Shown piece by piece: positions 1 through 39,458 of a stretch of DNA of 39,458 bases. The notes beneath the pieces are model-generated. The model did no database searches. It had not been told where the DNA came from and saw nothing but the letters and a program-made list of their open reading frames with translations. How positions within the stretch are numbered: position 1 is the first letter of the stretch; each line of letters begins with the position of its first letter. This stretch comes from a virus. Lineage: Duplodnaviria > Heunggongvirae > Uroviricota > Caudoviricetes. Both the position numbers and the translations under genes were made by a program. The stretch lies in the IMG/VR virus record IMGVR_UViG_2698536397_000026; one strand, written 5' to 3'.

Positions 1-108
1 ATGACGCTCGCGAAGTTTGCCATGATTTTCTGGCACGACCTGGCAGCACCGATCCTGGCGGGGATTATTACCGCAGCGATTGTCGGCTGGTGGCGTAACC
101 GGAAGTAA
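1..108 (+). CDS. ldr: Ldr-family type I toxin peptide (35 aa), flanking host copy 1
   Basis: 35-aa hydrophobic ORF MTLAKFAMIFWHDLAAPILAGIITAAIVGWWRNRK; matches my recollection of E. coli Ldr toxins (FWHDLAAP motif); near-identical copy at 39351..39458. Confidence 0.6.
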   Translation: MTLAKFAMIFWHDLAAPILAGIITAAIVGWWRNRK

Positions 109-157
109 GGTGAAAACGGGCGTCAGGCTGCCGTGATGGCAATATGCGCCCGAAACC

Positions 158-190
158 GGCCGCAGGGGTAACAGCCTGCGGCCATTTTTG
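158..190 (+). terminator. rho-independent terminator downstream of ldr copy 1
   Basis: 9-bp GC-rich stem GGCCGCAGG / CCTGCGGCC with 8-nt loop, followed by ATTTTTG. Confidence 0.6.
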
Positions 191-223
191 TCTTTATCTC
201 TTCCACAAGTAAATATTGGCAAC

Positions 224-396
224 TGTAACCAGGTGAATCATTTGATACCAACGAGGGTTTTAGTGAAAGGAGGTGAAATCACCTGTAAGATACTGAAATA
301 AAACAGGTGATGTCTGGATGAGCGCTTAAAGTCTATTTGATACCGATTGTGCAATAATTAATCGTTTATTCTAAAATCGGCAAAACTTTTGATACT
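224..396. repeat. attL: left end with three transposase-binding repeats (TTTGATACY at 241, 336, 388)
   Basis: Motif TTTGATAC(C/T) recurs three times, and three times in inverse orientation at the right end; spacing (95 bp, then 52 bp) resembles Mu L1/L2/L3. Confidence 0.5.
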
Positions 397-494
397 ACGG
401 ATTGACGCTAAAATGGCTTTAAAAAGGCTTAAAACGTTTTTCTCCAGATTGTCTTTAAAGGAGTGTACTACAGCACAAAAATTGCACCACTCCC

Positions 495-1079
495 TTACGC
501 ACCAGCCTTTTTCTGGGTTACATTTAAATGATTAACCTTAGCTTCACATTCTTCATAAATCTCTCTTACAGTATCATCGGGTAACTCTTGTAGACTCAAT
601 GCTAGTGCTCTTTTGACTCCGCTCAATGAGTGTAGTTTTTGAATATCTGTATCAAGCAAAACGGTTAGTAGTTCGGCCCCTTTTCTGATCAATAAGTTGG
701 ACAAAATCTCTTGTTCAGATGAAGTTAGCGAGTCCCACGCCCTCATGATGATGGAATCACTATCATCAATTCTTTGTTTTTTTGTTCTTTTTGTTTGTTC
801 AATTGGTTCTTTTTTCATGCTTGGCTCATCACCATAACCATTGACTAGCCACTCCATAGATACATGTTCTCTTTCTGCAATGTTCTGGAGATGGTGCTTT
901 CTTGGTTGTGGTGGCGGCTGATTGTTTCTCCTTTTGTAGTAGTTCTGCAATGTCTGAACGTTTATTCCCCATGCTCTAGCCGCCTCACTTCTCGATTTGT
1001 AACGCTCTGCAAGACGAAAAATCCGTTCGATCACTGGTTCTTTTCCTTCGTCGAGAAAAGAACTGTTTTTCATGTTCAT
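495..1079 (-). CDS. repressor (Mu c-like), leftward; start chosen at internal ATG with AGGAA RBS (ORF extends to 1208)
   Basis: Divergent to ner at the left end as in Mu; HTH-like segment SRSEAARAWGINVQTLQNYYKRR; AAGGAA 8 nt upstream of ATG at 1079. Confidence 0.55.
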   Translation of the reverse strand: MNMKNSSFLDEGKEPVIERIFRLAERYKSRSEAARAWGINVQTLQNYYKRRNNQPPPQPRKHHLQNIAEREHVSMEWLVNGYGDEPSMKKEPIEQTKRTKKQRIDDSDSIIMRAWDSLTSSEQEILSNLLIRKGAELLTVLLDTDIQKLHSLSGVKRALALSLQELPDDTVREIYEECEAKVNHLNVTQKKAGA

Positions 1080-1118
1080 GCTCTCAGGTTCCTTTGTATT
1101 TATCTTATTGATATTAAT

Positions 1119-1180
1119 AACAAAAACACCGCAAAGAATAAAAAGAACAAAACACCTTGATTTGGTTCTTTTGTTTGTTC
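1119..1180. promoter_or_regulatory. candidate repressor operator repeats between c and ner
   Basis: Direct repeats AACAAAAACACC (1119..1130) and GAACAAAACACC (1145..1156), with inverted partner TGTTTGTTC (1172..1180), in an AT-rich divergent control region. Confidence 0.35.
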
Positions 1181-1186
1181 TATTAT
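1157..1186 (+). promoter_or_regulatory. candidate early promoter (Pe-like) for ner-A-B
   Basis: TTGATT -18 bp- TATTAT about 60 bp upstream of ner ATG. Confidence 0.35.
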
Positions 1187-1197
1187 TTACCCGTACA

Positions 1198-1221
1198 GAT
1201 ATCCGCACGAATATCCGCGCG
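1198..1221. promoter_or_regulatory. candidate Ner operator: tandem 12-bp repeats
   Basis: GATATCCGCACG immediately followed by AATATCCGCGCG, between candidate Pe and ner start; Mu Ner is known to bind tandem repeats in this position. Confidence 0.4.
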
Positions 1222-1246
1222 GGTAACTTTTTAGAATAGAGGAAGT

Positions 1247-1495
1247 ATGAGTAGAAGAGAAGTTTCAGATCACGATTGGCCGCCTGAAATCATCAAGGCG
1301 CGCTTACACATGGCTGGCTTATCACTGCGCTCTTTATCTTTAAAGGCTGGTTACAGCAGGGATTCGCTGAAAAGCGTATTACGTACTCCTTGCCGACCGT
1401 ATCAGCAAATAATTGCTGATGCTCTTGGGGTATCGCCTGAAGAAATCTGGCCCAGTCGATACCAGGTTAAGAGCTATATGAGAAAGGCGTCATGA
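1247..1495 (+). CDS. ner: Ner-like DNA-binding transcriptional regulator
   Basis: 82 aa; C-terminal ...PEEIWPSRYQ matches Mu Ner/Nlp family signature as I recall it; position immediately upstream of transposase; RBS AGAGGAAG. Confidence 0.8.
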   Translation: MSRREVSDHDWPPEIIKARLHMAGLSLRSLSLKAGYSRDSLKSVLRTPCRPYQQIIADALGVSPEEIWPSRYQVKSYMRKAS

Positions 1496-1496
1496 T

Positions 1497-3587
1497 ATGT
1501 ATGTCATTGCAAAAGAACTGATTGGCGCGCCCGGAATGCCTGCTACAACAAAAGGTATTCGCCAGGCATTACAACGTTACGTACAAGGGAAAAGCTGTTG
1601 TTCCCGTCGTCGCTCAGGCTCTAAAGCAACTGAATACAGCATCGACTGTTTACCTGAAGTGACGCAGCAGGCATTACGTGAACGTTATGCCCTGCAACTG
1701 ATGACGCAAAAAGCCGATGAATCACCGGCTCCGGTGGTGACAAAGGCCAGACGCTCATCTGACGTGGTTGATGCGGTGGAGGCATATCGCGGATCACCAC
1801 AACTGATGGTCGAACGCCTCAATGCCCTGACTGAAAACCAGCGCCAGGTGGCTGATGCACGAATCGCGATCGTCAGCGAAGTGATGAAAGTCGCGCAACA
1901 ACCCGGTTTCAGCTGCGCGAAAGCTATCCGGTTTATCGTTGACAACCTGGCACGTTCGCAACTGGACGAGCGCATTGTGGCAATGGTTGAGACGGCGAAC
2001 GCCAAAAAGGGAAACAGCCGTGCGTTGAGTGAAATAACGCTGAAACGCTGGATTGCGGCCTTTAACAAGGCGCAGAACGCCGCTGAACGCCTGCTTTTAC
2101 TGGCACCGGGTAAGCGCCAGGAAATAAAAGCCGAAGATATTAACTGGCTGCCCGAATTTCTGGCGCAGTATCGCCAGTCAAACGGCCGACCAATGACCGA
2201 GGCTTACGAGGATTTTGTCGCTGAATGGCAGCACCGGCACGCTGATGAGCCTTATATGCTCGATATCATGCCGTCTTATGACACCATTCGCCGCGCAATG
2301 AAGAAACTGCCGGAAGTGGTGAAACAAAAAGGCCGGGTGACCGGCAGTGAATACCGCCAGCTTGAGGGATTCACGCGCCGCGACTGGTCAAAAATGCCGG
2401 TGAATTATGTCTGGATTGGTGACGGTCACGGCATGAAGCTGAAATGCGCACACCCGGTTCACGGTCGGCCATTTGCACCGGAAGTGACCTTTGTTATCGA
2501 CGGTGGCACGCGCTTTGTGGTGGGCTGGAGCCTTGACCTGGCTGAAAATGTTTTCGCCGTAGCCGGTGCCATACAGCACGGCATTCGCCATCACGGCAAA
2601 CCGTTTCTGTATTACTCGGATAACGGCTCCGGGGAAACCGCCGACATCCTGGATAAGGAGGTTGTGGGGATACTGCCGCGACTGGGGATTAATCACCCGA
2701 CCGGGATTGCCGGTAATCCGCAGGGACGAGGCATTATCGAACGGCTTAACCGCACATTACCGATGCGCATAGCCCGTAAATACCGCACCTATTTCGGGAA
2801 AGGTGCAGATCGCGAGACGTTACGCAAAACCAACCGCGATTTACGCTCGGCATTTACTGCCCTGCAACAGGGCAAACGGCTGAACGCCCGGCAGCAGTCA
2901 GCGATGCGTGATTTACCGTCCTGGTCTGAACTGATTGATGCCATTCGTGACGGTGTTGAGTGGTACAACAACCGGCCGCACGATGAATTACCGGTGAAGC
3001 CGAACGGCAAGCATTACAGCCCGGCGGAGTTCAGAAAAAAACGCCTGGCGGAAGAGGACACGGAAATTGAATGGCTGTCCGATGTTGAGCTGCGGGATAT
3101 GTTCCGGCCGATGGTGGAACGCCCTGTAAGACGCTGTGAAATACGCTGGCTGAATAATATTTACTACGCGCCCGAGCTGCGTGACGAGCATGGTCGTAAG
3201 GTGCTTATCAGCTATGACATTCATGATGCCGAACGAATTACCGTACGTCGCCTGGATGGCAGCGTGATTTGCGAGGCGGTATGGGACGGTAATAAACGCG
3301 AAGCCTTCCCGGTTAGCGCGGAATACTACAAACAGCAGCAACGCCTTAAAGGCATGCGTAAACGCGCAGAGGAAAAAATCCGTGATGCCGAGGATGAGGT
3401 TGTCAACGTGCTGGAGCACAAGCCGCAGGAGCCCTGGCTGGAAAACATATACCGCCCTGTGGGTAATACGGTGACCGTTCAGCAACCGGTCGCTGACGAT
3501 GAACCTGATGAAGAATACGAGCGTAATTTCCAGCGGGGATTGCAGTTGCTGGAAGCGAAATTAAAAGAAAATGACCCGCTGGCCTGA
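1497..3587 (+). CDS. A: Mu-type DDE transposase (MuA-like)
   Basis: 696 aa, second gene of early operon, start overlaps ner stop (TGATATG); size and position as MuA. Confidence 0.85.
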   Translation: MYVIAKELIGAPGMPATTKGIRQALQRYVQGKSCCSRRRSGSKATEYSIDCLPEVTQQALRERYALQLMTQKADESPAPVVTKARRSSDVVDAVEAYRGSPQLMVERLNALTENQRQVADARIAIVSEVMKVAQQPGFSCAKAIRFIVDNLARSQLDERIVAMVETANAKKGNSRALSEITLKRWIAAFNKAQNAAERLLLLAPGKRQEIKAEDINWLPEFLAQYRQSNGRPMTEAYEDFVAEWQHRHADEPYMLDIMPSYDTIRRAMKKLPEVVKQKGRVTGSEYRQLEGFTRRDWSKMPVNYVWIGDGHGMKLKCAHPVHGRPFAPEVTFVIDGGTRFVVGWSLDLAENVFAVAGAIQHGIRHHGKPFLYYSDNGSGETADILDKEVVGILPRLGINHPTGIAGNPQGRGIIERLNRTLPMRIARKYRTYFGKGADRETLRKTNRDLRSAFTALQQGKRLNARQQSAMRDLPSWSELIDAIRDGVEWYNNRPHDELPVKPNGKHYSPAEFRKKRLAEEDTEIEWLSDVELRDMFRPMVERPVRRCEIRWLNNIYYAPELRDEHGRKVLISYDIHDAERITVRRLDGSVICEAVWDGNKREAFPVSAEYYKQQQRLKGMRKRAEEKIRDAEDEVVNVLEHKPQEPWLENIYRPVGNTVTVQQPVADDEPDEEYERNFQRGLQLLEAKLKENDPLA

Positions 3588-3658
3588 AATAAAAAAATAA
3601 CCCGAGCGGCGACTCAGGTTATTTGATTAAACAAGGTATCAAATGAGAGGTTAATAAT

Positions 3659-4591
3659 ATGACTGATATTAACGATGTAATCAAGACCATTGATGAACTT
3701 ATTGATGGCGGCGTACTGACGCAGTATGCCATCGCCAGAGAGGCGGGAATTTCCGACGGCACATTATCGGCTTTCCGTAAGGGAAAATATAAAGGCGATA
3801 ACGCTGCTGTGGCTGCTTCCCTGCGTTCCTGGTATGAGAACTGGAATAAACAAAGCGCACTGCCGGAACCGCCGCAGTTTGTGGAAACGCAGACAGTCCA
3901 GGAGCTGCGCGCACTGTTTCAGGCGGTTCGTCTGATGGGCTGTATTAACGTTATTGTGGGCGTACCGGGTGTGGGTAAAACGGCCACTGCCCGTAATTAC
4001 TGCCAGGAGCAACCAAACACCTGGATGATCACCCTGTCACCCGCGCACTCCAGCGTCACGGAGTGTCTGCTGGAGCTGGCCGATGCGCTGGGGATTGATT
4101 ACACCCGCGCGAACAAAGGGGCATTATCCCGCGCCATCCGCCGTCGCCTGATGGGAACGCGTGGACTGGTGATTGTGGATGAGGCGGATCATCTTGGTAT
4201 TGACGGTCTGGAGCAACTCCGGGCAATTCAGGACGCCACGGGGATCGGGATGGTGCTTATTGGTAACCCGCGCGGATTGTTTAAAGGTGGACGCCGCGCC
4301 TTTGATGATTTATCGCGCCTGTTCAGCCGTCTTGCCCGTACAAAACAACTTCGCAAGGCCAAAAAGGCGGATGTGCTGGCCATTGCCAGGGCGTGGGGGA
4401 TCAGTGGTGAGGCCGAGCTGGCCGTCATGCAGGCTATCGCTGAAAAGCCGGGAGCGTTACGCGTTCTGACACATACGCTTAACCAGGCGTGGCTCACCGC
4501 CAGCGGTGAAGGCGCGGCGCTGACAGAAAAACATATTAATGCGGCCTTTAAAGAGGTTTATACCAACCCTGAATTACTCTCACAGGTGTGA
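3659..4591 (+). CDS. B: transposition ATPase / target DNA activator (MuB-like)
   Basis: 310 aa; Walker A GVPGVGKT and Walker B LVIVDEAD; directly after transposase. Confidence 0.85.
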   Translation: MTDINDVIKTIDELIDGGVLTQYAIAREAGISDGTLSAFRKGKYKGDNAAVAASLRSWYENWNKQSALPEPPQFVETQTVQELRALFQAVRLMGCINVIVGVPGVGKTATARNYCQEQPNTWMITLSPAHSSVTECLLELADALGIDYTRANKGALSRAIRRRLMGTRGLVIVDEADHLGIDGLEQLRAIQDATGIGMVLIGNPRGLFKGGRRAFDDLSRLFSRLARTKQLRKAKKADVLAIARAWGISGEAELAVMQAIAEKPGALRVLTHTLNQAWLTASGEGAALTEKHINAAFKEVYTNPELLSQV

Positions 4592-4593
4592 TT

Positions 4594-4815
4594 ATGGCGG
4601 TATTTAATATTCCTGATATTTACGGACGCTTTTACCTGGTTAATTTCGATAACGTGAAGGTGATTTCACTGGCCGAAAATAAAGAATGTGGCGATTTACT
4701 TTTTGAATTTAATGACCGCACACGAATGGTGATATCTGCCGGACTTGATCGCGAAGGTGCGACAGACGTTTACAGCGGAATATGCCGTTCTGTTGGTGCG
4801 AAACAAGTCAGCTAA
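4594..4815 (+). CDS. hypothetical early protein (74 aa)
   Basis: ORF overlapping B stop (GTGATTATG); start at ATG 4594. Confidence 0.5.
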   Translation: MAVFNIPDIYGRFYLVNFDNVKVISLAENKECGDLLFEFNDRTRMVISAGLDREGATDVYSGICRSVGAKQVS

Positions 4816-4827
4816 ATGAGGTGTTAT

Positions 4828-5082
4828 ATGAATATGCAATCCTGCGGTAACAAAATGAATTTATTCGACTCCCTGAACAGCGCGCGCCGTCTGACCGAAC
4901 TTGCCGGTGCGGTACTGGAACGCAGTAAGCGCTATCCGCAACGTTTTGCACTGAAAACCACGCCGCCGGTAGGCAACGTGCAGGGAACCGGTGAAATTGA
5001 AATCACCATACAGACCAACGGCCTGCGCCGCCGTGTGAAGGCCACCCGCATCAGCGGCTGCACGGTTTACTGGGAGGTGTGA
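4828..5082 (+). CDS. hypothetical early protein (about 84 aa)
   Basis: ORF with GAGGTG RBS before ATG 4828 (track start 4816). Confidence 0.5.
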   Translation: MNMQSCGNKMNLFDSLNSARRLTELAGAVLERSKRYPQRFALKTTPPVGNVQGTGEIEITIQTNGLRRRVKATRISGCTVYWEV

Positions 5083-5083
5083 G

Positions 5084-5365
5084 GTGAAAAAAAATCTCAT
5101 TGCATGGGCGTGGTCGAGTGGTCTTATTGAGTTTGGTTACGTCCTGCCGGAAGGTGCATTGCCGATAGTTGCCGGAAAGCCTGCCACGGTACGGCATGTG
5201 ATTGAGGTTATGGCGCGTCATGGACGTGATGAACAGGAGCAGTTACTGGTTCCGGGGATACCGGAAGCGGTGACGGAGGAAGAAGCCTTTAATGCCATGA
5301 TTCGGTTCTGCCGTGAGGTCAGACGCCGGGTCAGTTATCCAAACAGAACGAGGACCAGAGGATGA
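5084..5365 (+). CDS. hypothetical early protein (93 aa), GTG start
   Basis: GGGAGGTG RBS, GTG start, tight packing with neighbours. Confidence 0.5.
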   Translation: MKKNLIAWAWSSGLIEFGYVLPEGALPIVAGKPATVRHVIEVMARHGRDEQEQLLVPGIPEAVTEEEAFNAMIRFCREVRRRVSYPNRTRTRG

Positions 5366-5634
5366 GTAAAGTCGTACGCATTATTTTCGAATACAAGGAG
5401 CACGTTATCCATAAAAACGCTGATGGAACAGTGCGCATGGGGGTAAGTCTGGACATACGTTCAACCGGGATAAAGCAGAAAGGTGATGGACCCGCCATGA
5501 TTTTTGGGGTGGTTATGCTCGCGGAAAGCAGAGACTTTGCTGAACTTGTGGCAATGAAAGCCAGTGCGCTCATGAAAGATATGAGCATGCGTTCCGGGGT
5601 TATTAAAGGTAATGAATTTAATCAGCAGGGGTAA
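5362..5634 (+). CDS. hypothetical early protein, paralog 1 (90 aa)
   Basis: ATGA overlap with upstream gene; N-terminus MSKVVRIIFEYKEHVIH paralogous to next gene. Confidence 0.55.
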   Translation: MSKVVRIIFEYKEHVIHKNADGTVRMGVSLDIRSTGIKQKGDGPAMIFGVVMLAESRDFAELVAMKASALMKDMSMRSGVIKGNEFNQQG

Positions 5635-5638
5635 TTCC

Positions 5639-5932
5639 ATGAGCAAAGTACGCGTTATTTTTGAATTTAAGCATGTTTCGCATGACGAAAAACCGGCAGG
5701 CAATGACTGTGTTGAAGTGCATGAAAAGATTGGTGTGGATGTAAAAACAGAACGTGATACGAATAACAGGCCGACGTCACTCTGTGACGTTTATGCAAGT
5801 ATTCTCCAGTATCACAGTCCTGAAATTATTCAGTTTCTCTCAGCGGAATTTCAGGCATCTGTACAGGCTTTTGGGGCGGATGCCATCATTAAACGCCACC
5901 GCGTGCATAAAGCATCAGGCACACTGCAATAA
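5639..5932 (+). CDS. hypothetical early protein, paralog 2 (97 aa)
   Basis: N-terminus MSKVRVIFEFKHVSH; RBS AGGGG; start at ATG 5639 (track start 5612). Confidence 0.55.
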   Translation: MSKVRVIFEFKHVSHDEKPAGNDCVEVHEKIGVDVKTERDTNNRPTSLCDVYASILQYHSPEIIQFLSAEFQASVQAFGADAIIKRHRVHKASGTLQ

Positions 5933-5943
5933 GGAAAAACAAA

Positions 5944-6474
5944 ATGGCTAAACGTGTTACAAAATTAAAGGCCGCAGCCGAGGCTGCACCGCAGACCCGC
6001 GAAGAAGTCAGCCGCGATATCCGTACCCTGGGCGATATTCAGCGAGAGGCGCTGCGGCTGGAAACGGCGATGAATGATGAAGTGGCAGAAATCACCGCCC
6101 GTTATACGCCGCAGATTGAAAACCTTAAAAAAGAAATCAAAGTGCTTTTTAAGGGGATTCAGGACTGGTGCAAAACCAACCGCGATGAGCTGACGAACGG
6201 CGGCAAAACCAAAACAGCCAATCTGACCACCGGAACAGTGTCATGGCGGCTGGGAAATCCATCATGCAGCGTCAGCCGTGATGTGGAAGGTGTGATTGAA
6301 ATGCTGCGCCGTATGGGGCTTGAGCGATTCATCCGCACGAAAGAGGAAGTGAACAAGGAAGCGGTCCTGGCGGAGCCGGATGCAGTGAAAGGCATTGCCG
6401 GTATTAAGGTGAATAAAGGCGCTGAAAGTTTTTATGTCGAGCCTTTTGAACAGGACGCCGGACTGAATAAATAA
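5944..6474 (+). CDS. gam: Gam-like host-nuclease inhibitor (Mu Gam / Ku-like DNA end binding)
   Basis: 176 aa; MAKRVTKLKAAAEAAPQ... with TANLTTGTVSWR and FIRTKEEVNKEA segments resembling Mu Gam as I recall it; located in early region. Confidence 0.7.
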   Translation: MAKRVTKLKAAAEAAPQTREEVSRDIRTLGDIQREALRLETAMNDEVAEITARYTPQIENLKKEIKVLFKGIQDWCKTNRDELTNGGKTKTANLTTGTVSWRLGNPSCSVSRDVEGVIEMLRRMGLERFIRTKEEVNKEAVLAEPDAVKGIAGIKVNKGAESFYVEPFEQDAGLNK

Positions 6475-6571
6475 CACCGCATTAAATCTTTAAATATCAC
6501 ATCGTTTTAAGTATGGCGCTCGCGTCAGGGGACTGCCTGCGCCTGTAAACTGAAAATAAGGAACAGGATAT

Positions 6572-7114
6572 ATGGCATATTTTTATTTCAAATTAGACCG
6601 TGTGCAGACAAATAAATATTTCACCAAATATCAACAGACTGTTTTACCGCTACGCAACAGTATTCTTCGGGCATTACTGAAAAATACAGGCGCTGCCGGA
6701 TTGCGCTTAAAGCCGTTTGCCATGGACGTAATCAGTGAGTTTTATTTTTCTGGTGCTCTGCCTGCGGGCTGGCGTAAGCGCGATGATGTGGCTTTTATCG
6801 GGGACGGACCGTGCTTTATTGCCAGACCTGATGAGTCATGCCCTGAAGGACCGGCGATTGCCGCAATGATTGAAGCCGCTGAACGCGAGTTAAGAAAGCG
6901 TCCTGATTTCCTTGTCTGGCTCTGTGAAAAGCTGGGGGTAATGAGAATCCCCTCCATGTTTAACATGGACTCCTGGTGGACCCCGTCGCTCTCCCGTGAT
7001 GCCCTGTGCGTGGTGTTTAAAGTAGGCGCTTATGGCAGGGAAATAAAAGGGGGTATTCCTGAAGAATGCCAGGAGATTAAACATTCTGAATATGTGGCGC
7101 TGACGGAGGAATAA
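6572..7114 (+). CDS. hypothetical early protein (180 aa)
   Basis: ORF with AAGGAACAGG RBS; no recognisable motif. Confidence 0.55.
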   Translation: MAYFYFKLDRVQTNKYFTKYQQTVLPLRNSILRALLKNTGAAGLRLKPFAMDVISEFYFSGALPAGWRKRDDVAFIGDGPCFIARPDESCPEGPAIAAMIEAAERELRKRPDFLVWLCEKLGVMRIPSMFNMDSWWTPSLSRDALCVVFKVGAYGREIKGGIPEECQEIKHSEYVALTEE

Positions 7115-7117
7115 TTC

Positions 7118-7651
7118 ATGATTGATGCAAAAGTGCTTGAAGGGGTTAAAAACTGGCTGAGTATTTACGGGCGTCTGACCTGCGGCATTCTGGCTGAAAA
7201 AATGAATATGCCGCCATCCTCGATGGTTTATTTTCTGCGTGATGCGGTCGATGCCGGGGTGCTGACGGAATGTAACGGTTTTTATGATATTCCGCGTCCC
7301 CGCCCGGTGCAGCCGGTTCGTCGCAAATGCAGCCAGGAAGGTGCGGCTGATGATGTTCAGTGGTGCAGCTTCAGAAAATCCCTGCCGTGGATTGAGGGGC
7401 ATGATATTCCGTCAATGGCGTGGGAATTTGCTCAGGGCGTTCTGACCTGTGAAACCGTTTATGTGGTGGCTGAAGTTGATGAGCAGGCCATGAAAGAAGG
7501 CGTGCCCCAGTTTGTGATGGCGTATATCGACATACGCCTGGGTGTCATTATCTGCGGTTTAAGCGGCTGGAATATCACCTCGCGCGTTCTGCGTTACCTG
7601 ATTGTTGACCGGACGGCCGCGCCTGCCGGGATATCTGCGGAGGTGGCGTAA
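7118..7651 (+). CDS. hypothetical early protein (177 aa), possible winged-helix N-terminus
   Basis: ORF 3 bp after previous stop; N-terminal segment GILAEKMNMPPSSMVYFLRDAVDAGVLTE looks like a DNA-binding helix pair. Confidence 0.5.
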   Translation: MIDAKVLEGVKNWLSIYGRLTCGILAEKMNMPPSSMVYFLRDAVDAGVLTECNGFYDIPRPRPVQPVRRKCSQEGAADDVQWCSFRKSLPWIEGHDIPSMAWEFAQGVLTCETVYVVAEVDEQAMKEGVPQFVMAYIDIRLGVIICGLSGWNITSRVLRYLIVDRTAAPAGISAEVA

Positions 7652-8166
7652 TGTTCTTTAAAACATCAAACCCTTCCGCGCTGGCCGCGTGGCAAAAATA
7701 TCAGCAGGACTGCCAGAAAGTTAAGGATGAGGCAAAACGCCTTGAGGCCGTGCTGAATGTTGCGTGCCGGTCGGTATTTGTATCCGGTATCAGTGGCTTT
7801 TGTTTTAAAGGGCTGCGCTTTATGGATGACAAATATCCTTTTCATCGCGACTTATGGCGAAAACCGACTGCGTCGAATGGCTGGAGCTGCACACCGCGCA
7901 CATCACGTATTCCCAAAGCCCTGCGCGTTGCCTCTGACGAACTTAACAGTCTGTGGCGTGAATATTCGCCCGTCACGTATGCCAGAACCGATGCACTGTT
8001 GTTCTGGCTGGGTATTGATTTCTCGGCAATCATGTTTGGCCCTGTGAAGTGGTTCTGCGTTGACGATGTGATTTACCTTGAGTGCGGCGTAAAACCCGCA
8101 AATCAGAAAATGACCGAAATTCTGTCTGATGAGTTTTATGCTGCTGAAAAGCGAGTCAGGGGGTGA
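7651..8166 (+). CDS. hypothetical early protein (171 aa)
   Basis: ORF overlapping previous stop (TAATG). Confidence 0.5.
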   Translation: MFFKTSNPSALAAWQKYQQDCQKVKDEAKRLEAVLNVACRSVFVSGISGFCFKGLRFMDDKYPFHRDLWRKPTASNGWSCTPRTSRIPKALRVASDELNSLWREYSPVTYARTDALLFWLGIDFSAIMFGPVKWFCVDDVIYLECGVKPANQKMTEILSDEFYAAEKRVRG

Positions 8167-8169
8167 TGT

Positions 8170-8721
8170 ATGATGATTTTACAACCCATGGGGCGAAAAG
8201 GTCAGGCACCTGCTCATGTCCGTGCGTGGACACCTGAAGAAGATGCGCTGCTGATTGCGCTTTATCCATCCACCCCGGTTAAGGATATTGCTGTCAGGGT
8301 AAAAAGAAGTTTCTGGGGTGTACATAACCGGATTGTTTTATTACGCGGTACTTACCCGGAGTTGCTCAAATGCAAACGTCCAAGATTTAAACATGATGAA
8401 GATAAATTTATCCGAAAAAATGCCAGAACGATGACCGGTAAGCAAATAGGAGAATATCTGGGGCGAGACCGGGATTCTGTCCACAATCGGGCGCGATATA
8501 TTGGCGTAAGCATGAAAAAATACGGAGAATTGCTGCCCTTCACCCGTATACCTGACGATGATGTTCATCTTATTCGTGAATTACGGGATGCTGAATCACC
8601 ACGACGTCTTACCTTCCGGGAAATAGGCGAGAAATTTGAATTATCCGAGAGTACGGTGAATTTTATTTATCACCATCGCCGGACTGCCGAGGACGCTGTA
8701 TTACGGGAGTTAACGCCATGA
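8170..8721 (+). CDS. hypothetical early protein with three internal HTH-like repeats (183 aa)
   Basis: Three about 45-aa repeats each beginning with an acidic triplet (EED / DED / DDD) and containing a helix-turn-helix-like segment (two with SVHNR / GVHNR). Confidence 0.5.
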   Translation: MMILQPMGRKGQAPAHVRAWTPEEDALLIALYPSTPVKDIAVRVKRSFWGVHNRIVLLRGTYPELLKCKRPRFKHDEDKFIRKNARTMTGKQIGEYLGRDRDSVHNRARYIGVSMKKYGELLPFTRIPDDDVHLIRELRDAESPRRLTFREIGEKFELSESTVNFIYHHRRTAEDAVLRELTP

Positions 8722-8903
8722 TAAAGAGACTTGTATTTTTCGCAATTTTCGTTCCGGTGTTGGGGGTTGGTTTTATATTTGCGATTACAGGAAACCTGTC
8801 CATGATGCCAGATATTTGGTTCTTTATCAGGATGTCGCTCTTCCTGTTTATTATGAATCTTCTTATCGACATATATATCCGTATTACTGGAAAACATAAA
8901 TGA
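8718..8903 (+). CDS. small membrane peptide (61 aa, two predicted TM helices)
   Basis: ATGA overlaps on both sides; hydrophobic FFAIFVPVLGVGFIFAI and FFIRMSLFLFIMNLLI. Confidence 0.45.
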   Translation: MIKRLVFFAIFVPVLGVGFIFAITGNLSMMPDIWFFIRMSLFLFIMNLLIDIYIRITGKHK

Positions 8904-9274
8904 GAAAAATCACGTCCTTGTCAGAGTTACAGGAGATGAATATGAGTATTGAATTAAGATCGTCTTATGAGTATCGCAAATTTCTTATCGCCGGAGGCAT
9001 GAAACCGGAAGATGTGGAAAAAATCGTTTCTTTTATGGATAAGGAATGTGATAAGCGGGATGTGTCAGAAATTATTATGGATGACATGATTCTGGATTCA
9101 GTCGTGGCGTTAAGTCCGTTATGGATTGTGCATTCTCTTGCGGAAATTGCCAAAGGCACCGATAAACAGGCAGCTGTTGCTGCCCTTCAGACGCTTAATG
9201 AAATGCGTATATCTCCACGCCCGACATTAATACAGATGATTTTGTCCAGTATGGAGGATAAAGCAAATGAATAG
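8900..9274 (+). CDS. hypothetical early protein (124 aa)
   Basis: ORF translationally coupled to neighbours. Confidence 0.5.
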   Translation: MRKITSLSELQEMNMSIELRSSYEYRKFLIAGGMKPEDVEKIVSFMDKECDKRDVSEIIMDDMILDSVVALSPLWIVHSLAEIAKGTDKQAAVAALQTLNEMRISPRPTLIQMILSSMEDKANE

Positions 9275-9464
9275 TCTACCCGCTGGATGGGCGCGCCCTC
9301 TGATGGCTAAGAAGCATCATTTTTTTAAAACTGGCGATAATATCAGTATATGTAGGCGGTGGTTATATCTGGCTCATAATCGCGAGCCGGATACATTTGA
9401 AAGCCCTGATGACTGTGCCGAATGTCGCAGAAGACTGAATAAGGAGAAAGATAATGGACAATAG
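9267..9464 (+). CDS. small Cys-containing protein (65 aa)
   Basis: ORF overlapping neighbours; C-terminal CAEC pair. Confidence 0.4.
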   Translation: MNSLPAGWARPLMAKKHHFFKTGDNISICRRWLYLAHNREPDTFESPDDCAECRRRLNKEKDNGQ

Positions 9465-9750
9465 TTCTCTGTTGTTCTGGTGCTTATATATCACATCCTT
9501 TTTCGGCGCATTTGTTATTACCCGGTGGTTATGTCGAAAAATCATCTGCTTTTTTGATAAAAGACATCCGGTTGAACGGGCGGCTGATGCGCTCATTCAG
9601 CAGGCCATTGTGTTATATAGCGGTGAATTTTTCTGCCGGATAACAACCAGAGATGGCTGGCACATAATGATTATTCCACCAACACACCATGCCCGGTGGG
9701 ATGAGGCAGAAAAGGCTTTCCATGTCCGTAAAAAGGTAAATACGGTATGA
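9454..9750 (+). CDS. hypothetical membrane-anchored early protein (98 aa)
   Basis: N-terminal hydrophobic LLFWCLYITSFFGAFVI; ATGA overlap with gemA. Confidence 0.5.
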   Translation: MDNSSLLFWCLYITSFFGAFVITRWLCRKIICFFDKRHPVERAADALIQQAIVLYSGEFFCRITTRDGWHIMIIPPTHHARWDEAEKAFHVRKKVNTV

Positions 9751-10256
9751 GAGGAAAACTGATATCCGCCATTCATGTGGCAAAGCGCGAGCTTGCCCTG
9801 GATGATGAGACTTATACATCCGCGCTGCTGGCAGCCACCGGCAAAACCAGCTGCCGGGATATGTCACCGGATGAGTTATCCCGCGTGCTGGATGTTTTCA
9901 AAAAACGCGGTTTTAAAGTGCGTCAGAACCCGGTTAACCGGGCCTTAAAACCGGGTACGGTGACCGCCAAAATTCGCGCCATCTGGAAGGTGATGCACCG
10001 GCAGGGCTTTATCTCTGATGGTGCGGAAACCGCCCTTAACCGCTGGGTGAAATCGCAGACGGCCGCGCAAAACGGCGGCGAAGGTGTGGCAAACTGGCAG
10101 TGGCTGGAGCAACACCCCGCCCTGGCCTCAGATGTGCTGGAGCGTCTCAAGCGATGGCACCGCCGCAAAATGCTGGCCGCGATGGGAATGCCCGAACGCA
10201 CGCTGATGGGGTATGACGCCGTTTGCAGGCAGTATGAAAAATCACTTCCCCGTTAA
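9747..10256 (+). CDS. gemA: GemA / Mu gp16-like regulatory protein
   Basis: 169 aa, last gene of early operon; N-terminal IHVAKRELALDDETY...TGKTSCRDMSPDEL pattern typical of GemA family as I recall it. Confidence 0.65.
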   Translation: MRGKLISAIHVAKRELALDDETYTSALLAATGKTSCRDMSPDELSRVLDVFKKRGFKVRQNPVNRALKPGTVTAKIRAIWKVMHRQGFISDGAETALNRWVKSQTAAQNGGEGVANWQWLEQHPALASDVLERLKRWHRRKMLAAMGMPERTLMGYDAVCRQYEKSLPR

Positions 10257-10260
10257 CTCC

Positions 10261-10290
10261 AAATCCCGCCACAACGCGGGATTTTTATTT
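10261..10290 (+). terminator. rho-independent terminator ending the early operon
   Basis: AAATCCCGC-CACAAC-GCGGGATTT hairpin followed by TTTATTTT. Confidence 0.65.
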
Positions 10291-10325
10291 TAAACTTACC
10301 GGGAACGCGAGAACCGGAGGCTGAT

Positions 10326-10751
10326 ATGGCAGAAACTCAGATGAGCATGTTTGGTGGTGACAGTGAGCAACTGCACGCCCTTATCGACCGCCTTGATGAC
10401 ATCCCTGATGATGTTCTCAAAAAGAACTGGCCGCGGACCCTGTCAGAACTGGTTGAAGTCACCGGCGCAGAACTTCAGCGTCAGGGGATTGAGCCGGTAC
10501 TGGCCGGTAAACTGGCACGCAAGGTGGCTGCGGCTCAGGCAGCCTATATGGGCGGACGGGGTTATTACCTGCCGGTCGGGGAATCTCTCTTTGCCGAGCT
10601 GCGAAACAATGAGATATTTTCGCGCTGGGACCGGGGCGAGAAAATTGAATCCCTTCGCCGCCATTACCGGATGTCAGAAACCCAGATTTATACCGTCATA
10701 CGCGAACAGCGCCGTCTGCATCTGGCAAGAACGCAACCGCCACTTTTCTGA
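10326..10751 (+). CDS. Mor/C-family transcriptional activator (middle/late gene activator)
   Basis: 141 aa; C-terminal HTH region and ending ...QPPLF, similar to Mu Mor / C proteins as I recall them; own RBS GGAGG after terminator. Confidence 0.7.
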   Translation: MAETQMSMFGGDSEQLHALIDRLDDIPDDVLKKNWPRTLSELVEVTGAELQRQGIEPVLAGKLARKVAAAQAAYMGGRGYYLPVGESLFAELRNNEIFSRWDRGEKIESLRRHYRMSETQIYTVIREQRRLHLARTQPPLF

Positions 10752-10822
10752 TATTCCGCAAAGCCTGCCGCCTCTCCTTCACCGTTACGCTGACTCAGAG
10801 AACATCATGAGACAGCGTAACA

Positions 10823-11323
10823 ATGCCAAAACTCCCCGCACCACTGCGTAAAAAGCTGATTGCCCTTGTTCTGGCCGGTGCCGGGACGTTCACGATTGCC
10901 ACGCATTACACCGGTTACTGGGAAGGGAAAGAAAACTCCACGTATATCGATCCCACCGGTACACCCACCATCTGTTACGGCCATACCGGCCCGGATGTGA
11001 AACCGGGTATGACCCTGACAGATGAAGAATGCCTGGAACTACTGGAAAAGGACATGAAATGGGCCTTTGCGGCCATTGATCGGCGTGTTCAGGTGCCGCT
11101 TACCCGTGGTCAGACGGTGGCGCTGGCTTCGTGGATCTTCTGGGCCGGTGAAACGAACTTTCGCAACTCCACGCTTCTGCGCCTGATCAATGCCGGGCAG
11201 ATGCCCGCGTCCTGTAAGCAGTATATCCGCTGGATTTATTCAAAGGGGGTGAAACTCCCCGGCCTTGAGGCCCGCCGTTCGGCGGATGAATGGTTATGTC
11301 GCTACGACTTGCCGAAAGTCTGA
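10823..11323 (+). CDS. lys: endolysin, T4-lysozyme-like (GH24), probable signal-anchor-release (SAR) type
   Basis: 166 aa; hydrophobic N-terminus LIALVLAGAGTFTIA followed by YWEGKENSTYIDPTGTPTICYGHTG lysozyme catalytic region. Confidence 0.8.
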   Translation: MPKLPAPLRKKLIALVLAGAGTFTIATHYTGYWEGKENSTYIDPTGTPTICYGHTGPDVKPGMTLTDEECLELLEKDMKWAFAAIDRRVQVPLTRGQTVALASWIFWAGETNFRNSTLLRLINAGQMPASCKQYIRWIYSKGVKLPGLEARRSADEWLCRYDLPKV

Positions 11324-11396
11324 ACCGCTTCTGGCGACCGCTCATGATAGCGCTGCTGTGTGCGGTACTGCTGTTACGGGGTGTCCTGTGGCTGCG

Positions 11397-11786
11397 GTGA
11401 ATAATGCCTTACCGGCCCTGATTGCCGGGGCGTGCATGGCGGCGCTGGGGATTATCGCTGTACTGGTTGCCGCTATATGGGGAATGCACCAGAAGACGCA
11501 GCGCCTTGAAGACAATAATCAGGTGCTTGTGCGTGAGCGGGATGAGGCGCGTCAGGTGCTGGCAAATCAGCAGCACACCCTGCAACTCATTTCACAAATC
11601 AGTGAGGCGGCCACGAATGAAAAACAACAGAACATTCAGCACAGCGAGGGGCAGCAGAGCGTTGTCCGCCGGTCGCTGGCGGCAGTGCCTGCGGCCTCTG
11701 CCCCTGTTCCTGATGATGTGGCTGATCGGGTGCGCCGGGCCGTCTGTGAAATACGTGCCTGTGAAGCCGGTGCCGATCCCCGCTGA
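11397..11786 (+). CDS. i-spanin (Rz-like), GTG start proposed
   Basis: N-terminal TM segment LPALIAGACMAALGIIAVLVAAIWG then coiled-coil-like periplasmic region; directly after endolysin. Confidence 0.55.
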   Translation: MNNALPALIAGACMAALGIIAVLVAAIWGMHQKTQRLEDNNQVLVRERDEARQVLANQQHTLQLISQISEAATNEKQQNIQHSEGQQSVVRRSLAAVPAASAPVPDDVADRVRRAVCEIRACEAGADPR

Positions 11787-11988
11787 ATGGCTGGCTGACT
11801 GCCTGGTCCCTCCTGCGCCGGAGCCGTTCACGTTTGGGGCATCGGTCACTTACAACCTGCAACTGCTGGCGGTGATCAAGAACTGCAACGTGGACAAGGC
11901 CAGTATTCGTCGTCTGGAGGCGCGGCGACAACATGAATTTACTGATATGGCCGGAACGCCTGCTGTTCCGGCAGGAAAGACGAAGTAA
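11617..11988 (+). CDS. o-spanin (Rz1-like lipoprotein), nested in +1 frame within i-spanin
   Basis: MKNNRTF... signal with lipobox-like LIGC then Pro-rich mature region; starts inside the i-spanin gene in another frame. Confidence 0.6.
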   Translation: MKNNRTFSTARGSRALSAGRWRQCLRPLPLFLMMWLIGCAGPSVKYVPVKPVPIPAEWLADCLVPPAPEPFTFGASVTYNLQLLAVIKNCNVDKASIRRLEARRQHEFTDMAGTPAVPAGKTK

Positions 11989-11998
11989 GGAAAAAGGT

Positions 11999-12226
11999 AT
12001 GGATGATTCAGATCGTGCTCAGGCTGTGATGGAGCGGGGATCAGAACGCGCCCTTTGTAACCGGCTGACACGTAAGCGCCGGGCAATGGATGCTCCGGGC
12101 AGACGTGTCTGCGCGGACTGTGGCGGAGAGATCCCCGCCGCACGTCTTGTTGCTGTGCCGGATGCCATCCGTTGTGTGAACTGCCAGAACATCATGGAGG
12201 CCCGTCATGTGGGTCAGCATCGTTAA
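11999..12226 (+). CDS. TraR/DksA-type C4 zinc-finger protein (75 aa)
   Basis: CADCGGEIP...RCVNCQ four-Cys motif; RBS AAGGAAAAAGG; start at ATG 11999 (track ORF starts 11933). Confidence 0.6.
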   Translation: MDDSDRAQAVMERGSERALCNRLTRKRRAMDAPGRRVCADCGGEIPAARLVAVPDAIRCVNCQNIMEARHVGQHR

Positions 12227-12515
12227 AGATTATGTTGTGCCGATCCTTTCGGCGACGGCAACCGCTGGCGGGATATTCATGGCGCTGATGCGCAAAACGT
12301 TTGTCCCCCGCGAGGCCTTTGAAAAACTCTCCGACCGCGTTGAGAAGGTGGAAACCCGCCTGTCGTCACTGCCGACAGAAGCCGAGGTCAACCGTCTGAA
12401 TGTGGAAATCGTGACCCTGCGGGGTGAACTGAAAACCACGAACGCCACGCTCCGCTCTGTCTCCTATCAGAACGAACTGCTGCTGGAGCAGGCTGTAAGG
12501 AAAAAAACGCAATGA
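12207..12515 (+). CDS. membrane-anchored coiled-coil protein (102 aa), possibly lysis- or morphogenesis-associated
   Basis: N-terminal hydrophobic VVPILSATATAGGIFMALM followed by heptad-like region. Confidence 0.5.
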   Translation: MWVSIVKDYVVPILSATATAGGIFMALMRKTFVPREAFEKLSDRVEKVETRLSSLPTEAEVNRLNVEIVTLRGELKTTNATLRSVSYQNELLLEQAVRKKTQ

Positions 12516-12802
12516 GTGATTTCATTACTGAAGATCAGCGTCTGGTCATTCTGCGGTCGCTGGCAGATTACAACGGTGAACTGGGTGAATCCGTGCTCCA
12601 GGACTGTCTGGATGATTACGGCCACCGCGTGTCCCGCGACACCGTTCACACCCACATTGCCTGGCTTGCCGAGCAGGGACTGGTGCGTAAGCGCACGCTC
12701 GTTAACGGTTATTTCATCGCCGAACTGACCGGCCGGGGTCAGGATGTGGCGGAAGGTCGCGCCAGCGTTCCAGGTGTGAAGAAACCACGCGCAAGGGGGT
12801 AA
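12512..12802 (+). CDS. hypothetical protein (96 aa)
   Basis: ATGA-coupled ORF. Confidence 0.5.
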   Translation: MSDFITEDQRLVILRSLADYNGELGESVLQDCLDDYGHRVSRDTVHTHIAWLAEQGLVRKRTLVNGYFIAELTGRGQDVAEGRASVPGVKKPRARG

Positions 12803-12804
12803 CG

Positions 12805-13386
12805 ATGGACAAGCCGACGCGTGGACGCGTGCGCAAGGTGGATTTGCTCCCCGACAGCATCCGTAAGCCACTGCTGGAAATGCTGCGTGAAAAACGTCTG
12901 ACGCAGGTCCAGATACGCGAGGAAATCAACCGTCTGATCCGTGAGGCGGGCCTGCCGGAAGAGCAGCAGCTTTCACCGGCGGCCATCAGCCGGGAAGCCT
13001 CCCGTAATGAGCTGATTGCCCGTAACCTGCGTGATTTACGCGAGCAGACAAAAGCCATGATGGCCGAACTGGGAGACAAGCCAACCGGTGAAACCACAGC
13101 GCTGATTCTGGAGATGTCCCGCGCCCTGATGTACCGCCGTCTGCGTGCCGCGACCGAATCCCTGAACAGTGACAGCGACGTGGATATGCGTCTTATTAAG
13201 GACATCCTCCTGTCAGCACAGCGTGCGGAAAGTGCCGCCGAGCGCAGCATTAAGCGTGAAAAAGAAATCCGGGCCGCATTTGCTGAAGAGATGGCAAACG
13301 CCGTCACCGACGAGCTGCGCGGCGTGGACGGGATGAGTGAACAGCTTGAGTCCCGTATTAAGGGGATTCTGTTGGGTAAAGCCTGA
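12805..13386 (+). CDS. DNA-binding / small terminase-like protein (Mu gp27-like)
   Basis: 193 aa immediately upstream of large terminase; RBS AAGGGGG. Confidence 0.5.
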   Translation: MDKPTRGRVRKVDLLPDSIRKPLLEMLREKRLTQVQIREEINRLIREAGLPEEQQLSPAAISREASRNELIARNLRDLREQTKAMMAELGDKPTGETTALILEMSRALMYRRLRAATESLNSDSDVDMRLIKDILLSAQRAESAAERSIKREKEIRAAFAEEMANAVTDELRGVDGMSEQLESRIKGILLGKA

Positions 13387-15050
13387 TGAATAACGCCGAA
13401 GAACTCTCCCCCTTACTGACGAATACCGTCTCCACCCGCAAAATTGATCTGGCCGGTGAAAAAGCCCTGCTGGGCGTGGATGTGCCGGACAGCCTTGATT
13501 TGCCCGGTGATATGCCGGTATTTCTGGATTATCAGGCCCGCTGGTTTGAGGATGAAAGCGAGGTCTGCATCGCGGAAAAATCCCGCCGCACCGGGCTTAC
13601 CTGGGCGGAAGCCGGGCGTAACGTCATTACCGCCGCAAAGCCTAAGCGGCGTGGTGGCCGCAATGTGTTTTATGTGGGGTCAAAGCAGGAGATGGCGCTG
13701 GAATATATTTCTGCCTGCGCACTGTTCTCCCGTGCCTTTAACCAGCTGGCAGATGCTGATGTGTATGAGCAGACCTTCTGGGATCGGGATAAAAAAGAAG
13801 AAATTCTGACCTACATGATCCGCTTTCCGAACAGTGGATTCAAAATTCAGGCACTGTCTTCCCGTCCGTCAAACCTGCGCGGCCTTCAGGGGGATGTGGT
13901 GATTGATGAAGCCGCGTTCCACGAGTCACTGGATGAGCTTCTCAAGGCGGCAATGGCGCTCACCATGTGGGGCGCGCGCGTGCGTATTATCTCCACGCAT
14001 AACGGCGTCGATAATCTGTTTAATCAGTACATTCAGGAAGCCCGCGAAGGGCGCAAGGATTACAGCGTCCACCGCATTACCCTGGATGATGCCATTGCGG
14101 ACGGGCTGTACCGTCGTATCTGTTATGTCACCGGCCGCGAATGGTCACCGGAAAGCGAGCAGAAGTGGCGTGATGATCTCTACAAAAACGCCCCGACCCG
14201 TGAGGATGCCGACGAGGAATACGGCTGTATCCCGAAAAAATCCGGCGGTGCCTATATTCCTCACGCGCTTATTGAAATGGCGATGCTCCGCGACATCCCG
14301 ATTCTGACGTTTGAAGCCCCGGACGACTTCATCAGCCGTGCCGCATGGCTGCGTGAATCGGAGGTTTTAACCTGGTGTGAAGAACATTTAAAACCGCTTT
14401 TAGAGGCGTTAAATCCCCGTTCCCGCTTCAGCTTCGGGGAAGACTTTGCCCGCATCGGTGACCTCTCCTGCTTTGTGCTGCTGGAAATCACTGAATCCCT
14501 GGCAAAACGCGAGGTGTTTCGCGTGGAGCTGCGCAACCTGCCGTATGCCCAGCAGGAGCAGGTGATGATGTACATCCTGACCCGCGTTCCGGCGCTGGTC
14601 GGTGCGGCGTTCGACGCCACCGGTAACGGCGGCTATCTGGCCGAAGCCGCGCTGCTGGCCTTTGGCCCGGACATCATCGACTGCGTGATGTTATCGCCGA
14701 AGTGGTACGGCGAGTGGATGCCAAAACTGAAGGCCGAGTTTGAGGATCAGAATATCCTCGTCGCCCGCCATCAGACCACGCTTGATGATTTGCGCCATGT
14801 GAAGGTGGTGAACGGTATCCCGCAAATTGACAAGGGGCGTACGAAGGACCAGAACGCAACGGCTGTGAACGCCCGCCGCCATGGCGATTTTGCCGTGGCG
14901 CTCTGTATGGCAAACCGGGCGTCATACATGGAGGGCTTCATCCTGGATGAATCAGCCTGTCAGGCGCTGCCGGAGCGGTCGCGGGCCATGGAGGGCGGTT
15001 ATCGTGATGACGATGAGGCATATCATGAATTTGATCGGGGGTGCTGGTAG
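13386..15050 (+). CDS. terminase large subunit (Mu gp28-like)
   Basis: 554 aa; Walker-B-like GDVVIDEAAFHE; position before portal. Confidence 0.7.
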   Translation: MNNAEELSPLLTNTVSTRKIDLAGEKALLGVDVPDSLDLPGDMPVFLDYQARWFEDESEVCIAEKSRRTGLTWAEAGRNVITAAKPKRRGGRNVFYVGSKQEMALEYISACALFSRAFNQLADADVYEQTFWDRDKKEEILTYMIRFPNSGFKIQALSSRPSNLRGLQGDVVIDEAAFHESLDELLKAAMALTMWGARVRIISTHNGVDNLFNQYIQEAREGRKDYSVHRITLDDAIADGLYRRICYVTGREWSPESEQKWRDDLYKNAPTREDADEEYGCIPKKSGGAYIPHALIEMAMLRDIPILTFEAPDDFISRAAWLRESEVLTWCEEHLKPLLEALNPRSRFSFGEDFARIGDLSCFVLLEITESLAKREVFRVELRNLPYAQQEQVMMYILTRVPALVGAAFDATGNGGYLAEAALLAFGPDIIDCVMLSPKWYGEWMPKLKAEFEDQNILVARHQTTLDDLRHVKVVNGIPQIDKGRTKDQNATAVNARRHGDFAVALCMANRASYMEGFILDESACQALPERSRAMEGGYRDDDEAYHEFDRGCW

Positions 15051-16639
15051 TGGGACGTATAATTGATCTTGACGGAAAACCTTTCTCCTTTGACCCGGAG
15101 ATGCAGAGCGCCGCGCTGGATATTCCGCAGATTGCCAGCCGTTATATTGAACATCCGGCCTCGGGTATCACCCCGAACCGGGCGGCACAGTGCCTTCGCG
15201 GGGCTGAACGTGGCGATCTGATTGCCCAGTCCGATCTGGCCGCTGACATTGAAGAAAAGGATACCCACCTTTTTGCAGAGCTGGGCAAGCGACGCCTTGC
15301 CATTCAGGGGGTGCCCTGGAGTATTGAGCCGCCACCGAACGCCAGCGCGAATGAGAAAAAGGACGCGGAAATGCTCGACGAATACCTGCATTCCGCCGAC
15401 TGGTTTGATGCCATGCTGTTTGATGCCACCGATGCCATCCTGAAAGGCTATTCCTGCATGGAGATTGAGCACGGGATGCTCGGTAAAATGCACATCATCC
15501 GCGCCATCCGCTGGCGTGACAGCGGGCATTTCTGCCTTAACCCGGATGATTTGAGCGAACTGCGGCTGCGTGACGGCAGCCATGCCGGGGTGGCGTTTCA
15601 GCCCTTTGGCTGGATAGTGCATCAGTCACGTTCACGCACCGGTTACGGCGGCGCAACAGGGCTTGTCAGAACGCTTATCTGGCCGTTCATTTTCAAAAAC
15701 TATTCCGTGCGCGATCTGGCTGAATTTCTGGAGGTGTACGGCCTGCCGATGAAGATCGGTAAATACCCGTCCGGGGCAACGCCGGAGCAGAAAAGCGCCC
15801 TGATGCGGGCGGTGATGGATATCGGGCGACGTACAGGCGGGATCATCCCGGCCGGGATGTCTCTGGAGTTTCAGGCAGCCGCGAACGGTCAGGCCGATCC
15901 GTTTGAAACCATGATTTCGTGGGGGGAGCGTTCCATCTCCAAAGCAATACTCGGCGGCACGCTGACCACGGAAGCCGGAGACAAAGGCGCGCGCTCGCTG
16001 GGTGAAGTGCATAACGAGGTGCGCCGGGAAATCAGGGATTCTGATTTACGCCAGCTGGCCGCCACGCTGAACCGCGATCTGGTGTATCCGCTGTATGCCC
16101 TGAACACCGCCCACGCCATTGATATCCGTCGCCTGCCGCGTATCTGTTTCCAGACAAAAGAGCCGGGGGATATCACCAAAATCACCAGTGCGGTGATGCA
16201 GCTCAGTACGGGGATGGATATTTCTGATCCCTGGATAAGGGAGCAGACCGGTATTCCGCAGCCCACGCCCGGTGAAGCCATCTTCCGTGTCCGTCAGAGT
16301 GGCAATGAACCTGCTCAGACAGACAAAGAGATGCCACCGGAAAAACAGGAGAAGACAGAGCAGACAGCGCTGGCTGCCAGACTGCCGGAAGCGAAAAGCA
16401 GCCCCCGTGATGAACTGGACGACATGGGGGATGCGGTGCCTGCCCGCCGGTTACAGGAGGCCATCGACCCGGTACTGGAGCCGGTCATTGATGCCATCAG
16501 AACGCGGGGGCTGGCGGAGGCACTGGCAGACCTGCCCGCCCTTTACCGTGAAATGGATGATTCCCGCCTGATGACGCTGCTCAGTGATGCCATGTTTGCT
16601 GCGGAAATGAAGGGGATGCTGGATGGCACAGGGGATTGA
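15041..16639 (+). CDS. portal protein (Mu gp29-like); start uncertain (GTG 15041/15050 or ATG 15101)
   Basis: 532 aa, follows terminase; acidic C-terminal region. Confidence 0.65.
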   Translation: MLVVGRIIDLDGKPFSFDPEMQSAALDIPQIASRYIEHPASGITPNRAAQCLRGAERGDLIAQSDLAADIEEKDTHLFAELGKRRLAIQGVPWSIEPPPNASANEKKDAEMLDEYLHSADWFDAMLFDATDAILKGYSCMEIEHGMLGKMHIIRAIRWRDSGHFCLNPDDLSELRLRDGSHAGVAFQPFGWIVHQSRSRTGYGGATGLVRTLIWPFIFKNYSVRDLAEFLEVYGLPMKIGKYPSGATPEQKSALMRAVMDIGRRTGGIIPAGMSLEFQAAANGQADPFETMISWGERSISKAILGGTLTTEAGDKGARSLGEVHNEVRREIRDSDLRQLAATLNRDLVYPLYALNTAHAIDIRRLPRICFQTKEPGDITKITSAVMQLSTGMDISDPWIREQTGIPQPTPGEAIFRVRQSGNEPAQTDKEMPPEKQEKTEQTALAARLPEAKSSPRDELDDMGDAVPARRLQEAIDPVLEPVIDAIRTRGLAEALADLPALYREMDDSRLMTLLSDAMFAAEMKGMLDGTGD

Positions 16640-17954
16640 TTTAGGTTATGCCGCCACCCTTCCCTCAAAAGAGGCGGTGGCATACTTCCGCGCCAAAGGG
16701 GCGCATATCAGCTGGAACTGGTTCGAAACAGACGCGGATGTTCATGCCCGTTCATTCACGGCGGCAAGAGTGGCACGCCTGGACGTACTGACCACACTAC
16801 AGGCGGAAGTGCAGCGTGCTGTTGATGAGGGGATTTCACAGAAAGCATTTATCAGCACGCTGACACCCCGCCTGCAAAAGCTGGGATGGTGGGGAAAACA
16901 GATTGTGGTGGACAGCGCCGGTAACGCAGAAGAAGTGCAGCTGGGCAGTCCCCGCCGTCTGGCGCTGATTTACAACGTGAACACCCGTGTGGCTTACAAT
17001 GCCGGGCGTTACACGCAGATGATGAACAACACGGACACGCATCCGTTCTGGCAGTATGTGGCGGTGATGGACAGCCGCACCCGCCCGGCGCATTCCGCTC
17101 TTAACGGTCTGGTATTCCGCTATGACGATCCGTTCTGGAATACACACTACCCACCCAATGGCTGGAACTGTCGCTGCCGTGTCCGGCCATTGTCTCAGGC
17201 CCGTCTGGATGCAATGGGGTTATCCGTTTCATCCGGTCAGGATCATCTCTCCACCCGCAATGTTGAGGCTGGCGTGGATAAGCAGACCGGGGAAGTCAGA
17301 GAAATGCCGGTGACCACATATTCAGATGGCACCAGAACCATGACACCGGATGTGGGCTGGTCATATAACCCCGGTTCGGCGGCGTTCGGCACAGACCAGG
17401 CGCTGATCCGTAAACTGATCGAGGTGAAAAGCCCGGCGCTGCGGGAAATGGTGGTTCAGGAGATGAACAACAGCCCGGAGCGGCAACTGGCGTTCCGCAT
17501 CTGGGCAAAAAACATCATGAAAACCCGGCGAGGCGGTAACGATATCCGCACGCTGGGCTTTATGACCGAAAGCATTGCGCAGGCGGTGGAAAGCCGGACG
17601 GGAACGCCACCGGCCCGCCTGCTGGCGATGAGCGGTAAAAATGTGCTCCATGCGGACAGCATGAAACATCAGAATGACGGTATCGCCCTGACGCCGGAGG
17701 ATTTCGGGCGCTTACCGGCAATGCTGGCAAGGCCAAAAGCGGTACTGTGGGACAAACGGCACAACAATCTGATGTATATCGTGGAAAATCAGGATGGCAG
17801 TGTGCAGATTGCCGTTAATGCACCGTACAGCCTGAAGCGTCAGCCGGATAAACTGGATGTGATTGTTAATGCTTACCGGGTTATCAATATGGATAAGCTG
17901 AAATCGGATATCCGGGGCGGAATGCTTGAGGTACTGGAAGGAGATATTGATTAA
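16623..17954 (+). CDS. head morphogenesis protein (Mu F-like)
   Basis: 443 aa, follows portal as in Mu. Confidence 0.6.
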   Translation: MAQGIDLGYAATLPSKEAVAYFRAKGAHISWNWFETDADVHARSFTAARVARLDVLTTLQAEVQRAVDEGISQKAFISTLTPRLQKLGWWGKQIVVDSAGNAEEVQLGSPRRLALIYNVNTRVAYNAGRYTQMMNNTDTHPFWQYVAVMDSRTRPAHSALNGLVFRYDDPFWNTHYPPNGWNCRCRVRPLSQARLDAMGLSVSSGQDHLSTRNVEAGVDKQTGEVREMPVTTYSDGTRTMTPDVGWSYNPGSAAFGTDQALIRKLIEVKSPALREMVVQEMNNSPERQLAFRIWAKNIMKTRRGGNDIRTLGFMTESIAQAVESRTGTPPARLLAMSGKNVLHADSMKHQNDGIALTPEDFGRLPAMLARPKAVLWDKRHNNLMYIVENQDGSVQIAVNAPYSLKRQPDKLDVIVNAYRVINMDKLKSDIRGGMLEVLEGDID

Positions 17955-18075
17955 CGGTCAGTGGCGGGGGTCGAACCCGCATACATGATCCACCCGGAGG
18001 CAGGCACCGACTTTACCAGTTAAGCGTACACTGACCGCCTGTTTATTTTATATTCATCCTTTATGCGGAGGCAAT

Positions 18076-18549
18076 ATGTCATCCATTGATGCCGCTGTCG
18101 TTGTTGACGTTACGCGTCTCCAGCGGGTCTTTGCCCGGCTTCAGTTTGTGGGTGGTGGAAAAGACCTGACCCGCAGTGTGGCGTCCAGCCTTCTGTCATC
18201 GTCAGAAATGGCGTTTGAACAGGAAAAAGAGCCGGACGGCGAACGCTGGCATGACTGGTCAGATCCTTACCGCAAGTGGCGTACCCGTAAGGGATACATG
18301 CCCGGCAAAATCCTGACGCTGAACGGCGATCTGGCCCGACGCCTGACCACGGATTATGGCGATACCTGGGCGCTGATTGGATCAAATGAGCCTTATGCGG
18401 CCATTCATCAGTGGGGGGGGCTGCTAGGTATGCCGCCTGGACCGGCGGCCATTGGTGCACGTCCGTATATGGGCTTTGATCAGGTGGCAGAGCAGGAGAT
18501 CATGGACGAAATCAGAAAACGCTTTAAAAAGGCCACAGAAACGCCTTAA
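18076..18549 (+). CDS. virion morphogenesis protein (Mu G-like)
   Basis: 157 aa; RBS GGAGG; position between F-like and I-like genes. Confidence 0.55.
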   Translation: MSSIDAAVVVDVTRLQRVFARLQFVGGGKDLTRSVASSLLSSSEMAFEQEKEPDGERWHDWSDPYRKWRTRKGYMPGKILTLNGDLARRLTTDYGDTWALIGSNEPYAAIHQWGGLLGMPPGPAAIGARPYMGFDQVAEQEIMDEIRKRFKKATETP

Positions 18550-18725
18550 TTGTTTAAGGTATGCAAATGCATTACCTTACCCCCTTCAGGCGCGTGTCGT
18601 GATTTTCTAACCTGAATTTAACGGGCTTTAAAATCTGCGTGAAGCGCCTTTGTATTTTTCCCCTGAAAGCACTTCCTGAAATCCCGCAAAACCCGCCCTG
18701 AAAATTCCCGGCTTATGCTGCCGGA

Positions 18726-19850
18726 ATGAAGACGAAAAACACGCCCAAACTTGCTTATGCCATTCTGAATGCCATCAGCCTGTCCGCAGACGGGGACGGT
18801 GACTGGTGTCAGATCATGCCAGCCGGTCGGGTAAAGGCCCGTGACGGTCGCCCGGAAAAACCGGCCGAGGGCTGGCTGATCAACCATGCAGCCGTTGAGC
18901 GCATGGTCTCCCGGGTTGTGGCGCTCAATCAGCCAGTGAAAATTGACTACAACCACCAGACCCTGATTAAGGGGCATCAGGCACCGGCTGCCGGTTTTGT
19001 GATGGCCTCACCGGAGAATTTTCGCTTCAGTGAAGAGCGTGGCTTCGAGGTGCGCCCGAAGTGGAACCCTCCGGCCCTTGAACATCTGCGTAATAACGAA
19101 TTCCCCTGGTTTTCACCGGTGATTGGCTATGACGAGAACACCGGCGAACCTGTCGAACTTCGGATGCTGGCTATTACCGGTGACCCCGGTCTGACCGGCA
19201 TGAATCCTGTCGCCGCGCTGTCGGCGGATGACCTTTATAACGCCTTAAACCCTCCTTTAAAGGATACCTCCATGAATGAGCAATTACGCCAGTTGCTGAC
19301 GGCGCTCGGTCTGACCGTGGCTGACGGTGACGAATTTACGCCGGAGCTGGGCACGGCGGCGCTGTCTGCCCTCACCGGGATCAAAACCCGTGCGGATGCA
19401 CACGACAACCTGAAAACACAGGTCGCCAGTCTGTCGGCAGAGCTGGAAACCGCAAAAGGCACACCGGCTGGCGGCAGTATTGATCTGACGAAATACGTGC
19501 CCGTTGAAACGTATAACGCCCTGCGTACCGAATACGTTGCGCTGTCGGCGCAGCACGGCAGCACCACGCTGGAGCAGTTGCTGGACAAGGCTGAATCCGA
19601 AGGGCGCATCTTCAAAAGCGAACGCGGCTATCTGGAACAACTGGGCGGGCAGATTGGCGTTGCGGCACTTTCTGCACAGCTTGACGCCCGCCAGCCGGTT
19701 GCGGCCCTGACCTCTCTTCAGACCGACACCGTGACCGTGCCGGATAAAAAGACTGCCACCGCTGCGCTGTCGGCTGAAGATATCGCGGCCGCCAAACTGC
19801 TGGGTAAAACCGAAGCCGAGTTCCTGAAAATGAAAGAGGAAATGCAATAA
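18726..19850 (+). CDS. head protease / scaffold protein (Mu I-like)
   Basis: 374 aa directly upstream of major capsid gene, Ala-rich C-terminal half. Confidence 0.6.
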   Translation: MKTKNTPKLAYAILNAISLSADGDGDWCQIMPAGRVKARDGRPEKPAEGWLINHAAVERMVSRVVALNQPVKIDYNHQTLIKGHQAPAAGFVMASPENFRFSEERGFEVRPKWNPPALEHLRNNEFPWFSPVIGYDENTGEPVELRMLAITGDPGLTGMNPVAALSADDLYNALNPPLKDTSMNEQLRQLLTALGLTVADGDEFTPELGTAALSALTGIKTRADAHDNLKTQVASLSAELETAKGTPAGGSIDLTKYVPVETYNALRTEYVALSAQHGSTTLEQLLDKAESEGRIFKSERGYLEQLGGQIGVAALSAQLDARQPVAALTSLQTDTVTVPDKKTATAALSAEDIAAAKLLGKTEAEFLKMKEEMQ

Positions 19851-20797
19851 TGCCTACCCCGATTACACCGGCGATGATCACCGCCCTGATGACGGGCTAC
19901 CGTTCTGATTTTCAGGCCGGGATGTCCATGGCCCCGTCGCAGTATAAAAAAATTGCGATGACCGTGCCCTCCACATCGAAATCCAACACCTACGGCTGGC
20001 TGGGGCAGTTCCCGCAGTTCCGTGAGTGGATCGGCTCCCGCGTCATCGAGAAGATGAAAGCCTATGGCTATGCCATCGTGAACAAAACTTTTGAAGGCAC
20101 TGTTGCCATTAGCCGCGATGACTTCGAAGACGACAACCTCGGTATTTATTCCCCGTTGTTCCAGGAGATGGGGCGCGCTGCGGCGGTACAACCGGATGAG
20201 CTGGTCTTTGCTGCCCTGCGTGACGGGATCAGTGCGGCCTGCTATGACGGTCAGAACTTCTTTGATACCGAACATCCGGTTTACCCTAAAGTGGATGGCT
20301 CCGGGGATGCGCAGATGGTCAGCAATATGTTTGTGGCAAAAACCGGCTCTGTCGGCGCACAGGCTGATTACAGCGGTCCGGCCTGGTATCTGCTTGACTG
20401 CTCCCGCGCGGTAAAACCGCTGATTTATCAGGATCGCCGTAAGGCTGAACTGGTTGCCCAGACCAAAGTCGATGAAGGTCGCGCATTCACCGATAATGAA
20501 TTTGTGTTTGGTGCATCCGCCCGTCGCAATGTGGGCTACGGCTTCTGGCAGATGGCCTACATGATGCAGTCACCGCTGACGCTGGATGCACTGTGGCACG
20601 GCTGGTCAGCCATGCGCGAATTTACCGCTGACGGTGGCCGCAAACTCGGCATCAAACCCACCCATATTGTTGTCCCCACCTCGCTGGAAAAACAGGCGGT
20701 GCAGCTGCTGGAGCGTGAACTGTTCGCAGACGGAAACGCAACCGTCTCTAACGAGATGAAGGGCAAGCTGGAGCTGGTTGTCGCGGATTATCTGTAA
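19850..20797 (+). CDS. major head subunit (Mu T-like)
   Basis: 315 aa, TAATG-coupled to scaffold gene; followed by GC hairpin. Confidence 0.65.
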   Translation: MPTPITPAMITALMTGYRSDFQAGMSMAPSQYKKIAMTVPSTSKSNTYGWLGQFPQFREWIGSRVIEKMKAYGYAIVNKTFEGTVAISRDDFEDDNLGIYSPLFQEMGRAAAVQPDELVFAALRDGISAACYDGQNFFDTEHPVYPKVDGSGDAQMVSNMFVAKTGSVGAQADYSGPAWYLLDCSRAVKPLIYQDRRKAELVAQTKVDEGRAFTDNEFVFGASARRNVGYGFWQMAYMMQSPLTLDALWHGWSAMREFTADGGRKLGIKPTHIVVPTSLEKQAVQLLERELFADGNATVSNEMKGKLELVVADYL

Positions 20798-20840
20798 ACG
20801 GTGAGCCGGGCTTACGGCCCGGCCCCTGCGGAGGGCAAAT

Positions 20841-21254
20841 ATGAATGAACATCACACTGTGGCAGCAACAGATGATTCAGGTCTTCAGGTCAGTGGTGAC
20901 AATTCTGTCACGGTGCTGGCAGAAGTGCGTTGCAGTCGTTCGGCGTTTCGTCGTGCGGGGTTCCTGTTCACGCGTGGACGTCAGCAGGTTGAGGTCACCC
21001 CGGAGCAGCTTGCCCGACTGGAGGCGGAGCCATGCCTCACTGTGCGAATACTACAGACGTCTGCTGATGATGCGGGGAGCGTGGCGGGTGTGGTTCATGC
21101 AGTGGCCTGTACAGATTTAGCCGAAGCCGAAGCCGAAGCCGAAGCCGAAGCCGAAGCCGAAGCCGAAGCCGAAGCCGAAGCCGAAGCCGGACAGGATGCT
21201 CCCCGGAAAAAGACCGGTAACAAAGCGAAACAGGCGAAAAAGGCCCGCGCATGA
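20841..21254 (+). CDS. hypothetical head-region protein with (Ala-Glu)n repeat and Lys-rich C-terminus
   Basis: 137 aa; RBS GGAGGG; contains AEAEAEAE... encoded by GCCGAA tandem repeat. Confidence 0.55.
   Translation: MNEHHTVAATDDSGLQVSGDNSVTVLAEVRCSRSAFRRAGFLFTRGRQQVEVTPEQLARLEAEPCLTVRILQTSADDAGSVAGVVHAVACTDLAEAEAEAEAEAEAEAEAEAEAEAGQDAPRKKTGNKAKQAKKARA
21120..21191 (+). repeat. hexanucleotide tandem repeat (GCCGAA) x11 plus one imperfect unit
   Basis: Perfect tandem array seen directly in sequence, in frame within CDS 20841..21254. Confidence 0.95.
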
Positions 21255-21670
21255 ATTACGCCACTGAAACCGATATGCGGGCGCGTTACCGCGAGGATTT
21301 GCTCAGGCCGTTACTGGCTGTGCCCCGTTCGGATGAGCCGGACACGCGCAAGCTGAACCGGGCGCTGACAGATGCGTCAGCCCTTATCGACAGCTATCTG
21401 TCCGCCCGTTACACGTTGCCGCTGGAGGTTATTCCGGCCGTTCTTGTTCAGCACTGTTGCGCGATTGCCTTTTATTACCTGTGCGATCAGCGAGCCTCCG
21501 ATCAGGTGCGTGACCGTTACCGTGAAGCGCTGGCCTGGCTGAAAGATGTCATGAACGGCAATGTGCCGGTCGGTGTGGATACGAACGGTGCGGCCCCTGA
21601 ATCCGGGGATTTACCACTGGTTCAGTCTGATGCAGCGGTATTCGGGCGCAACCAGAAGGGCTTCATATGA
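21251..21670 (+). CDS. head-tail connector / hypothetical (Mu gp36-like position)
   Basis: 139 aa, ATGA-coupled. Confidence 0.5.
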   Translation: MNYATETDMRARYREDLLRPLLAVPRSDEPDTRKLNRALTDASALIDSYLSARYTLPLEVIPAVLVQHCCAIAFYYLCDQRASDQVRDRYREALAWLKDVMNGNVPVGVDTNGAAPESGDLPLVQSDAAVFGRNQKGFI

Positions 21671-22227
21671 TTACGGAAACCGAACAGGCATACATCGCCC
21701 GTATCCGTGAGTATTTCGGGAATGAACTTGTGTCTGTTGACACGCATCCCGGCGACTGGAGCGACGGCGTACTGCGCAGCATGCTGATTAACGCCCCGGC
21801 GATCTACGTTGCCTGGCTGGGTGCCGGTGAAGGCCGTACCCGTGGTCGCCTGGTCAGTCACTGGGTGTTCTACGTCATCGGCGACATGCTCAACGGGCGT
21901 GAGGCCAGCCGTCCCGGACTGTATCAGATTGTGGCCCGGCTGATTGCCGTGCTTAACGGCTTCAGAACAGAAAAAACCTCACCGCTTTACTTTGAAAAGG
22001 CTGTCAACGGTTACACCGAAACCCAGGCGGACAGTGGTGCGGTGATGTATGCGCTTTATTTCTCCTGCGAGGAAATGATCGCACCGCTGACCGATATCAG
22101 CTCGCTGGACGACTTCCTGCGTCATTACGAAACCTTTGTGGGGCCGCCCGGTACGCCGCCGTTTGAGGCACATATTGATTTGCCGGGGAACACGACAACG
22201 GCGGTCGAACCGCCGGAGGAACTGTAA
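21667..22227 (+). CDS. hypothetical head-tail region protein (Mu gp37-like position)
   Basis: 186 aa, ATGA-coupled. Confidence 0.5.
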   Translation: MITETEQAYIARIREYFGNELVSVDTHPGDWSDGVLRSMLINAPAIYVAWLGAGEGRTRGRLVSHWVFYVIGDMLNGREASRPGLYQIVARLIAVLNGFRTEKTSPLYFEKAVNGYTETQADSGAVMYALYFSCEEMIAPLTDISSLDDFLRHYETFVGPPGTPPFEAHIDLPGNTTTAVEPPEEL

Positions 22228-22473
22228 ATGAAAACCATCTTTATCAAACCCGCGCCGGGACGCCTGATTCGTGATCCCGACACAATGCGCCCGCTGGCAC
22301 AGGAGGGGGAGGAAAAGCCCTTTACGCCGTTCTGGTGTCGGCGTCTTGATGACGGCGATGTCATTCAGGCTGAAAAAGCCGCTGAAGAGGCTCCGGCTGT
22401 ATCTGCGGATGCAACGACTGCGACAGAAAAACCGGTCGCCCAACCGGCATCCGATAAGGAGAAACCGCAATGA
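22228..22473 (+). CDS. hypothetical protein (81 aa)
   Basis: ORF between gp37-like and sheath genes. Confidence 0.45.
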   Translation: MKTIFIKPAPGRLIRDPDTMRPLAQEGEEKPFTPFWCRRLDDGDVIQAEKAAEEAPAVSADATTATEKPVAQPASDKEKPQ

Positions 22474-23972
22474 TTAATTTTGACGGGATCGGTAATGACC
22501 GCCGTATACCGCTGATTGAGGTTGAGTTTAATAACTCCATGGCTGTCACCGGCACTCCGGCACAGCGTCAGTGTGTGCTGCTGTTTGGTCAGGCGAGAAT
22601 GAAAGAGAATGCCGTGGACGGTGCCGGTGTTCTGGATGTTCCGGTCAGGATCACCCGTGCGTCTCAGGCAACAGAACTCTGGGGGCGCGGCTCCATGATT
22701 GCCCTGATGGTGGCGGAATTTATCGCCATCAATCCTGATGCTGAACTGTATGCCATTGCTCAGGGGAACGGCACCGGACAGGCAACGGCTGCGGCCATGA
22801 ATCTGACCGGAACGGTCACCCGTGACGGGATTGTTTATGCCTGCGTGGGGGGGCGGCGTTATACACTCCCGGCACCAAAAGGTAAGAAAGGCAAAGAACT
22901 GACCGACGAGCTGGCCGCGCTGATCAATGCCGATCCTGACGCGCCCTTCACGGCCTCCTCTGGTGCAGGAAGTGGTGATAATGGCGCAGGTCTGAAAGGG
23001 TCTCTGGGGATCACCGCCCGCTTTACCGGTGAATGCTCCGTTCATGATGTGCGCCTGAACTATTACGACGGGGAAGCAACCCCGGAAGGAATACAGGTCG
23101 CTATAGCCTATCCGAAACAAAAAGCGGCTAACCCGGATATCACCCGAAGCGTGGCGGGTATGGGCGATCGCCAGTACAACTATGTCGTCATGCCCTATAA
23201 GGATGATGCAAACCTGAAAATCATCAGTGATGAGCTTCTGAAACGCTGGGGACCGGCCAAAATGTCTGACGGCGTGCTGTGGCTGGCACATACCGGCACG
23301 TTTGGTGAGGTGCAGGCATTCGGGGCAAAACGCAATGATTTTCTGGCGACCTGCACATCCATTCCCAAAGCCCCTGAACCGGATTACCTCTGGGCAGCGG
23401 CGGTCTGTGCCACCTGTGCACCCTCTCTGGGAGCAGATCCTGCGCGTCCGCTTCAGACGCTGGCGCTTCCGTCACGCATGGCCCCGGCTCCGGCCGATCG
23501 TCTGACGCGTGAAGAGCGTAACAGTCTGCTGTGGGGAGGGATTGCCACGGTCAGTGTGGCTGCCGGTGATGTGGTTCAGATCGAACGTCAGGTGACCATG
23601 TATCGCCAGAACGTGTACGGCGAAAGTGATCCCAGCTATCTGGATGTGGAAACCATCTACACCCTCTCCTGGCTGCGTTATTCCCTGCGTACTTTTATCA
23701 CACAACGTTTTCCGCGCCATAAACTGGCTGATGACGGGACGCCCGTTCGTGCCGGTCAGAATATCGTGACGCCGGAGATCATGAAGCTTCAGTTAATTTC
23801 GCTGGGTGAAGAGTGGGTGGAACTCGGGCTGGTCGAAAATCTGGACACCTTTAAAAAGAATCTGCTTGTGGAGCGTAATGCGTCAGATCGAAACCGTCTT
23901 GACGTGTTATGCACGCCGGATCTGGTTAACCAGTTCCGCTTCCTGGCAGCACAGATCCGTTTCATTTTGTGA
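22470..23972 (+). CDS. contractile tail sheath protein (Mu L-like)
   Basis: 500 aa; RBS AAGGAG; followed by tube gene. Confidence 0.7.
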   Translation: MINFDGIGNDRRIPLIEVEFNNSMAVTGTPAQRQCVLLFGQARMKENAVDGAGVLDVPVRITRASQATELWGRGSMIALMVAEFIAINPDAELYAIAQGNGTGQATAAAMNLTGTVTRDGIVYACVGGRRYTLPAPKGKKGKELTDELAALINADPDAPFTASSGAGSGDNGAGLKGSLGITARFTGECSVHDVRLNYYDGEATPEGIQVAIAYPKQKAANPDITRSVAGMGDRQYNYVVMPYKDDANLKIISDELLKRWGPAKMSDGVLWLAHTGTFGEVQAFGAKRNDFLATCTSIPKAPEPDYLWAAAVCATCAPSLGADPARPLQTLALPSRMAPAPADRLTREERNSLLWGGIATVSVAAGDVVQIERQVTMYRQNVYGESDPSYLDVETIYTLSWLRYSLRTFITQRFPRHKLADDGTPVRAGQNIVTPEIMKLQLISLGEEWVELGLVENLDTFKKNLLVERNASDRNRLDVLCTPDLVNQFRFLAAQIRFIL

Positions 23973-23980
23973 GGTAAGGC

Positions 23981-24346
23981 ATGAGCGGAAAACAGTATCA
24001 GGGTACGGCCACTATCCGTGTGAACGGTCAGGAATACGAGACGCTTGAGGGGGCTACATTTTCTCCGTCTGGTTTTGAACGTGAAGTGGTGAAAGGCGCG
24101 AAAGTCTATGGTTACCGCCAGAAACCACGTGAAGCGACGCTGGACTGCAAATTTCCGGCAGGCGGAGAAGGTTCACCAGCCGCCGATGAAATCAACAACT
24201 GGACTGCGGTCACTATCGAGTTTGTGGCGGATACCGGCGAAGTCCACATGATGACGAAGGCCTGGAGCAGTGAACCGGCCTCGCTTGACGGTGGCGGGGA
24301 GATCTCCGTGAAGTTCGCCAGCGCCTCCAGTACCCGTGTTCAGTGA
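23981..24346 (+). CDS. tail tube protein (Mu M-like)
   Basis: 121 aa directly after sheath; RBS GAGGTAAGG. Confidence 0.65.
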   Translation: MSGKQYQGTATIRVNGQEYETLEGATFSPSGFEREVVKGAKVYGYRQKPREATLDCKFPAGGEGSPAADEINNWTAVTIEFVADTGEVHMMTKAWSSEPASLDGGGEISVKFASASSTRVQ

Positions 24347-24360
24347 TCAGGAAAAATAAA

Positions 24361-24837
24361 ATGACCACACGTAAGAAAAAAACGGCAGTTTCCGAGGCAG
24401 CCGTGATGGAGGCAATCCGGGAAGCACTTGAGGGGGCTGATCCACGCACTGCCGGGCTGACAGAGCAACTGGCAAAGGGATATGTGGATCTGCTTGATGG
24501 TCTGCCGTTTGGTGAGACCCGTGAATATCGTGTCACGTTCCGGGAACTGACAGCGAAAGACAGTATTGACGCAGAAGCAGAAGCCGAGCGCGTGGTGGAG
24601 ACAAACAATGGCCCGATGCTGATAGCGTCTCCGTCGTTACGCGGTGTTGCACTGCTGCGCCGTCAGATTGCCGCAGTGGGAGACATTGAAGGTCCGTTGT
24701 CACCCCGTCAGATTGGACAGTTAAGCGAGCGCGATCTCTCCCGCCTGATGGCAGCGGTCAGCCTGCTGGATACCGCGCTTGCCGGAAAGCTGGCAGCTGA
24801 CCGGGGGCGATCAGGCGCAGTGTCGGGATCAGATTGA
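24361..24837 (+). CDS. tail assembly chaperone-like protein (Mu gp41-like position)
   Basis: ORF between tube and tape measure; start at ATG 24361 (track GTG 24343). Confidence 0.5.
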   Translation: MTTRKKKTAVSEAAVMEAIREALEGADPRTAGLTEQLAKGYVDLLDGLPFGETREYRVTFRELTAKDSIDAEAEAERVVETNNGPMLIASPSLRGVALLRRQIAAVGDIEGPLSPRQIGQLSERDLSRLMAAVSLLDTALAGKLAADRGRSGAVSGSD

Positions 24838-24963
24838 AGAAGCGGCAATTATCCTGGGGATGGTGACAAAAAGCGGTCCGGAATGGGCGCTTAACCTCCC
24901 CCTGTCGCAACTTTACCGGCACTGCCGACAGACAGAAAAAATCATCAGAACGAAGCAGTAAGT

Positions 24964-27039
24964 ATGGCCCGAAATCTCAGAGCATCTCTGATAGTTGATT
25001 TGCTCGGCAATATCTCAGCCAAATCCCGCCAGTGGTCACAGGAGCTGGGGGCATTCTCACGCTCCGGCCAGGCGGGGCTGGGTGGCCTGGGAAATGCTGC
25101 CCGCCGTGCCGGGCAGGAAACAGATGTACTCGGAAGCAGGATGCAGCGCACGCTGGCCGGGGTGCGGGGCAGTATCCGCCATGTCACTTCTGATTTTGAC
25201 CGTCTTCAGGGCAGTATTACCGGCACCATCGGGCGGATCAGCAATCTTTACGGAATGCTGGCCGGTGGTGCTGCTGTATATGGCTTTAACCGGGGATTTA
25301 TTCGCCCGGCAGCGGAGATGGAAACCTATATGATTCGCCTGAACTCCCTTTACAAAGGGGATCGGGCGAAAACTGATGATGTCCGCAGGTGGGCAATACA
25401 GAATGCGAAGGAAACCACCTGGGGGCTGGCTGGCGTCATGCAGGAATATACGTCCAGTCTGGGCTTTGGTATGAGTGACAGGGAGGCCCGAAATTTTGTC
25501 ACCATGCTTCAGGATCAGGGTGCCGTGGGCGGCTGGTCACTGTCCGATGCACAGGGGGCATCCCTGCAACTGAAACAGATGTATGCAAGAGGCAGTATTC
25601 AGGCGGCGGATGCAAATATTCTTGCCACCTACGGCATTAATGCCTACCGCGTGCTGGCTGATCGTCTGGGTGTGGACCAGAAAGTGGTCAGAAAACTTGG
25701 TGAAAAAGGGCTGCTTGGGCCGGACAGTATTCGCCTGTTATTTCAGACGCTGGCGGAACAGGCCAGGGGAGCACAAAAGGACGCAATGAATTCCTGGAGT
25801 GGCCTGACGGCCATGATGGGTGACGTCTGGGATCAGTTTGCCCGGGATGTGATGGACAGTGGGCCATTTGAAAAACTGAAGGGTAATCTCAGGGGATTTC
25901 TTTCATGGGTTGACAGTGCCAAATCTGATGGCAGTTACCATTCCCTGGCGGAAAGCACGGCATCAGCCATGAACCAGGGCTTTGAGTATGCCCGTGATGC
26001 AGTGACAGGGTTTTATCAGGCGATCAGAAAGGTACGCGACACGCTTCAGGCTCTGCGGGATGCGGGCTATGGTGATGCGCTGGATCGCATTGGTCAGGGG
26101 GCACAGACCGCCGCGAAATACCTGCTGTACATGTATCTCGCCACCCGTGCCCTGAAAATGGCGCGGGCTGTCGGAACGGGGATTATACGTCCGGGTGCTG
26201 CATTGCTGGGATACGGATTATCAGCGGCGGCCTTCCTGACTTCACCTTTCCGGCGCTCTCCTCCGGCCGGAACACCACCAGGCACATCTCAGGGACGAGG
26301 GCAACGTTTTATAAACTTTCTTACCGGGGTAAATCCGGCAGCCGTTCAGCCAGTACTTGTAACAAACTGGCCCACAGGAGGACTGTCCGGCACCGGCGCG
26401 ACCGATACTTCCTCAGGCGGACGTCAGGGGCGGGGCCGCAGGAAACGCGGACCGGGGCGCGGAAGACCGGTCACGCCTCCCCTGCCACCGTCCCCAGTGC
26501 CACCGTCTCCCTCTTCTGGTGGGGCAGGGTTCTGGGGGCGCATGATGGGGCGCGCCGGTGGGTTACTTTCGTCTGTCGGTAGCCGCATGGGGCTGGGGCG
26601 TTTCTCCGGCTTTTTCCGCAGTGCCGGTGGACTGGCCGGCCGGCTGGGTGGCGGTGCCCTGTGGGCTGGCGCGATGGCAGCCCCGGTTCTGCTGGATGGC
26701 AGCGCCAGTGCCACAGACAAGGGAGAAGCGGTCGGCTCTCTTGCAGGCAGTATTGCCGGTGGTGCGCTGGGGGCGGCAGCCGGACCTGTGGGGATTGCCA
26801 TTGGTTCTACGGTGGGCAGCTATCTCGGTAACTATCTGGGGGGATGGCTGACTGAAGCCTGGCAGAAATTACGGGGCAGTGATGATGAAAGCAGTGGACA
26901 GGCGGTACAAAAAGCCTCTGCCCGTGTGGAGCTGGTTGCCCCGGAAGGGTGGCAGGCTCGCAGTATTGATATTGATGACACGTCCGGTCACGGACTGGAT
27001 GTGAATGTCTGGAACGGAGGGAATTATGGCCTCTGGTGA
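24964..27039 (+). CDS. tail tape measure protein
   Basis: 691 aa, largest tail ORF, Gly/Ala-rich with Pro/Arg low-complexity segment. Confidence 0.7.
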   Translation: MARNLRASLIVDLLGNISAKSRQWSQELGAFSRSGQAGLGGLGNAARRAGQETDVLGSRMQRTLAGVRGSIRHVTSDFDRLQGSITGTIGRISNLYGMLAGGAAVYGFNRGFIRPAAEMETYMIRLNSLYKGDRAKTDDVRRWAIQNAKETTWGLAGVMQEYTSSLGFGMSDREARNFVTMLQDQGAVGGWSLSDAQGASLQLKQMYARGSIQAADANILATYGINAYRVLADRLGVDQKVVRKLGEKGLLGPDSIRLLFQTLAEQARGAQKDAMNSWSGLTAMMGDVWDQFARDVMDSGPFEKLKGNLRGFLSWVDSAKSDGSYHSLAESTASAMNQGFEYARDAVTGFYQAIRKVRDTLQALRDAGYGDALDRIGQGAQTAAKYLLYMYLATRALKMARAVGTGIIRPGAALLGYGLSAAAFLTSPFRRSPPAGTPPGTSQGRGQRFINFLTGVNPAAVQPVLVTNWPTGGLSGTGATDTSSGGRQGRGRRKRGPGRGRPVTPPLPPSPVPPSPSSGGAGFWGRMMGRAGGLLSSVGSRMGLGRFSGFFRSAGGLAGRLGGGALWAGAMAAPVLLDGSASATDKGEAVGSLAGSIAGGALGAAAGPVGIAIGSTVGSYLGNYLGGWLTEAWQKLRGSDDESSGQAVQKASARVELVAPEGWQARSIDIDDTSGHGLDVNVWNGGNYGLW

Positions 27040-28375
27040 CGGTCGTGGTGCGTTCCGTGGTGTGCCGTTCCTCGTCTGGCGTGAGCAGCGCGAACGTGGC
27101 GGGCGAAACATTGTCCGTCGGGAATATCCGTTACGGGAAACCGGTGGTGCAGACGATCTGGGACCTAAACTGGCTGAATTTACGTTCAGTGTACTTGTGA
27201 TGGGGGATGATGTTCAGACACAGCGAAATCGTCTGCGTGATGCCCTTCGTGCTCCTGGTGCCGGGGAGCTGCTTCACCCGGATTACGGCACGTTAAATGT
27301 GCTGATAAACAGCTTTGAAAGTCGTTATAACGCTGCTGAACAGGGCGTGGTTGAGTTCACCATTAATGTCACGCCGGTAAGTGATGATACCGCACCTGCT
27401 GTCACACAGGACACGGCCGCCATTCTGGAGCAGAAGAGTACCACCGCGCTCGGGAAGGTTTTTGAAACCCTGGAAGCGGGCTGGACGGTGATTTCTGACG
27501 GAATGCACGATGTCCAGGCAATGACCGAAACCATCAGCGATAAGGTGTCCGCCCTGGAAAATGCCGTTTCCGGCATGGGGATTGTACAGGATATCAGTGC
27601 CTTTACTGCCACGTTCACGGCGCTGAAAGGGAATGCCACGGCATTACTGACAGCACCTTCCCGCATGGCCTCATCTTTTGCGGGGCTTTTCAGTGCCCTG
27701 ATCACCCTGCCATCGCTGCCGTCACTGTCTTCAGGAGGCCTGAATACCCGGCCCGGTGGCAGTATCGGCCGGACGACATCCGCCGTCTCTCAGGGAATGC
27801 CGCAACTGTACAGGACATTATCTTCCCTGCGTTACGTGCTGGATGAGCAGGATAATCCGCAGACTCTCATCGGTCTGACACCGGCAGCACAAAAGAATAT
27901 TCGTCTGATACGGGCGGTAATGCAGAGTGCTGCCGTGGTGGCCCAGGCACAGACCGTGGGAAAACTGCTGGATCAGGTTCTCAGTCAGGAAACCCTGCCG
28001 GACAGTGACGCAGCCCACCGTACCTGGCCTGTCTGGCTGGAAAGTTCAGTTGATCTTCAGCGCATTAACCGTGACTTAAGCGAAGCGCTCGAACGGCAGG
28101 TGATGACACTGTCCGGGCAGGGGTATACCGCCACGGCGCTGACGCTTCGTGATGCCAGACTGGCACTGACAGAGGATCTGAATACACGGGGAGTTCAGCT
28201 ACCCGGTGCAACAGTAGTGACTGTACGTACCACCGAGCCTGCACTGGTGACCCTGTACCGTGCCACCGGGAACAGTACCGGCTGGCAACGTTTTGTGCGC
28301 CGTAACGGTATTGTTGATCCGCTGTTCATTCCCGGAGGCCATTCAGTGGAGGTGATTAGTGAGCAGCAGGGTTGA
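27026..28375 (+). CDS. DNA circularization protein (Mu N-like)
   Basis: about 449 aa after tape measure; RBS GGAGGG before ATG 27026. Confidence 0.55.
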   Translation: MASGDGRGAFRGVPFLVWREQRERGGRNIVRREYPLRETGGADDLGPKLAEFTFSVLVMGDDVQTQRNRLRDALRAPGAGELLHPDYGTLNVLINSFESRYNAAEQGVVEFTINVTPVSDDTAPAVTQDTAAILEQKSTTALGKVFETLEAGWTVISDGMHDVQAMTETISDKVSALENAVSGMGIVQDISAFTATFTALKGNATALLTAPSRMASSFAGLFSALITLPSLPSLSSGGLNTRPGGSIGRTTSAVSQGMPQLYRTLSSLRYVLDEQDNPQTLIGLTPAAQKNIRLIRAVMQSAAVVAQAQTVGKLLDQVLSQETLPDSDAAHRTWPVWLESSVDLQRINRDLSEALERQVMTLSGQGYTATALTLRDARLALTEDLNTRGVQLPGATVVTVRTTEPALVTLYRATGNSTGWQRFVRRNGIVDPLFIPGGHSVEVISEQQG

Positions 28376-29483
28376 ACTGTATCTGGGCGGTGAGATTTTT
28401 TCCGGCTGGCTGACGGTGAGTGTTCGTCGCTCTCTTGAACATCTGGCGGGCTCCTTTGAACTGGGGGTAATGATGCCCGGTGTACGCCTTCCGTCATCCG
28501 TCCGTGCCGGTCAGTCTCTGGAATTGCGCATTGACGGTCAGCCTGTGATCACTGGCTGGCTGGATCAGGTCCGGCAGCGCATCAGCGCCACGCGTTTTCA
28601 GATCACGCTCAGCGGACGGGATAAAACCGGTGACCTGGTGGACTGTTCAGCCATTCATCCGGGCAGCCAGTGGAGGAACCGCACGCTGGAGCACATTGCT
28701 TCAGATTTGTGTGCTCCGTTCGGGGTCACGGTGCGCTGGCAGGTAAATGATGCAACGGCAGCCCGGCCCTTTTCCACCTTCACACTGGAAAACTCAGAAA
28801 CCGTGGCAGATGCGCTGACAAGGGCCGCGAGACACAGAGGCGTCCTGGTAACCAGTAATGCCGCCGGTGAACTGGTTTTCACTCAGGCCGGCAGTCAGCG
28901 TGGCGACACGCTGACGCTGGGCGAAAATCTGCTGGATTTGGATCACAACGTGGATCACCGTCTGCGCTACAGTGAATACCGTGTACGGGGGCACGGGCGT
29001 GGTGGTGGTCATGCCGGGGATGCACTGACAGCCGGAACGCTGGCCGCACCCGTTGGTACGGTGACAGACAGTGCCATCCACCGTTACAGACCGAAAATTG
29101 TGCTGGCGGATCATGCTGTTGATGCAGACGGTGCACGCCAGAGGGCTGTCCGGGAAATGCGCCGGGCGGTTGCCCGCTCTGTGCGCCTGACAGCCACCGT
29201 GCGGCACTGGTTTAGGGAGAACGGCCAGTTGTGGGATATCAACCTGCTGACGGCTGTCACGGCTCCCCGCACCGGAGTGGAAGAGCGTGATCTTCTTGTC
29301 TGTCAGGTGGAGTTTTCGCTGGATGCAAATCACGGCGAAACCACCCGTCTGATTCTGGCACCCCGTGACGGCTTTATTGTTCCGGCAGAGCCGGGAAACA
29401 GCGGAAGCGGAAATGCGGGTGACGTGGACGCCTTCGTGCGGGCACAGATGAAAAAACAGGGGATTAAATTCAATGATGAATGA
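28359..29483 (+). CDS. baseplate hub / tail protein (Mu P-like), GTG start
   Basis: 374 aa; RBS GGAGG; synteny. Confidence 0.55.
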   Translation: MSSRVELYLGGEIFSGWLTVSVRRSLEHLAGSFELGVMMPGVRLPSSVRAGQSLELRIDGQPVITGWLDQVRQRISATRFQITLSGRDKTGDLVDCSAIHPGSQWRNRTLEHIASDLCAPFGVTVRWQVNDATAARPFSTFTLENSETVADALTRAARHRGVLVTSNAAGELVFTQAGSQRGDTLTLGENLLDLDHNVDHRLRYSEYRVRGHGRGGGHAGDALTAGTLAAPVGTVTDSAIHRYRPKIVLADHAVDADGARQRAVREMRRAVARSVRLTATVRHWFRENGQLWDINLLTAVTAPRTGVEERDLLVCQVEFSLDANHGETTRLILAPRDGFIVPAEPGNSGSGNAGDVDAFVRAQMKKQGIKFNDE

Positions 29484-30087
29484 CGAAGTCATCAGCCGCC
29501 TTCTGGCCCCCGTAATGCGGGGTGTTCGTCTGCTGTTCGGGCGTGGTGTACTGACCGGCACAACGGACACGCTGAAAATCCAGAATGTGCAAATAACCGG
29601 TATGGATGGTGAAACCTTTGATGACGTTGAACGCCCCCAGCAGTACGGGCAAATCAGCGTCCCCCTGCCTGGTGCGGAAGTTTTTCTGGCCTGTGCTGGC
29701 GGACAACGGGATCAGGCCGTGGTGCTTGTGGTGGAAGACCGCCGCAGTCGCCCGACCGGACTTACCGCCGGAGATACCGGCGTGTATCACCATGAGGGGC
29801 ACCGTATACGTCTGACAAAGAACGGCCGGATCATTGTGACCTGTAAGACGCTGGAGATTTACGCCGATGAAGGTGTTCAGGTGGATACACCGGAGGCTCA
29901 CTTTACCGGTAATGTCACAGTGGATAAGAACCTGCATGTCAAAGGCAATGTGTCCATTGACGGCACCGGAAGATCACAGGGGACGTTCACGATGTCCGAA
30001 GCGGTTATTGCCGGGATCACCTATTCAGGTCATGTGCATCACGATAACGGTGAAGGCAGCAAAACGGGAGGACCAGAGAATGGCTGA
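29473..30087 (+). CDS. baseplate spike / assembly protein (Mu gp45-like)
   Basis: 204 aa; synteny. Confidence 0.5.
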   Translation: MMNDEVISRLLAPVMRGVRLLFGRGVLTGTTDTLKIQNVQITGMDGETFDDVERPQQYGQISVPLPGAEVFLACAGGQRDQAVVLVVEDRRSRPTGLTAGDTGVYHHEGHRIRLTKNGRIIVTCKTLEIYADEGVQVDTPEAHFTGNVTVDKNLHVKGNVSIDGTGRSQGTFTMSEAVIAGITYSGHVHHDNGEGSKTGGPENG

Positions 30088-30517
30088 TATTGCTGTCGTC
30101 TGGGATCAGGGTTGCGGTTCCCTGCAACTGAACGGCGCAGATCTTCTGACGGATAACAGCCTGCTGACTGCGGTCATTATTTCACTGTTTACGGACAGGC
30201 GGGCGCTGGATTCCGATGAAATCCCTGACGGCACCCGTGACCGTCGGGGATGGTGGGGAGACAGTTTCCGGGAGCGCCCCGTTGGCTCCCGTCTCTGGCT
30301 GTTAAGCCGTGAAAAGACGCTGTCCTCCGTGGTCAGCCGTGCACAGGCCTATGCTGATGAAGCGCTGGCGTGGCTGCATAAAAGCGGTGCTGCCACATCC
30401 GTGGTATGTCATGCCATGCGTGTGGGGCATGCTCGCCTTTCGCTTTCCGTGAAAATTACCCTGCCGGACGGAAGCAGACATCCGATGATTTTTTATGCTG
30501 ATATGAAGGGGGAATGA
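30080..30517 (+). CDS. baseplate wedge protein (GPW/gp25-like, Mu gp46 position)
   Basis: 146 aa from ATG 30080 (track ORF starts 29867 in overlap with upstream gene). Confidence 0.5.
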   Translation: MADIAVVWDQGCGSLQLNGADLLTDNSLLTAVIISLFTDRRALDSDEIPDGTRDRRGWWGDSFRERPVGSRLWLLSREKTLSSVVSRAQAYADEALAWLHKSGAATSVVCHAMRVGHARLSLSVKITLPDGSRHPMIFYADMKGE

Positions 30518-31599
30518 TGCCTTATCAGCCCTTACCACTGGCGCAACTGATCACACAGACACAACAGGATATCAGCCAGCGCCTGCCCGGTTCGCAGCCG
30601 GGCGTGAATGAAACCACCCTGAATGCCATTGCGTATGCACTCGCGGGTCTGTCAGCACAGGAGCATGAACATCTGGCCTGGATCTCCCGGCAGATAATTC
30701 CGACAGAAGCTGATGAAGCCGAACTCCTGAAACACTGCGCATTCTGGGGTGTCATCCGTAAACCGGCTTCCCGCGCTGACGGACCGGTACAACTGATGCT
30801 GACCACGGATGCAGGGATCACGGAAGGCGTACTCCTTCAGCGAAGCGATGGTGTTGTGTACCGCATCACCGGCTCTGCGACCGGAAAAGCCGGAACACTG
30901 AATGTTAATGTGGAGGCGGAAAGTGCGGGGCGCGCCGGAAATACCCCGACCGGAACCCGCCTGTCCTTTATCACGCCACAGGCGGGCATCAACCAGACAG
31001 CCACGGTCACCGGCACGGGACTCACCGGTGGTGCGGATGTGGAAACGGTGCCGGAGTTGCTGTCCAGGCTGGTATTCCGGGTACAGAACCCGCCATCAGG
31101 GGGAACACAGTATGATTTTGAACGCTGGGCACGGGAAGTACCGGGCGTGACGCGGGCATGGTGTAAGCCTGAATGGCCTGAGGCGGGTAGTGTTGGTGTG
31201 ACTTTTGTTCAGGATAATAACCCTGACATTTTCCCCGGAGAAGGTGATGTGAAGCGGGTGGCGGATTATATCCGCAGTCATGATGATCCGGCGACGGGCC
31301 AGCCCGTTGGTCAGCCACTTGGGCCGACAATCAGCGTGTTTAAGCTGACCAATAAGCCGGTGGCGTTTGAGATCAGGATTGTACCCAAAACGCCGGAAAA
31401 TCAGGCTGCCGTAAAACAGGCATTAACGGACCTGCTTTATAACGAATCGCGGCCGGGTGGACTTGTATTGCCTTCATCATTCTGGCGGGCTGTTGCAGGG
31501 GTGAAAGGACTGGAGGATTTTGAAGTTCGCAGCCCGCTGAAGTCCGTGATGGCCGGAGATACAGAGTTGCTGACCGTGGGGGAAATCACATGGCTGTAA
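30514..31599 (+). CDS. baseplate J-like protein (Mu gp47-like)
   Basis: 361 aa; RBS GAAGGGGG; synteny. Confidence 0.6.
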   Translation: MMPYQPLPLAQLITQTQQDISQRLPGSQPGVNETTLNAIAYALAGLSAQEHEHLAWISRQIIPTEADEAELLKHCAFWGVIRKPASRADGPVQLMLTTDAGITEGVLLQRSDGVVYRITGSATGKAGTLNVNVEAESAGRAGNTPTGTRLSFITPQAGINQTATVTGTGLTGGADVETVPELLSRLVFRVQNPPSGGTQYDFERWAREVPGVTRAWCKPEWPEAGSVGVTFVQDNNPDIFPGEGDVKRVADYIRSHDDPATGQPVGQPLGPTISVFKLTNKPVAFEIRIVPKTPENQAAVKQALTDLLYNESRPGGLVLPSSFWRAVAGVKGLEDFEVRSPLKSVMAGDTELLTVGEITWL

Positions 31600-32150
31600 C
31601 CCTGACCCCGCATCAGCGTGCCCTGTTGCAGTTGCTGCCTGACGGGCTGGCATGGGATAAGCGGCCGTCATCCGTTCTTGCGGCTTTGTGCCTGGGCCTC
31701 AGTCATTCCACGGAGCGTGTTTCCTGGACCGGTAACCAGATGCTGGCAGAACGTTTTCCTGATTCATCCCGTCTGCTGCTGGAAGACTGGGAGCGTTATC
31801 TGGGGTTACCGGAATGTGATATGACCGGCGCAACCATTCAGGAGCGTCAGCGTTATGCCGGGAATAAATACCGGATGAAACCCTCTCTTAACCGTGAATT
31901 TTATATCCGGTTTGCGGCAGAGTTTGGTTATGAAATAGATATTCAGCCATCACCGGATTCACAGTGGGTCAGTATTGTCACGATTAACAGTGAAACCGGC
32001 TACCGGAATATGAATGTGCTGGATGATATTCTCACCCCGCTGCGTATTTATGAGGGTGGTGCGCTGGAATGTATTCTGAACCGTTATAAGCCTGCATGGC
32101 AGACGTTTATTTACGTGTATGCAAACAGCCATGAAGAGGAGACTATTTAA
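31590..32150 (+). CDS. tail protein (Mu gp48-like)
   Basis: 186 aa between J-like and tail fibre. Confidence 0.5.
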   Translation: MAVTLTPHQRALLQLLPDGLAWDKRPSSVLAALCLGLSHSTERVSWTGNQMLAERFPDSSRLLLEDWERYLGLPECDMTGATIQERQRYAGNKYRMKPSLNREFYIRFAAEFGYEIDIQPSPDSQWVSIVTINSETGYRNMNVLDDILTPLRIYEGGALECILNRYKPAWQTFIYVYANSHEEETI

Positions 32151-33061
32151 TGTTTCATGTTGATAATAATTCCGGCGTGGCGAATATGCCTGCGCTGGCA
32201 CCGGCGCAGAGTAATACCACCACCTGGTTTACCGAAGGTGACGGACAAAAAGGTATCAGCTGGATTGGTCAGGACTGGCTGAATATTCTCCAGGCCGAAC
32301 TGCTGAATATTCTGGCTGAAGCCAGTATTCAGCCGGATAAGGCGCAGTTAAACCAGCTTACGCTGTCCATTAAAGCCATTATCGCTGCGAATGCCTTTTC
32401 CCGGAAAAACAACCTGAAAGAAATTGCTGATGCCGGTGCGGAAGCCCAGCGTCTTGCCCGTGGTTATCTTGGTCTTGGGGCGCTTGCCACAAAAAACAGT
32501 CTTGGTCCCGGTGACGTTAATGCTCTGGCGAAGGATCAGAACCTTGCCGACCTGGAGAATGCGGGAACCGCCCGTAATAATCTGGATGTTTACAGCAAAA
32601 GCGAAGGTGATAACCGTTACCTGCGCAGGGAGCAGAACGGCGCAGACATTCCGGATAAAGGCGCTTTTATCGATAACGTCGGTTTACGGGAAACGGTAAA
32701 TAAGGCTGCTGATGCCCTGCCATCGGGTGGAACCGCCGTGGCAGCAAACAGACTCGCCACCCCAAGAAATATTAATGGCGTTCCTTTTGACGGAACGCAG
32801 GATATCAACATCACGTCAGGAATGACGCAGTCAACCGCAGATGGCCGGTATGTACAGAATGTTCAGCTTGGAGCACAGAGCTATCATTCACCCGGAGGCA
32901 ATGAAATATCATGGAATTACAGCGCACCTTCCGGTTGTATGCTTTCCGGTATTAACGTGCAGGAAACCGGCTCCCGGTCTGCGGACAATATCGGTGGGGT
33001 CTATTATCGCCCGGTTCAGATTTATATTAATAATGCCTGGAGAACGGTAAGTTCAGTGTAA
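32150..33061 (+). CDS. tail fibre protein (constant N-terminal part plus invertible C-terminal cassette Sv)
   Basis: 303 aa; C-terminal region homologous to an oppositely oriented cassette at 33739..34093; gix-like site inside the gene at about 32679. Confidence 0.7.
   Translation: MFHVDNNSGVANMPALAPAQSNTTTWFTEGDGQKGISWIGQDWLNILQAELLNILAEASIQPDKAQLNQLTLSIKAIIAANAFSRKNNLKEIADAGAEAQRLARGYLGLGALATKNSLGPGDVNALAKDQNLADLENAGTARNNLDVYSKSEGDNRYLRREQNGADIPDKGAFIDNVGLRETVNKAADALPSGGTAVAANRLATPRNINGVPFDGTQDINITSGMTQSTADGRYVQNVQLGAQSYHSPGGNEISWNYSAPSGCMLSGINVQETGSRSADNIGGVYYRPVQIYINNAWRTVSSV
32670..32697. other. left gix-like inversion site (within tail fibre gene)
   Basis: TCGGTTTACGGGA shared in inverted orientation with the right site; one half-site degenerate. 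Confidence 0.45.
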
Positions 33062-33095
33062 ACCACAGAAAAGGGTGCTGAATGCACCCTCTGAA

Positions 33096-33617
33096 TTATT
33101 CCGGTTTTTCCGGCCAGGGAATCGCCTGGTAATGCCCCTCACTGGCAATATCATTAAAGTGCATTTCTTTAAGCTGTCGGATATACGCCATCCAGCGCGT
33201 CAGCTGTAATTTATTTTCATCGCTAATCATGTCCAGTTTTAATTCTGTTTTCCAGTCATCCACGGTTTCGTTGGCTTCCTGGAGCAGCGATGAGCGACGC
33301 TTTTCAGCAACCGTCTTCCAGTTTACCGGCACCTTTGATATCAGGCCATCAGAAAACTGCCAGTTACCGTCAATATTCACACCTTCCGGCAGTTCGTCCA
33401 CTTCAACAACAGTAAAACCTGCCGGATATAAAGCAGAGACATCTTCAGCAACAGAGCAGATAATACCCGTTACAGGCGAAATACAGAGTTTGTATTTCTT
33501 TGTGAAAAGCGGGATAGATTCATAAAAATCCCTTCCGTCCTCACTCTGGAAATACTGAACATCCTCACCATAGGGTTTGTGTTTCGGGTAATATCGTTTG
33601 ACATTAATCAGTTGCAT
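33096..33617 (-). CDS. tail fibre assembly protein (Tfa / U'-like)
   Basis: N-terminal region MQLINVKRYYPKHKPYGEDVQYFQSEDGRDFYE typical of Tfa chaperones; start probably at an internal Met (track ORF extends to 33668). Confidence 0.7.
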   Translation of the reverse strand: MQLINVKRYYPKHKPYGEDVQYFQSEDGRDFYESIPLFTKKYKLCISPVTGIICSVAEDVSALYPAGFTVVEVDELPEGVNIDGNWQFSDGLISKVPVNWKTVAEKRRSSLLQEANETVDDWKTELKLDMISDENKLQLTRWMAYIRQLKEMHFNDIASEGHYQAIPWPEKPE

Positions 33618-33738
33618 AAACATCACCATGTAAATCAATGATAAAAACAGGAATAATACTATCGCCATATACAGGCAATGCTTGTCTGAAATAACGCATA
33701 TTTCAGATGCTGGCTGCTGTGTGCTATGCCCCCGTTAA

Positions 33739-34093
33739 TTAAATACTTGCAGCGGATACCCAATGCCCATTAATACAATATTGTATCTGTCTGTAATAAA
33801 CACGGTCATCACCACCACGCATTTCCCAGTCTCCGTTAGTCTTAAAACCGGTAATCACATTTCCTGATGACAGGGAGTAATTATATTCCAGTCCGCCGCT
33901 TAATGCCTGCGCTCCCAGTCTTACCCCTGTAACATAACGCTGATTGGCCGTTGATTCCGGCATTCCTGACGTAATGTTTATATCCTGCGTGCCGTCAAAG
34001 GCGACACCATTGATTCTGCGGGCATTTGCCAGCCTGCTTGCTGCAACAGCCGTACCGTTTGATGGCAGGGCATTCGCGGCCCTGTTTACAGTA
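33739..34093 (-). CDS. alternative tail fibre C-terminal cassette (S'v), no own start codon
   Basis: Minus-strand frame open from right gix site; encodes ...INGVAFDGTQDINITSGMPESTANQRYV... homologous to the end of the plus-strand fibre gene. Confidence 0.6.
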
Positions 34094-34117
34094 TCCCGTA
34101 AACCGAGGTTTCAGGGA
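34094..34117. other. right gix-like inversion site
   Basis: TCCCGTAAACCGAGGTTTCAGGGA, near-palindromic and close to the Mu gix / Salmonella hix consensus as I recall it; 55 bp upstream of gin. Confidence 0.6.
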
Positions 34118-34172
34118 TGCCGTATATCTGCTTTAAAAGGCCTTTCCATCTCTTTTTAAGGAAGGTAAATAC

Positions 34173-34733
34173 ATGCTGATTGGCTATATACGCGTATCAA
34201 CAAATGACCAGAACACAGGTTTACAAAGAAATGCGCTGGAATGTGCAGGATGTGAGCAGATTTTTGAAGATAAAATGAGCGGAAAAACAACGCAGCGGCC
34301 GGGACTGAAGCGGGCACTGAAGAAACTAAAACCCGGTGACACGCTGATGGTCTGGAAACTGGACAGGCTGGGGCGCAGTATGCGCCACCTTGTTGCGCTG
34401 ACAGATGAATTACAGCAACAGGGGATAAATTTTCGTAGTCTTACTGACAACATTGATACGTCAACCCCCATGGGGCGCTTCTTTTTTCACATAATGGGTG
34501 CGCTGGCAGAAATGGAGCGTGAATTAATTGTCGAACGGACACGGGCTGGTCTTGCAGCTGCCCGTGAAAGGGGACGAACCGGCGGCAGACCCCGTCGTCT
34601 CACGCAGGAACAATACGAGCAGGTCGGGCGTTTACTGGCCGGGGGTGTCAGTCGAAGACAGGTGGCACTTATTTTTGATATCGGCCTTTCAACCCTTTAT
34701 CGTTATTATCCTGCGAGCGTTTCGGAAAAATAA
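34173..34733 (+). CDS. gin: serine recombinase, DNA invertase (Gin/Hin/Cin family)
   Basis: 186 aa; MLIGYIRVSTNDQ... catalytic Ser motif and C-terminal HTH; RBS AAGGAAGG. Confidence 0.9.
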   Translation: MLIGYIRVSTNDQNTGLQRNALECAGCEQIFEDKMSGKTTQRPGLKRALKKLKPGDTLMVWKLDRLGRSMRHLVALTDELQQQGINFRSLTDNIDTSTPMGRFFFHIMGALAEMERELIVERTRAGLAAARERGRTGGRPRRLTQEQYEQVGRLLAGGVSRRQVALIFDIGLSTLYRYYPASVSEK

Positions 34734-34823
34734 GACGCTCCCTTTGTTGGGCCTTTACTGAATTAACGCAAAATGGCGTTTATCGGTCTGTGGATATGAT
34801 AATTCTGTTTATTCAGGAACAGG

Positions 34824-36881
34824 ATGAATATTATGACGTCCAAATGGGTTCAACTATCATCAATGCCCGGAAACTTTACCGTTAAAGTTTCCGGTGGTAC
34901 AGCGGCATTTCTTGAGGCTCCCTTTCCTCCTGCTGAAACGAAAGGAGGAATGACATTTGCTGACTGTCTCATCAGTTTTAATACACAGGATTGCCTGTGG
35001 GTAAGGCCAGTATCCGGTGATCCGAACGTGGAAATTACCGGAGCGGGTATTGGTGCTGTCATTCCGTTAAGTGCTGATGTTGCCGGTACTACTGAACCGT
35101 CAGACTGGGATAATGCAGAAACACATACCCGTCCGGCAGGAAATGAAACTGCTTCCAGCTCCCCTTCCTGGTATTACGTGATTGTTATAGCCGGCCAGTC
35201 CAATGCTTCATCTTATGGTGAAGGGTTGCCCCTTCCGGATTCTTATGATCGTCCTGATCCACGTATTATGCAGCTGGCACGCAGGAATACACAAACCCCC
35301 GGAGGTATTCCCTGCAAATACAATGAAATCATTCCAGCAGATCACTGCCTTCATGATGTTCAGAATATGAGTCTGCTGAACCATCCAAAAGCAGACCTGA
35401 AAAAAGGGCAGTATGGTTGTGTGGGGCAGGGACTTCATATTGCGAAAAAAGTATTACCGGTGATTCCTGCTGATGCCGGGATTTTACTGGTTCCCTGTGC
35501 CCGTGGCGGCTCTGCTTTTACAACCGGCGCAGTTGGCTCATTCGATCCGGCAAGTGGTGCAGCCGAGGCGTCACTACGCTGGGGAGTGGATACCCCACTG
35601 TATCAGGATCTTGTCAGTCGAACTAAAGCGGCACTTGAGGCGAATCCAAAGAATGTGCTGTTATCTGTCGTATGGATTCAGGGGGAAGGAGACCTTAAAG
35701 CGACCCCGGCCCAGCATGGTGCCCAGTTTACTGCGATGGTGAAAAAATTCCGTGCGGATCTTGGTGCTTTCTCCGGTCAGTGTATTGGTGGTTCATCAGA
35801 CAGTGTGCCGTGGTTATGTGGTGACACAACCTATGACTGGAAAGAGAAGAACCCGGCGGCATATGAAACCATTTATAGCGGATATAAAAACCGGGCTTCC
35901 GAGAACATTCACTTTGTTCCACTGATGCACGATGAGTTCGGTAATAAAACCGCGACCAACCTGCCGGAGCACGACCCGGATATCGCTTCTGCCGGGTATT
36001 ATGGTGCGGAATCACGGGGAGATGGCAACTGGACAACAGCATCCAGGGCAACCCATTTTAGCTCCTGGGCGCGCCGTTTTCTGGTCTCAGATCGTTTTGC
36101 ATCAGCAATTCTTAAATATGCAGGTCTGACCTCTGCATTTATTGCCGGTGTGGCCCCTGATGGTGAAGCCCTGCCTCAGCCCGCGCCGGGTGGGAAACCG
36201 GAAGCGCCGACAGGTAGTCAGCCAGGAGGCAGTGAGTCCCCCCATCCGACATCCCCGTCACTCCGTACGCTGCTTTCACTTAAAGCATCAGCAGGAGAAG
36301 CCCCGGCTCAGGGCTGGAAAATTACAGATGGTACAATCCAGCTGACGGACGAAGGTAAAGCGTTGACCGTATCCAAACAAAGCGGAAAAACCTGGACGCT
36401 TACCCATGGAACTGATGCAGCCGGTGAACTTCTGAAGCATGGTGGTCAGTTGACCTGTAAATTCCGTCTGTCAGGTGAAGTAAAAGAAGGCCAGTTTGCT
36501 CTGGGTATTTACCTCCACACCGATACGGTCCCGGAAGGTGTAACCATGAGTGGTACAGGCACACCGTTCCTGATGGCGTATTATCTCCAGACAACAGGCG
36601 GCCAGTTAAATCTGATGCACCATAAAACAGGGGGGAATACGAAACTGGGATCATTTGGAGCCTACAATAACCAGTGGCATACACTTGTCCTGAAGTTTAC
36701 GGCGGGAAGTGCCCAGGTAACGCCTGTGCTGGATGGCACTCCGGGCCAGGCATTCCAGATGGTGAAAGATGCACTTTCCCCTGCCAAAGATACGCTGACA
36801 CTGACAGATGTCACCAAAGGGGCAACTTATGGCGTGTCTTTTGAGAGCGTTGTCCTTGAGGTTAATACCCCTGCGGCATAA
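34824..36881 (+). CDS. SASA/SGNH-family carbohydrate esterase (sialate O-acetylesterase-like) with Pro-rich linker and C-terminal beta-sandwich/lectin-like domain; cargo gene
   Basis: 685 aa; block I IAGQSNASSYGEG, block WIQGEGD, no N-terminal signal peptide; Pro-rich linker PQPAPGGKPEAPTGSQPGGSESPHPTSPS; not part of the Mu gene set. Confidence 0.65.
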   Translation: MNIMTSKWVQLSSMPGNFTVKVSGGTAAFLEAPFPPAETKGGMTFADCLISFNTQDCLWVRPVSGDPNVEITGAGIGAVIPLSADVAGTTEPSDWDNAETHTRPAGNETASSSPSWYYVIVIAGQSNASSYGEGLPLPDSYDRPDPRIMQLARRNTQTPGGIPCKYNEIIPADHCLHDVQNMSLLNHPKADLKKGQYGCVGQGLHIAKKVLPVIPADAGILLVPCARGGSAFTTGAVGSFDPASGAAEASLRWGVDTPLYQDLVSRTKAALEANPKNVLLSVVWIQGEGDLKATPAQHGAQFTAMVKKFRADLGAFSGQCIGGSSDSVPWLCGDTTYDWKEKNPAAYETIYSGYKNRASENIHFVPLMHDEFGNKTATNLPEHDPDIASAGYYGAESRGDGNWTTASRATHFSSWARRFLVSDRFASAILKYAGLTSAFIAGVAPDGEALPQPAPGGKPEAPTGSQPGGSESPHPTSPSLRTLLSLKASAGEAPAQGWKITDGTIQLTDEGKALTVSKQSGKTWTLTHGTDAAGELLKHGGQLTCKFRLSGEVKEGQFALGIYLHTDTVPEGVTMSGTGTPFLMAYYLQTTGGQLNLMHHKTGGNTKLGSFGAYNNQWHTLVLKFTAGSAQVTPVLDGTPGQAFQMVKDALSPAKDTLTLTDVTKGATYGVSFESVVLEVNTPAA

Positions 36882-36938
36882 TCGTGACGGCCGGGAATTT
36901 ATCCGGCTGTAACATCAGTTAATAAGAGTGAGGCTTAT

Positions 36939-37118
36939 ATGACATATATAAACGTCTGCCTGCTGTATTTCTGCACGGTGGTTTGTTGTCTGTTGCTTGT
37001 CAGCGGTGGTTATAAAATTATTCGCAATTATTTTCGAAATAAAATTGATGCAGCTGCCGAGGAAAAGATAAAAAGCGGTGCTGTAATGCCGCAGCCGAAA
37101 GACTCCGGTCAGATTTAA
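36939..37118 (+). CDS. small membrane peptide (59 aa)
   Basis: RBS GAGTGAGG; hydrophobic N-terminus VCLLYFCTVVCCLLLVSGG; below 60-aa track cut-off. Confidence 0.4.
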   Translation: MTYINVCLLYFCTVVCCLLLVSGGYKIIRNYFRNKIDAAAEEKIKSGAVMPQPKDSGQI

Positions 37119-37153
37119 TTTTTTGTGAACCAGAAAAGGAAAGGAGAATATTC

Positions 37154-37399
37154 ATGCCAGAGATTAAAGGCACGGTTACTGAAGAGCTTGTCAAACAGGC
37201 ACTTTATTCTGAAGAAGTGAACCGCGTGCTGAAGGCGCAGGTTCGCAAGGATTTTGAGGCACAAATCGACGCATATGTTGATGAAGTGCTGGCCCGAATG
37301 GTTGGTCGTTCTCCGGCTGAAAACAGCACGGAAAATGAGCCTCAACCCGTAGAGCAACCAGAGCCGGTTCAACCCGGAACTGACGGTACTATGATGTAA
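37154..37399 (+). CDS. hypothetical acidic protein (81 aa)
   Basis: RBS AAGGAAAGGAG before ATG; followed by hairpin. Confidence 0.45.
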   Translation: MPEIKGTVTEELVKQALYSEEVNRVLKAQVRKDFEAQIDAYVDEVLARMVGRSPAENSTENEPQPVEQPEPVQPGTDGTMM

Positions 37400-37408
37400 C
37401 AATACCGA

Positions 37409-37428
37409 CCGGCAGGTTTCCCTGCCGG
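37409..37428. terminator. hairpin (CCGGCAGG-TTTC-CCTGCCGG) between convergent small genes
   Basis: Perfect 8-bp stem; short T-containing tail on + strand. Confidence 0.4.
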
Positions 37429-37437
37429 GTGAATTTG

Positions 37438-37608
37438 TTAATGCACGTTTTGTGTATTTTCCCTCCGGGGAGAACAGGCCGGACATATCAGCATCCTGAA
37501 ACAGGAAGCATTTTTTGGTTTGTATGTCTTGCCATTTTGAGATCGAGAACGGCGATAGATGAGCTGTAAGGGAGTCTTACAGGCAGGGCAAACAGGCTCT
37601 TTATCCAT
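37438..37608 (-). CDS. candidate small zinc-ribbon protein (56 aa)
   Basis: Minus-strand ORF with perfect AAGGAG 9 nt upstream of ATG; two CPAC motifs about 30 aa apart; basic. Confidence 0.35.
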   Translation of the reverse strand: MDKEPVCPACKTPLQLIYRRSRSQNGKTYKPKNASCFRMLICPACSPRRENTQNVH

Positions 37609-37716
37609 GATAAAGATCTCCTTTTTATGCATCTCTGCTTTACAGGAGACCGGGGAATATCATAGGATACGCCACGAGCTCGAAGTAAAGCATTGATGCA
37701 AGTTTTTACAGATTGA

Positions 37717-37752
37717 CCCAGCATAGTTCCAGCTATGCTGGGTTTCCCTTTT
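37717..37752 (+). terminator. strong rho-independent terminator upstream of com-mom control region
   Basis: Perfect 10-bp stem CCCAGCATAG / CTATGCTGGG, 6-nt loop, followed by TTTCCCTTTT. Confidence 0.6.
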
Positions 37753-37794
37753 ATGTAGTATCCTGTTGATTTGAAACATACTACATATACGCGC

Positions 37795-37844
37795 GATCCT
37801 ACCTTCACTGTATAAAAAGTCAATAAAATGATCATTTTATGATC
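37795..37844. promoter_or_regulatory. cluster of three GATC (Dam) sites upstream of com; candidate methylation-sensitive mom control region
   Basis: GATC at 37795, 37830, 37841 within 50 bp in an AT-rich region; Mu mom is known to be controlled by Dam methylation of three upstream GATC sites. Confidence 0.4.
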
Positions 37845-38014
37845 GTTTTCACCACCTAACTCTTCGTTTCTTTAAGTAAATAATCACCGCCCTGAATCAT
37901 TGTTGATGACTTTTAAATCTATTTGTTGTATCAATTAAACAAATCGAATCGATCGTTTTTGTCGATCGATTGCATGAGAAAGGCATCAACAACAAAGCAG
38001 GAGGTTATGCGGCC

Positions 38015-38215
38015 ATGTATCGAAACATACGGTGCCGACACTGCAATAAGCTACTGGCACGGGCCAGTTTCAGTTATCTGGAAGTAAAATGTCCGCGCTG
38101 TAAAACCCTCAATCAAATCACATCTCCGAGCGCCACAGAGCACCCCACATACACAAGGAAATCCTGTCGTGGGGAACAGAAAGCAAGTCACATCCCGTAT
38201 CATCAGCACGCCTGA
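38015..38215 (+). CDS. com: Com-like zinc-finger translational activator of mom
   Basis: [30 protein letters not shown] closely parallels Mu Com zinc finger as I recall it; RBS AGGAGG; overlaps downstream mom-like ORF. Confidence 0.8.
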
Positions 38216-38906
38216 ACTTATTCGCTATAACGACAATATCGTTGGTTATGGCTCCCGTGAGTTGCGGGTTGAGACAATAAGTTGCTGGCTGGCCAGACTG
38301 GTTATCGTCAATAAACATTACAGCCACCGTTTCGTAAATAATTCCTACCTTCATCTGGGTATATTTTCAGAACGGGAACTTGTTGGCGTAATGCAATGGG
38401 GTTACGCCCTTAACCCAAACAGTGGTGCACGCGTCGTAACGGGTACGCAGAACCGAGAATATATGGAGCTTAACCGGCTATGGATGCATGACTGTATGCC
38501 GAGAAACTCCGAATCAAGGGCAATCAGTTACGCGCTCAAGCTAATCAGGCAGCTTTATCCGCAGGTACAGTGGGTTCAGTCGTTTGCAGATGAGCGTTGT
38601 GGCTGTCTTGGTGTCGTGTATCAGGCAAGCAATTTTGATTATGTAGGCAGCCATGAATCAACATTCTATGAACTTGATGGCGAGTGGTATCACGAGATTT
38701 GCAGGAGTGCCATTAAACGAGGCGGACAACGAGGTGAACATCTGAGGGCTAATATCGACAGAGCCAGTGTGCATAAGTTCCGACAGTTTCGTTACATCCG
38801 GTTTCTGAACAAGAGGGCCAGAAAACGCCTCAACACAAAGCTATTCAAAGTCCAGCCTTACCCAAAACCACAAACAGTTAAAACTGGTTTGAAAGAGAGT
38901 GAATGA
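38169..38906 (+). CDS. mom: Mom-like DNA modification protein; start codon uncertain
   Basis: 245-aa ORF overlapping com 3' end, last gene before right end, exactly as Mu mom; track start is GTG. Confidence 0.65.
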
Positions 38907-38951
38907 GCGCTTAAAAACTCATTCTAAAACTCAAAAGAAAAGCGCCGATTT

Positions 38952-39036
38952 AGTATCAAATAAGTTGCGTATCGGCGTTTTTCAGCGGTATCAAATGAAA
39001 TGCAAATCGGTATCAAAAAAATCGCCGCGCTATACA
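38952..39036. repeat. attR: right end with three inverted transposase-binding repeats (rTTTGATACY at 38952, 38988, 39009), terminus ...GCGCTATACA
   Basis: GGTATCAAA / AGTATCAAA are reverse complements of left-end repeats; terminal CGCCGCGCTATACA resembles the Mu right end in my recollection. Confidence 0.5.
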
Positions 39037-39350
39037 ACCCGAGCTGGAAGCATCATCCAGAGCCCTCATGAAACGACTGTAACAGCTGTTGAAAAACCGG
39101 AATGCACTCTTCATTGCAAACATTTCAGGGATGAAGTGAAGATGAATTGAGACGTAGTATCCACATCAAGCCGGCGTTATCCGGTGAGGCGCAATGTTGC
39201 GGGGGCTTTATCCCTGGTGGCATTGGTTGCTGGAAAGAGAAAACCCCCGCACGTTGAGAGGTTTAACCTGACAACAGAACGGGGGCTAATCTTGAACCAG
39301 AACAATTCAAGAATAGCCGCAAAATGTTGTCATTACAACAAGGCGGCTAT

Positions 39351-39458
39351 ATGACGCTCGCGCAGTTTGCCATGATTTTCTGGCACGACCTGGCAGCACC
39401 GATCCTGGCGGGAATTATTACCGCAGCGATTGTCGGCTGGTGGCGTAACCGGAAGTAA
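39351..39458 (+). CDS. ldr: Ldr-family type I toxin peptide (35 aa), flanking host copy 2
   Basis: MTLAQFAMIFWHDLAAPILAGIITAAIVGWWRNRK; differs from copy 1 at 2 of 108 nt (K5Q plus one silent change). Confidence 0.6.
   Translation: MTLAQFAMIFWHDLAAPILAGIITAAIVGWWRNRK

Follow-up and report, generated by a model that had tools for sequence, protein, structure and literature searches.

Homology and conservation point to an Sp18-type version of the Mu strong gyrase site, terminator and late promoter in the G-I gap of a Mu-like prophage

[quoted passage not shown] A non-coding stretch in the middle of a Mu-like prophage, between genes resembling Mu G and I, raises the question of whether a site of the same kind is found there, and how much of the stretch it occupies. 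We addressed this question in a window of 39,458 nucleotides (i.e., the whole stretch of DNA analysed), which contains a complete Mu-like transposable prophage of 38,813 bp (224-39036). The prophage begins with TGTAACC at 224 and ends with CTATACA at 39036, and TTTGATACC transposase-site repeats are present at both ends. Pfam families found within it are Mu portal, F, G (PF05069), I protease (PF10123), major head protein T and GemA, and further the Mor/C-family activator, lysozyme, tape measure, baseplate protein Gp45 and Mom.

The gap is bounded on the left by a G-like virion morphogenesis gene (18076-18549, plus strand; Pfam PF05069, E = 2.4e-33; 53% identical to Mu G) and on the right by an I-like head protease/scaffold gene (18726-19850, plus strand; Pfam PF10123, E = 7.2e-77), the first gene of the P_I operon, whose ATG at 18726 is kept in relatives even when the first 30 codons have diverged. 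Between the G-like stop at 18549 and the I-like start at 18726 lie 176 bp (18550-18725); here the ends of the open reading frames (ORFs) and the Pfam matches confirmed the earlier note, made from the sequence alone, which had described a 176-bp non-coding gap between these two genes. Its placement close to the centre of the element also held, as the gap lies at 47.2-47.7% of the length of the 38,813-bp prophage, compared with 48.7% (17879/36717) for the gyrase cut site in Mu. The further statement that this was the only sizeable intergenic region of the structural block holds approximately: the gap is the largest in the late region, but a 121-bp gap between F and G (17955-18075) and a 126-bp gap (24838-24963) exist as well. 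The latter lies where the Mu tail chaperone is frameshift-extended and, by analogy with that frameshifted protein, is probably coding.

We consider it very likely (with a probability of roughly 0.85) that the gap is the Sp18-type version of the Mu G-I module, i.e., an SGS combined with a terminator and the late promoter P_I. It is a known, already described feature of the Mu-like phage family. The analogy with the central SGS of Mu drawn in the earlier note is supported by position, by homology and by the reported SGS function of Sp18, with a correction as to extent: the gyrase site occupies only the left ~100 bp of the gap, and the remaining ~70 bp correspond to the late promoter of I.

In the Mu GenBank records, the gyrase cut site is placed at 17879/17880, at a distance of 20 bp from the end of G. 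The G-I gap of Mu, which is syntenic with that of the window, also holds a predicted terminator (17908-17953, TransTermHP) and the late promoter P_I (17977-18043). Alignment of this region with the window gap, a check named in the earlier note, produced a 34-bp block (window 18591-18624, Mu 17901-17934) with 26 of 34 positions identical, which occupies gap positions 42-75 in both phages, i.e., has an identical offset from the G stop. The block (blastn E = 9e-5; local score of 18 compared with 9.5±1.5 for shuffled sequences, with 0 of 2000 shuffles reaching 18) corresponds to the proximal portion of the right arm in the Mu SGS, and the role of this arm has been described previously (PMC6379681, PMC11626157, PMC13284261). 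Based on Mu homology and conservation, 18586-18652 (no strand assigned) was annotated as the right-arm homologue, with phased A/T blocks GATTTTCTAAC (18601-18611), GAATTTAA (18614-18621) and CTTTAAAATC (18626-18635). The predicted SGS core (18558-18585, likewise without strand) is only loosely similar to that of Mu: with window GGTATGCAAATG^CATT aligned to Mu GGCATAAAATC^AGCC, the top strand would be cut at 18569/18570, give or take ~2 bp, and the 4-bp stagger would reach 18573/18574. The left arm, which is dispensable in Mu (PMC10052514; PMC13284261), would by analogy be formed by the 3' end of the G-like gene.

The Mu and window gaps therefore have in common their flanking genes, a central position (47% in the window and 48.7% in Mu), the right-arm block and its offset from the G stop and, further along, a terminator hairpin overlapping the arm and then the late promoter P_I. 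They differ in length, the window gap being 20 bp shorter and its I leader ~26 nt shorter than in Mu, and in the first A/T block of Mu (TTTTTTAAAA), which corresponds to a C-rich stretch in the window, where the extra block CTTTAAAATC follows; this first block is missing in Sp18-type gaps, which have CCCCCTTCAGGCGCG where Mu has TTTTTTAAAACGCG. The pattern GATTTTYWAACCKGWATTTAACGG occurs once in the window, with no occurrence expected by chance, and was found in 38 IMG/VR contigs. G was detectable in 36 of these, and there the pattern begins at position 52 counted from the G stop (53 in a single contig). It is always located between G and I, in gaps of either 196-197 bp (Mu-type) or 175-177 bp (Sp18-type).

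At the level of the whole element, identity to prophage Sp18 of E. coli O157:H7 Sakai (NC_002695.2, 5040971-5079729) amounts to 98.2% over 32.5 kb. The Sp18 gap is also 176 bp long and identical to that of the window at 173 of 176 positions, the three substitutions from Sp18 to the window being T>A at 18615 (in the right arm), G>A at 18666 and C>T at 18713 (beside the -10). The A at 18615 is private to the window among the 14 gap variants described below. The SGS of Sakai Sp18 (Oram and Pato 2004, J Bacteriol 186:4575) is covered in the review PMC10052514, which describes the SGS of this Sakai Mu-like prophage as the sole site tested in Pato's swaps that could stand in for the Mu SGS in Mu replication. 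Among natural heterologous sequences, the Sp18-type site alone is reported to take over the job of the Mu SGS. The gyrase sites of pSC101 and pBR322 did not support Mu replication (PMC10052514). Within the collection searched, the G-I region of Sp18-type phage was present in 228 of 5426 complete E. coli genomes, the carriers including many O157:H7 and other Shiga-toxin-producing strains.

To assess conservation, we compared two sets of Sp18-type gaps. Seven E. coli relatives were fetched by megablast with a 501-bp query, i.e., independently of the GATTTTYWAACCKGWATTTAACGG pattern, and in all of them 18586-18652 is invariant except for 18615; the right arm stays invariant also in those relatives in which the start of I (first 30 codons) is strongly diverged. 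The second set consisted of 14 distinct Sp18-type gap variants, in which 18601-18624 was fixed by the search pattern and the rest of the arm was free to vary. With that limit, the right arm was the least variable segment of the gap (3 of 67 columns variable), compared with 7 of 36 columns in the core, 13 of 24 in the T-run and spacer, 3 of 22 in the C-activator box of P_I, 5 of 11 in the spacer that follows this box and 2 of 17 in the inverted repeat with the -10.

More distant relatives, with G proteins 52-72% identical, were Citrobacter braakii, an Enterobacteriaceae isolate, Erwinia tracheiphila and three Kluyvera. Their gaps display the same order of features, i.e., phased TTTAAA-type blocks, a pyrimidine-rich tract, the promoter box and an inverted repeat at the I start, and the phased blocks recur in Citrobacter, Kluyvera, Erwinia and the distant relative L015. 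The Citrobacter gap, at 174 bp, aligns globally with a score of 97 compared with 37.6±9.0 for shuffled sequences. The earlier note had held that a gyrase site at this position should be accompanied by a conserved intergenic element in related prophages, and such an element is present in both E. coli and distant enterobacterial relatives. No I homologue adjoining G was found in Treponema, Desulfobacterales and Proteobacteria MAGs (L020-L023), meaning that these are uninformative about the gap.

For plasmid SGSs (pSC101, pBR322) and the genome-wide 130-bp gyrase motif, gyrase preference has been described as determined by a cleavage core between arms in which A/T and G/C content is phased (Sutormin et al. 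2018, PMC6379681), a layout that the window site would share. A/T blocks at a spacing of ~11-12 bp are visible in the right arm. A crude W/S template, built from the 133-bp consensus published by Sutormin et al., scored the window site at z 2.5 (rank 542 of 78,652), while the same template gave the true Mu SGS a z of 3.4 and placed it only 29th of 73,170 positions. Likewise, in an A/T periodogram the window arm (+25 to +110) peaked at 12.5 bp and ranked at the 2.4th percentile, and the validated Mu arm ranked no higher than the 10-17th percentile within the Mu genome. Given that template and periodogram miss even the validated Mu site, neither test discriminates, and sequence-only gyrase scores were set aside as too weak to serve as evidence. 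The window site, with its unremarkable motif score, is assigned by homology to the class of Mu-like prophage sites, which distinguishes it from the plasmid sites.

The sequence of the right arm also builds a terminator-like RNA hairpin with a U-run (18588-18659, plus strand). In the predicted fold, an outer stem pairs 18588-18593 with 18644-18649 around an inner stem GUGAUUUU/AAAAUC, and UUGUAUUUUU follows at 18650-18659. The fold of 18580-18665 has an energy of -21.8 kcal/mol (z -3.07), with 0 of 200 shuffles as stable, and the annotated TransTermHP terminator of Mu has the same design (-19.8 kcal/mol, z -3.79). A simple terminator scan of the gap found nothing because the 62-nt stem-loop is beyond its loop limit. 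As a predicted terminator, the hairpin would end the late transcript that runs from lys to G.

Downstream of the hairpin, the right part of the gap holds the predicted late promoter. The C-activator box of P_I, TGAAATCCCGCAAAACCCGCC (18677-18697, plus strand), was located by column-for-column alignment with the mapped P_I box of Mu, in which window CTGAAATCCCGCAAAACCC aligns on Mu CTCAAATAGCATAACCCC and the 28-nt register to the -10 is identical; the window box contains CCGCAAAACCC. The -10 hexamer TATGCT (18714-18719, plus strand) stands in the register of Mu CAAACT, and its counterparts in the same register are TAAGCT in Citrobacter, TAAAAA in Kluyvera and TAAGAA in Erwinia. A -35 consensus is absent upstream of the P_I -10, as in the activator-dependent late promoters of Mu, and such dependence on an activator would explain why a simple promoter scan found no canonical sigma-70 promoter in the gap.

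A sister late promoter, equivalent to Plys, lies upstream of lys (10749-10791, plus strand), with the box TGATATTCCGCAAAGCCTGCC at 10749-10769, a 16-nt spacer and TACGCT at 10786-10791. Its box is identical to that of P_I at 17 of 21 positions and its spacing is the same, such that both the lys (10749-10791) and the I (18677-18719) promoters consist of a 21-nt box, an unconserved 16-nt spacer and TAYGCT. Mu Plys (ATAATCCCGCACCTGCC ... TAGACTGCCATCAGAGAA) is similar to the window lys promoter. The C-dependent late promoters of Mu are Plys, P_I, P_P and Pmom (Margolin et al. 1989, PMID 2522923; AF083977 annotation). A common CC(A/G)NAA-N-CC(C) box 28 nt upstream of the -10 was found in these four Mu promoters, in the window lys and I promoters and in P_I of the relatives, and among the 14 gap variants box and -10 are kept while the spacers between them vary. 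Window and Mu late promoters thus share a box 28 nt upstream of a weak -10, the lack of a -35 and a Mor/C-family activator gene just before lys. They differ in that the window box reads CCGCAAA(A/G)CC compared with CCATAACCCC in Mu, in that only two clear copies of the box were found in the window, in addition to the weak candidate described below, and in that just 6 nt separate the P_I -10 from the start codon of I. The likely activator is a C orthologue (10326-10751, plus strand; Mor family PF08765, E = 2.8e-32), which is 39% identical to Mu C (E = 4e-35) compared with 27% to Mor, is annotated in Sakai as 'positive regulator of late transcription' and has the C box of the gap as its predicted target.

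At the very end of the gap, an inverted repeat of the form CCGGC-n7-GCCGG (18708-18724, plus strand, with arms at 18708-18712 and 18720-18724; fold -10 kcal/mol, z -2.3) encloses the -10 TATGCT in its loop and leaves a single base between itself and the I start codon. Citrobacter, Kluyvera, Erwinia and Mu have inverted repeats of unrelated sequence in the corresponding position (z -1.7 to -5.1), and Citrobacter has no alternative in-frame ATG, which leaves the I ATG as the conserved start. Since the P_I -10 ends 6 nt before this ATG, P_I transcripts would be leaderless or nearly so and, since in all five lineages the 5' arm of the repeat lies upstream of the predicted transcription start, the hairpin would form only in read-through RNA arriving from lys-G. 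It is conceivable, though rather doubtful, that a hairpin confined to read-through RNA abuts or covers the I start codon and in this way ties translation of an almost leaderless I mRNA to initiation at P_I. If this were true, a single piece of DNA would combine the roles of a gyrase arm, a terminator, a promoter and a translational insulator.

The gap could instead be transcriptional punctuation only, i.e., the lys-G terminator followed by P_I, with the right arm kept as a hairpin and lacking any particular role for gyrase. Folding supports the hairpin and its U-run well, P_I is equally well supported, the sequence-based gyrase scores are weak, and a terminator role alone could explain why the right arm is conserved. 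The pattern across lineages speaks against this reading. The paired bases differ between Mu (stem CGGGAUU/AAUCCCG) and the window (AGGCGC/GCGCCU plus GUGAUUUU/AAAAUC), whereas the primary sequence GATTTT..AAC...TTTAACGG with its A/T blocks is kept in both Mu and Sp18-type phages, which argues for a DNA constraint beyond the needs of a hairpin; the pattern suggests a constraint on the right arm at the DNA level in addition to that on the RNA. Moreover, in Citrobacter a compact hairpin with a U-run lies just after the A/T blocks and not around them, and the near-identical Sakai site is reported to replace the Mu SGS functionally. We thus regard a purely transcriptional role as possible but unlikely, and as a poorer fit to the cross-lineage pattern and to the published Sp18 result than the module with a gyrase site. 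A concealed gene, either for a small protein or for a structured RNA, would be another way to account for a gap of this size. Phage D108 has an annotated 43-codon ORF ('31.5') in its own gap, and several ORFs of 20-119 codons touch the gap of the window, but across relatives none of these is kept in frame, strand or length, and no Rfam family matched the gap at E <= 1. With neither a conserved ORF nor an Rfam match, we rejected this explanation as having next to no likelihood.

The earlier note had also pointed to CTGAA(A/T) repeats in the gap, which might be a real repeated binding motif, for gyrase or for another phage or host protein, that organises the site. Four copies are indeed present on the plus strand (at 18612, 18663, 18676 and 18698), and the gap is the sole cluster of at least 4 copies in the window; the third copy (CTGAAA) overlaps the upstream edge of the P_I C box, and CCCCTGAAAG also occurs in L015. 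Yet CTGAAW is a common word in the window (70 copies on the plus strand, 109 on both strands), and when 70 sites were placed at random, 19% of trials had at least 4 of them within some 176-bp stretch. Conservation is lacking as well: 2 copies are found in the gap of Sakai Sp18, 3 in STEC2018-607 and 1 in L015, and none in the gaps of FORC069, 23CRST049, Citrobacter, Mu, Erwinia and Kluyvera. At the level of individual copies, the first depends on the window-private A at 18615, the second and fourth lie in spacers, which are the most variable stretches of the gap, and the equivalent of the third at the sister lys promoter reads CTGATA. On these statistical and conservation grounds a functional repeat is very improbable and was rejected; the copies are chance features scattered across the modules of the gap, unrelated to the gyrase site, and should not be carried forward as a feature.

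How the preferred reading, i.e., an SGS with terminator and late promoter, would work can be outlined from Mu. There, gyrase cleaves the core while the right arm wraps on the GyrA C-terminal domain and supplies the T segment, and processive supercoiling sets the prophage apart as a separate domain and brings its ends together (PMC10052514, PMC6379681, PMC11626157, PMC13284261). For the window, both this mechanism and the gyrase function of the near-identical Sp18 site are carried over from the literature by analogy. Host DNA gyrase would bind the left ~100 bp of the gap with a cleavage centre near 18569/18570, and the right arm (~18586-18652, possibly further) would wrap the GyrA C-terminal domain to present the T segment. 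Starting at the middle of the prophage, processive supercoiling could then extrude it as a plectonemic loop, by which the ends at 224 and 39036 would be paired for transpososome assembly and replicative transposition. On the transcriptional side, the RNA hairpin and U-run of the right arm would stop the lys-to-G late transcript, and the C orthologue would activate P_I in the right ~70 bp for expression of the head genes from I onward. The features common to the functional arms of Mu and Sp18-type phages are GATTTT..AAC, TTTAACGG and the offset from G, and a comparison of the two types of arm could guide mutational work on gyrase wrapping.

Several further observations concern the late promoters and their activator. 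The search for a third and fourth copy of the late promoter returned only a weak candidate for P_P at ~27975-28021 (TCAGTCAGGAAACCCTGCCGG ... CACCGT), inside the N-like gene (27005-28375). This candidate (~28016) is 343 nt upstream of the P-like gene, near the position of P_P inside N in Mu; its score is low and the similarity may reflect coding homology. No late-promoter box was found before com/mom. The window carries a single Mor/C-family gene, immediately before lys, and lacks the separate Mor gene and middle operon of Mu: downstream of GemA (9747-10256) there is a terminator-like hairpin (~10262-10290), and the next genes are already the C orthologue and lys.

Other observations concern the prophage as a whole. 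Near-identical host ORFs of the Ldr toxin type (MTLAKFAMIFWHDLAAPILAGIITAAIVGWWRNRK) flank the prophage at 1-108 and 39351-39458, indicating that a host long-direct-repeat (ldr) locus is its site of insertion; in Sakai, it is sorM that Sp18 interrupts. The two prophages also differ in the immunity region, in part of the tail-fibre region and in one accessory region. Specifically, 397-1085, 33609-33930 and 35636-37139 are diverged from Sakai Sp18 or have no blastn match to it, and 33931-35635, between two of these unmatched stretches, is only 89% identical. As 397-1085 covers the repressor/immunity region (ORF 495-1208, minus strand), the window copy is probably of a different immunity type from Sp18. 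Among the more distant gaps, that of L014 (Edwardsiella anguillarum; 2981-3656) measures 676 bp, with A/T blocks just after G followed by ~500 bp of AT-rich, insertion-like extra DNA, possibly with a small gene on the opposite strand.

Finally, the 121-bp F-G gap of the window prophage, which is absent altogether from Mu, contains a tRNA-like element (17956-18035, minus strand). Its score against the Rfam tRNA model is 31.0 bits (gathering score 29, E = 2.5e-4). The anticodon-arm region is too large, at 24 nt compared with 18 in the model, and ARAGORN made no call on the element. PGAP labels the same place 'tRNA-OTHER' in relatives, and between the window and Sakai Sp18 the D and T arms of the element are kept while its middle is strongly different.

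Follow-up and report, generated by a model that had tools for sequence, protein, structure and literature searches.

A coding hexanucleotide repeat in a Mu-like prophage head-region gene corresponds to the MLVA locus EHC-5 and varies in whole units among E. coli genomes

Does the number of units in an in-frame tandem repeat of a phage head-region gene vary between related prophages, and does its length matter for the protein? We asked these questions for a hexanucleotide array in a stretch of 39,458 nucleotides from a tailed phage (Caudoviricetes; IMG/VR record IMGVR_UViG_2698536397_000026), which in the following is called the window. The positions of all features are collected in Table 1. 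A direct reading of the window gives eleven perfect GCCGAA units followed by a single GCCGGA, and Tandem Repeats Finder reports the same array (21119-21189, period 6, 11.8 copies, 100% matches, no indels, score 142) as by far the top-scoring repeat in the window. The longest run of period-6 identity at the array (that is, of consecutive bases identical to the base six positions upstream) is 65 bases long; in 200 shuffles of the window, the maximum was 11 and the mean 7.4. The array lies in frame 1 of its open reading frame (ORF), where it codes for (Ala-Glu)x11 (residues 94-115) and then for AGQDAPRKKTGNKAKQAKKARA; the Ala-Gly of the last unit leads over to the tail QDAPRKKTGNKAKQAKKARA. Eleven perfect units and one imperfect unit, all in frame, is also what the initial annotation of this DNA had described. 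Minus-strand ORFs also run over the array (LRLR..., SASA...); they are a by-product of its repetitive sequence.

Table 1. Features of the window around the repeat array (positions in the window; strand; remarks).
Feature	Position	Strand	Remarks
gpT, Mu-type major head protein	19850..20797	+	upstream gene; 67% identity to Mu gp34, 53% to JBD30 gp38
Shine-Dalgarno-like GGAGGG	20830..20835	+	5 nt 5' of the ATG, read from the sequence
137-aa ORF, FluMu_N / HI1506-related / Mu gp35 family	20841..21254	+	homologous by position and domain to gp39, the JBD30 minor capsid protein
Folded N-domain, residues 24-73 (beta-hairpin, helix, strand; predicted)	20910..21059	+	AlphaFold2 pLDDT >90; Pfam match at residues 36-72; hhalign to gp39 58-106
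EHC-5 forward primer ATACTACAGACGTCTGCTGATGA	21048..21070	+	exact match
Residues 74-93 (TSADDAGSVAGVVHAVACTDL), low-confidence, probably disordered	21060..21119	+	pLDDT about 46-65
(GCCGAA)x11 hexanucleotide array, (Ala-Glu)x11	21120..21185	+	variable part of MLVA locus EHC-5
Imperfect end unit GCCGGA, Ala-Gly	21186..21191	+	3' end of the array, constant in nearly all alleles
Basic C-terminal tail QDAPRKKTGNKAKQAKKARA, 6 Lys and 2 Arg, predicted disordered	21192..21251	+	AlphaFold2
EHC-5 reverse primer CCGCTTTGTTACCGGTCTTTTTC	21206..21228	-	one mismatch, at the 5' base of the primer
Imperfect 9-bp tandem duplication GCGAAACAG/GCGAAAAAG, AKQ/AKK	21225..21244	+	inside the tail; also reported by Tandem Repeats Finder
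Mu gp36-type head-tail adaptor	21251..21670	+	downstream gene; start overlaps the ORF stop (ATGA)

Judged by its sequence, the ORF is a real gene, because it matches the Pfam family FluMu_N (PF17891; 37.2 bits with a cut-off of 25.8, E = 2.4e-9, residues 36-72) and PHROG 3622 (E = 8.8e-78), is preceded by a Shine-Dalgarno-like sequence and overlaps the following gene in an ATGA. The PHROGs annotation of the ORF reads 'unknown function' only, the NCBIfam HMMs gave no match to it, and the identical gene is named 'HI1506-related protein' in RefSeq. The ATGA at 21251-21254 joins the stop of the ORF to the start of the gp36 adaptor gene, which suggests that the two are translationally coupled. The gene is part of a Mu-type morphogenesis module that consists of the gpI protease/scaffold (18726-19850), gpT, the ORF, gp36, gp37, DUF2635 and the tail sheath; its assignment to the head region can be made more precise, since it lies between gpT and the gp36 adaptor. 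A FluMu_N-type gene is found between gpT and gp36 in Mu as well. Furthermore, two distant prophages (loci L015/L016 and L018) share the order gpT, FluMu_N, gp36, and in a further one (L017) the FluMu_N gene stands at a contig end and precedes gp36, with only the gp36 side visible.

Mu-like prophages of Shiga-toxigenic E. coli (STEC), among them the Sakai prophage Sp18, in which the gene with the array is ECs_4975, have DNA near-identical to that of the window. We also see the same Mu-like phage annotated inside Stx1a- and Stx2c-converting prophages (LC727895.1, 26750-27444, and LC727881.1, 53662-54338, two phage records that match positions 20700-21400 of the window); therefore, it has apparently transposed into other prophages in STEC. 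Between the gpT stop and the ribosome-binding site of the ORF there is a GC-rich stem-loop at 20800-20826 (stem 20805-20812 / 20816-20823) with a folding energy of -21.7 kcal/mol. Since its z-score is only -1.4 relative to shuffled sequences and a T tract is missing, it is not a canonical terminator; in Mu, a terminator is predicted at the equivalent place.

To what extent does the array vary? Of 5,426 complete E. coli genomes, 228 carry the locus; it occupies 267 places in all, with up to four in one genome. In the eleven alleles that were fetched the units were counted directly, giving 1, 4, 6, 8, 13, 14, 15, 16, 17 and 20 units, next to the 11 of the window; every sequenced allele is in frame. 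In 86 complete genomes we find 19 length classes, equivalent to 1-20 units, where the class was inferred from the length of the match and agrees with every sequenced allele that overlaps. The lengths in these 86 genomes are spread broadly and almost continuously with no favoured value, and eight of the genomes have a single-unit allele. Some alleles have interrupted units, for example GTC (Val), GGA (Gly) or TCC (Ser), always with the frame kept; the long arrays remain perfectly pure. Hexamer slippage that alters the length of the linker and leaves the frame intact had been proposed from the window alone, together with a length polymorphism at the population level. Both are borne out by these counts, and copy number is not invariant among the homologues.

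Alleles with 100% identical flanks of 629 bp carry 4, 6, 11, 16 or 17 units. The cattle isolates 113 and 140 have 14 and 13 units, respectively, and this is their only difference: outside the array their sequences agree throughout, over 15,124 bp on its left and 15,126 bp on its right. Because identical flanks carry differing numbers of units, slippage is recent relative to point mutation.

Frameshifted entries in the protein databases are rare (for example P0052, P0054 and P0071), and the complete alleles are otherwise full-length. P0071, an E. coli protein of 119 residues, has two compensating frameshifts, such that the array is read in frame 2 as (Lys-Pro)n and the tail is back in frame; this may be a sequencing error, or it may be a sign that the composition of the spacer is not critical. 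We further note many partial proteins that end in or at the array where their contigs end (P0056, P0058, P0062, P0064 and P0069), and P0058 alone represents 82 sequences. Prophage copies with unequal array lengths probably break short-read assemblies at this place.

Going by its sequence, the array is not a new locus: it is the published and already known multiple-locus VNTR (MLVA) locus EHC-5. This locus belongs to the scheme of Izumiya et al. 2010 for EHEC O157, O26 and O111, and its primers are given in the S5 Table of PMC10062581, a PLoS One paper on MLVA of EHEC O157 with a Japanese 17-locus scheme derived from Izumiya et al. 2010. The two primers frame the array (Table 1), we found no further EHC-5 primer sites in the window, and the array and EHC-5 do not differ at the DNA level. 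Searching the literature by the repeat motif or for a VNTR of Sp18 yielded nothing; the link to EHC-5 came by way of the primer table. In PMC10062581, EHC-5 serves purely as a marker for typing, and we found no gene or protein named there as its location. Another MLVA locus, EHC-6, was considered for the window and rejected, as its forward primer is absent.

According to PMC10062581, EHC-5 does not amplify in 76%, 31%, 100%, 97% and 60% of the isolates of clades 2, 3, 7, 8 and 12, respectively, and has 2-14 repeats elsewhere. Absence from many O157 strains together with multiple alleles in the others fits a VNTR that resides on a mobile prophage. The polymorphism that the initial annotation foresaw has therefore been in surveillance use since 2010. 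What our analysis adds is that a routine marker of EHEC surveillance is tied to the predicted disordered tail of a Mu-like prophage head protein. That the prophage is mobile and sometimes present in several copies, and that the tail is disordered, would explain why EHC-5 is null in most O157 clades and why anything from 1 to 20 units is tolerated. The same prophage context would also account for ambiguous or broken EHC-5 results, through contig breaks and through primer mismatches in some of the alleles. Still, the practical value of this is modest, as we are dealing with an ordinary coding VNTR.

As to the primers, the pair is exact in Sakai and in other short-tail alleles. The long-tail alleles, that of the window included, have a mismatch to the 5' end of the reverse primer, and alleles with TPADD in place of TSADD have no exact match to the forward primer. 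Such alleles were seen at loci L003, L006 and L011. Some 'null' or weak EHC-5 results in MLVA might thus be due to primer mismatch and not to the absence of the prophage, and prophage copies of unequal array length could give multiple EHC-5 peaks.

Next, we asked what kind of protein carries the repeat. In an AlphaFold2 model, run with an alignment of 27 sequences, only residues 24-73 are modelled with confidence, and from residue 74 on the pLDDT is about 50, with both the repeat and the tail included. The (Ala-Glu)n stretch and the 22-residue Lys-rich tail are accordingly predicted to be disordered. The tail, rich in Lys and Arg, has a net charge of +6.8, so that the layout suggested earlier, an (Ala-Glu)n stretch between an N-terminal domain and a Lys-rich tail, is well matched by the model. 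Two motifs of the N-domain are conserved in the family, FRRAG (36-40) and AEP (62-64).

The ORF matches gp35 of phage Mu (51% identity over 41 residues, E = 2e-12), and its N-domain matches HI1506 / FluMu gp35 as well (PDB 2OUT, E = 9.8e-5). Where the window protein has (Ala-Glu)n, HI1506 has an acidic stretch of low complexity (GSQEGGEGLSKEPAGSDEQKQL...) after its N-domain. After the acidic flexible segment there is a helical C-domain in Mu gp35, in HI1506 and in P0083 of Edwardsiella (LNTRIRA...FTAGGEPKV...). The alignments give no counterpart of this domain in the window protein, which has (Ala-Glu)11 and a 22-residue tail instead. Mu gp35 and HI1506 thus share with it the N-domain, the slot between gpT and gp36 and an acidic flexible segment, whereas the folded C-domain is theirs only.

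An exhaustive profile search found 4,470 cluster representatives of the FluMu_N family. We parsed the tails of 114 of them, the top-scoring ones with parsable tails; note that their ranking may be biased, since part of the columns of the query profile came from the tail. In 47 of the 114 the spacer is acidic and the end after it basic, and 35 have another kind of low-complexity tail, while 17 had the motif of the Mu-type C-domain and seven another helical module. Going by these sequences, a folded domain with a charged low-complexity tail is the usual layout of the family. Several of the members P0122-P0264 have tail repeats of their own, such as (EP)n, (AP)n, the AEAKAKAE type or the EKEAAEKDAADKKAAA type, and in P0123, P0210 and P0211 an exact dipeptide unit occurs at least three times in the tail. 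A few proteins, for example P0122-P0126, have two FluMu_N domains. A search of BFVD returned only other FluMu_N proteins and DUF7210 proteins, without a function.

A link to a structurally defined protein is found in phage JBD30. The family profile matches chain B of PDB entry 8RKC (hmmsearch, E = 7.7e-7), which has 113 residues and is present in 427 copies; hhalign aligns the family with this protein, gp39, over 49 columns within its resolved, capsid-binding part at residues 53-113 (probability 95.7%, E = 9.4e-9), and a pairwise BLASTP comparison gives E = 2e-4. 8RKC is the JBD30 capsid decorated by gp39 trimers, which sit at the 3-fold and quasi-3-fold axes of the T=7 head and have a Soc-like beta-tadpole fold; gp39 is found on only about half of the virions, is absent from procapsids, and its first 52 residues are not resolved (PMC11445458). 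These residues are of low complexity and charged. The gp39 gene directly follows the major capsid gene gp38, the product of which is 53% identical to gpT of the window. The window protein and gp39 (8RKC/8RQE) therefore have in common a FluMu_N-type domain, a gene placed after a gpT-type capsid gene and a low-complexity extension. On the other hand, the extension of gp39 is N-terminal (residues 1-52), has no tandem repeat and no basic tip, whereas that of the window protein is C-terminal; the disulphide Cys67-Cys72 in the hairpin of gp39 corresponds to F36/F41 in the window protein; and JBD30 is a siphophage.

At the level of residues, FRRAG aligns with the tip of the gp39 hairpin and AEP with S95-D96, which form a pocket for a lysine of the capsid. 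More exactly, S95-D96-P97 of gp39 aligns with A62-E63-P64 of the window protein, which is near-invariant in the family. On the capsid side, K197 of the JBD30 major capsid protein corresponds to K206 of the window, and K66 corresponds to E67 with K68 adjacent. The pair formed by K100 of gp39 and E198 of the major capsid protein is T67 / V207 in the window proteins. The interface residues of JBD30 thus appear to be only partly conserved. Fold searches with the window protein did not return 8RKC_B, and they barely recovered 2OUT, which is a true homologue. Furthermore, Mu is the closer relative, judged by the 67% identity of gpT as compared with 53% for JBD30, and in the 3.2 Å map of the Mu capsid no cement proteins are seen and gp35 is not resolved. 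These three points, and the listing of Mu gp35 as a connector-complex protein in the curated Mu record, speak against a decoration role.

In our estimate the chances are about even that the protein of the window is a weakly bound capsid decoration protein, a reading that builds on its similarity to gp39. The initial annotation had called it virion-associated. The homology to the JBD30 minor capsid protein speaks for this part of the claim, whereas Mu gp35 has not been seen in the Mu virion, and we keep it in qualified form. What can be gained already is that the poorly annotated 'HI1506-related' and Mu gp35 proteins are linked to a minor capsid protein of defined structure. We regard this link and the layout of the family as leads for phage structural biology and not as surprises.

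Taken together, we think it quite probable that EHC-5 is a slippage-prone coding VNTR in a head protein of a Sakai Sp18-type Mu-like prophage and that its variation is mostly neutral; by its homology, the N-domain may be the part that binds the capsid. With a unit of 6 bp and a perfect array, slippage gains or loses whole Ala-Glu dipeptides and never shifts the frame. In detail, slippage during replication or repair would add or remove whole GCCGAA units; the N-domain would act as the capsid-binding module, by analogy with JBD30 gp39; and the acidic (Ala-Glu)n spacer with its basic tip would form a flexible appendage that projects from the mature head. The binding to the head would probably be weak or sub-stoichiometric. 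The broad distribution of alleles, the frequent single-unit alleles and the tolerance of interrupted units indicate a loosely constrained spacer. We infer from this that changes in length are tolerated and that neutral drift at a hot spot of mutation makes up most of the variation.

As for the mechanism of the instability, the strand of the array folds on itself with only -4.1 kcal/mol, which is weaker than in all of 200 shuffles. A hairpin-driven instability was therefore rejected; since the strand has no stable structure, simple slipped-strand misalignment suffices. Slipped-strand mispairing in perfect short tandem repeats is also the mechanism behind the phase-variable contingency loci of Haemophilus, Neisseria and Campylobacter. 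However, those loci switch genes on and off by frameshift or by promoter spacing, whereas the window array has a 6-bp unit, is internal to a coding sequence and switches nothing; a contingency locus was ruled out, since all 11 sequenced and nearly all database alleles are in frame.

Could the length differences be no property of the protein at all? They might be artefacts of sequencing or assembly, or the repeat might act at the level of DNA or RNA, through structure or regulatory spacing. It is true that many database proteins end at the array where contigs break, and that P0071 needs two frameshifts to be read. However, the differences between complete genomes are exact multiples of 6 bp in otherwise identical sequence, and assembly error is unlikely because fragment sizing of PCR products by capillary electrophoresis, as done routinely in MLVA, sees the same kind of variation. 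A role at the DNA or RNA level is opposed by the lack of a stable structure of the array strand, by the search around the array, in which no promoter-like site was found, and by the variant units, which preserve the frame. We give this explanation hardly any credence.

A different question is whether the repeat has been kept because the number of its units rapidly alters the length and charge of an appendage on the capsid surface. Such tuning would diversify the aggregation of virions, their sticking to mucus, LPS or surfaces, and their recognition by antibodies. At pH 7, the net charge of the protein is +1.8 for a single unit, -8 for 11 units and -17 for 20 units, and each T=7 head would hold up to about 420 copies if the protein were bound in the manner of gp39. 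It could be that this swing in charge matters for function. Charged low-complexity tails being the commonest architecture of the family, and the purity of the long arrays, would also agree with selection. However, slippage alone yields pure long arrays, the alleles are spread widely and almost without gaps and favour no particular length, single-unit alleles occur in eight of the 86 genomes and interrupted units persist; moreover, the element is for the most part a silent prophage. We thus hold adaptive tuning to be improbable. In its strongest form, in which the outside of the virion would have a fast-mutating dial in the EHC-5 repeat, the idea is very improbable in our view. If the protein decorated the head with up to about 420 copies as gp39 does, alleles of 1-20 units would shift the charge of the capsid by thousands of elementary charges, the repeat length would also set the reach of the basic tip, and colloidal behaviour, adhesion or antigenicity would vary between sibling phages. 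In that case, the FluMu_N tails with an acidic spacer and a basic tip would represent a kind of disordered capsid 'brush' that had not been recognised before.

The protein could also be an accessory factor of head completion, of the connector or of DNA packaging, in the manner of lambda gpFI, instead of a decoration. Its N-domain would then dock on the head and its basic tail bind DNA or the terminase, with (Ala-Glu)n as the tether. The curated GenBank record of Mu lists gp35 as a head-to-tail connector complex protein, and the authors of the Mu cryo-EM work, who saw no cement protein, suggest a connector-related role; gp35 was, on the other hand, not found in the resolved portal-adaptor-terminator complex of Mu either. 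A SAP/HeH-like helical module forms the end of HI1506 (residues about 88-121) and of P0118, and other members have Lys-rich tips. Such modules and tips are typical of nucleic-acid binders. The overlap of the ORF stop with the start of the adaptor gene would suit an accessory factor too. The lambda gene FI has the same position, directly after the major capsid gene, and its product follows a logic of two modules and a linker, as in the window protein. The function of gpFI as a packaging chaperone is summarised in PMC13595911. Gene position and layout are thus alike in gpFI and the window protein, and there is no detectable similarity in sequence or fold: two fold searches returned neither gpFI (2LSM) nor any neck protein, and a gpFI-like chaperone was rejected on these grounds and kept as a weak functional analogy. 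Furthermore, in the sole solved virion structure with a family member, that member sits at the 3-fold axes of the capsid and is absent from procapsids. On balance, we consider an accessory factor unlikely, and the preferred reading stays that of a mostly neutral VNTR behind a putative capsid-binding domain.

Finally, the basic tail has a length variation of its own. The tail alleles of E. coli are either long (...NKAKQAKKARA) or short (...NKAEQARA or ...NKAKQARA). The 9-bp indel at the tandem duplication in the tail (Table 1) produces a second series of lengths, offset by 3 bp from the hexamer series.

Follow-up and report, generated by a model that had tools for sequence, protein, structure and literature searches.

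The locus described here is a G-segment-type host-range switch in a Mu-like E. coli prophage of the O157 Sp18 family, with two alternative tail-fibre tips and a single tail-fibre assembly (Tfa) gene in the invertible segment. At population level, inversion of this segment swaps the tip borne by the constant part of the fibre (Sc). From comparison of related loci we infer, at a probability of roughly 0.5, that both tips are served in trans by a single generalist Tfa, expressed from a promoter that works in either orientation. The window (the whole stretch of 39,458 nucleotides that was analysed) carries the following features at this locus:

32150..33061, + strand: tail-fibre gene S as now assembled (303 aa), with the constant part Sc (32150 to ~32680) fused with the Sv cassette
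32667..32692, no strand: left crossover site, gixL-like, TTATCGATAACG-TC-GGTTTACGGGAA, inside the fibre ORF
32693..33061, + strand: Sv cassette, a conserved ~45-aa linker plus a ~78-aa class-A tip domain (SfMu S' / P2 gpH type), with its stop at 33061
33070..33092, no strand: GC-rich, terminator-like hairpin separating the convergent genes Sv and Tfa and showing a T-run on the - strand
33096..33617, - strand: Tfa gene (173 aa, 522 bp in PGAP), the ORF being open upstream to 33668
33618..33738, - strand: AT-rich spacer of 121 nt from the Sv' stop to the Tfa start, with a 9-bp-stem palindrome at 33695-33717; inferred candidate site of an orientation-independent Tfa promoter
33739..34092, - strand (34092 down to 33739): alternative cassette Sv', a class-B tip of the Mu S type, without a start codon of its own
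34093..34118, no strand: right crossover site, gixR-like, ATCCCGTAAACC-GA-GGTTTCAGGGAT, a near-perfect palindrome
34173..34733, + strand: serine DNA invertase of the Gin/Hin/Pin family (186 aa), equal to ECs_4992

The two inverted gix-type sites bracket about 1.43 kb, with the Gin homologue adjoining; within lie the current tip Sv (+), the one Tfa gene (-), and the alternative tip Sv' (-). Compared with a full G segment it is pared down, each cassette encoding just a short linker and a terminal domain of ~75 aa. Gene S is preceded by homologues of Mu gp47 and gp48 and corresponds to ECs_4989 of Sakai Sp18; its Sc part is 46-48% identical to those of Mu and SfMu. Pfam has no family for the fibre or for either tip, while the PHROGs and PDB sequence searches gave matches: gene S to phrog_1833 'tail fiber protein' (E 3e-166), and Sv to 9cuy_c 'Short tail fiber' (E 5e-16) and to Mu S (5yvq_A). 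The Sv' tip is 59% identical to that of Mu S, and PGAP lists the silent cassette as a 'phage tail protein, missing N-terminus'. The hairpin between Sv and Tfa has folding energies of -20.1 and -17.9 kcal/mol on the two strands (z about -3 on both), and was also picked up by a terminator scan.

Invertases of the Gin/Hin/Cin/Pin group have an N-terminal resolvase/invertase catalytic domain, with the active-site Ser at about residue 9-10, and a C-terminal HTH. Both domains are recognized by Pfam in the invertase of the window (PF00239, E 1.4e-51; PF02796, E 1.7e-14), which contains the motif GYIRVSTNDQ and shares 75% identity with Mu Gin (over 181 aa) and likewise with SfMu Gin. In Din systems, the 5' part of the invertase gene contains a recombinational enhancer that depends on Fis; here this part can be aligned with that of Mu gin, with a mean column identity of 73% over four sequences, a value that coding constraint alone could explain. 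The sequence-only reading had proposed a Gin-type invertible fibre segment with two homologous alternative C-terminal cassettes, and the Gin homologue, the Mu-like position of the left site, the sites themselves, and the cassettes are indeed all present.

Din crossover sites are 26 bp long and inverted, with 12-bp half-sites flanking an asymmetric 2-bp centre. In the window the core TCGGTTTACGGGA lies at 32679-32691 and its reverse complement at 34094-34106; the first reading of the DNA had the left core right and the right core one position off (34095-34107). The whole 39.5 kb contains no further exact copy of the 12-nt core. The left site sits at the codon position of Mu gixL in the fibre gene (NxGLxETVN), and a left-type crossover site is present in 31 related loci. 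The inverted repeat as a whole reaches 179 nt at 74% complementarity (32675-32853 against 33932-34110). The inner half-sites of the two sites agree at 11 of 12 positions, and the outer half of the left site, TTATCGATAACG, is no palindromic partner of its inner half, as had been noticed before.

From this degenerate half-site it had been suggested that the segment is locked, or nearly so. At the level of populations this is refuted, both orientations existing in nature; moreover, the coding sequence of the fibre constrains the outer half, which agrees with the outer half-site of a functional Mu gix (Mu gixL and gixR taken from NC_000929) in 9 of 12 positions. Among complete E. coli genomes, 183 have the segment as in the window and 26 have it flipped, with identities up to 99.9%, counts that come from phylogenetically non-independent genomes and are evidence at the level of populations. 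Near-clonal strains differ in orientation: OkiPb01678 has the window form and OkiPb01712 the flipped form (each 99.9% identical to its query form), and the O157:H7 strains Z1813 and Z852 are opposite to Z869. Both orientations were also found in IMG/VR contigs for most of the tip/Tfa combinations that carry gin. Flipping the segment in silico gives an in-frame fibre of Sc plus Sv' (298 aa), which is present in real genomes, annotated as an 897-bp 'phage tail protein'. At both junctions the predicted flip is borne out by a real flipped genome, which differs from it by only 4 mismatches, all away from the junctions; the inner half-site marker changes place together with the segment, and the crossover junctions fall exactly within the 13-nt core. 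Homologous recombination by RecA between the 179-nt, 74%-identical arms was considered as the cause of inversion and rejected, because in every catalogued site variant the outermost base of the inner half-site is exchanged as a crossover in the 13-nt gix core predicts. The Gin homologue thus recombines the two inverted 26-bp gix-like sites at the central GA/TC dinucleotide, and the 1.43-kb flip fuses Sc in frame with either Sv (the state of the window) or Sv'.

The closest textbook system is the G segment of Mu with Gin (also that of SfMu and D108, and the C segment of P1 with Cin). Common to both are an invertase, here 75% identical to Gin, that adjoins the segment on its right; inverted 26-bp sites centred on GA/TC, of which the left falls at the homologous fibre codon; tips belonging to the Mu S terminal-domain family (PDB 5YVQ) and a Tfa of the Mu U family; and the neighbourhood gp47, gp48, S ... 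gin ... com, mom. The segment of the window is, however, shorter (1.43 kb against ~3 kb in Mu), as are its cassettes (~120 aa each against ~330), and it has one Tfa gene where Mu has U and U'. Here a 121-nt AT-rich spacer sets Tfa apart from the upstream cassette, whereas in Mu the genes are translationally coupled, and an esterase/DUF6645 gene and two small DUF genes stand between gin and com/mom. The P segment of e14 in E. coli K-12, with the invertase Pin of the Gin family, is likewise a small (1797 bp) invertible tail-fibre segment of a prophage; in the K-12 annotation, each of its cassettes has a Tfa gene of its own (tfaP and tfaE). Invertases of the Pin/Gin type are able to act in trans between prophages (PMC12529663).

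Tail-fibre assembly proteins of the Caudo_TAP family (Mu U, P2 G, lambda Tfa) combine a conserved C-terminal domain with an N-terminal domain that binds the fibre, and the cognate tip needs them to fold or trimerise. The Tfa gene of the window belongs to PF02413 (E 2.4e-18) and to phrog_136 (E 1e-57), and in the PDB search its product aligned with Mu U (5yvq_B) over residues 3-147 (E 1e-15). An extended ORF of 190 aa, starting at 33668, was set aside: the 173-aa start aligns with Mu U and is the choice of PGAP. Only 34 nt separate the stop of Sv from that of Tfa. Searches of the whole window by tblastn with its own Tfa, Mu U, and Mu U' returned this one Tfa and no second one, so that the earlier observation of one Tfa for two cassettes holds; Mu and SfMu carry two (S-U/U'-S'). 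The content of the segment is therefore not the canonical Sv-U / U'-Sv', with a co-oriented Tfa for each cassette.

The same is true within the family. PGAP lists one Tfa in each related genome inspected, and every Sp18-family locus examined in IMG/VR and in E. coli genomes has the one-Tfa layout (about 37 with a full-length Tfa). Among these loci are two Tfa clades (with 60-64% identity), six classes of intact tip, and Gin proteins of 71-100% identity, a diversity drawn mostly from IMG/VR. Sakai Sp18 (ECs_4989-ECs_4992) has fibre (+), Tfa (-), fibre fragment (-), and invertase (+) in the same orientation as the window, and related O157:H7 genomes match the window at 98-99.5%; in Sakai, as in many relatives, the silent cassette is a class-C allele (~56% identical to Sv) instead of the class-B Sv' of the window, the structure being otherwise equal. 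A scan of GTDB species-representative genomes with the fibre protein yielded few true relatives, namely one Citrobacter and one Edwardsiella locus. The more distant Mu-like prophage of Citrobacter braakii ATCC 51113 (also IMG/VR L062), with an Sc 73% identical and a Gin homologue to the right, again has a single Tfa in its invertible segment, convergent with the expressed fibre gene in the one orientation sampled; it differs in its longer cassettes, its Tfa of 229 aa, and an A-type tip that is co-oriented with Tfa. Two Tfa genes were found in the Mu-like relatives L057 and L058 (Sc 64-69% identical), and also in Mu, SfMu, and vB_YpM_44. Judged from these comparisons, the one-Tfa layout is conserved and not accidental.

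The sequence-only reading had left three options for the fibre of the window: it needs no chaperone, it uses the oppositely oriented one in trans, or its chaperone gene was lost. The last is correct as history, but the loss is no recent accident, since the family has kept the layout and a second prophage lineage shows it too. Comparative evidence, namely the conserved layout, the Tfa of the gin-less derivatives, and the pairing patterns (both treated below), favours use in trans over the other two, short of proving it. In this scheme a single generalist Tfa would fold or cap both alternative tips. Lying downstream of Sv', it would be readable from the late fibre transcript; lying antisense, as in the window, it would be transcribed from a travelling promoter in the 121-nt spacer and act in trans on Sc-Sv.

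One-Tfa lineages have a spacer of 55-125 nt upstream of Tfa, 67-78% AT compared with 47% for the window, in which a -10-like hexamer (5-6 of 6) stands 20-35 nt ahead of the ATG; the spacer of Citrobacter braakii is 70 nt long and contains a perfect TATAAT. In two-Tfa phages, the S and U genes are coupled or overlapping. A sigma-70 scan of 32000-34900 returned 7 sites, not above chance (5.0 +/- 2.2 expected), with none in the spacer at threshold; late genes of Mu use C-dependent promoters. A relaxed scan of the spacers picked up only -10-like hexamers with weak -35 partners, too weak for us to claim a promoter.

Derivatives that have lost gin are informative on the use of Tfa. Seven complete genomes and seven IMG/VR contigs are without an equivalent of window positions 33745-34677, and the IMG/VR examples that were aligned share one common deletion junction; E. 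coli CI5 and S1-CAM-01-A are natural strains of this kind. Their fibre and Tfa genes are fixed in the convergent arrangement, with Tfa permanently antisense to the fibre gene. All of them keep an intact Tfa of 522 bp, with pairwise dN/dS of 0.10-0.23 at dS up to 0.43, a signal of purifying selection that could be partly imported by recombination with invertible relatives. The first 111 nt of the spacer upstream of Tfa are 96% identical in these variants.

These derivatives also weigh on the notion that the orientation of the window is a dead end, in which the loss of one Tfa leaves fibres unfolded and infectivity poor, the system being either in decay or an on/off switch of infectivity. It draws on the antisense position of Tfa relative to the late fibre transcript and on the empty sigma-70 scan of the spacer. 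We nevertheless consider it very unlikely: the supposedly dead orientation is that of the majority (183/209 complete genomes) and of Sakai Sp18, which makes packaged, Mu-like particles (PMC2669165); the layout is kept across diverged subfamilies and in the more distant Citrobacter prophage; and the gin-less derivatives, for which this very orientation is the fixed one, have diversified while both their fibre and their Tfa genes stayed intact. No report on the infectivity of Sp18 particles in either orientation was found in the literature consulted.

As to pairing, Tfa appears to be promiscuous, or to tolerate a broad range of tip sequences. Tips B and C share 30% identity, yet the Tfa alleles co-oriented with them are at least 97% identical; for tips B and F (27% identity), the co-oriented alleles are at least 86% identical. 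Between the orphan tips A and E and their partners, identity is 30-46%. A B-type tip goes with Mu U and an A-type tip with SfMu U', although these two Tfa proteins are 91% identical.

A consistent asymmetry runs through all loci of the Sp18 family: without exception, Tfa is co-oriented with a cassette of class B, C, or F, and the other cassette belongs to class A, E, or G. This would also fit a tip class that became Tfa-independent here. Possibly, though we rather doubt it, the class-A tip Sv folds without Tfa, which then serves Sv' only, and inversion toggles between an unchaperoned or uncapped fibre and a Tfa-assisted one; no convincing promoter was found for the antisense Tfa, and a fibre as short as this one (303 aa) may be simpler to fold. 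In other phages, however, the A-type tip is followed, 1-18 nt downstream, by a gene of Tfa size in the same orientation in 7/7 cases checked (four confirmed as PF02413, two annotated as Tfa, and one unannotated), and the Citrobacter one-Tfa segment shows the same pairing. Gin-less variants whose sole tip is of type A or E keep Tfa intact, with the low dN/dS given above, which would be unexpected for a useless gene. The option that no chaperone is needed is weakened by this constant association of the tip type with a co-oriented Tfa elsewhere, together with the maintenance of Tfa in gin-less variants. We regard as unlikely a related scheme in which Tfa stays on the fibre as a tip cap (as in Mu), the class-A tip folds by itself, and the switch toggles the receptor-binding organelle between capped and uncapped states, Tfa having some other role in the gin-less derivatives.

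Shiga-toxin-producing E. coli contain many lambdoid and P2-like prophages, and other prophages of such a polylysogenic host could supply Tfa to the Sv fibre in trans. The apparent tolerance of Tfa proteins for tip sequence agrees with this, as does the nearest Tfa relative beyond the family (51% identity), which is in a lambdoid or Rac-like phage; moreover, complementation between prophages is documented in O157 Sakai (PMC2669165). Such a supply is nonetheless quite improbable: infectivity would depend on the host, yet the family also occurs in hosts that do not produce Shiga toxin, from human, mouse, and environmental sources; late genes of other prophages are not co-induced with the Mu-like phage, and mitomycin C does not induce Sp18 (PMC2669165). 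It also leaves unexplained why gin-less variants retain the resident Tfa.

Inversion of G segments is textbook knowledge and the Sp18 locus has been annotated, hence the switch itself is not new. We found in the literature no explicit description of a one-Tfa invertible segment, the only related remark being from 2009, when the Sakai Sp18 region was called an 'atypical' invertible host-specificity region; nor did we find, in the literature on Sp18 that we consulted, a discussion of the single-Tfa asymmetry, its conservation, or the gin-less derivatives. New here are the conservation of the one-Tfa layout across a diverged family, its recurrence in Citrobacter, the gin-less derivatives, and the patterns of Tfa/tip pairing.

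The locus constitutes a natural experiment on Tfa chaperones: a Mu-like family, common in Shiga-toxin-producing E. coli, has two tips per phage and at least six across the family with one Tfa gene, which much of the time is antisense to the fibre operon. It also bears on annotation: the silent cassette is routinely labelled a pseudogene, and opposite orientations in otherwise identical genomes are real biology and not misassembly. If the chaperone is truly shared, the specificity of Tfa for tips would be far looser than the rule of 'one fibre, one cognate chaperone', and its expression could be independent of the fibre operon. Host range could then be re-engineered by swapping cassettes of ~120 aa with the chaperone untouched, which bears on the receptor-binding proteins of phages and tailocins.

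The window holds an almost complete Mu-like prophage that belongs to the Sp18 family, the Mu-like prophages of Shiga-toxin-producing E. coli. The fibre switch closes the tail module, its fibre gene lying immediately 3' of the gp48 homologue. The features are as follows (tips are assigned to terminal-domain classes A to G):

1497-3587: homologue of Mu transposase A
3659-4591: homologue of Mu transposase B
Also present in the window: homologues of tail sheath, tape-measure, Baseplate_J (gp47) and gp48
32150-33061, plus strand: tail-fibre gene, 303 aa (constant part Sc, and Sv, the currently fused class A tip)
33096-33617, minus strand: gene for Tfa, the tail-fibre assembly chaperone (PF02413, E 2.4e-18)
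34092 down to 33739, minus strand: start-less ORF fragment homologous to the fibre C-terminus (Sv', the alternative class B tip)
34173-34733, plus strand: serine invertase Gin, 186 aa (PF00239, E 1.4e-51; PF02796)
34824-36881, plus strand: 685-aa protein directly 3' of gin, sialate-O-acetylesterase-type SGNH (PF03629) with DUF6645 (PF20350; phrog_143)
36939-37118 and 37154-37399: small DUF1378 and DUF826 genes after the 685-aa gene, then Com/Mom
38169-38906: Mom homologue

The Gin-type segment, the two tip cassettes (ca. 120 aa each) and the lone Tfa gene proposed in the sequence-only reading were all found, and tblastn with three Tfa queries detected no second Tfa anywhere in the window. The alignment of Tfa to Mu U spans both domains, and the stop codons of Sv and Tfa are only 34 nt apart, an interval taken up by a GC-rich hairpin. 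The Tfa ORF stays open for 17 further, hydrophobic codons upstream (33618-33668, minus strand: MAIVLFLFLSLIYMVMF), as it does with one substitution (Y to H) in the gin-less locus L027; PGAP and the Mu U alignment prefer the shorter start. The Sv'-Tfa spacer contains a palindrome with a 9-bp stem (33695-33717; TCTGAAATA-TGCGT-TATTTCAGA on the Tfa-sense strand), which is conserved, apart from minor differences, in every B-type spacer and in the gin-less variants, and may serve in attenuation, RNA processing or protein binding. In all the genomes inspected PGAP calls the silent cassette a pseudogene.

The core TCGGTTTACGGGA of the gix-like crossover sites occurs at 32679-32691 and as its complement at 34094-34106, with no other exact copy in the 39.5 kb; the left position had been read correctly, the right one a single base off (34095-34107). 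The inverted repeat extends over 179 nt at 74% identity because both cassettes start with the same linker of ca. 45 aa. The left site is TTATCGATAACG-TC-GGTTTACGGGAA and the right site ATCCCGTAAACC-GA-GGTTTCAGGGAT; Mu's own record gives TTATCCAAAACC-TC-GGTTTACAGGAA for gixL and TTCCTGTAAACC-GA-GGTTTTGGATAA for gixR. The architecture is alike, the asymmetric centre is identical, and the left site falls on homologous fibre codons (NVGLRETVN in the window, NLGLQETVN in Mu). Its outer half, earlier called degenerate, still matches a functional Mu half-site at 9 of 12 positions. Identity to Mu amounts to 75% for the invertase, 46-48% for Sc, and ca. 30% for Tfa against both U and U'. Mu and SfMu are organized as S-U/U'-S', with two Tfa genes each beginning 2-3 nt after its own fibre gene, whereas the window has one; the Mu G segment measures 3 kb, the invertible segment here 1.43 kb.

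The predicted flipped sequence was built and complete E. coli genomes were searched with both forms, counting an orientation where a single place covered at least 80% of the query. The window orientation was present in 183 genomes and the flipped one in 26, so that the sequence-only reading's suggestion of a locked or inefficient switch is refuted at the population level. Near-clonal pairs have opposite orientations: OkiPb01678 matches the window form at 99.9% identity, OkiPb01712 matches the flipped form at 99.9%, and O157:H7 strains Z1813 and Z852 differ likewise from Z869. A real flipped genome departs from the synthetic flip at four positions, none at the junctions. The single base that separates the two inner half-sites moves with the segment; crossover therefore takes place inside the 13-nt core, as expected of Gin, rather than at some other point in the 74%-identical arms. 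We consider it nearly certain that the layout is as described and that the inversion system is real and active. The 183:26 ratio among these assemblies favours the Tfa-antisense state; founder effects (lysogens founded by the E. coli-infecting fibre type), slow inversion or clonal sampling could account for it.

On loci from IMG/VR, GTDB representatives and E. coli we located Sc, the tips, Tfa, Gin and the esterase that lies downstream. Every Sp18-family locus (ca. 37 with full-length Tfa) has the order Sc, tip, Tfa, tip, Gin, esterase and exactly one Tfa. This layout spans two clades of Tfa that share 60-64% identity, tips of six intact classes (A, B, C, E, F and G) and Gin at 71-100% identity, and both orientations are seen for most gin-carrying tip/Tfa combinations. 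Within the family the cassette without a co-oriented Tfa, the orphan tip, is in all cases of class A, E or G (SfMu S' / P2 gpH type, motif ...GIxVQDxGKNSADNIxGVYYRP...), while the one co-oriented with Tfa belongs to class B (Mu S type), C or F. Two Mu-like loci with Sc 64-69% identical to the window's (L057 and L058) are instead symmetric, with two Tfa genes per segment and overlap between S' and U'. A more distantly related prophage of Citrobacter braakii (L007, and also L062 from IMG/VR; Sc with 73% identity across residues 1-147) shares the one-Tfa layout but, unlike the Sp18 family, has an A-type tip co-oriented with Tfa:

L007 5001-8871 (strain ATCC 51113): fibre 472 aa (plus), Tfa 229 aa (minus), alternative cassette (minus), Gin homologue

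The 685-aa esterase gene lies 3' of the fibre/Tfa module in every Sp18-family locus with enough sequence, and also occurs in more distant relatives without an inversion system (L063, L064). It may resemble the NanS-p esterase cassettes of Stx phages, and is a candidate for a second host-recognition enzyme or for cargo of lysogenic conversion.

All tips belong to one terminal-domain family of ca. 75 aa with common motifs (RYV..(V/I)RLG and YYRP(V/L)Q..(I/L).G.W); a PDB search retrieved 5yvq_A (Mu S) and 9cuy_c ("Short tail fiber"). In seven of seven other phages with A-type tips (SfMu, P2-like PhiR44_2, Rac-SA53, Pectobacterium POP15, Escherichia 19-1-2, Yersinia vB_YpM_44 and Actinobacillus pPE4) a co-oriented Tfa-size gene follows 1-18 nt downstream (four confirmed as PF02413, two annotated as Tfa, one unannotated), and the A-type tip is therefore normally accompanied by a Tfa; that it has become Tfa-independent in the Sp18 family, where it is an orphan, we judge unlikely. 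Tfa alleles at least 97% identical are found with co-oriented tips B and C (30% identical), and alleles at least 86% identical with B and F (27%). Orphan and partner tips are 30-46% identical, and thus no more divergent than these pairs. Mu U and SfMu U' share 91% identity, but the former is paired with a B-type tip and the latter with an A-type one. From such pairings, the tolerance of Tfa for tip sequence appears wide. A summary of North et al. 2019 in PMC9608196 describes the Tfa N-domain as binding the fibre tip, the C-domain as driving trimerisation, and Mu Tfa as remaining on the virion. The best-supported mechanism, to which we give a probability of about 0.5, is that a single generalist Tfa acts on both tips, in trans when antisense. 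Complementation by Tfa genes of other prophages seems improbable.

In the flipped state Tfa lies downstream of Sc-Sv' and can be expressed as part of the late transcript; in the window state a promoter of its own would be required. In all one-Tfa lineages Tfa is preceded by a 55-125 nt spacer, where two-Tfa phages have coupled genes. These spacers (three types in the Sp18 family and a Citrobacter type) contain 67-78% AT, against 47% for the window, and each has a -10-like hexamer matching at 5/6 or 6/6 positions 20-35 nt upstream of the ATG (a perfect TATAAT within the 70-nt spacer of C. braakii ATCC 51113); Tfa has its own Shine-Dalgarno sequence and terminator. A generic sigma-70 promoter scan returned sites not above chance, and the spacer comparison hints at a putative internal Tfa promoter.

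Seven IMG/VR contigs (L023-L027, L034, L039) and seven complete E. coli genomes (among them CI5, L095, and S1-CAM-01-A, L096) have lost the equivalent of window 33745-34677, a deletion that removes the body of Sv' together with the right site and most of gin, with a single junction common to the aligned IMG/VR examples. Fibre (plus) and Tfa (minus) are therefore fixed convergently, in the window orientation. Tfa is intact in all of them (pairwise dN/dS 0.10-0.23, dS up to 0.43), its leader is kept (96% identical over the first 111 nt), and at the junction, 123 nt before the start of Tfa, is a promoter-like sequence that matches at 10/12 positions (ATGATA-17-TATAAT). Sakai Sp18 has exactly the layout and orientation of the window:

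ECs_4989: fibre
ECs_4990 (minus): Tfa
ECs_4991 (minus): fragment
ECs_4992: invertase

Asadulghani et al. (PMC2669165) found that Sp18 DNA is packaged and Mu-like particles are made, and scored its host specificity as atypical. That the window orientation yields defective particles is, in our estimate, slightly less probable still than complementation by other prophages.

Two Stx-converting phage genomes of ca. 93 kb (LC727881.1 and LC727895.1) each have a copy of the window's phage inserted in them, under the label "region of the inserted Bacteriophage Mu-like phage", which suggests that this family has transposed into another prophage. Our literature search found no paper discussing the single Tfa. 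The one-Tfa switch lies at a locus for which the reference O157 genome already has annotation, and is of value chiefly as a natural experiment on how specific Tfa is and on its expression apart from the fibre operon.

Follow-up and report, generated by a model that had tools for sequence, protein, structure and literature searches.

An Sp18-type Mu-like prophage carries, between gin and com, a cargo esterase followed by a cluster of very small genes, which raises the question of whether these genes form one accessory module or belong to units of different origin. The stretch of DNA analyzed here (the window; 39,458 nucleotides) corresponds over its whole length to such a prophage. The initial annotation had grouped a 59-aa membrane peptide, an 81-aa acidic protein and a convergent 56-aa zinc-ribbon ORF with the esterase as an independently transcribed module distinct from the late functions of Mu, and had suggested that the zinc-ribbon ORF might encode a second Com/Ogr-like regulator. 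Re-reading of the sequence located the three ORFs, their ribosome-binding sites and an 8-bp hairpin at the coordinates that it had given. The account that we favor, and consider probable, is a joint one: a transferred esterase cassette, and beside it a separate and real zinc-ribbon gene with its own leader, housed in a replaceable slot. These two unrelated units, which lie in part within the interval, would meet at the hairpin at 37409-37428. We found no mention of ECs4993-ECs4998 in the literature, and in a 2026 EHEC sRNA paper Sp18 comes up only on account of its excision.

The esterase cassette

Whether prophage sialate esterases serve Shiga-toxin-producing E. coli as a growth factor has been a subject of study. 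The esterase of the window (34824..36881, plus strand; start at 34863 according to PGAP) is of the NanS-p type, a class whose reaction takes the 9-O-acetyl group off Neu5,9Ac2, and is described as signal-less. Taking the gathering score of each Pfam family as the threshold for membership, it contains the catalytic SASA/SGNH domain (PF03629; 51.3 bits, cut-off 24.8) together with the C-terminal domain, CTR, now DUF6645 (PF20350; 90.9 bits, cut-off 27). It shares 51% identity with VT2-Sakai NanS-p across aa 71-681, while its N-terminal ~70 aa are unrelated, residues 1-70 remaining unaligned to that protein. No Pfam match to DUF1737 was obtained in this N-terminus at E<=1; in the NanS-p of 933W, DUF1737 spans aa 3-53 (PMC10462455).

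The ORF directly downstream (36939-37118, plus strand), with GAGG 5 nt 5′ of its ATG, encodes a 59-aa single-pass membrane peptide of pI 8.8, in which hydrophobic residues 4-22 (mean Kyte-Doolittle value of 2.46 over 19 residues) precede a basic segment. It belongs to the DUF1378 family (PF07125; 83.8 bits versus a cut-off of 25, residues 1-48 of 59) and to PHROG 494 (E 4e-29), is 53% identical to its VT2-Sakai counterpart, and has the family's size and N-terminal hydrophobic helix; as in VT2-Sakai and PhiR12_2, it comes directly after a prophage SASA esterase. The following ORF (37154-37399, plus strand), with AAGGAG 7 nt 5′ of its ATG, encodes an 81-aa protein of pI 4.4 (D+E = 16 versus K+R = 8) from the DUF826 family (PF05696; 56.5 bits versus a cut-off of 25, residues 1-52; PHROG 311, E 5e-30). 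Its N-terminal 52 aa are conserved and are followed by a P/E/Q-rich tail, and it is 47% identical to the VT2-Sakai protein. The description of the pair as a membrane peptide and an acidic protein holds, and Pfam scores far over threshold show that the two ORFs are no chance occurrences. Neither protein has a match in PADLOC.

The order esterase-DUF1378-DUF826-holin is found in PhiR12_2 and VT2-Sakai, that is, in Stx and lambdoid phages. In Shiga-toxin phages the three-gene block sits between stx and holin S, and DUF826/DUF1378 ORFs have been recorded between nanS-p and S (PMC10462455). Judged from gene order, the trio is thus an already known arrangement. The numbers of phage records matching its three members are similar (347, 309 and 306, with an equal organism breakdown; records were counted, not genomes). 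For Stx1a phages, about 20 records match the esterase without a corresponding rise in DUF1378/DUF826 matches, so the trio is not invariable. With that reservation, sequence comparison identifies DUF1378 and DUF826, known and uncharacterised, as fixed downstream partners of prophage NanS-p-type sialate O-acetylesterases.

That the esterase and the two plus-strand small ORFs are packaged together, as initially claimed, is corroborated by this gene order and by the similar divergence of the three genes; the view that the module does not serve Mu functions agrees with the gin-com gap of phage Mu, which measures just 94 nt. It is proposed that a Mu-like phage acquired the trio, in one piece, between gin and com from a lambdoid/Stx-type late operon. 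As the holin did not come along, the two small proteins would work with the esterase and not with the lysis genes. As a guess, DUF1378 and DUF826 could be a pair anchored in the membrane that influences the site or the timing at which the signal-less esterase becomes available. The movement of the block as a unit between lambdoid and Mu-like phages, which are unrelated types, without lysis genes, speaks for a tie of DUF1378 and DUF826 to the esterase, a link that gives these two long-standing domains of unknown function a concrete experimental lead.

The hairpin between the convergent genes

The plus-strand cassette and the minus-strand ORF are separated by a perfect 8-bp hairpin at 37409..37428, CCGGCAGG-TTTC-CCTGCCGG, a GC-rich stem-loop in which seven of the eight pairs are G-C. 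Its folding energy is -17.1 kcal/mol on the plus strand (z -3.0) and -20.8 kcal/mol on the minus strand (z -4.7). The T-tracts are weak on both strands (tails GTGAATTTGTT on the plus and TCGGTATTGTT on the minus strand), and the hairpin is not listed by the terminator scan, which needs five T in eight. It is kept in nearly all alleles bearing the zinc-ribbon ORF, and is probably a two-way transcription stop with weak U-tracts.

The zinc-ribbon ORF

The minus-strand ORF at 37438..37608 (ATG at 37608, stop at 37438-37440) encodes a basic protein of 56 aa (pI 9.8) with two CPAC motifs, C7/C10 and C42/C45, in a CPAC-N31-CPAC arrangement. Its Shine-Dalgarno sequence, AAGGAG at 37618..37623, lies 9 nt upstream of the ATG and is identical in Salmonella. 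The program-made ORF listing starts the ORF earlier, at an in-frame ATG (37632) without a Shine-Dalgarno sequence, which makes it 64 aa long. The common Sakai-type allele needs a second ATG, 13 nt from the Shine-Dalgarno.

Comparison of synonymous with nonsynonymous changes, the check suggested at the outset, indicates that this reading frame is conserved in relatives. Within E. coli the 11 substitutions show an excess of synonymous change (7 synonymous, 4 nonsynonymous) when read in the ORF's own frame, and in no other (binomial P of 7 or more synonymous = 0.004); the ratio is 0.17 in this frame versus 0.7-1.4 in the five others. Against Salmonella, dN/dS is 0.17 and the indels are multiples of three. 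Moreover, the ORF is intact, at 53-56 aa, in all 12 distinct allele sequences (10 from E. coli and 2 from Salmonella), one of which (L015) carries C7Y within the first cysteine pair. On these substitution patterns the ORF looks like a real gene. An antisense ORF of 46 aa (37429-37569, plus strand) was also considered and was rejected, as no frame shows selection.

The family is an orphan one. Just 4 clusters were found among 1.84 billion representative proteins; GTDB species-representative genomes yielded neither relatives of the protein nor an exact match to a leader 21-mer, a word-indexed protein search recovered only the Salmonella cluster itself, and an NCBIfam search found nothing. PADLOC gave no match for the protein, its Salmonella homologue or the alternative ORFs of the same slot. 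The Salmonella homologue (P0004), 47% identical, retains GKTYxPK, CPxCSP and all four cysteines of what would be a generic zinc ribbon with two CPxC knuckles, the first knuckle being altered by C7Y in that one E. coli allele. An AlphaFold2 model built from only 3 sequences has four beta-strands (pLDDT 79); because fold searches returned no significant match, the term "zinc ribbon" rests on the motifs and on this three-sequence model. Both the window protein (E 0.009) and the Salmonella homologue (E 0.012) show weak, nearly full-length matches to PHROG 9584, a family of 59-aa phage proteins; since neither match reaches a safe threshold and no function is known for the family, they add no mechanism.

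A replaceable slot beside com-mom

The proposed membership of this ORF in the esterase module did not survive comparison with other prophages. In two Salmonella Mu-like prophages, which have neither esterase nor gin, the homologue is encoded on the strand opposite to com, at a distance of ~390 nt; conversely, the esterase trio is present and the zinc-ribbon ORF absent in L028 and L029, two Mu-like prophages of E. coli. As each occurs without the other, placing the ORF in the cassette was rejected. In the loci compared, it travels with a conserved leader adjoining the com-mom control region, and not with the esterase. Among sister prophages with near-identical com-mom, some that have the same leader bear an unrelated 45-68-aa ORF in the slot, and some have nothing there. 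The zinc-ribbon gene would be carried in a replaceable slot that is read leftward, in the direction away from com-mom, and it is not a core Mu function. Its product may be an accessory factor, small and able to bind nucleic acid, that serves in regulation or in anti-defence and whose synthesis its own leader controls post-transcriptionally. The slot varies between sister prophages and offers a reasonable hunting ground for small accessory or anti-defence genes.

The leftward unit is proposed to comprise a promoter candidate (37823-37796), a leader of ~180 nt with three hairpins, a strong Shine-Dalgarno and an end at the shared hairpin. The candidate, a sigma-70-like TTGACT-16-TAGGAT on the minus strand (37796..37823), matches 9 of 12 consensus positions, which alone is no better than chance, such matches occurring in the region at the shuffled expectation; both hexamers are conserved in Salmonella amid otherwise diverged sequence, and a GATC overlaps the -10. 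The leader as a whole folds with a z of -5.7. Hairpin H1 (37752..37787; ATGTAGTAT...ATACTACAT) has a conserved stem and a loop that differs in Salmonella, and H2 (37715..37744; 11-13 bp) occurs in relatives in four stem versions, all of which pair (-12.8 to -22 kcal/mol). H3 (37628..37700, minus strand), a long imperfect inverted repeat of -31.4 kcal/mol (z -6.75), ends 4 nt before the Shine-Dalgarno. The segment from H3 to the ATG is 85% identical to Salmonella, versus 58% for the coding sequence; by this measure, the leader is better conserved than the gene it precedes. H3 differs from its Salmonella counterpart by one compensatory pair and three G-U changes. In H1 and H3 together, 2 pairs change on both sides, a value reached by 14 of 500 shuffles; this formal covariation count is weak because most pairs are invariant. 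An Rfam scan of 36700-38200 at E<=10 gave chance-level matches only, the best being tsr24 with 19.9 bits versus a gathering score of 50. At loci with an alternative cassette the H1-H3 leader is retained with a different Shine-Dalgarno and coding sequence, the loci diverging from the 3′ end of H3 onward except for a common ATGGATAAA start.

Upstream of the promoter candidate lies the GATC-rich com-mom control region (37829..37971), which has four GATC sites and shares AAATCGATCG-N7-GATCGATT with the Mu Pmom region, followed by com (38015..38215, plus strand), divergent from the zinc-ribbon unit and recognized by Zn_ribbon_Com (PF10122; 46.8 bits, E 2e-12). In Mu, mom is under Dam/OxyR control and the region contains a divergent promoter, momP2 (PMC3378877, PMC4287176), which overlaps momP1, faces the end of gin and has no known product (PMC4287176, PMC3378877).

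Alternative readings of the leader and the small protein

It is possible, at a rather low probability, that H1-H3 have a plus-strand role as insulators or attenuators instead of serving as a leader for the small ORF, stopping rightward read-through from gin, the esterase cassette or small-ORF antisense transcription before it reaches the toxic com-mom operon. H2 has a terminator-like match followed by a T-rich run on the plus strand only, and its L002-type version forms the more stable stem on that strand (-17.8 versus -12.8 kcal/mol). The expression of mom is cytotoxic and heavily guarded in Mu (PMC3378877), and a second stop would be useful because the U-tracts of the hairpin at 37409-37428 are poor. 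The folding energies of H3 are equal on both strands. Nevertheless, its Salmonella changes are G-U pairs on the minus-strand RNA that would be A-C mismatches on the plus strand, and H3 abuts the Shine-Dalgarno of the minus-strand ORF, where it is retained with whichever ORF fills the slot, both of which favor the leader. Insulation would concern the leader only, and is compatible with the zinc-ribbon ORF being real.

A function of the zinc-ribbon protein as a Com- or Ogr-like regulator of the com-mom operon or of late genes appears unlikely. Com is an RNA-binding zinc-finger translational activator of mom, and Ogr is a zinc-finger transcription activator. The small size of the protein, its basic character (pI 9.8) and its four cysteines would suit such a role, as would a gene divergent from com beside the GATC-rich control region, at a place corresponding to that of Mu momP2, for which no gene is known (PMC4287176, PMC3378877). 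However, neither the 56-aa nor the 64-aa form has a Pfam match to Zn_ribbon_Com (PF10122) or Ogr_Delta at E<=1, homology to either protein is not detectable, and BLASTP against Com finds only a 13-residue CPxCKT match. The cysteine spacing, CxxC-N31-CxxC versus the CxxC-N16-CxxC of the Com finger, also differs. Because sister prophages with near-identical com-mom replace the ORF or have nothing in its place, the protein cannot be required for com-mom control. Of the initial suggestion of a second Com/Ogr-like regulator, family membership consequently falls, and a regulatory role is possible.

A bolder reading, which we regard as quite improbable, holds that the ~180-nt element is an undescribed control RNA of Sp18-type Mu-like phages, a conserved expression platform, divergent from com-mom, driving any small gene in the slot, and that the zinc-ribbon protein represents a novel factor in anti-defence or regulation. 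Dam methylation, through the GATC in the -10, and an antisense RNA or attenuation might then govern the element. Were this so, the zinc-ribbon factor would belong to an anti-restriction island of which com-mom, or com-Dcm methylase, forms the other arm.

Very little probability attaches to the idea that the leader, the small ORF and an antisense RNA constitute a type I toxin-antitoxin-like or antisense-controlled module, in which a plus-strand RNA of ~80 nt, running from 37639-37668 to H2 and its T-run, would pair with the leader. A plus-strand TTTACA-18-TAGGAT site and the terminator-like H2 with its T-run, both conserved in Salmonella, speak for it, as do the long structured 5′ leader before a very small ORF and the exchangeable ORF of the slot. 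Yet the protein is hydrophilic and basic (GRAVY -0.88) with no hydrophobic stretch such as a hydrophobic toxin would have, three of the four H2 versions are followed by a weak T-run, and Rfam gives no match. The promoter-like hexamers, moreover, fall inside H3, so their conservation is explained by H3 itself.

Finally, it is very unlikely that the zinc-ribbon ORF is the C-terminal remnant of a 154-aa gene (ECs_4996; PHROG 26524), frameshifted and dead in the window. In its favor, PGAP calls a frameshifted hypothetical protein matching 37438-37900 (minus strand) in a 100%-identical E. coli copy (NZ_CP027368.1); ECs_4996 of Sakai is an uninterrupted 154-aa ORF, and the 115-aa upstream frame matches PHROG 26524 (E 1.7e-61). 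But the fusion of leader and zinc-ribbon ORF is confined to one allele class and stems from a single extra G at the ATG (+1) in the Sakai allele, and the upstream long frame differs in nearly every allele (14, 56, 99, 106, 135, 137 and 154 aa) and lacks a start in Salmonella, in contrast to the 53-56-aa ORF, which no allele disrupts. The upstream frame would also cross the promoter candidate and three conserved hairpins, the substitutions are specific for the frame of the short ORF, and a PHROG match is what one would expect had the same spurious ORF been called in earlier annotations. On the variation in frame length among alleles, the 115-aa and 154-aa minus-strand frames were rejected as genes. 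The 154-aa model of ECs_4996 and the PGAP frameshifted pseudogene of NZ_CP027368.1 are most likely artefacts of annotation. A 56-aa gene and a leader that is structured and non-coding most likely lie concealed beneath ECs_4996, beneath the PHROG derived from it and beneath the frameshifted-pseudogene calls of related genomes, which occur in every zinc-ribbon-type RefSeq copy inspected. The general view of Mu biology is unchanged by the favored account unless the leader or the small protein proves to have a new function.

Comparison with known systems

The cassette resembles the nanS-p/DUF1378/DUF826 block of Shiga-toxin phages (VT2-Sakai orf42 to holin S; 933W) in its genes, their order and their Pfam families. 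The products measure 645, 59 and 81 aa in VT2-Sakai and 685, 59 and 81 aa in the window, with identities of 51, 53 and 47%. The known block lies between stx/Q and the holin and is followed by holin S, whereas in the window, a transposable phage of the Mu type, the block is flanked by gin and com, and after it come a hairpin and a convergent gene. In addition, the esterase of the window does not have the N-terminal DUF1737 of the 933W NanS-p, and control by the Q antiterminator, as for the Stx-phage block, cannot apply here.

Like the zinc-ribbon protein, Mu Com is a small, basic, four-cysteine protein encoded at a Mu-type right end near the mom control region. The two differ in that there is no sequence relationship between them and their cysteine pairs are spaced by 31 versus 16 residues; furthermore, the zinc-ribbon gene lies on the strand opposite to com and is dispensable in sister phages. 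As for momP2 of Mu, it directs leftward transcription from the region upstream of com, as the promoter candidate of the window would do. While momP2 overlaps momP1, the candidate is ~190-220 nt away from the start codon of com, and downstream of it come a structured leader and a small ORF that is conserved. Between the two regions the GATC cluster alone aligns, and the promoters are likened by position.

Right-End Organization of the Prophage

The window is a Mu-like prophage of the type represented by Sp18 in E. coli O157 Sakai. Positions 36800-38000 are 100% identical to several STEC chromosomes, Sp18 shares 98.4% identity over 37400-38014, and at least 80% of this last interval is present in 201 of 5,426 complete E. 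coli genomes. At the right end, gin (34173-34733) is followed by an esterase gene of 685 codons (34824-36881), three small ORFs, com (38015-38215) and mom (38169-38906), and all the features listed for this region in the initial annotation were found at their positions. As gin and com are separated by only 94 nt in phage Mu, the stretch from 34734 to about 37800 is extra relative to Mu.

The Esterase Cassette

The 59-aa plus-strand ORF (36939-37118), in which hydrophobic residues 4-22 are followed by basic residues, is a member of Pfam DUF1378 (83.8 bits; PHROG 494), and the acidic 81-aa ORF (37154-37399, plus strand; pI 4.4) is a member of DUF826 (56.5 bits; PHROG 311). In the lambdoid phages PhiR12_2 and VT2-Sakai, the NanS-p esterase precedes the same two genes in the same order, and then holin S; DUF826 and DUF1378 ORFs between nanS-p and S are also mentioned in a paper on Stx2a phages (PMC10462455), so that the arrangement is already known. 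The identities to the VT2-Sakai counterparts are similar (esterase 51%, DUF1378 53%, DUF826 47%), as would be expected from inheritance as one unit. Phage-collection records number 347 for the esterase, 309 for DUF1378 and 306 for DUF826, with a nearly equal organism breakdown, except for about 20 Stx1a phages, whose esterase hits are not accompanied by a corresponding increase for DUF1378 and DUF826. Gene order and identities both uphold the proposal that the small plus-strand genes are packaged with the cargo esterase. Since the block arrived in a Mu-like genome without the holin, it is tempting to suggest that the two small proteins function together with the esterase and not in lysis.

The esterase of the window differs from NanS-p at the N-terminus: it lacks DUF1737, and over its first ~70 residues it bears no relation to NanS-p; residues 1-70 (34824-35033) have no family match. 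Its start codon varies with the source, being placed at 34863 by PGAP, at the equivalent of 34833 in the Sakai annotation and at 34824 in the ORF listing. The 33.7-kb myovirus record ON470599.1 (vB_EcoM-569R5) ends inside an esterase homologue (32434-33678, 55% identity), which is truncated as a result, and may be another Mu-like phage with the cassette at its right end.

A Probable Gene on the Opposite Strand

The minus-strand ORF (37438-37608) encodes a basic 56-aa protein (pI 9.8) with two CPAC motifs, and AAGGAG lies 9 nt upstream of its ATG. From 1.84 billion representative proteins, HMMER retrieved only four clusters, three of them near-identical E. coli alleles and the fourth the Salmonella homologue P0004, a 53-aa protein with 47% identity that keeps all four cysteines as well as the GKTYxPK and CPxCSP motifs. 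The comparison of synonymous and non-synonymous substitutions proposed in the initial annotation supports the ORF: among six E. coli alleles, seven synonymous and four non-synonymous differences give a ratio of 0.17 in this frame versus 0.7-1.4 in the five other frames (binomial P = 0.004 for seven or more synonymous changes out of 11). Against Salmonella, dN/dS is 0.17 with dS saturated, and each of the two indels has a length divisible by three. The ORF is probably a real gene. The identity of its product as a zinc ribbon is likely, albeit not proven, and our best guess is that it would act as a small nucleic-acid-binding accessory factor, either a regulator or an anti-defence protein. Between the convergent genes, the hairpin at 37409-37428 has a perfect 8-bp stem (-17.1 kcal/mol on the plus strand, -20.8 kcal/mol on the minus strand). 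It has poor T-tracts and is absent from the terminator scan output.

A Variable Slot between DUF826 and com

In two Salmonella Mu-like prophages, P0004 occupies the same position on the strand opposite com, ~390 nt away, with mom or a Dcm-type methylase downstream of com; neither prophage has the esterase or gin. Conversely, the Mu-like prophages of E. coli AST198 and JE86-ST02 carry the esterase trio and lack the zinc-ribbon ORF. The single accessory module initially envisaged must therefore be divided: the plus-strand pair stays as cargo partners of the esterase, whereas the zinc-ribbon ORF stands apart as what looks like a real orphan gene, preceded by a structured leader that has escaped annotation. 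STEC1587, FORC_029 and STEC2018-607 contain an unrelated minus-strand ORF (MDKLTTDQK...), 45 aa long in the first strain and 68 aa in the second and third, together with an extra 66-aa plus-strand ORF. Because its ORF content differs or is missing among relatives, the stretch from DUF826 to com represents a variable slot.

In Salmonella (L011, 6362-7274), the zinc-ribbon ORF ends at a clear terminator of its own, and three further ORFs (100, 81 and 122 aa) follow on the same strand. The product of the 100-aa ORF appears by eye to be related to the 97-aa ORF found in the slot of JE86-ST02 (L029, 3546-3839), and that of the 122-aa ORF has a match in PHROG 5954 (E 5e-17).

The Upstream Frame and the Structured Leader

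In the 100%-identical copy NZ_CP027368.1, PGAP annotates the equivalent of 37438-37900 (minus strand) as a frameshifted pseudogene, a call explained by the open 154-aa frame of Sakai ECs_4996. The alignment reveals one extra G directly after ATGGAT in the Sakai allele, which fuses the upstream frame to the zinc-ribbon frame. Depending on the allele, the upstream frame measures 14, 56, 99, 106, 135, 137 or 154 aa; in Salmonella it lacks a start. The short zinc-ribbon ORF is intact in 12 of 12 alleles; those with the +1 change have a second ATG four bases downstream, yielding MKEPVC... (55 aa). The match of a 115-aa upstream frame to PHROG 26524 most likely reflects the repeated calling of one spurious ORF.

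The region of the upstream frame (37609-37830, minus strand) contains a promoter-like TTGACT-16-TAGGAT (37823-37796), whose -10 is overlapped by a GATC, and three hairpins read on the minus strand, H1 (37752-37787), H2 (37715-37744) and the long H3 (37628-37700), whose end lies immediately upstream of the Shine-Dalgarno sequence. The promoter match by itself is at chance level, and the promoter is a candidate. The GATC (37796-37801) is present in most alleles and lost (GATT) in two loci, L013 and L015, so any Dam-dependence would not be universal. The leader, 196 nt long, has a folding energy of -64.5 kcal/mol (z -5.7; H3 alone, z -6.75), and E. coli and Salmonella share 85% identity from H3 to the ATG versus 58% in the CDS. 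H2 exists in four stem versions, every one paired (-12.8 to -22 kcal/mol); formal covariation is weak in H1 and H3, as most of their pairs never vary. Loci with an alternative cassette retain the H1-H3 leader with a different Shine-Dalgarno sequence and CDS, the divergence starting at the 3' end of H3, save for a shared ATGGATAAA start. In strains STEC1587 and STEC2018-607, a 79-nt tandem duplication (L004 ~4570-4650, and L010; equivalent to 37690-37760) adds a second, different H2 version and an H3 5' arm.

The stability of H3 is equal on both strands, and it is possible that the hairpins act on the plus strand, either as a barrier that shields the toxic com-mom operon or by terminating a short antisense RNA. 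The T-run of H2 and its better pairing in one allele favor the plus strand; G-U pairs in Salmonella favor the minus strand. The interest of the locus would grow if either leader or protein had a new function.

Comparison with the com-mom Region of Mu

In Mu, the divergent promoter momP2, which has no known product, overlaps Pmom (PMC4287176, PMC3378877). Alignment between Mu and the window is limited to the GATC cluster AAATCGATCG-N7-GATCGATT, and hence the leftward promoter candidate cannot be called the counterpart of momP2. The GATC inverted repeat lies only 44 nt from the com start codon (37947-38014, compared with 2150-2270 in Mu, L030), and neither the Mu C-protein box (ATTATGCCCCAATAAC) nor the T6-TAAGAT -10 is recognisable in 37947-38014; judging from these sequences, the Sp18-type mom promoter layout must differ from that of Mu.

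The suggestion of a second Com/Ogr-like regulator finds no support in sequence, as no relationship between the zinc-ribbon protein and Com or Ogr could be detected. The ORF is replaced or missing in sister phages retaining com-mom, so that it is unlikely to be essential for the control of mom. In sister Mu-like prophages of E. coli and Salmonella, the same com is followed by a 350-aa Dcm-type DNA cytosine methyltransferase (L002 6033-7085; L006 2273-3325; L028 4288-5340; L011 4398-5450) that replaces the mom found at 38169-38906 in the window. The right end behaves as an exchangeable anti-restriction module.

Follow-up and report, generated by a model that had tools for sequence, protein, structure and literature searches.

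The DNA analysed here (39,458 nucleotides, referred to as the window) carries the right-hand end of a Mu-like prophage of E. coli, of the Sp18 type. Over the 1.6 kb around the site described below it is 96-100% identical to Mu-like prophages of E. coli, many of whose hosts are Shiga-toxin-producing, and the same element is carried by 233 out of 5426 complete E. coli genomes. Two overlapping genes lie on the plus strand near its end. The first, com (38015-38215), encodes a zinc-ribbon translational activator of 66 aa according to the RefSeq annotation of an identical copy, and its product matches Pfam PF10122 (E = 2e-12, residues 1-42). RefSeq sets the start of com at the ATG at 38015, the Pfam Com profile aligns from residue 1, and a Shine-Dalgarno sequence (SD), AGGAGG, is present at 37999-38004. 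The second gene, mom (38169-38906; 245 aa), overlaps the 3' end of com, was identified by both RefSeq and Pfam (PF25680, E = 8.5e-77), and is about 71% identical to Mu mom at the DNA level. Downstream of mom the prophage ends and the host gene ldrA follows, as annotated by RefSeq in the identical copy. As in Mu, the com-mom operon is accompanied by a late activator of the Mor/C family, encoded here at 10326-10751 (Pfam PF08765, E = 2.8e-32) and 39% identical to Mu C. Unlike Mu, the window phage carries cargo genes between the invertase gene and com, encoding DUF6645, DUF1378 and DUF826 proteins.

Mom-type DNA modification is toxic, and Mu mom, with its multilayer control, is a standard example of gene regulation that depends on methylation. 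A limited literature search found neither work on how mom is regulated in Sp18-type prophages nor methylome data for the GATC sites considered here. A search of 37300-38300 against Rfam gave only a sub-threshold chance match.

An earlier note on this DNA had listed five GATC sites in an AT-rich stretch ahead of com, and both observations held. GATC occurs at exactly 37795, 37830, 37841, 37951 and 37964, and the 270 bp before com (37745-38014) have a GC content of 35.2%, as against 53.3% for the whole window. The last two sites had been assigned to the 5' end of com, which is wrong, as they precede the ATG by 64 and 51 bp and lie inside the com control region. From the local base composition 0.85 GATC would be expected in the 270 bp before com, where five were seen, and no other stretch of the window holds three in 50 bp or five in 173 bp. 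We assessed this clustering with first-order Markov simulations of the whole window. At least five GATC in 173 bp arose in 39% of the runs and at least three in 50 bp arose somewhere in 84%, and GATC is not enriched across the window (134 found, 152 +/- 12 expected). GATC density, not being significant window-wide, was rejected as evidence, and no above-chance excess could be demonstrated for the sites at 37795, 37830 and 37841. What stands above chance is the conservation and sequence context of the pair at 37951 and 37964, the only GATC pair with a 13-bp spacing in the 39-kb window. A 9-nt repeat, GATCGTTTT, found at both 37841 and 37951, was dismissed since its length is expected by chance.

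Predicted OxyR site over the GATC pair

The two GATCs (37951-37954 and 37964-37967) are carried by an extended palindrome, AATCGATCG-N7-CGATCGATT (37947-37971; inverted repeat I14), with perfect arms of 9 bp. We predict from its sequence that this palindrome is a methylation-sensitive OxyR half-site. Pairs of half-sites were scored against the Toledano consensus ATAGnTnnnAnCTAT, quoted in PMC2909390 and PMC4856963. The combination of 37921 with 37952 matched the consensus at 14 of 20 positions at a spacing of 31, the top score at that spacing in the 39-kb window. The predicted bipartite site (37921-37966) consists of half-site B (37921-37935, ATTTGTTGTATCAAT), 16 bp, and half-site C (37952-37966, ATCGTTTTTGTCGAT), and it ends 48 bp before the com ATG. 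Half-site B contains no GATC, and there are therefore only two methylatable sites. A third OxyR-like sequence, half-site A (37899-37913, ATTGTTGATGACTTT), lies 22 bp upstream of B and matches at 7 of 10 positions; A and B together also score 14/20, at a spacing of 22. At this spacing, four of the six scores of 13 or more in the whole window fall within 37899-37930.

The local 270 bp were compared with dinucleotide shuffles. A maximum of at least 14 was reached with P = 0.019, four or more positions with scores of at least 13 with P = 0.0003, and a total of 20/30 for three phased half-sites, as seen here, with P = 0.0013. The OxyR consensus is degenerate and AT-rich, and with six spacings allowed, four unrelated places in the window attain 14/20. 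The search for an OxyR motif that the earlier note had proposed was thus productive over the pair, where the motif spans 37899-37966, and returned nothing above 11/20 over the three sites further upstream.

Relatives were collected by scans with the Mom protein, which gave 21 genomic and 80 viral loci; com could be located in 87 loci, a count that takes in the window, Mu and two E. coli copies. GATC-N9-GATC is present in 37 of the 56 distinct 200-bp sequences upstream of com, and 51 of the 56 have at least two GATCs between -130 and -40. The few that are devoid of GATC come from marine or otherwise non-enteric relatives. When 11 members of the window's clade (com identity 46-100%) were aligned, the pair and its 13-bp spacing were invariant while the flanks diverged. 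Across 18 representative control regions, half-site C had its best partner upstream, at 31 bp in 16 of them and at 32 bp in two, with a mean score of 6.7/10 against a null of 4.46; the downstream partner was at null level (mean 4.39). A third GATC falls within half-site B in many lineages, with none there in the window's group or in locus L051. The lineage of L049 and L028 was informative, for its com is 97% identical to that of the window, half-sites B and C and the GATC pair are kept, and everything upstream of about 37906, including the lineage-specific half-site A, is replaced or not kept. As judged from these alignments, the conserved unit of the com-mom phage family is a predicted half-site B, 16 or 17 bp, and then the predicted half-site C with its GATC pair. 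Of the whole control region, only this putative OxyR/Dam element is conserved across enterobacterial com-mom phages.

We also considered that none of the GATCs is regulatory, the upstream three being chance occurrences in an AT-rich spacer and the pair belonging to a palindromic hairpin or weak terminator. The window-wide density of GATC is in keeping with this, the palindrome at 37947-37971 does score as a weak terminator on the minus strand, and the fold of the putative com leader RNA is ordinary (z = -0.96). However, the pair, its spacing and its phased partner are conserved where the flanks can no longer be aligned, and the pair closely matches experimentally proven OxyR sites. Moreover, the loss of GATC from this position in marine and other non-enteric relatives fits a host-specific function with Dam and OxyR and not a structural hairpin. 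We regard the absence of any regulatory role as very improbable. It appears reasonably probable to us that a Dam-sensitive OxyR site at 37921-37966 guards com-mom. The features behind this reading are observed ones, namely sequence, motif, spacing, conservation and the co-segregation of modules; from them we infer that OxyR would bind at 37921-37966, that methylation would affect the binding, and that the bound protein would repress.

The three-GATC cluster and the leftward promoter

The remaining GATCs form a cluster at 37795-37844 that is not OxyR-like and is part of a leftward promoter module. A promoter scan identified a sigma-70 promoter on the minus strand, P_left (37796-37823), with TTGACT at 37823-37818, a spacer of 16 bp and TAGGAT at 37801-37796; the -10 hexamer shares its downstream end with the GATC at 37795-37798. 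Counterparts are found in L051, L119 and L121 (TTGACT-16-TAAGAT) and in L052 and L120 (TTGACG-16-TATAAT). Because the hexamers and the length of the spacer are kept in these relatives while the sequence of the spacer is unrelated, we take P_left to be a real promoter. Abutting its -35 is an 18-bp perfect palindrome, ATAAAATGATCATTTTAT (37823-37840), centred on the GATC at 37830, with this centre at about -42 from the inferred leftward start; the window contains no further copy of it. The GATC at 37841 lies 11 bp beyond that at 37830.

The leftward transcript would begin with a structured 5' leader (37609-37789, minus strand) of three hairpins, among them an inverted repeat at 37752-37761/37778-37787 and a stem at 37716-37726/37733-37743. 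In the final helix GGTCTCCT is base-paired to AAGGAGATC, the SD, which is thereby sequestered. The minimum free energy of the 180-nt leader is -63.1 kcal/mol, compared with -39.4 +/- 4.1 for shuffled sequences (z = -5.7), and a consensus fold of six homologues has eight pairs with compensatory changes. The second hairpin doubles, on the plus strand, as a terminator-like hairpin with a T-rich tail (37715-37744; 13 pairs, 6 of them G-C), which divides the cargo genes further upstream from the control region of com-mom. The leader is followed by a 56-aa zinc-ribbon ORF (MDKEPVCPAC...CPACSP; 37438-37608, minus strand), divergent from com. It matched no Pfam or PHROG family; homologues at the same position are 46-48% identical in L118-L120, and L121 gives a partial match of 54%. 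RefSeq annotates a 'frameshifted hypothetical protein' at 37438-37900, which we rejected as a coding explanation for the cluster because its intact 106-aa version in L029 crosses the terminator hairpin and looks non-coding. The real gene at this position is the 56-aa zinc-ribbon ORF.

The earlier note had read the upstream GATCs as a Dam switch of the Mu type. Stated in full, this would make 37795, 37830 and 37841 the counterpart of the three GATCs in the OxyR site of Mu mom, with 37951 and 37964 being incidental. They do form the only cluster of three GATCs in 50 bp in the window, they lie upstream of a sequence (ACCACC-16-TAAGTA, 37851-37878) with some likeness to the Mu Pmom hexamers (ACCACA-19-TAAGAT), and the GATCs at 37795 and 37830 are kept in the diverged L051. 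The likeness to the Mu promoter is, however, not significant (P about 0.39 by shuffling). The OxyR score over the cluster is at most 11/20 at all spacings tested, no better than background, and the sites are 35 and 11 bp apart, compared with 18 and 13 bp in Mu and with the 18/19 and 13 bp seen in Mu and agn43 together. The cluster is absent from L049 and L028, whose com-mom is near-identical, and all three of its GATCs are missing from L052; L032 and L115 have lost the GATC at 37795 (TAGGATT) though the overlapping -10 hexamer is kept. This assignment of the switch did not survive the comparison, and we consider it highly unlikely. What stands of the earlier note is the Mu-like Dam/OxyR logic as a predicted mechanism, which gains motif and comparative evidence; the sites change, from the three-GATC cluster to the pair at 37951 and 37964.

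The region upstream of about 37906 exists in two versions within E. coli. That of the window was found in 214 genomes and is always accompanied by the small minus-strand zinc-ribbon gene; the lineage of L049 and L028 has neither the three-GATC cluster nor this gene, and carries a different divergent gene instead. On these comparisons the cluster is a separate, lineage-specific module with a strong predicted leftward promoter, and not part of the putative com-mom switch.

Dam methylation is known to tune transposase promoters whose -10 hexamer contains a GATC (IS10 pIN, IS50). By analogy, the three GATCs may provide Dam-responsive control of P_left and tune the zinc-ribbon gene, which would be compatible with an OxyR site at 37921-37966. 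The position and hexamers of P_left are kept across diverged relatives, and a GATC overlaps the -10 in the window (TAGGATC) as well as in L051, L119 and L121 (TAAGATC). In the same loci another GATC lies 6-7 bp upstream of the -35, and in the window it is at the centre of the 18-bp palindrome. On the other hand, L052 and L120 have the consensus TATAAT (TATAATc) with GATC at neither position, and L032 and L115 retain the hexamer without the GATC. Because these loci keep the promoter in the absence of the GATCs, the constraint appears to be on P_left rather than on the Dam sites. In addition, the palindrome is not conserved in L051, where the GATC is kept within an 18-bp sequence that is not palindromic, and it could not be matched to the motif of a known factor. 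Dam control of P_left is possible, but we hold it to be doubtful.

Comparison with Mu mom, agn43, gtr and opvAB

Control of Mu mom by Dam and OxyR was described by Bolker & Kahmann (1989) and by Hattman & Sun (1997), both as cited in PMC3378877 and PMC4461284. The Mu Pmom fragment extends from -58 to +20 (PMC3378877), and its sequence is given in PMC4461284. Taken with the Mu sequence, these sources would place the Mu start at L001:1247. In Mu the GATCs precede the com ATG by 109, 91 and 78 bp, with intervals of 18 and 13 bp; counted from that start they would fall near -87, -69 and -56, ahead of the binding site of the C protein and of the ACCACA-19-TAAGAT promoter.

The OxyR site of Mu (ATAGAAAACGACGAT and ATCGGTAATACAGAT) has a spacing of 31 and a score of 14/20, the same as the window's 37921 and 37952. 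As in Mu, the com-proximal half-site is a palindrome, AATCGATCG-N7-(C/A)GATCGATT, that contains two GATCs at a 13-bp interval, and the flanks of the pair read aatcGATCGtttttgtCGATCGATTg in the window and aatcGATCGgtaatacaGATCGATTa in Mu. The best local alignment of the two control regions joins window positions 37930-37961 to the Mu OxyR region. The layouts differ in three respects. A further GATC is found in Mu 18 bp upstream, at the 3' end of its half-site B, where the window reads CAATT, so that the window has two GATCs 13 bp apart rather than three spaced by 18 and 13 bp. Secondly, 75 bp separate the Mu site from the com ATG, and the window site is about 27 bp closer. Thirdly, the Mu site is followed by a C site (TTAT-N6-ATAA), a -35 (ACCACA), a 19-bp spacer and a -10 (TAAGAT), and none of these elements could be recognised downstream of the window site. 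Since 48 bp remain in the window as against 75 in Mu, the Mu layout downstream of the site cannot be kept. Judging from position and sequence, we propose that the window element is the counterpart of the Mu mom switch in a variant layout.

A single pattern, (A/T)AT(C/T)GATCG-N7-CGATC(G/A)AT(A/T), describes all the proven Dam-sensitive OxyR half-sites compared here, namely GATC-II/III of agn43, both gtr pairs and GATC2/3 of Mu, and it is followed by the pair in the window. The corresponding extended palindromes, all with GATCG-N7-CGATC, are aatcGATCGTTTTTGTCGATCGATTg in the window, tatcGATCGTTTATATCGATCGATAag in agn43, aatcGATCGGTAATACAGATCGATTa in Mu, and ttGATCGGTAACAACGATCAATT and ttGATCGCTTGTATCGATCAAA in gtr. 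Half-site C is nearly identical to the agn43 GATC-II/III half-site, with 18 of 20 positions shared (GATCGTTTATATCGATCGAT in agn43, GATCGTTTTTGTCGATCGAT in the window), and the agn43-type arrangement of (A/T)ATCGATCG-N7-CGATCGAT(A/T) with a partner 31-32 bp away is present in the window. OxyR scores in agn43 (16/20) and P22 gtr (18/20) are both obtained at a spacing of 32. At agn43, OxyR is purely a repressor, and its binding is abolished by methylation (PMC2909390). The agn43 site contains three GATCs, starts at the -10 and runs into the transcribed region, and the 5' end of isrC/agn43 is at the first of these GATCs. While agn43 (flu) encodes a phase-varying host adhesin, the window site precedes a phage late operon that needs an activator.

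In P22 gtr, each GATC pair spaced by 13 bp lies inside one OxyR half-site, as the window pair does, and methylation abolishes OxyR binding (PMC2909390). The gtr half-sites are 32 bp apart, and the promoter-proximal pair, at -46 and -33, is overlapped by the repressing OxyR(BC) site (PMC2909390). The geometry of the window would be similar if the mom promoter were located just downstream of the pair. In gtr, however, two separate half-sites carry GATC pairs, and phase variation results from alternative occupancy by OxyR, activating at AB and repressing at BC. Salmonella opvAB, an OxyR/Dam switch with several half-sites, was grouped with P22 gtr. Unlike these systems, which have three or four half-sites and GATCs in at least two of them, the window has three half-site-like sequences with GATCs in only one.

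The com-mom promoter and a proposed model of the switch

Scans with the sigma-70 consensus and with a weight matrix failed to place Pmom in the window, and Mu Pmom, a known but weak promoter, was also missed by them. Alignment of the promoter half of the Mu control region with the window was not significant. Four candidates are given here unranked: P1, the ACCACC-16-TAAGTA at 37851-37878 mentioned above; P2, ATAATCACCGCC at 37880 with TAAATC at 37914; P3, ATGACT-17-TATCAA at 37906-37934, a consensus match only, which would set the GATC pair at about +11 and +24; and P5, TTGTCG-19-CATCAA at 37959-37989. The ATAATCACCGCC sequence (37880-37891, plus strand) resembles the C-box of Mu Plys, ATAATCCCGCAC, and may be a site for the late activator C. 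This assignment is uncertain, as ATAATCACCGCC mismatches the phage's own Plys/PI box and is absent from the L049 lineage. The Plys (10753) and PI (18681) promoters of the phage share ATyCCGCAAArCCyGCC, with TAyGCT 30 nt on, and no copy of this late-promoter box is present before com. A long-range inverted repeat (37891-37913/37979-38001) is not kept in L049.

In several relatives a -10-like hexamer was found about 10 bp past the GATC pair (TATACT in L051 and L052, TATAGT in L053, TAGATT in L005), and its counterpart in the window is degenerate (GAGAAA). These hexamers suggest that transcription starts about 29 bp before com. Half-site C would then cover the -35 and the spacer, which compares with gtr OxyR(BC), and by this analogy the OxyR site probably overlaps the com-mom promoter. 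Repression would be by occlusion. With only 48 bp between the OxyR site and the com ATG, the geometry differs from that of Mu. Were an upstream promoter used (37906-37934 or 37880-37919), the OxyR site would fall in the early part of the transcript, an arrangement like that of agn43.

We propose the following scheme, the logic of which would be independent of the position of the promoter. As long as the GATCs at 37951 and 37964 lack methylation, half-sites B and C would be occupied by an OxyR tetramer, and transcription of com-mom would be blocked. Methylation of both sites by Dam would exclude OxyR, and the late activator C could then turn com-mom on. A more elaborate, two-part epigenetic device, made up of the whole 270-bp divergent control region, can be imagined from the gtr precedent, in which OxyR shifts along three phased half-sites, the last alone being methylatable, between B and C (repressing) and A and B (non-repressing or activating), and the GATC in the -10 of P_left and the GATC-centred palindrome couple the zinc-ribbon gene to the switch, with heritable ON and OFF lysogens or replication-coupled firing as the outcome. 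Its zinc-ribbon partner might be a Com-like RNA-binding regulator. We think such a device very improbable, and favour the simpler scheme of an OxyR site at 37921-37966.

For annotation, the analysis corrects which GATCs belong to the predicted com-mom switch, namely those at 37951 and 37964. In Sp18-type prophages, which are common in Shiga-toxin-producing E. coli, the element would be cut to two GATCs and set next to, or onto, the promoter. The layout of the window may therefore serve as a compact natural variant for asking what number of methylatable sites OxyR requires in order to repress, and it bears on whether such prophages express mom heterogeneously. In some relatives, a C5-cytosine methylase is found under the same control region instead of mom.

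Exchange and variation at related com-mom loci

Mu_JNE082796 (LC727881; L004 2273-3325), which is inserted in an Stx2c phage, has the same control region as the window and a com that is 96.8% identical, followed, in place of mom, by a gene for a 350-aa C5-cytosine DNA methylase (PF00145, E=2e-42). The methylase gene and mom overlap the 3' end of com in the same way. The modification gene is exchanged here beneath a single control module.

In the D108-like loci (L061, L064, L065, L072, L080, L084, L086-L088 and L090-L093), the stretch 98 to 67 bp before com retains GATC1 and GATC2, the first two Dam sites of Mu mom, with their 18-bp spacing, and carries CATC at the would-be GATC3 position (GATCGTCGGTTTGCATC). 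This CATC is a natural counterpart of the non-methylatable change, preserving the OxyR consensus, that was made experimentally in studies of gtr and opvAB.

The zinc-ribbon gene divergent from com and its leader

The minus strand at 37438-37608 carries a conserved ORF of 56 aa, of the zinc-ribbon type (MDKEPVCPAC...GKTYKPK...CPACSP). It has a strong Shine-Dalgarno sequence (SD) and is divergent from com without exception in the window's clade. Searches of Pfam and PHROG families gave no match to this ORF. RefSeq merges it into a longer call, a 'frameshifted hypothetical protein' at 37438-37900, which is probably an annotation artefact. The 'frameshift' underlying this pseudogene call arises from a missing T at about 37868 (cgttt(t)ctttaag), where the window is one T shorter than most relatives (L029, L038, L032 and L050); the same difference leaves the promoter-like element ACCACC...TAAGTA (37851-37878) with a 16-bp spacer instead of one of 17 bp.

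The 5' leader of the gene (37609-37789, minus strand) is predicted to fold into three hairpins, with an MFE of -63.1 kcal/mol (z = -5.7). The SD AAGGAGATC pairs with GGTCTCCT in one helix of this fold, and compensatory changes are seen in another helix among six homologues. No Rfam family matched the leader, which could be a new cis-regulatory RNA. A GATC between the SD and the ATG (37615-37618; AAGGAGATCTTTATCATG) is unchanged in all homologues of the gene, probably owing to the SD/anti-SD helix rather than to methylation.

On the + strand, a strong terminator-like hairpin of 13 pairs with a T-rich tail (37715-37744) adjoins the com-mom control region on its upstream side. Since a promoter-like site, TTTACA-18-TAGGAT (37639-37668, +), precedes this hairpin by about 50 nt, a short + strand RNA could conceivably start there and run antisense to the leader of the zinc-ribbon gene.

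A late-promoter box of the phage

The sequence ATyCCGCAAArCCyGCC occurs before lys (10753-10769) and before gene I (18681-18697), with TAyGCT 30 nt after CCGCAAA at both late promoters. It is likely to be the binding box for the phage's C activator, a Mor-family protein, and is distinct from that of Mu, which has ATAAyCCC at 28 nt. In the L049 lineage, a sister with a different upstream region, a similar box (AATACCGCAAAGC) faces a divergent 97-aa gene.

Follow-up and report, generated by a model that had tools for sequence, protein, structure and literature searches.

The window, by which we mean the whole 39,458-nt stretch of DNA that was analysed, is an E. coli chromosomal segment with a Mu-like prophage (~224-39032), and near the right end of that prophage lies what is very probably a com-mom late operon, governed by a Mu-type switch of Com protein and translation inhibition structure (TIS) and encoding a Mom-type DNA modification enzyme. 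From homology and comparative RNA structure we assign the start of mom, with high confidence, to GTG 38169. The locus is a textbook com-mom system that is already annotated in RefSeq, and it has little importance beyond correct annotation. The com/TIS/GUG logic of Mu and the active site of Mom are conserved in a prophage family that occurs among complete E. coli genomes at a frequency of approximately 4%; many of the carriers are listed as STEC or O157/O111 strains.

The reference system is com-mom of phage Mu (Mup54/Mup55, NC_000929 35768-36602), together with those of D108 and SfMu. Mu and the window have in common a four-cysteine Com, a com-mom overlap of ~50 nt, a CCCAC/GUGGG helix whose 3' arm includes the GUG, a hairpin with a 4-bp stem and a 6-nt loop directly 5' of the TIS, and two upstream GATC sites with the same 13-nt spacing. 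The initial annotation had proposed a com-mom pair with a layout matching the translational unmasking of mom in Mu, and both the homology and the shared two-hairpin fold agree with this reading.

The com and mom genes

The upstream gene and its ribosome-binding site are as follows.

com: 38015..38215, plus strand; ATG 38015, stop 38213-38215; 66-aa zinc ribbon
com Shine-Dalgarno (SD) AGGAGG: 37999..38004, plus strand; 10 nt before the ATG

Com passes the cut-off of Pfam family PF10122 (Zn_ribbon_Com) with a match at 2e-12. It shares 47% identity with Mu Com, and its zinc cysteines C7, C10, C26 and C29 align with C6, C9, C26 and C29 of Mu. PGAP annotates the same protein (WP_001443803.1) at identical coordinates, and the GGAGG of the SD is kept in an alignment of 14 loci (alignment A3). 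When the PDB was searched by sequence with Com, the sole matches were weak ones to S27e zinc ribbons (E at least 0.014), and no solved Com relative emerged. By analogy with Mu, Com would be a zinc-ribbon translational activator that binds RNA and activates mom. The two genes overlap by 47 nt (38169-38215, com stop included), close to the 45 nt or so estimated initially. To place the pair among its relatives, 164 loci encoding Mom relatives were gathered, which gave 120 distinct junction sequences; in 84 of these 120 loci from other genomes mom is overlapped or directly preceded by an ORF for a CxxC...CxxC zinc ribbon, and the pairing is thus not due to chance. The overlap itself is kept in most com-carrying loci.

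The downstream gene and its translation signals are as follows.

mom: 38169..38906, plus strand; GTG 38169, stop 38904-38906; 245 aa, predicted GNAT-fold DNA adenine-N6 modification enzyme
mom start codon GUG: 38169..38171, plus strand; sole canonical start, aligned with the Mu GUG
mom Shine-Dalgarno AAGGA: 38155..38159, plus strand; within the TIS loop, 9 nt upstream of the GUG

The mom frame opens after an in-frame stop at 38085-38087, and GTG 38169 is the only ATG, GTG or TTG in the 27 open codons upstream of it and the 25 codons that precede the VGYG motif. The next canonical codon, TTG 38262, is already inside the conserved Mom core, and no ATG occurs in frame until codon 75 (38391), in line with the earlier estimate of about 70 codons devoid of ATG. 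For Mu, the literature puts the initiation codon of mom, a GUG, within the TIS stem (PMC6483171). The RefSeq entry for Mu mom instead has an ATG start and 241 aa, and the GUG of the literature lies ten codons downstream of that ATG. Loss of the 10 residues before the GUG is tolerated by Mu Mom, whereas loss of 20 lowers activity (PMC13219725). The Mu GUG (L001:838, in the context cauuGUGGGAAAA) aligns with the GTG of the window, downstream of which the window has a two-codon insertion relative to Mu. RefSeq/PGAP likewise starts Mom (WP_000528256.1) at GTG 38169. A non-ATG start within the overlap, as the initial annotation expected, is hence what the frame offers; the start was described there as unresolved, and its homology to the Mu GUG, its retention in relatives and its use by RefSeq now allow it to be assigned.

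Mom matches the whole 202-position profile of Pfam family PF25680 (Mom) at 8.5e-77 over residues 31-233, and aligns full-length and gapless with PDB 8bv8_A (6e-124). The alignment to Mu Mom proposed earlier gives 79% identity over 229 residues with no gaps; the window protein differs in having two additional codons at the N-terminal end and a tail of 12 residues at the C-terminal end. The chemistry, which the initial annotation took to be unknown, is established for Mu Mom: glycine from Gly-tRNA(Gly) is placed on adenine N6 in double-stranded DNA, the adduct rearranges to N6-carbamoylmethyl-dA, and the structure is available as PDB 8BV8 (PMC13219725). Mutagenesis has identified R111, S124, D149, R151, W48, H58, Y59, Y159 and W181 of Mu Mom as essential or important (PMC13219725), and the window Mom has all nine (R103, S116, D141, R143, W40, H50, Y51, Y151 and W173). 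The helix-turn-helix-like insertion that is needed for activity (Mu residues ~175-209) is also intact, gapless and of high identity. The motif that Mu Mom modifies is SAS. By its similarity to Mu Mom, the window protein would transfer glycine from Gly-tRNA(Gly) to adenine N6 of double-stranded phage DNA and, like Mu Mom, presumably make N6-carbamoylmethyl-dA by rearrangement of the adduct, which would protect the phage DNA from restriction enzymes. By the same analogy, induced prophages likely make restriction-resistant DNA.

Hairpins at the com-mom junction

The junction has three RNA elements.

Com-binding consensus match, GAGcgCCacaGAGcaCC: 38128..38144, plus strand; exact match to the SELEX motif
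Predicted Com target hairpin: 38130..38143, plus strand; stem 38130-38133/38140-38143, 6-nt loop CACAGA 38134-38139
TIS: 38143..38174, plus strand; CCCCAC 38143-38148 paired with GUGGGG 38169-38174, 6 bp

The Com-binding consensus obtained by SELEX is bipartite, GAG-NN-CC-N2-3-GAG-NN-CC (PMC6483171), and a fixed-gap search found a single match in the window, where 0.11 would be expected by chance. The hairpin within this match folds weakly by itself (-1.7 kcal/mol). Across 21 distinct sequences, all four of its stem pairs show compensatory changes, the stem variants including AUGC/GCAU, GCAC/GUGC, GCGU/ACGC and GUGC/GCAC, and the GA on the 3' side of the loop is invariant. Five of the 21 sequences, forming the clade of the window, have a C38131/A38142 mismatch. 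A 97%-identical variant of the window locus (L104) has U-A in place of this mismatch and hence a perfect 4-bp stem.

All 21 sequences keep the TIS paired (100% of cells). Its outer pair is U-A in 11, C-G in 9 and U-G in 1, and four of its six pairs are invariant and therefore uninformative on covariation. An inner helix, AGG 38156-38158 with CCU 38163-38165, holds part of the mom SD. The predicted minimum free energy is -11.5 kcal/mol with a z-score of -2.07, which alone is modest, 10 of 200 shuffled sequences folding as well. Taking both helices together, 97.4% of cells are paired, compared with 23-62% after a shift of the 3' partners by 1-3 columns, and the observed covariation score is reached by none of 500 shuffles; the alignment consists of 21 distinct com-carrying junctions that are related to one another, so these values reflect few independent covariation events. 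RNAalifold, with no structure supplied, returns exactly the Com hairpin and the TIS helix. The segment suggested initially for folding, 38150-38260, leaves out the 5' half of this structure, whose full extent is 38130-38174.

The RNA elements lie inside the com frame, where they encode an EHPT motif, and part of their conservation could thus be at the protein level. At the outer TIS pair, the change from C-G to U-A converts a His codon of com from CAC to CAU and Gly2 of mom from GGG to GGA; both substitutions are synonymous, which points to selection on the RNA and not on either protein. The published two-hairpin model is backed by these natural variants: the TIS has either C-G or U-A at its outer pair, and in the Com hairpin four pairs covary.

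If the switch operates as in Mu, com and mom would be carried on one transcript and com would be translated from its own strong SD. In the free mRNA, GUG 38169 would be held in the 6-bp helix and part of the mom SD in the inner helix, so that mom initiation would be blocked. Com would bind the hairpin at 38130-38143 and its flanking GAG..CC motifs. As C38143 can pair in either the Com hairpin or the TIS, the two helices compete for it, and Com binding would open the inhibitory helix and expose the SD and GUG of mom. In Mu and two relatives the base equivalent to C38143 is assigned differently in the minimum-free-energy and centroid structures, an ambiguity that fits Com binding at the 5' hairpin weakening the inhibitory helix.

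Relative to Mu, the TIS loop of the window is longer (20 versus 11 nt) and adds the inner helix over the SD, the predicted stability is greater (-11.5 versus -8.7 kcal/mol), C-G replaces U-A at the outer TIS pair, and the Com hairpin has the C/A mismatch. It is conceivable, although we hold this only tentatively and think it rather doubtful, that the E. coli clade uses a re-wired Mu lock in which transcription, translation and modularity all differ. At the level of translation, the inhibitory structure may be stronger and two-layered, covering both GUG and SD, and the Com hairpin may be weakened by its mismatch, which together would imply different requirements for Com dosage.

An unlikely account of the same arrangement is translational coupling, in which ribosomes on com melt the inhibitory helix and the Com protein itself contributes little to unmasking the RNA. 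The com ORF contains the two hairpins as well as the mom start, the overlap is 47 nt and widely kept, and, with com ending at 38215, ribosomes translating it cross 38130-38174. However, coupling has no need of a 5' hairpin with four covarying pairs, an invariant loop GA and a SELEX motif, and classical studies of Mu (Hattman 1987, Wulczyn 1989 and Wulczyn & Kahmann 1991) present Com as binding mom mRNA and acting as a translation factor. Coupling could contribute alongside Com, and the Com-dependent switch is the reading that we prefer.

Sequestration of the start may extend beyond this clade. Enterobacterial mom loci without com are also without the CCCAC/GUGGG pairing and start with ATG or TTG. 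Three distant com-mom loci with an AUG start pair the AUG or the SD with an upstream segment, through CCAU/AUGG (L012), GCCA/UGGC (L164) or UCUCCGA/UCGGAGA over the SD (L007), which suggests that sequestration is wider than CCCAC/GUGGG.

Upstream region and prophage setting

The region upstream of com contains one conserved element.

Inverted repeat AATCGATCG-N7-CGATCGATT with two Dam sites: 37947..37971, no strand assigned; GATC 37951-37954 and 37964-37967

These two GATC sites align with sites 2 and 3 of Mu mom and form invariant columns in the 14-locus alignment, and Mu GATC site 1 is absent from the window. Further GATC sequences are found at 37795, 37830 and 37841, ~110-160 nt upstream of the conserved pair in a clade-variable region. 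The last GATC is 47 nt from the com ATG in the window and 74 nt in Mu, and between the two the same alignment has no ATTAT-N6-ATAAC dyad for the window; in Mu this dyad, the binding site of the C protein, stands between the last GATC and the -10. The promoter interval is thus ~27-30 nt shorter than that of Mu and without the C-box dyad. The short GATC-com interval also occurs in L104, L110, L111, L112 and L005, and L110-L112 have a good -10 (TATACT or TATAGT) 7-9 nt after the last GATC, where the window has only GAGAAA. A scan for sigma-70 promoters and terminators flagged the inverted repeat and gave no promoter candidate in 37836-38014, where the best -10, GAGAAA at 37976-37981, is poor. Comparison by eye of the com upstream region with the late regions of the phage (10690-10840 and 18530-18740) revealed no convincing shared C-box.

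If GAGAAA is the true -10, the Dam sites would overlap the -35 and the spacer. As the transcriptional part of a re-wired lock, the Dam sites 47 nt from com may therefore have Dam/OxyR acting directly on RNA polymerase binding. In some enterobacterial mom loci without com (L009, L011, L151, L154 and L156; ~230 nt upstream of mom), a cluster of three GATC sites ends ~20-25 nt before the ATG, so that a promoter would not fit between the Dam sites and the start.

The poor -10, the shortened interval and the missing dyad would also be expected if com-mom were a decaying, unexpressed remnant, for example one with a remodelled promoter region. We regard this as very improbable: neither ORF is disrupted, a protein identical to this Mom is the head of a cluster with 1318 member sequences, com-mom is found in 226 complete E. 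coli genomes (at least 90% identity over at least 80% of the length), and the gene set of the prophage is Mu-like and complete, with a Mor/C-family activator among its genes. A weak promoter is, moreover, what an activator-dependent late gene should have. The setting of com-mom in the prophage has the following features.

Mor/C-family late activator ORF: 10326-10751; Pfam Mor, 2.8e-32
Prophage right end with repeated GGTATCAAA motifs: 38940..39032, no strand assigned; defined by the empty site L165, a second insertion in NZ_CP075632 and the annotation of LC727881
rdlD antitoxin RNA (host): 39238-39303, minus strand; Rfam, 87.6 bits

Three complete E. coli genomes match the whole segment 37700-39458 at 100% identity, and in them the right-end region adjoins ldrA and kdsA; the prophage is flanked by copies of ldr type I toxin genes (window 1-108 and 39351-39458). 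A permissive Rfam search of 37400-39458 returned nothing at com/mom, its sole real match being the host rdlD; Rfam has no curated family for the Com site or the TIS. The right junction reads GCGCTATA followed by CAACCCGAG (39032/39033, window 39028-39041), the left junction GGCAAC followed by TGTAACC (window 219-226), and the empty site (L165:700-720) GGCAACCCGAG. The empty site and both junctions together indicate a target duplication of 4 bp (CAAC) and a right end of ...CTATA. The second insertion (NZ_CP075632; L166 and L167) has the duplication AAAC, and for LC727881 the annotated duplication is CATC, also 4 bp. As each of the three has C as its last base, a 3-bp duplication with a phage-borne C would also fit. 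Mu itself makes a 5-bp target duplication and has a terminal CA. A Mu-type end of this kind was considered for the window and ruled out by the empty site and the second insertion, which give 4 bp and ...CTATA.

In this prophage ~3.2 kb of extra genes (34824-37900) separate gin (34173-34733) from com, where Mu has 94 nt. They encode a 685-aa sialate O-acetylesterase-like protein (SASA and DUF6645), DUF1378 and DUF826, and include a frameshifted minus-strand ORF at 37438-37900. The SASA/DUF6645, DUF1378 and DUF826 gene types are usual in lambdoid or Stx phages.

The mom start among relatives and sibling prophages

The invariant VGYG glycine of enterobacterial loci is preceded, 22-26 codons upstream, by a conserved start codon. 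At this position Mu-type and window-type loci have GTG, Symbiopectobacterium and other loci have ATG and a few have TTG, and in several relatives the codon is the only candidate start. Mom residues from S9-R10 onward are conserved at the protein level across 41 homologues.

Sibling prophages carry the same start in front of a different enzyme.

com-C5-methyltransferase loci: L002:2802-4008 (LC727881) and L168:401-1607 (NZ_CP045712.1 3573845-3575051)

LC727881 and a second prophage of strain FHI_NMBU_11 have the same com, both hairpins and the sequence GUG GGG AAC, and a 350-aa C5 cytosine methyltransferase (Pfam PF00145, 2e-42) replaces Mom. Homology between window and siblings breaks ~10 nt after the GUG, and PGAP starts the methyltransferase at the same GTG. 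If this GUG were not the real start, its use by both Mom and an unrelated C5-methyltransferase would be hard to account for.

A start of mom elsewhere, at ATC 38199, ATC 38202, ATT 38220, TTG 38262 or ATC 38112, which would leave GTG 38169 with a purely structural role in the helix, is scarcely credible: these codons are in frame and the frame has no ATG for 74 codons, but none has an SD at a suitable distance in the 18 nt inspected upstream, TTG 38262 would delete the invariant VGYG motif, the residues from S9-R10 onward are conserved and the equivalent deletion in Mu lowers activity (PMC13219725), and the GTG/ATG/TTG position is kept in relatives and common to the unrelated methyltransferase ORF. 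The five codons were accordingly listed and dismissed as being without an SD and losing conserved residues.

The control cassette of mom thus also precedes a cytosine methyltransferase. In FluMu, Pnm1 and Pseudomonas phage B3, com is paired with DNA adenine-N6 methyltransferases (PMC3299994), which shows com and its target site to be a module able to control different DNA-modifying enzymes encoded at one and the same place in the genome. The siblings of the window resemble these phages but have a C5-methyltransferase, whereas the window itself carries Mom. As the modular part of the re-wired lock, com, the hairpins and the GUG may form a portable cassette, with a recombination breakpoint ~10 nt past the start codon, that drives Mom or, in siblings, the C5-methyltransferase. 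Among complete E. coli genomes, com-methyltransferase is found in 10, compared with the 226 that have com-mom, and one strain has both.

Follow-up and report, generated by a model that had tools for sequence, protein, structure and literature searches.

Phage Mu and its relatives are the closest described systems to the prophage studied here. In its own sequence, Mu has three sites at each end, namely, L1 at 6-27, L2 at 111-132, and L3 at 151-172 on the left, and R1 at 6-27, R2 at 28-49, and an inverted R3 at 56-77 on the right. The subdomains Iβ and Iγ form the end-binding module of MuA (PMC3362531). In addition, a 2008 paper citing Morgan et al. 2002 gave six putative transposase binding sites for each of Mu, FluMu, Pnm1, and Sp18 (PMC2628397). 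The transposase family of the prophage reaches Haemophilus and Neisseria. The ends bound by TnsB of Tn7 and CAST elements are similar in that they carry multiple transposase-binding repeats, which are asymmetric between the two ends; a pair of DNA-binding domains that resemble MuA Iβ and Iγ in structure reads these repeats. Furthermore, closely related elements of this kind have diverged, orthogonal ends (PMC9308760). However, Tn7 and CAST differ from the prophage in family, in their cut-and-paste mechanism with TnsA, in site number, and in their 5-bp duplication, and their repeats have no sequence relationship to the prophage repeats.

The window, that is, the whole stretch of 39,458 nucleotides that was analyzed, contains an Sp18-type Mu-like transposable prophage of 38,811 bp (Table 1). 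The termini were fixed by 11 independent insertions of near-identical or related elements and by one empty site in strain 120899 (...ATTGGCAACCCGAGC), where CAAC is present once. A 4-bp duplication was found in 11/11 insertions of this phage family, and its sequence differed from insertion to insertion, each having its own 4 bp. For instance, the duplication of Sp18 in E. coli O157:H7 Sakai is TAAA. The left terminus of the window's element begins with 5'-TGTA (224-227), and TATA was found instead in strains M18 and CI5. The right terminus (39031-39034) reads ...CTATA-3' in all class A copies, to which the window's element belongs, and ...CTTTA-3' in the class C elements described below. Since the right end finishes with ...TATA-3', the right transferred strand ends in TA and not in the canonical CA.

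Table 1. Coordinates of the prophage, its genes, and its end sites in the window
Feature	Position	Strand	Remarks
Sp18-type Mu-like prophage	224..39034	+	5'-TGTAACCAGG...CGCGCTATA-3'; ends from insertions and empty site
Left target-site duplication, CAAC, 4 bp	220..223		Single CAAC in empty site
Right target-site duplication, CAAC, 4 bp	39035..39038		Same basis as left copy
L1 site	228..249	+	Core TTTGATACC at 241-249, positions 18-26 from left terminus
L1-L2 spacer	250..335	+	About 80 bp nearest the terminus (250-331) nearly invariant in relatives
L2 site	323..344	+	Core TTTGATACC at 336-344, positions 113-121
L3 site	375..396	+	Core TTTGATACT at 388-396, positions 165-173; conserved CGGC just before
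Repressor	495-1208	-	
Ner-type protein	1247-1495		
MuA-family transposase	1497..3587	+	696 aa, 22% identical to MuA
Transposase codons 120-195, Iβ-like segment	1854..2081	+	Co-varies with core; includes ...SCAKAIRFIV... and ...LSEITLKRW...
MuB-type AAA+ target-DNA activator	3659..4591	+	Pfam Phage-MuB_C, AAA_22
gin, Gin-type serine recombinase	34173-34733		Adjoins invertible region
mom (com/mom pair)	38169-38906		
R3 site	38952..38973	-	Core TTTGATACT at 38952-38960, positions 75-83 from right terminus; oriented like R1 and R2
R2 site	38987..39008	-	Core at 38987-38995, positions 40-48; 22 bp from R1
R1 site	39009..39030	-	Core TTTGATACC at 39009-39017, positions 18-26

The gene order of the prophage (repressor, ner, A, B, structural genes, invertible segment with gin, and com/mom) is the same as that of Sakai Sp18. 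The window DNA shares 96-98% identity with the annotated Mu-like phage insertions of the Stx phage records LC727881 and LC727895, whose authors described those Mu-like phages as similar to Sp18 of E. coli O157:H7 Sakai. The 4-bp duplication is likewise already marked in these GenBank records. On both sides, the prophage is bracketed by a copy of an Ldr type-I toxin ORF (1-108 and 39351-39458, 98% identical), and the insertion point is a spacer of this long-direct-repeat (LDR) array, outside any gene, whereas Sp18 lies in sorM.

Some other features of the element were also recorded. The invertible region (32675-34110) is G-segment-like and has 179-nt inverted repeats at its borders, which are 74% complementary. 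Between gin and mom, a 685-aa ORF (34824-36881) contains a sialate O-acetylesterase-like SASA domain and DUF6645; this cargo gene is absent from Mu and kept in the class A prophages examined. Meanwhile, a perfect hexanucleotide array, AGCCGA repeated 11.8 times (21119-21189), lies within the ORF at 20841-21254 and encodes two alternating residues. The homologues of this ORF vary from 354 to 414 bp among relatives, and it may be a contingency or length-variable locus.

An earlier note on this DNA had described three copies of TTTGATACY, i.e., TTTGATAC(C/T), at each end, with the right set inverted. Our motif search confirmed this pattern, giving 8 matches in the window vs 0.42 expected, and 0/100 dinucleotide-preserving shuffles attained 8. 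Six of the matches are the terminal cores, all of which face inward. Five of the positions given before were exact, and the value of 38988 should be corrected to 38987; likewise, the range 38952-39036 started at the right base and ended 2 bases past the true right terminus at 39034. The spacing had been called Mu-like, and we found the same: from start to start it is 95/52 on the left, with L1 apart, and 22/35 on the right, where the sites are clustered and R3 begins 13 bp beyond the abutting R1-R2 pair. In addition, a weak outer half (approximately NGGCRAWTYA) precedes every core, and the whole site is thus roughly Mu-sized, about 22 bp. The outer half of L1, AGGTGAATCA, is kept as AGGTRAWTYA across specificity classes. 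A search for a second repeat family common to both ends found none.

The other two matches are internal copies of TTTGATACC. One of them (3635-3643, minus strand) lies between A and B, about 18 nt upstream of the B start codon, and is missing in STEC299 and M18. The other (20261-20269, plus strand) lies within the major head gene and is retained in the three complete class A prophages examined. We considered these copies as extra functional sites and rejected this, because class C has none, two extra copies are barely above chance, and both occur in regions that are conserved regardless of end function. They are probably fortuitous.

The layout of the ends is homologous to that of Mu, and the site sequence is not. 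Both Mu and the prophage have three sites per end in two mutually inverted sets. In both, L1 stands apart from L2-L3 (the start-to-start spacing in Mu is 105/40), R1 and R2 adjoin each other in a 22-bp register, and the first site extends to about 26-27 bp from the terminus. Furthermore, the prophage transposase shares with MuA the N-terminal Iα/Iβ/Iγ-like subdomains, the DDE core, the Mu C-terminal domain, and a MuB partner, here an ATPase encoded by the adjacent gene. However, when the Mu 22-bp consensus YGTTTCAYTNNAARYRCGAAAR was searched at the prophage ends, the best matches had 6-7 mismatches in 18 specified positions, compared with 0-4 for L1, L3, R1, R2, and R3 of Mu itself and 8 for its weak L2. 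Conversely, TTTGATACY was not found in the Mu ends. The core is thus unrelated to the Mu site, as the earlier note had claimed. In the same register, the prophage has TTTGATACY where Mu has RYRCGAAAR. Moreover, R3 is direct in the prophage and inverted in Mu, the right terminus is TA-3' rather than CA-3' (the Mu termini are 5'-TG...CA-3'), and 4 bp of the target are duplicated, compared with 5 bp in Mu. Given that the transposase is only 22% identical to MuA, a difference in site sequence is to be expected. We also looked for a hidden Mu-like half-site, for which GCTGAAAAA after R2 and GGTGAAAAA after L1 of the relative L048 were candidates. This was rejected, because the other sites are without it.

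Within the L1-L2 spacer, there is a perfect palindrome, AGGTGAAATCACCT, at 270-283, and CAGGTGA occurs at 230 (+), 279 (-), and 304 (+). Over its first ~108 bp, the left end hardly varies, even where the L2-L3 region of relatives has diverged. By analogy with the HU-bound L1-L2 spacer of Mu, this spacer is a candidate bending or accessory-factor region. An accessory or bending protein may bind at the palindrome and the CAGGTGA copies, or these may be extra transposase half-sites. The relatives L048 and L050 (at ~1845-1890) and L055-L060 have a spacer next to L1, CCGGGAGGAAAGTGGATTAAACGGGATTTGATGGGAT, whose homology to positions 31-67 of the Mu left end is clear, although the site cores beside it are unrelated. 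The window's own spacer is different again, and the ends are therefore mosaics.

The repeats are widely conserved. Among 5,426 complete E. coli genomes, 233 carry the left end, at 284 places in total, and 244 carry the right end; the carriers often have several copies, sometimes inside Stx phages. When seven left ends were aligned, the three cores appeared as invariant islands. For example, the flanks of L2 and L3 are strongly diverged in M7638 and STEC299, and the cores are unchanged, so the repeats persist at the ends of related prophages. All three copies were exact, with the same 95/52 spacing, at 14 IMG/VR loci with a transposase identity of 89% or more. In Sakai Sp18, the ends are identical to those of the window across the site region, and the termini and all six cores are at identical positions (18/113/165 and 18/40/75). 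At the Symbiopectobacterium locus L107, the left end has been destroyed by IS elements and gave no information.

In relatives whose transposase is 72-76% identical, there is no TTTGATAC, and three copies of TTCAAGATA occupy the equivalent place. Complete prophages of this class C were located through E. coli genomes; an IMG/VR scan for their right ends (TTATCTTGAA-N10-14-TTATCTTGAA) returned 20 unrelated contigs and no class C element. In each of the class C prophages of E. coli VL40 and FDAARGOS_943, TTCAAGATA occurs exactly six times in 43 kb, and no copy is internal. Their cores begin at 18/89/141 from the left terminus and at 18/40/75 from the right terminus, the latter being the same as in the window. 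Furthermore, the right ends of class C and of the window align without gaps and are 55% identical, but 3/9 core bases match. Thus, all six cores were exchanged and the surrounding end stayed homologous. The possibility that TTTGATAC and TTCAAGATA are one GATA-centered motif shifted by 2 bp was rejected, because the right ends are gapless and the cores have identical coordinates.

Between class A and class C, the transposase sequence is 80-100% identical everywhere but in residues ~120-195, where the identity is 27-40%. Class B (L048 and L050) is a natural chimera, which is essentially identical to class C outside residues 120-195, is A-like inside them, and has TTTGATACT ends. The co-variation of the core with this segment covers 19 aligned elements with complete transposases and five core classes. 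In addition, the core predicted from the segment type held in further elements, namely, TTCAAGATA in Salmonella, and TTGATAC in an E. coli element (57% identical) and in Leminorella. Seven GTDB-representative loci, for which the cores were found first and the translated segments were aligned afterwards, also pair TTGATAC with an A-type segment; they come from the Enterobacterales genera Symbiopectobacterium, Sodalis, Raoultella, Pluralibacter, Klebsiella, and Limnobaculum. From these sequence comparisons, we proposed residues ~120-195 as a candidate specificity determinant. The earlier note had suggested a distinct end specificity for this transposase, and all of the computational tests made here favored this idea. 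The strongest evidence is the replacement of the cores at six positions along with these residues.

Further cores were found in a similar geometry, including TTCTGGACT in Pantoea (L139) and TTYTGCA in Erwinia (L135) and Phytobacter (L171). The segment contains class-specific versions of a helix-like motif (LSEITLKRW, ISRDPLYQW, VSVPTLQRW, VGxRSLQEW, and VGKSSLQQW), which are candidate reading-helix motifs. Meanwhile, elements of Enterobacter and Mixta have TTTGATACT together with a very different segment (32-34% identical), which shares only T-L-x-R-W. This indicates that a few residues matter, not overall similarity. Distant members of the transposase family, including those of Rodentibacter (L149/L153) and Haemophilus/Gallibacterium (L146/L169), have three direct repeats upstream of the early genes. 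The cores among the distant members include TTCTGGACT, TTYTGCA, TGATTAAG, and CTTTTACG, with similar spacing; end specificity has therefore diversified many times.

The AF2 model of the transposase had its best structural matches with Iα, Iβ, and Iγ of MuA, and TnsB chains were also matched. Judged from the sequence evidence, the six repeats are almost certainly docking sites by which the prophage transposase recognizes its two ends. In our opinion, the best explanation, and one that is very probably correct, is that the cores are the inner halves of ~22-bp transposase att sites, with Mu-like docking, synapsis, and 4-bp joining. The sites, their fixed positions, their conservation, the co-variation, the MuA-like N-terminal fold, and the 4-bp duplication are the data behind this explanation, and physical binding, the assignment of the half-sites, and the core versus accessory roles are taken over from Mu by analogy. 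By the same analogy, transposase monomers would dock on the six sites with a module of two parts, Iβ and Iγ. Residues ~120-195, which form the Iβ-like subdomain, would read the 9-bp core, and the more conserved Iγ-like subdomain would probably read the weaker outer half. The asymmetric layout would allow synapsis of the ends in a transpososome, probably aided by bending in the conserved L1-L2 spacer. The transpososome would then nick after the terminal ...YA-3', and the ends would be joined to the target DNA with a 4-bp stagger, the MuB-type ATPase helping.

Two other functions could be proposed for the repeats, and we regard both as highly improbable. First, the repeats might be operators for the phage repressor, Ner, or another regulator. 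However, the right end, 38.8 kb away, carries the motif in inverted orientation and equally far from its terminus. In addition, the repressors of elements in the TTTGATAC class are only 28-42% identical or cannot be aligned, so the core does not follow immunity. Moreover, the closest repressor to that of the window (52%) comes from a class C element, whose core differs. The core tracks transposase segment 120-195 instead of the repressor. Second, the repeats might bind a host architectural protein or serve packaging as a pac site, with the transposase recognizing another terminal sequence. In favor of this, the Mu ends also use HU and IHF, the pac site of Mu is at its left end, and the highly conserved L1-L2 spacer holds a palindrome. 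However, a sequence bound by a host factor would be expected to stay the same among prophages of one species, and in E. coli it changes from TTTGATAC to TTCAAGATA. In addition, pac sites normally mark a single end, and no other repeat family is common to both ends.

The att-site explanation also has to be compared with two weaker ones. Arm-type sites of an integrase, at attL and attR of a lambdoid or P2-type prophage, are likewise short direct repeats near both prophage ends, but this reading is refuted by the gene content and the variable insertion sites: the element lacks an integrase gene and has genes for MuA- and MuB-type proteins, it occupies many unrelated chromosomal sites (the 284 places mentioned above), and each insertion has a different 4-bp duplication with no common att core. 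Although the two internal copies show that the 9-mer can arise without end function, a chance or neutral origin of the repeats is refuted both statistically, by the excess of copies over expectation and over all shuffles, and by comparison with relatives, in which the geometry is fixed at both ends, the cores are conserved as islands, and all six are replaced together in class C.

As for the core switching, we give about even odds to a more specific reading, in which, within one lineage of closely related phages, the exchange of an Iβ-like module of ~75 residues was accompanied by joint replacement of the six cores. This would make at least two, and probably at least five, mutually orthogonal classes, i.e., TTTGATAC, TTCAAGATA, TTCTGGACT, TTYTGCA, and a second protein solution for TTTGATAC. 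Under the same reading, the lineage carries out the Mu reaction in a variant form, in which the strand-transfer stagger is 4 bp and the right terminus is TA-3'.

Since the ends are identical to those of Sp18 and six putative sites have been reported for Sp18, the finding of the sites itself is not new, as far as the part of the literature at hand goes. The six end sites are already known in substance through the citing paper, and the Sp18 sites of Morgan et al. are probably these repeats. Swappable specificity classes tied to one transposase module are possibly new, as we found no description of them. The consistent 4-bp duplication and the TA-3' right terminus are possibly new as well, and likewise we did not find the direct R3 described.

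The prophage does not represent a new kind of system, as different sites are expected of so distant a MuA relative and, according to the citing paper, sites of Sp18 have been reported. Nevertheless, this transposable prophage is common in pathogenic E. coli, with 233-244 carriers among 5,426 complete genomes. The repeats mark its cis-acting ends, and the exact termini and sites will aid in annotating such insertions and in understanding their mobilization. The departures from Mu and the specificity classes are of modest interest to transposition specialists. For instance, the 4-bp duplication and the TA-3' terminus indicate that the geometry of the transpososome is not fixed across the Mu family. 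In addition, the switch of the core together with one small transposase segment points to the DNA-reading residues, and if it is true and undescribed, it would offer a natural recognition code from which orthogonal Mu-type transposition systems could be engineered. Furthermore, the core switch between close relatives suggests naturally orthogonal Mu-type systems. Such orthogonality, if true, would stop co-resident Mu-like prophages from mobilizing each other.
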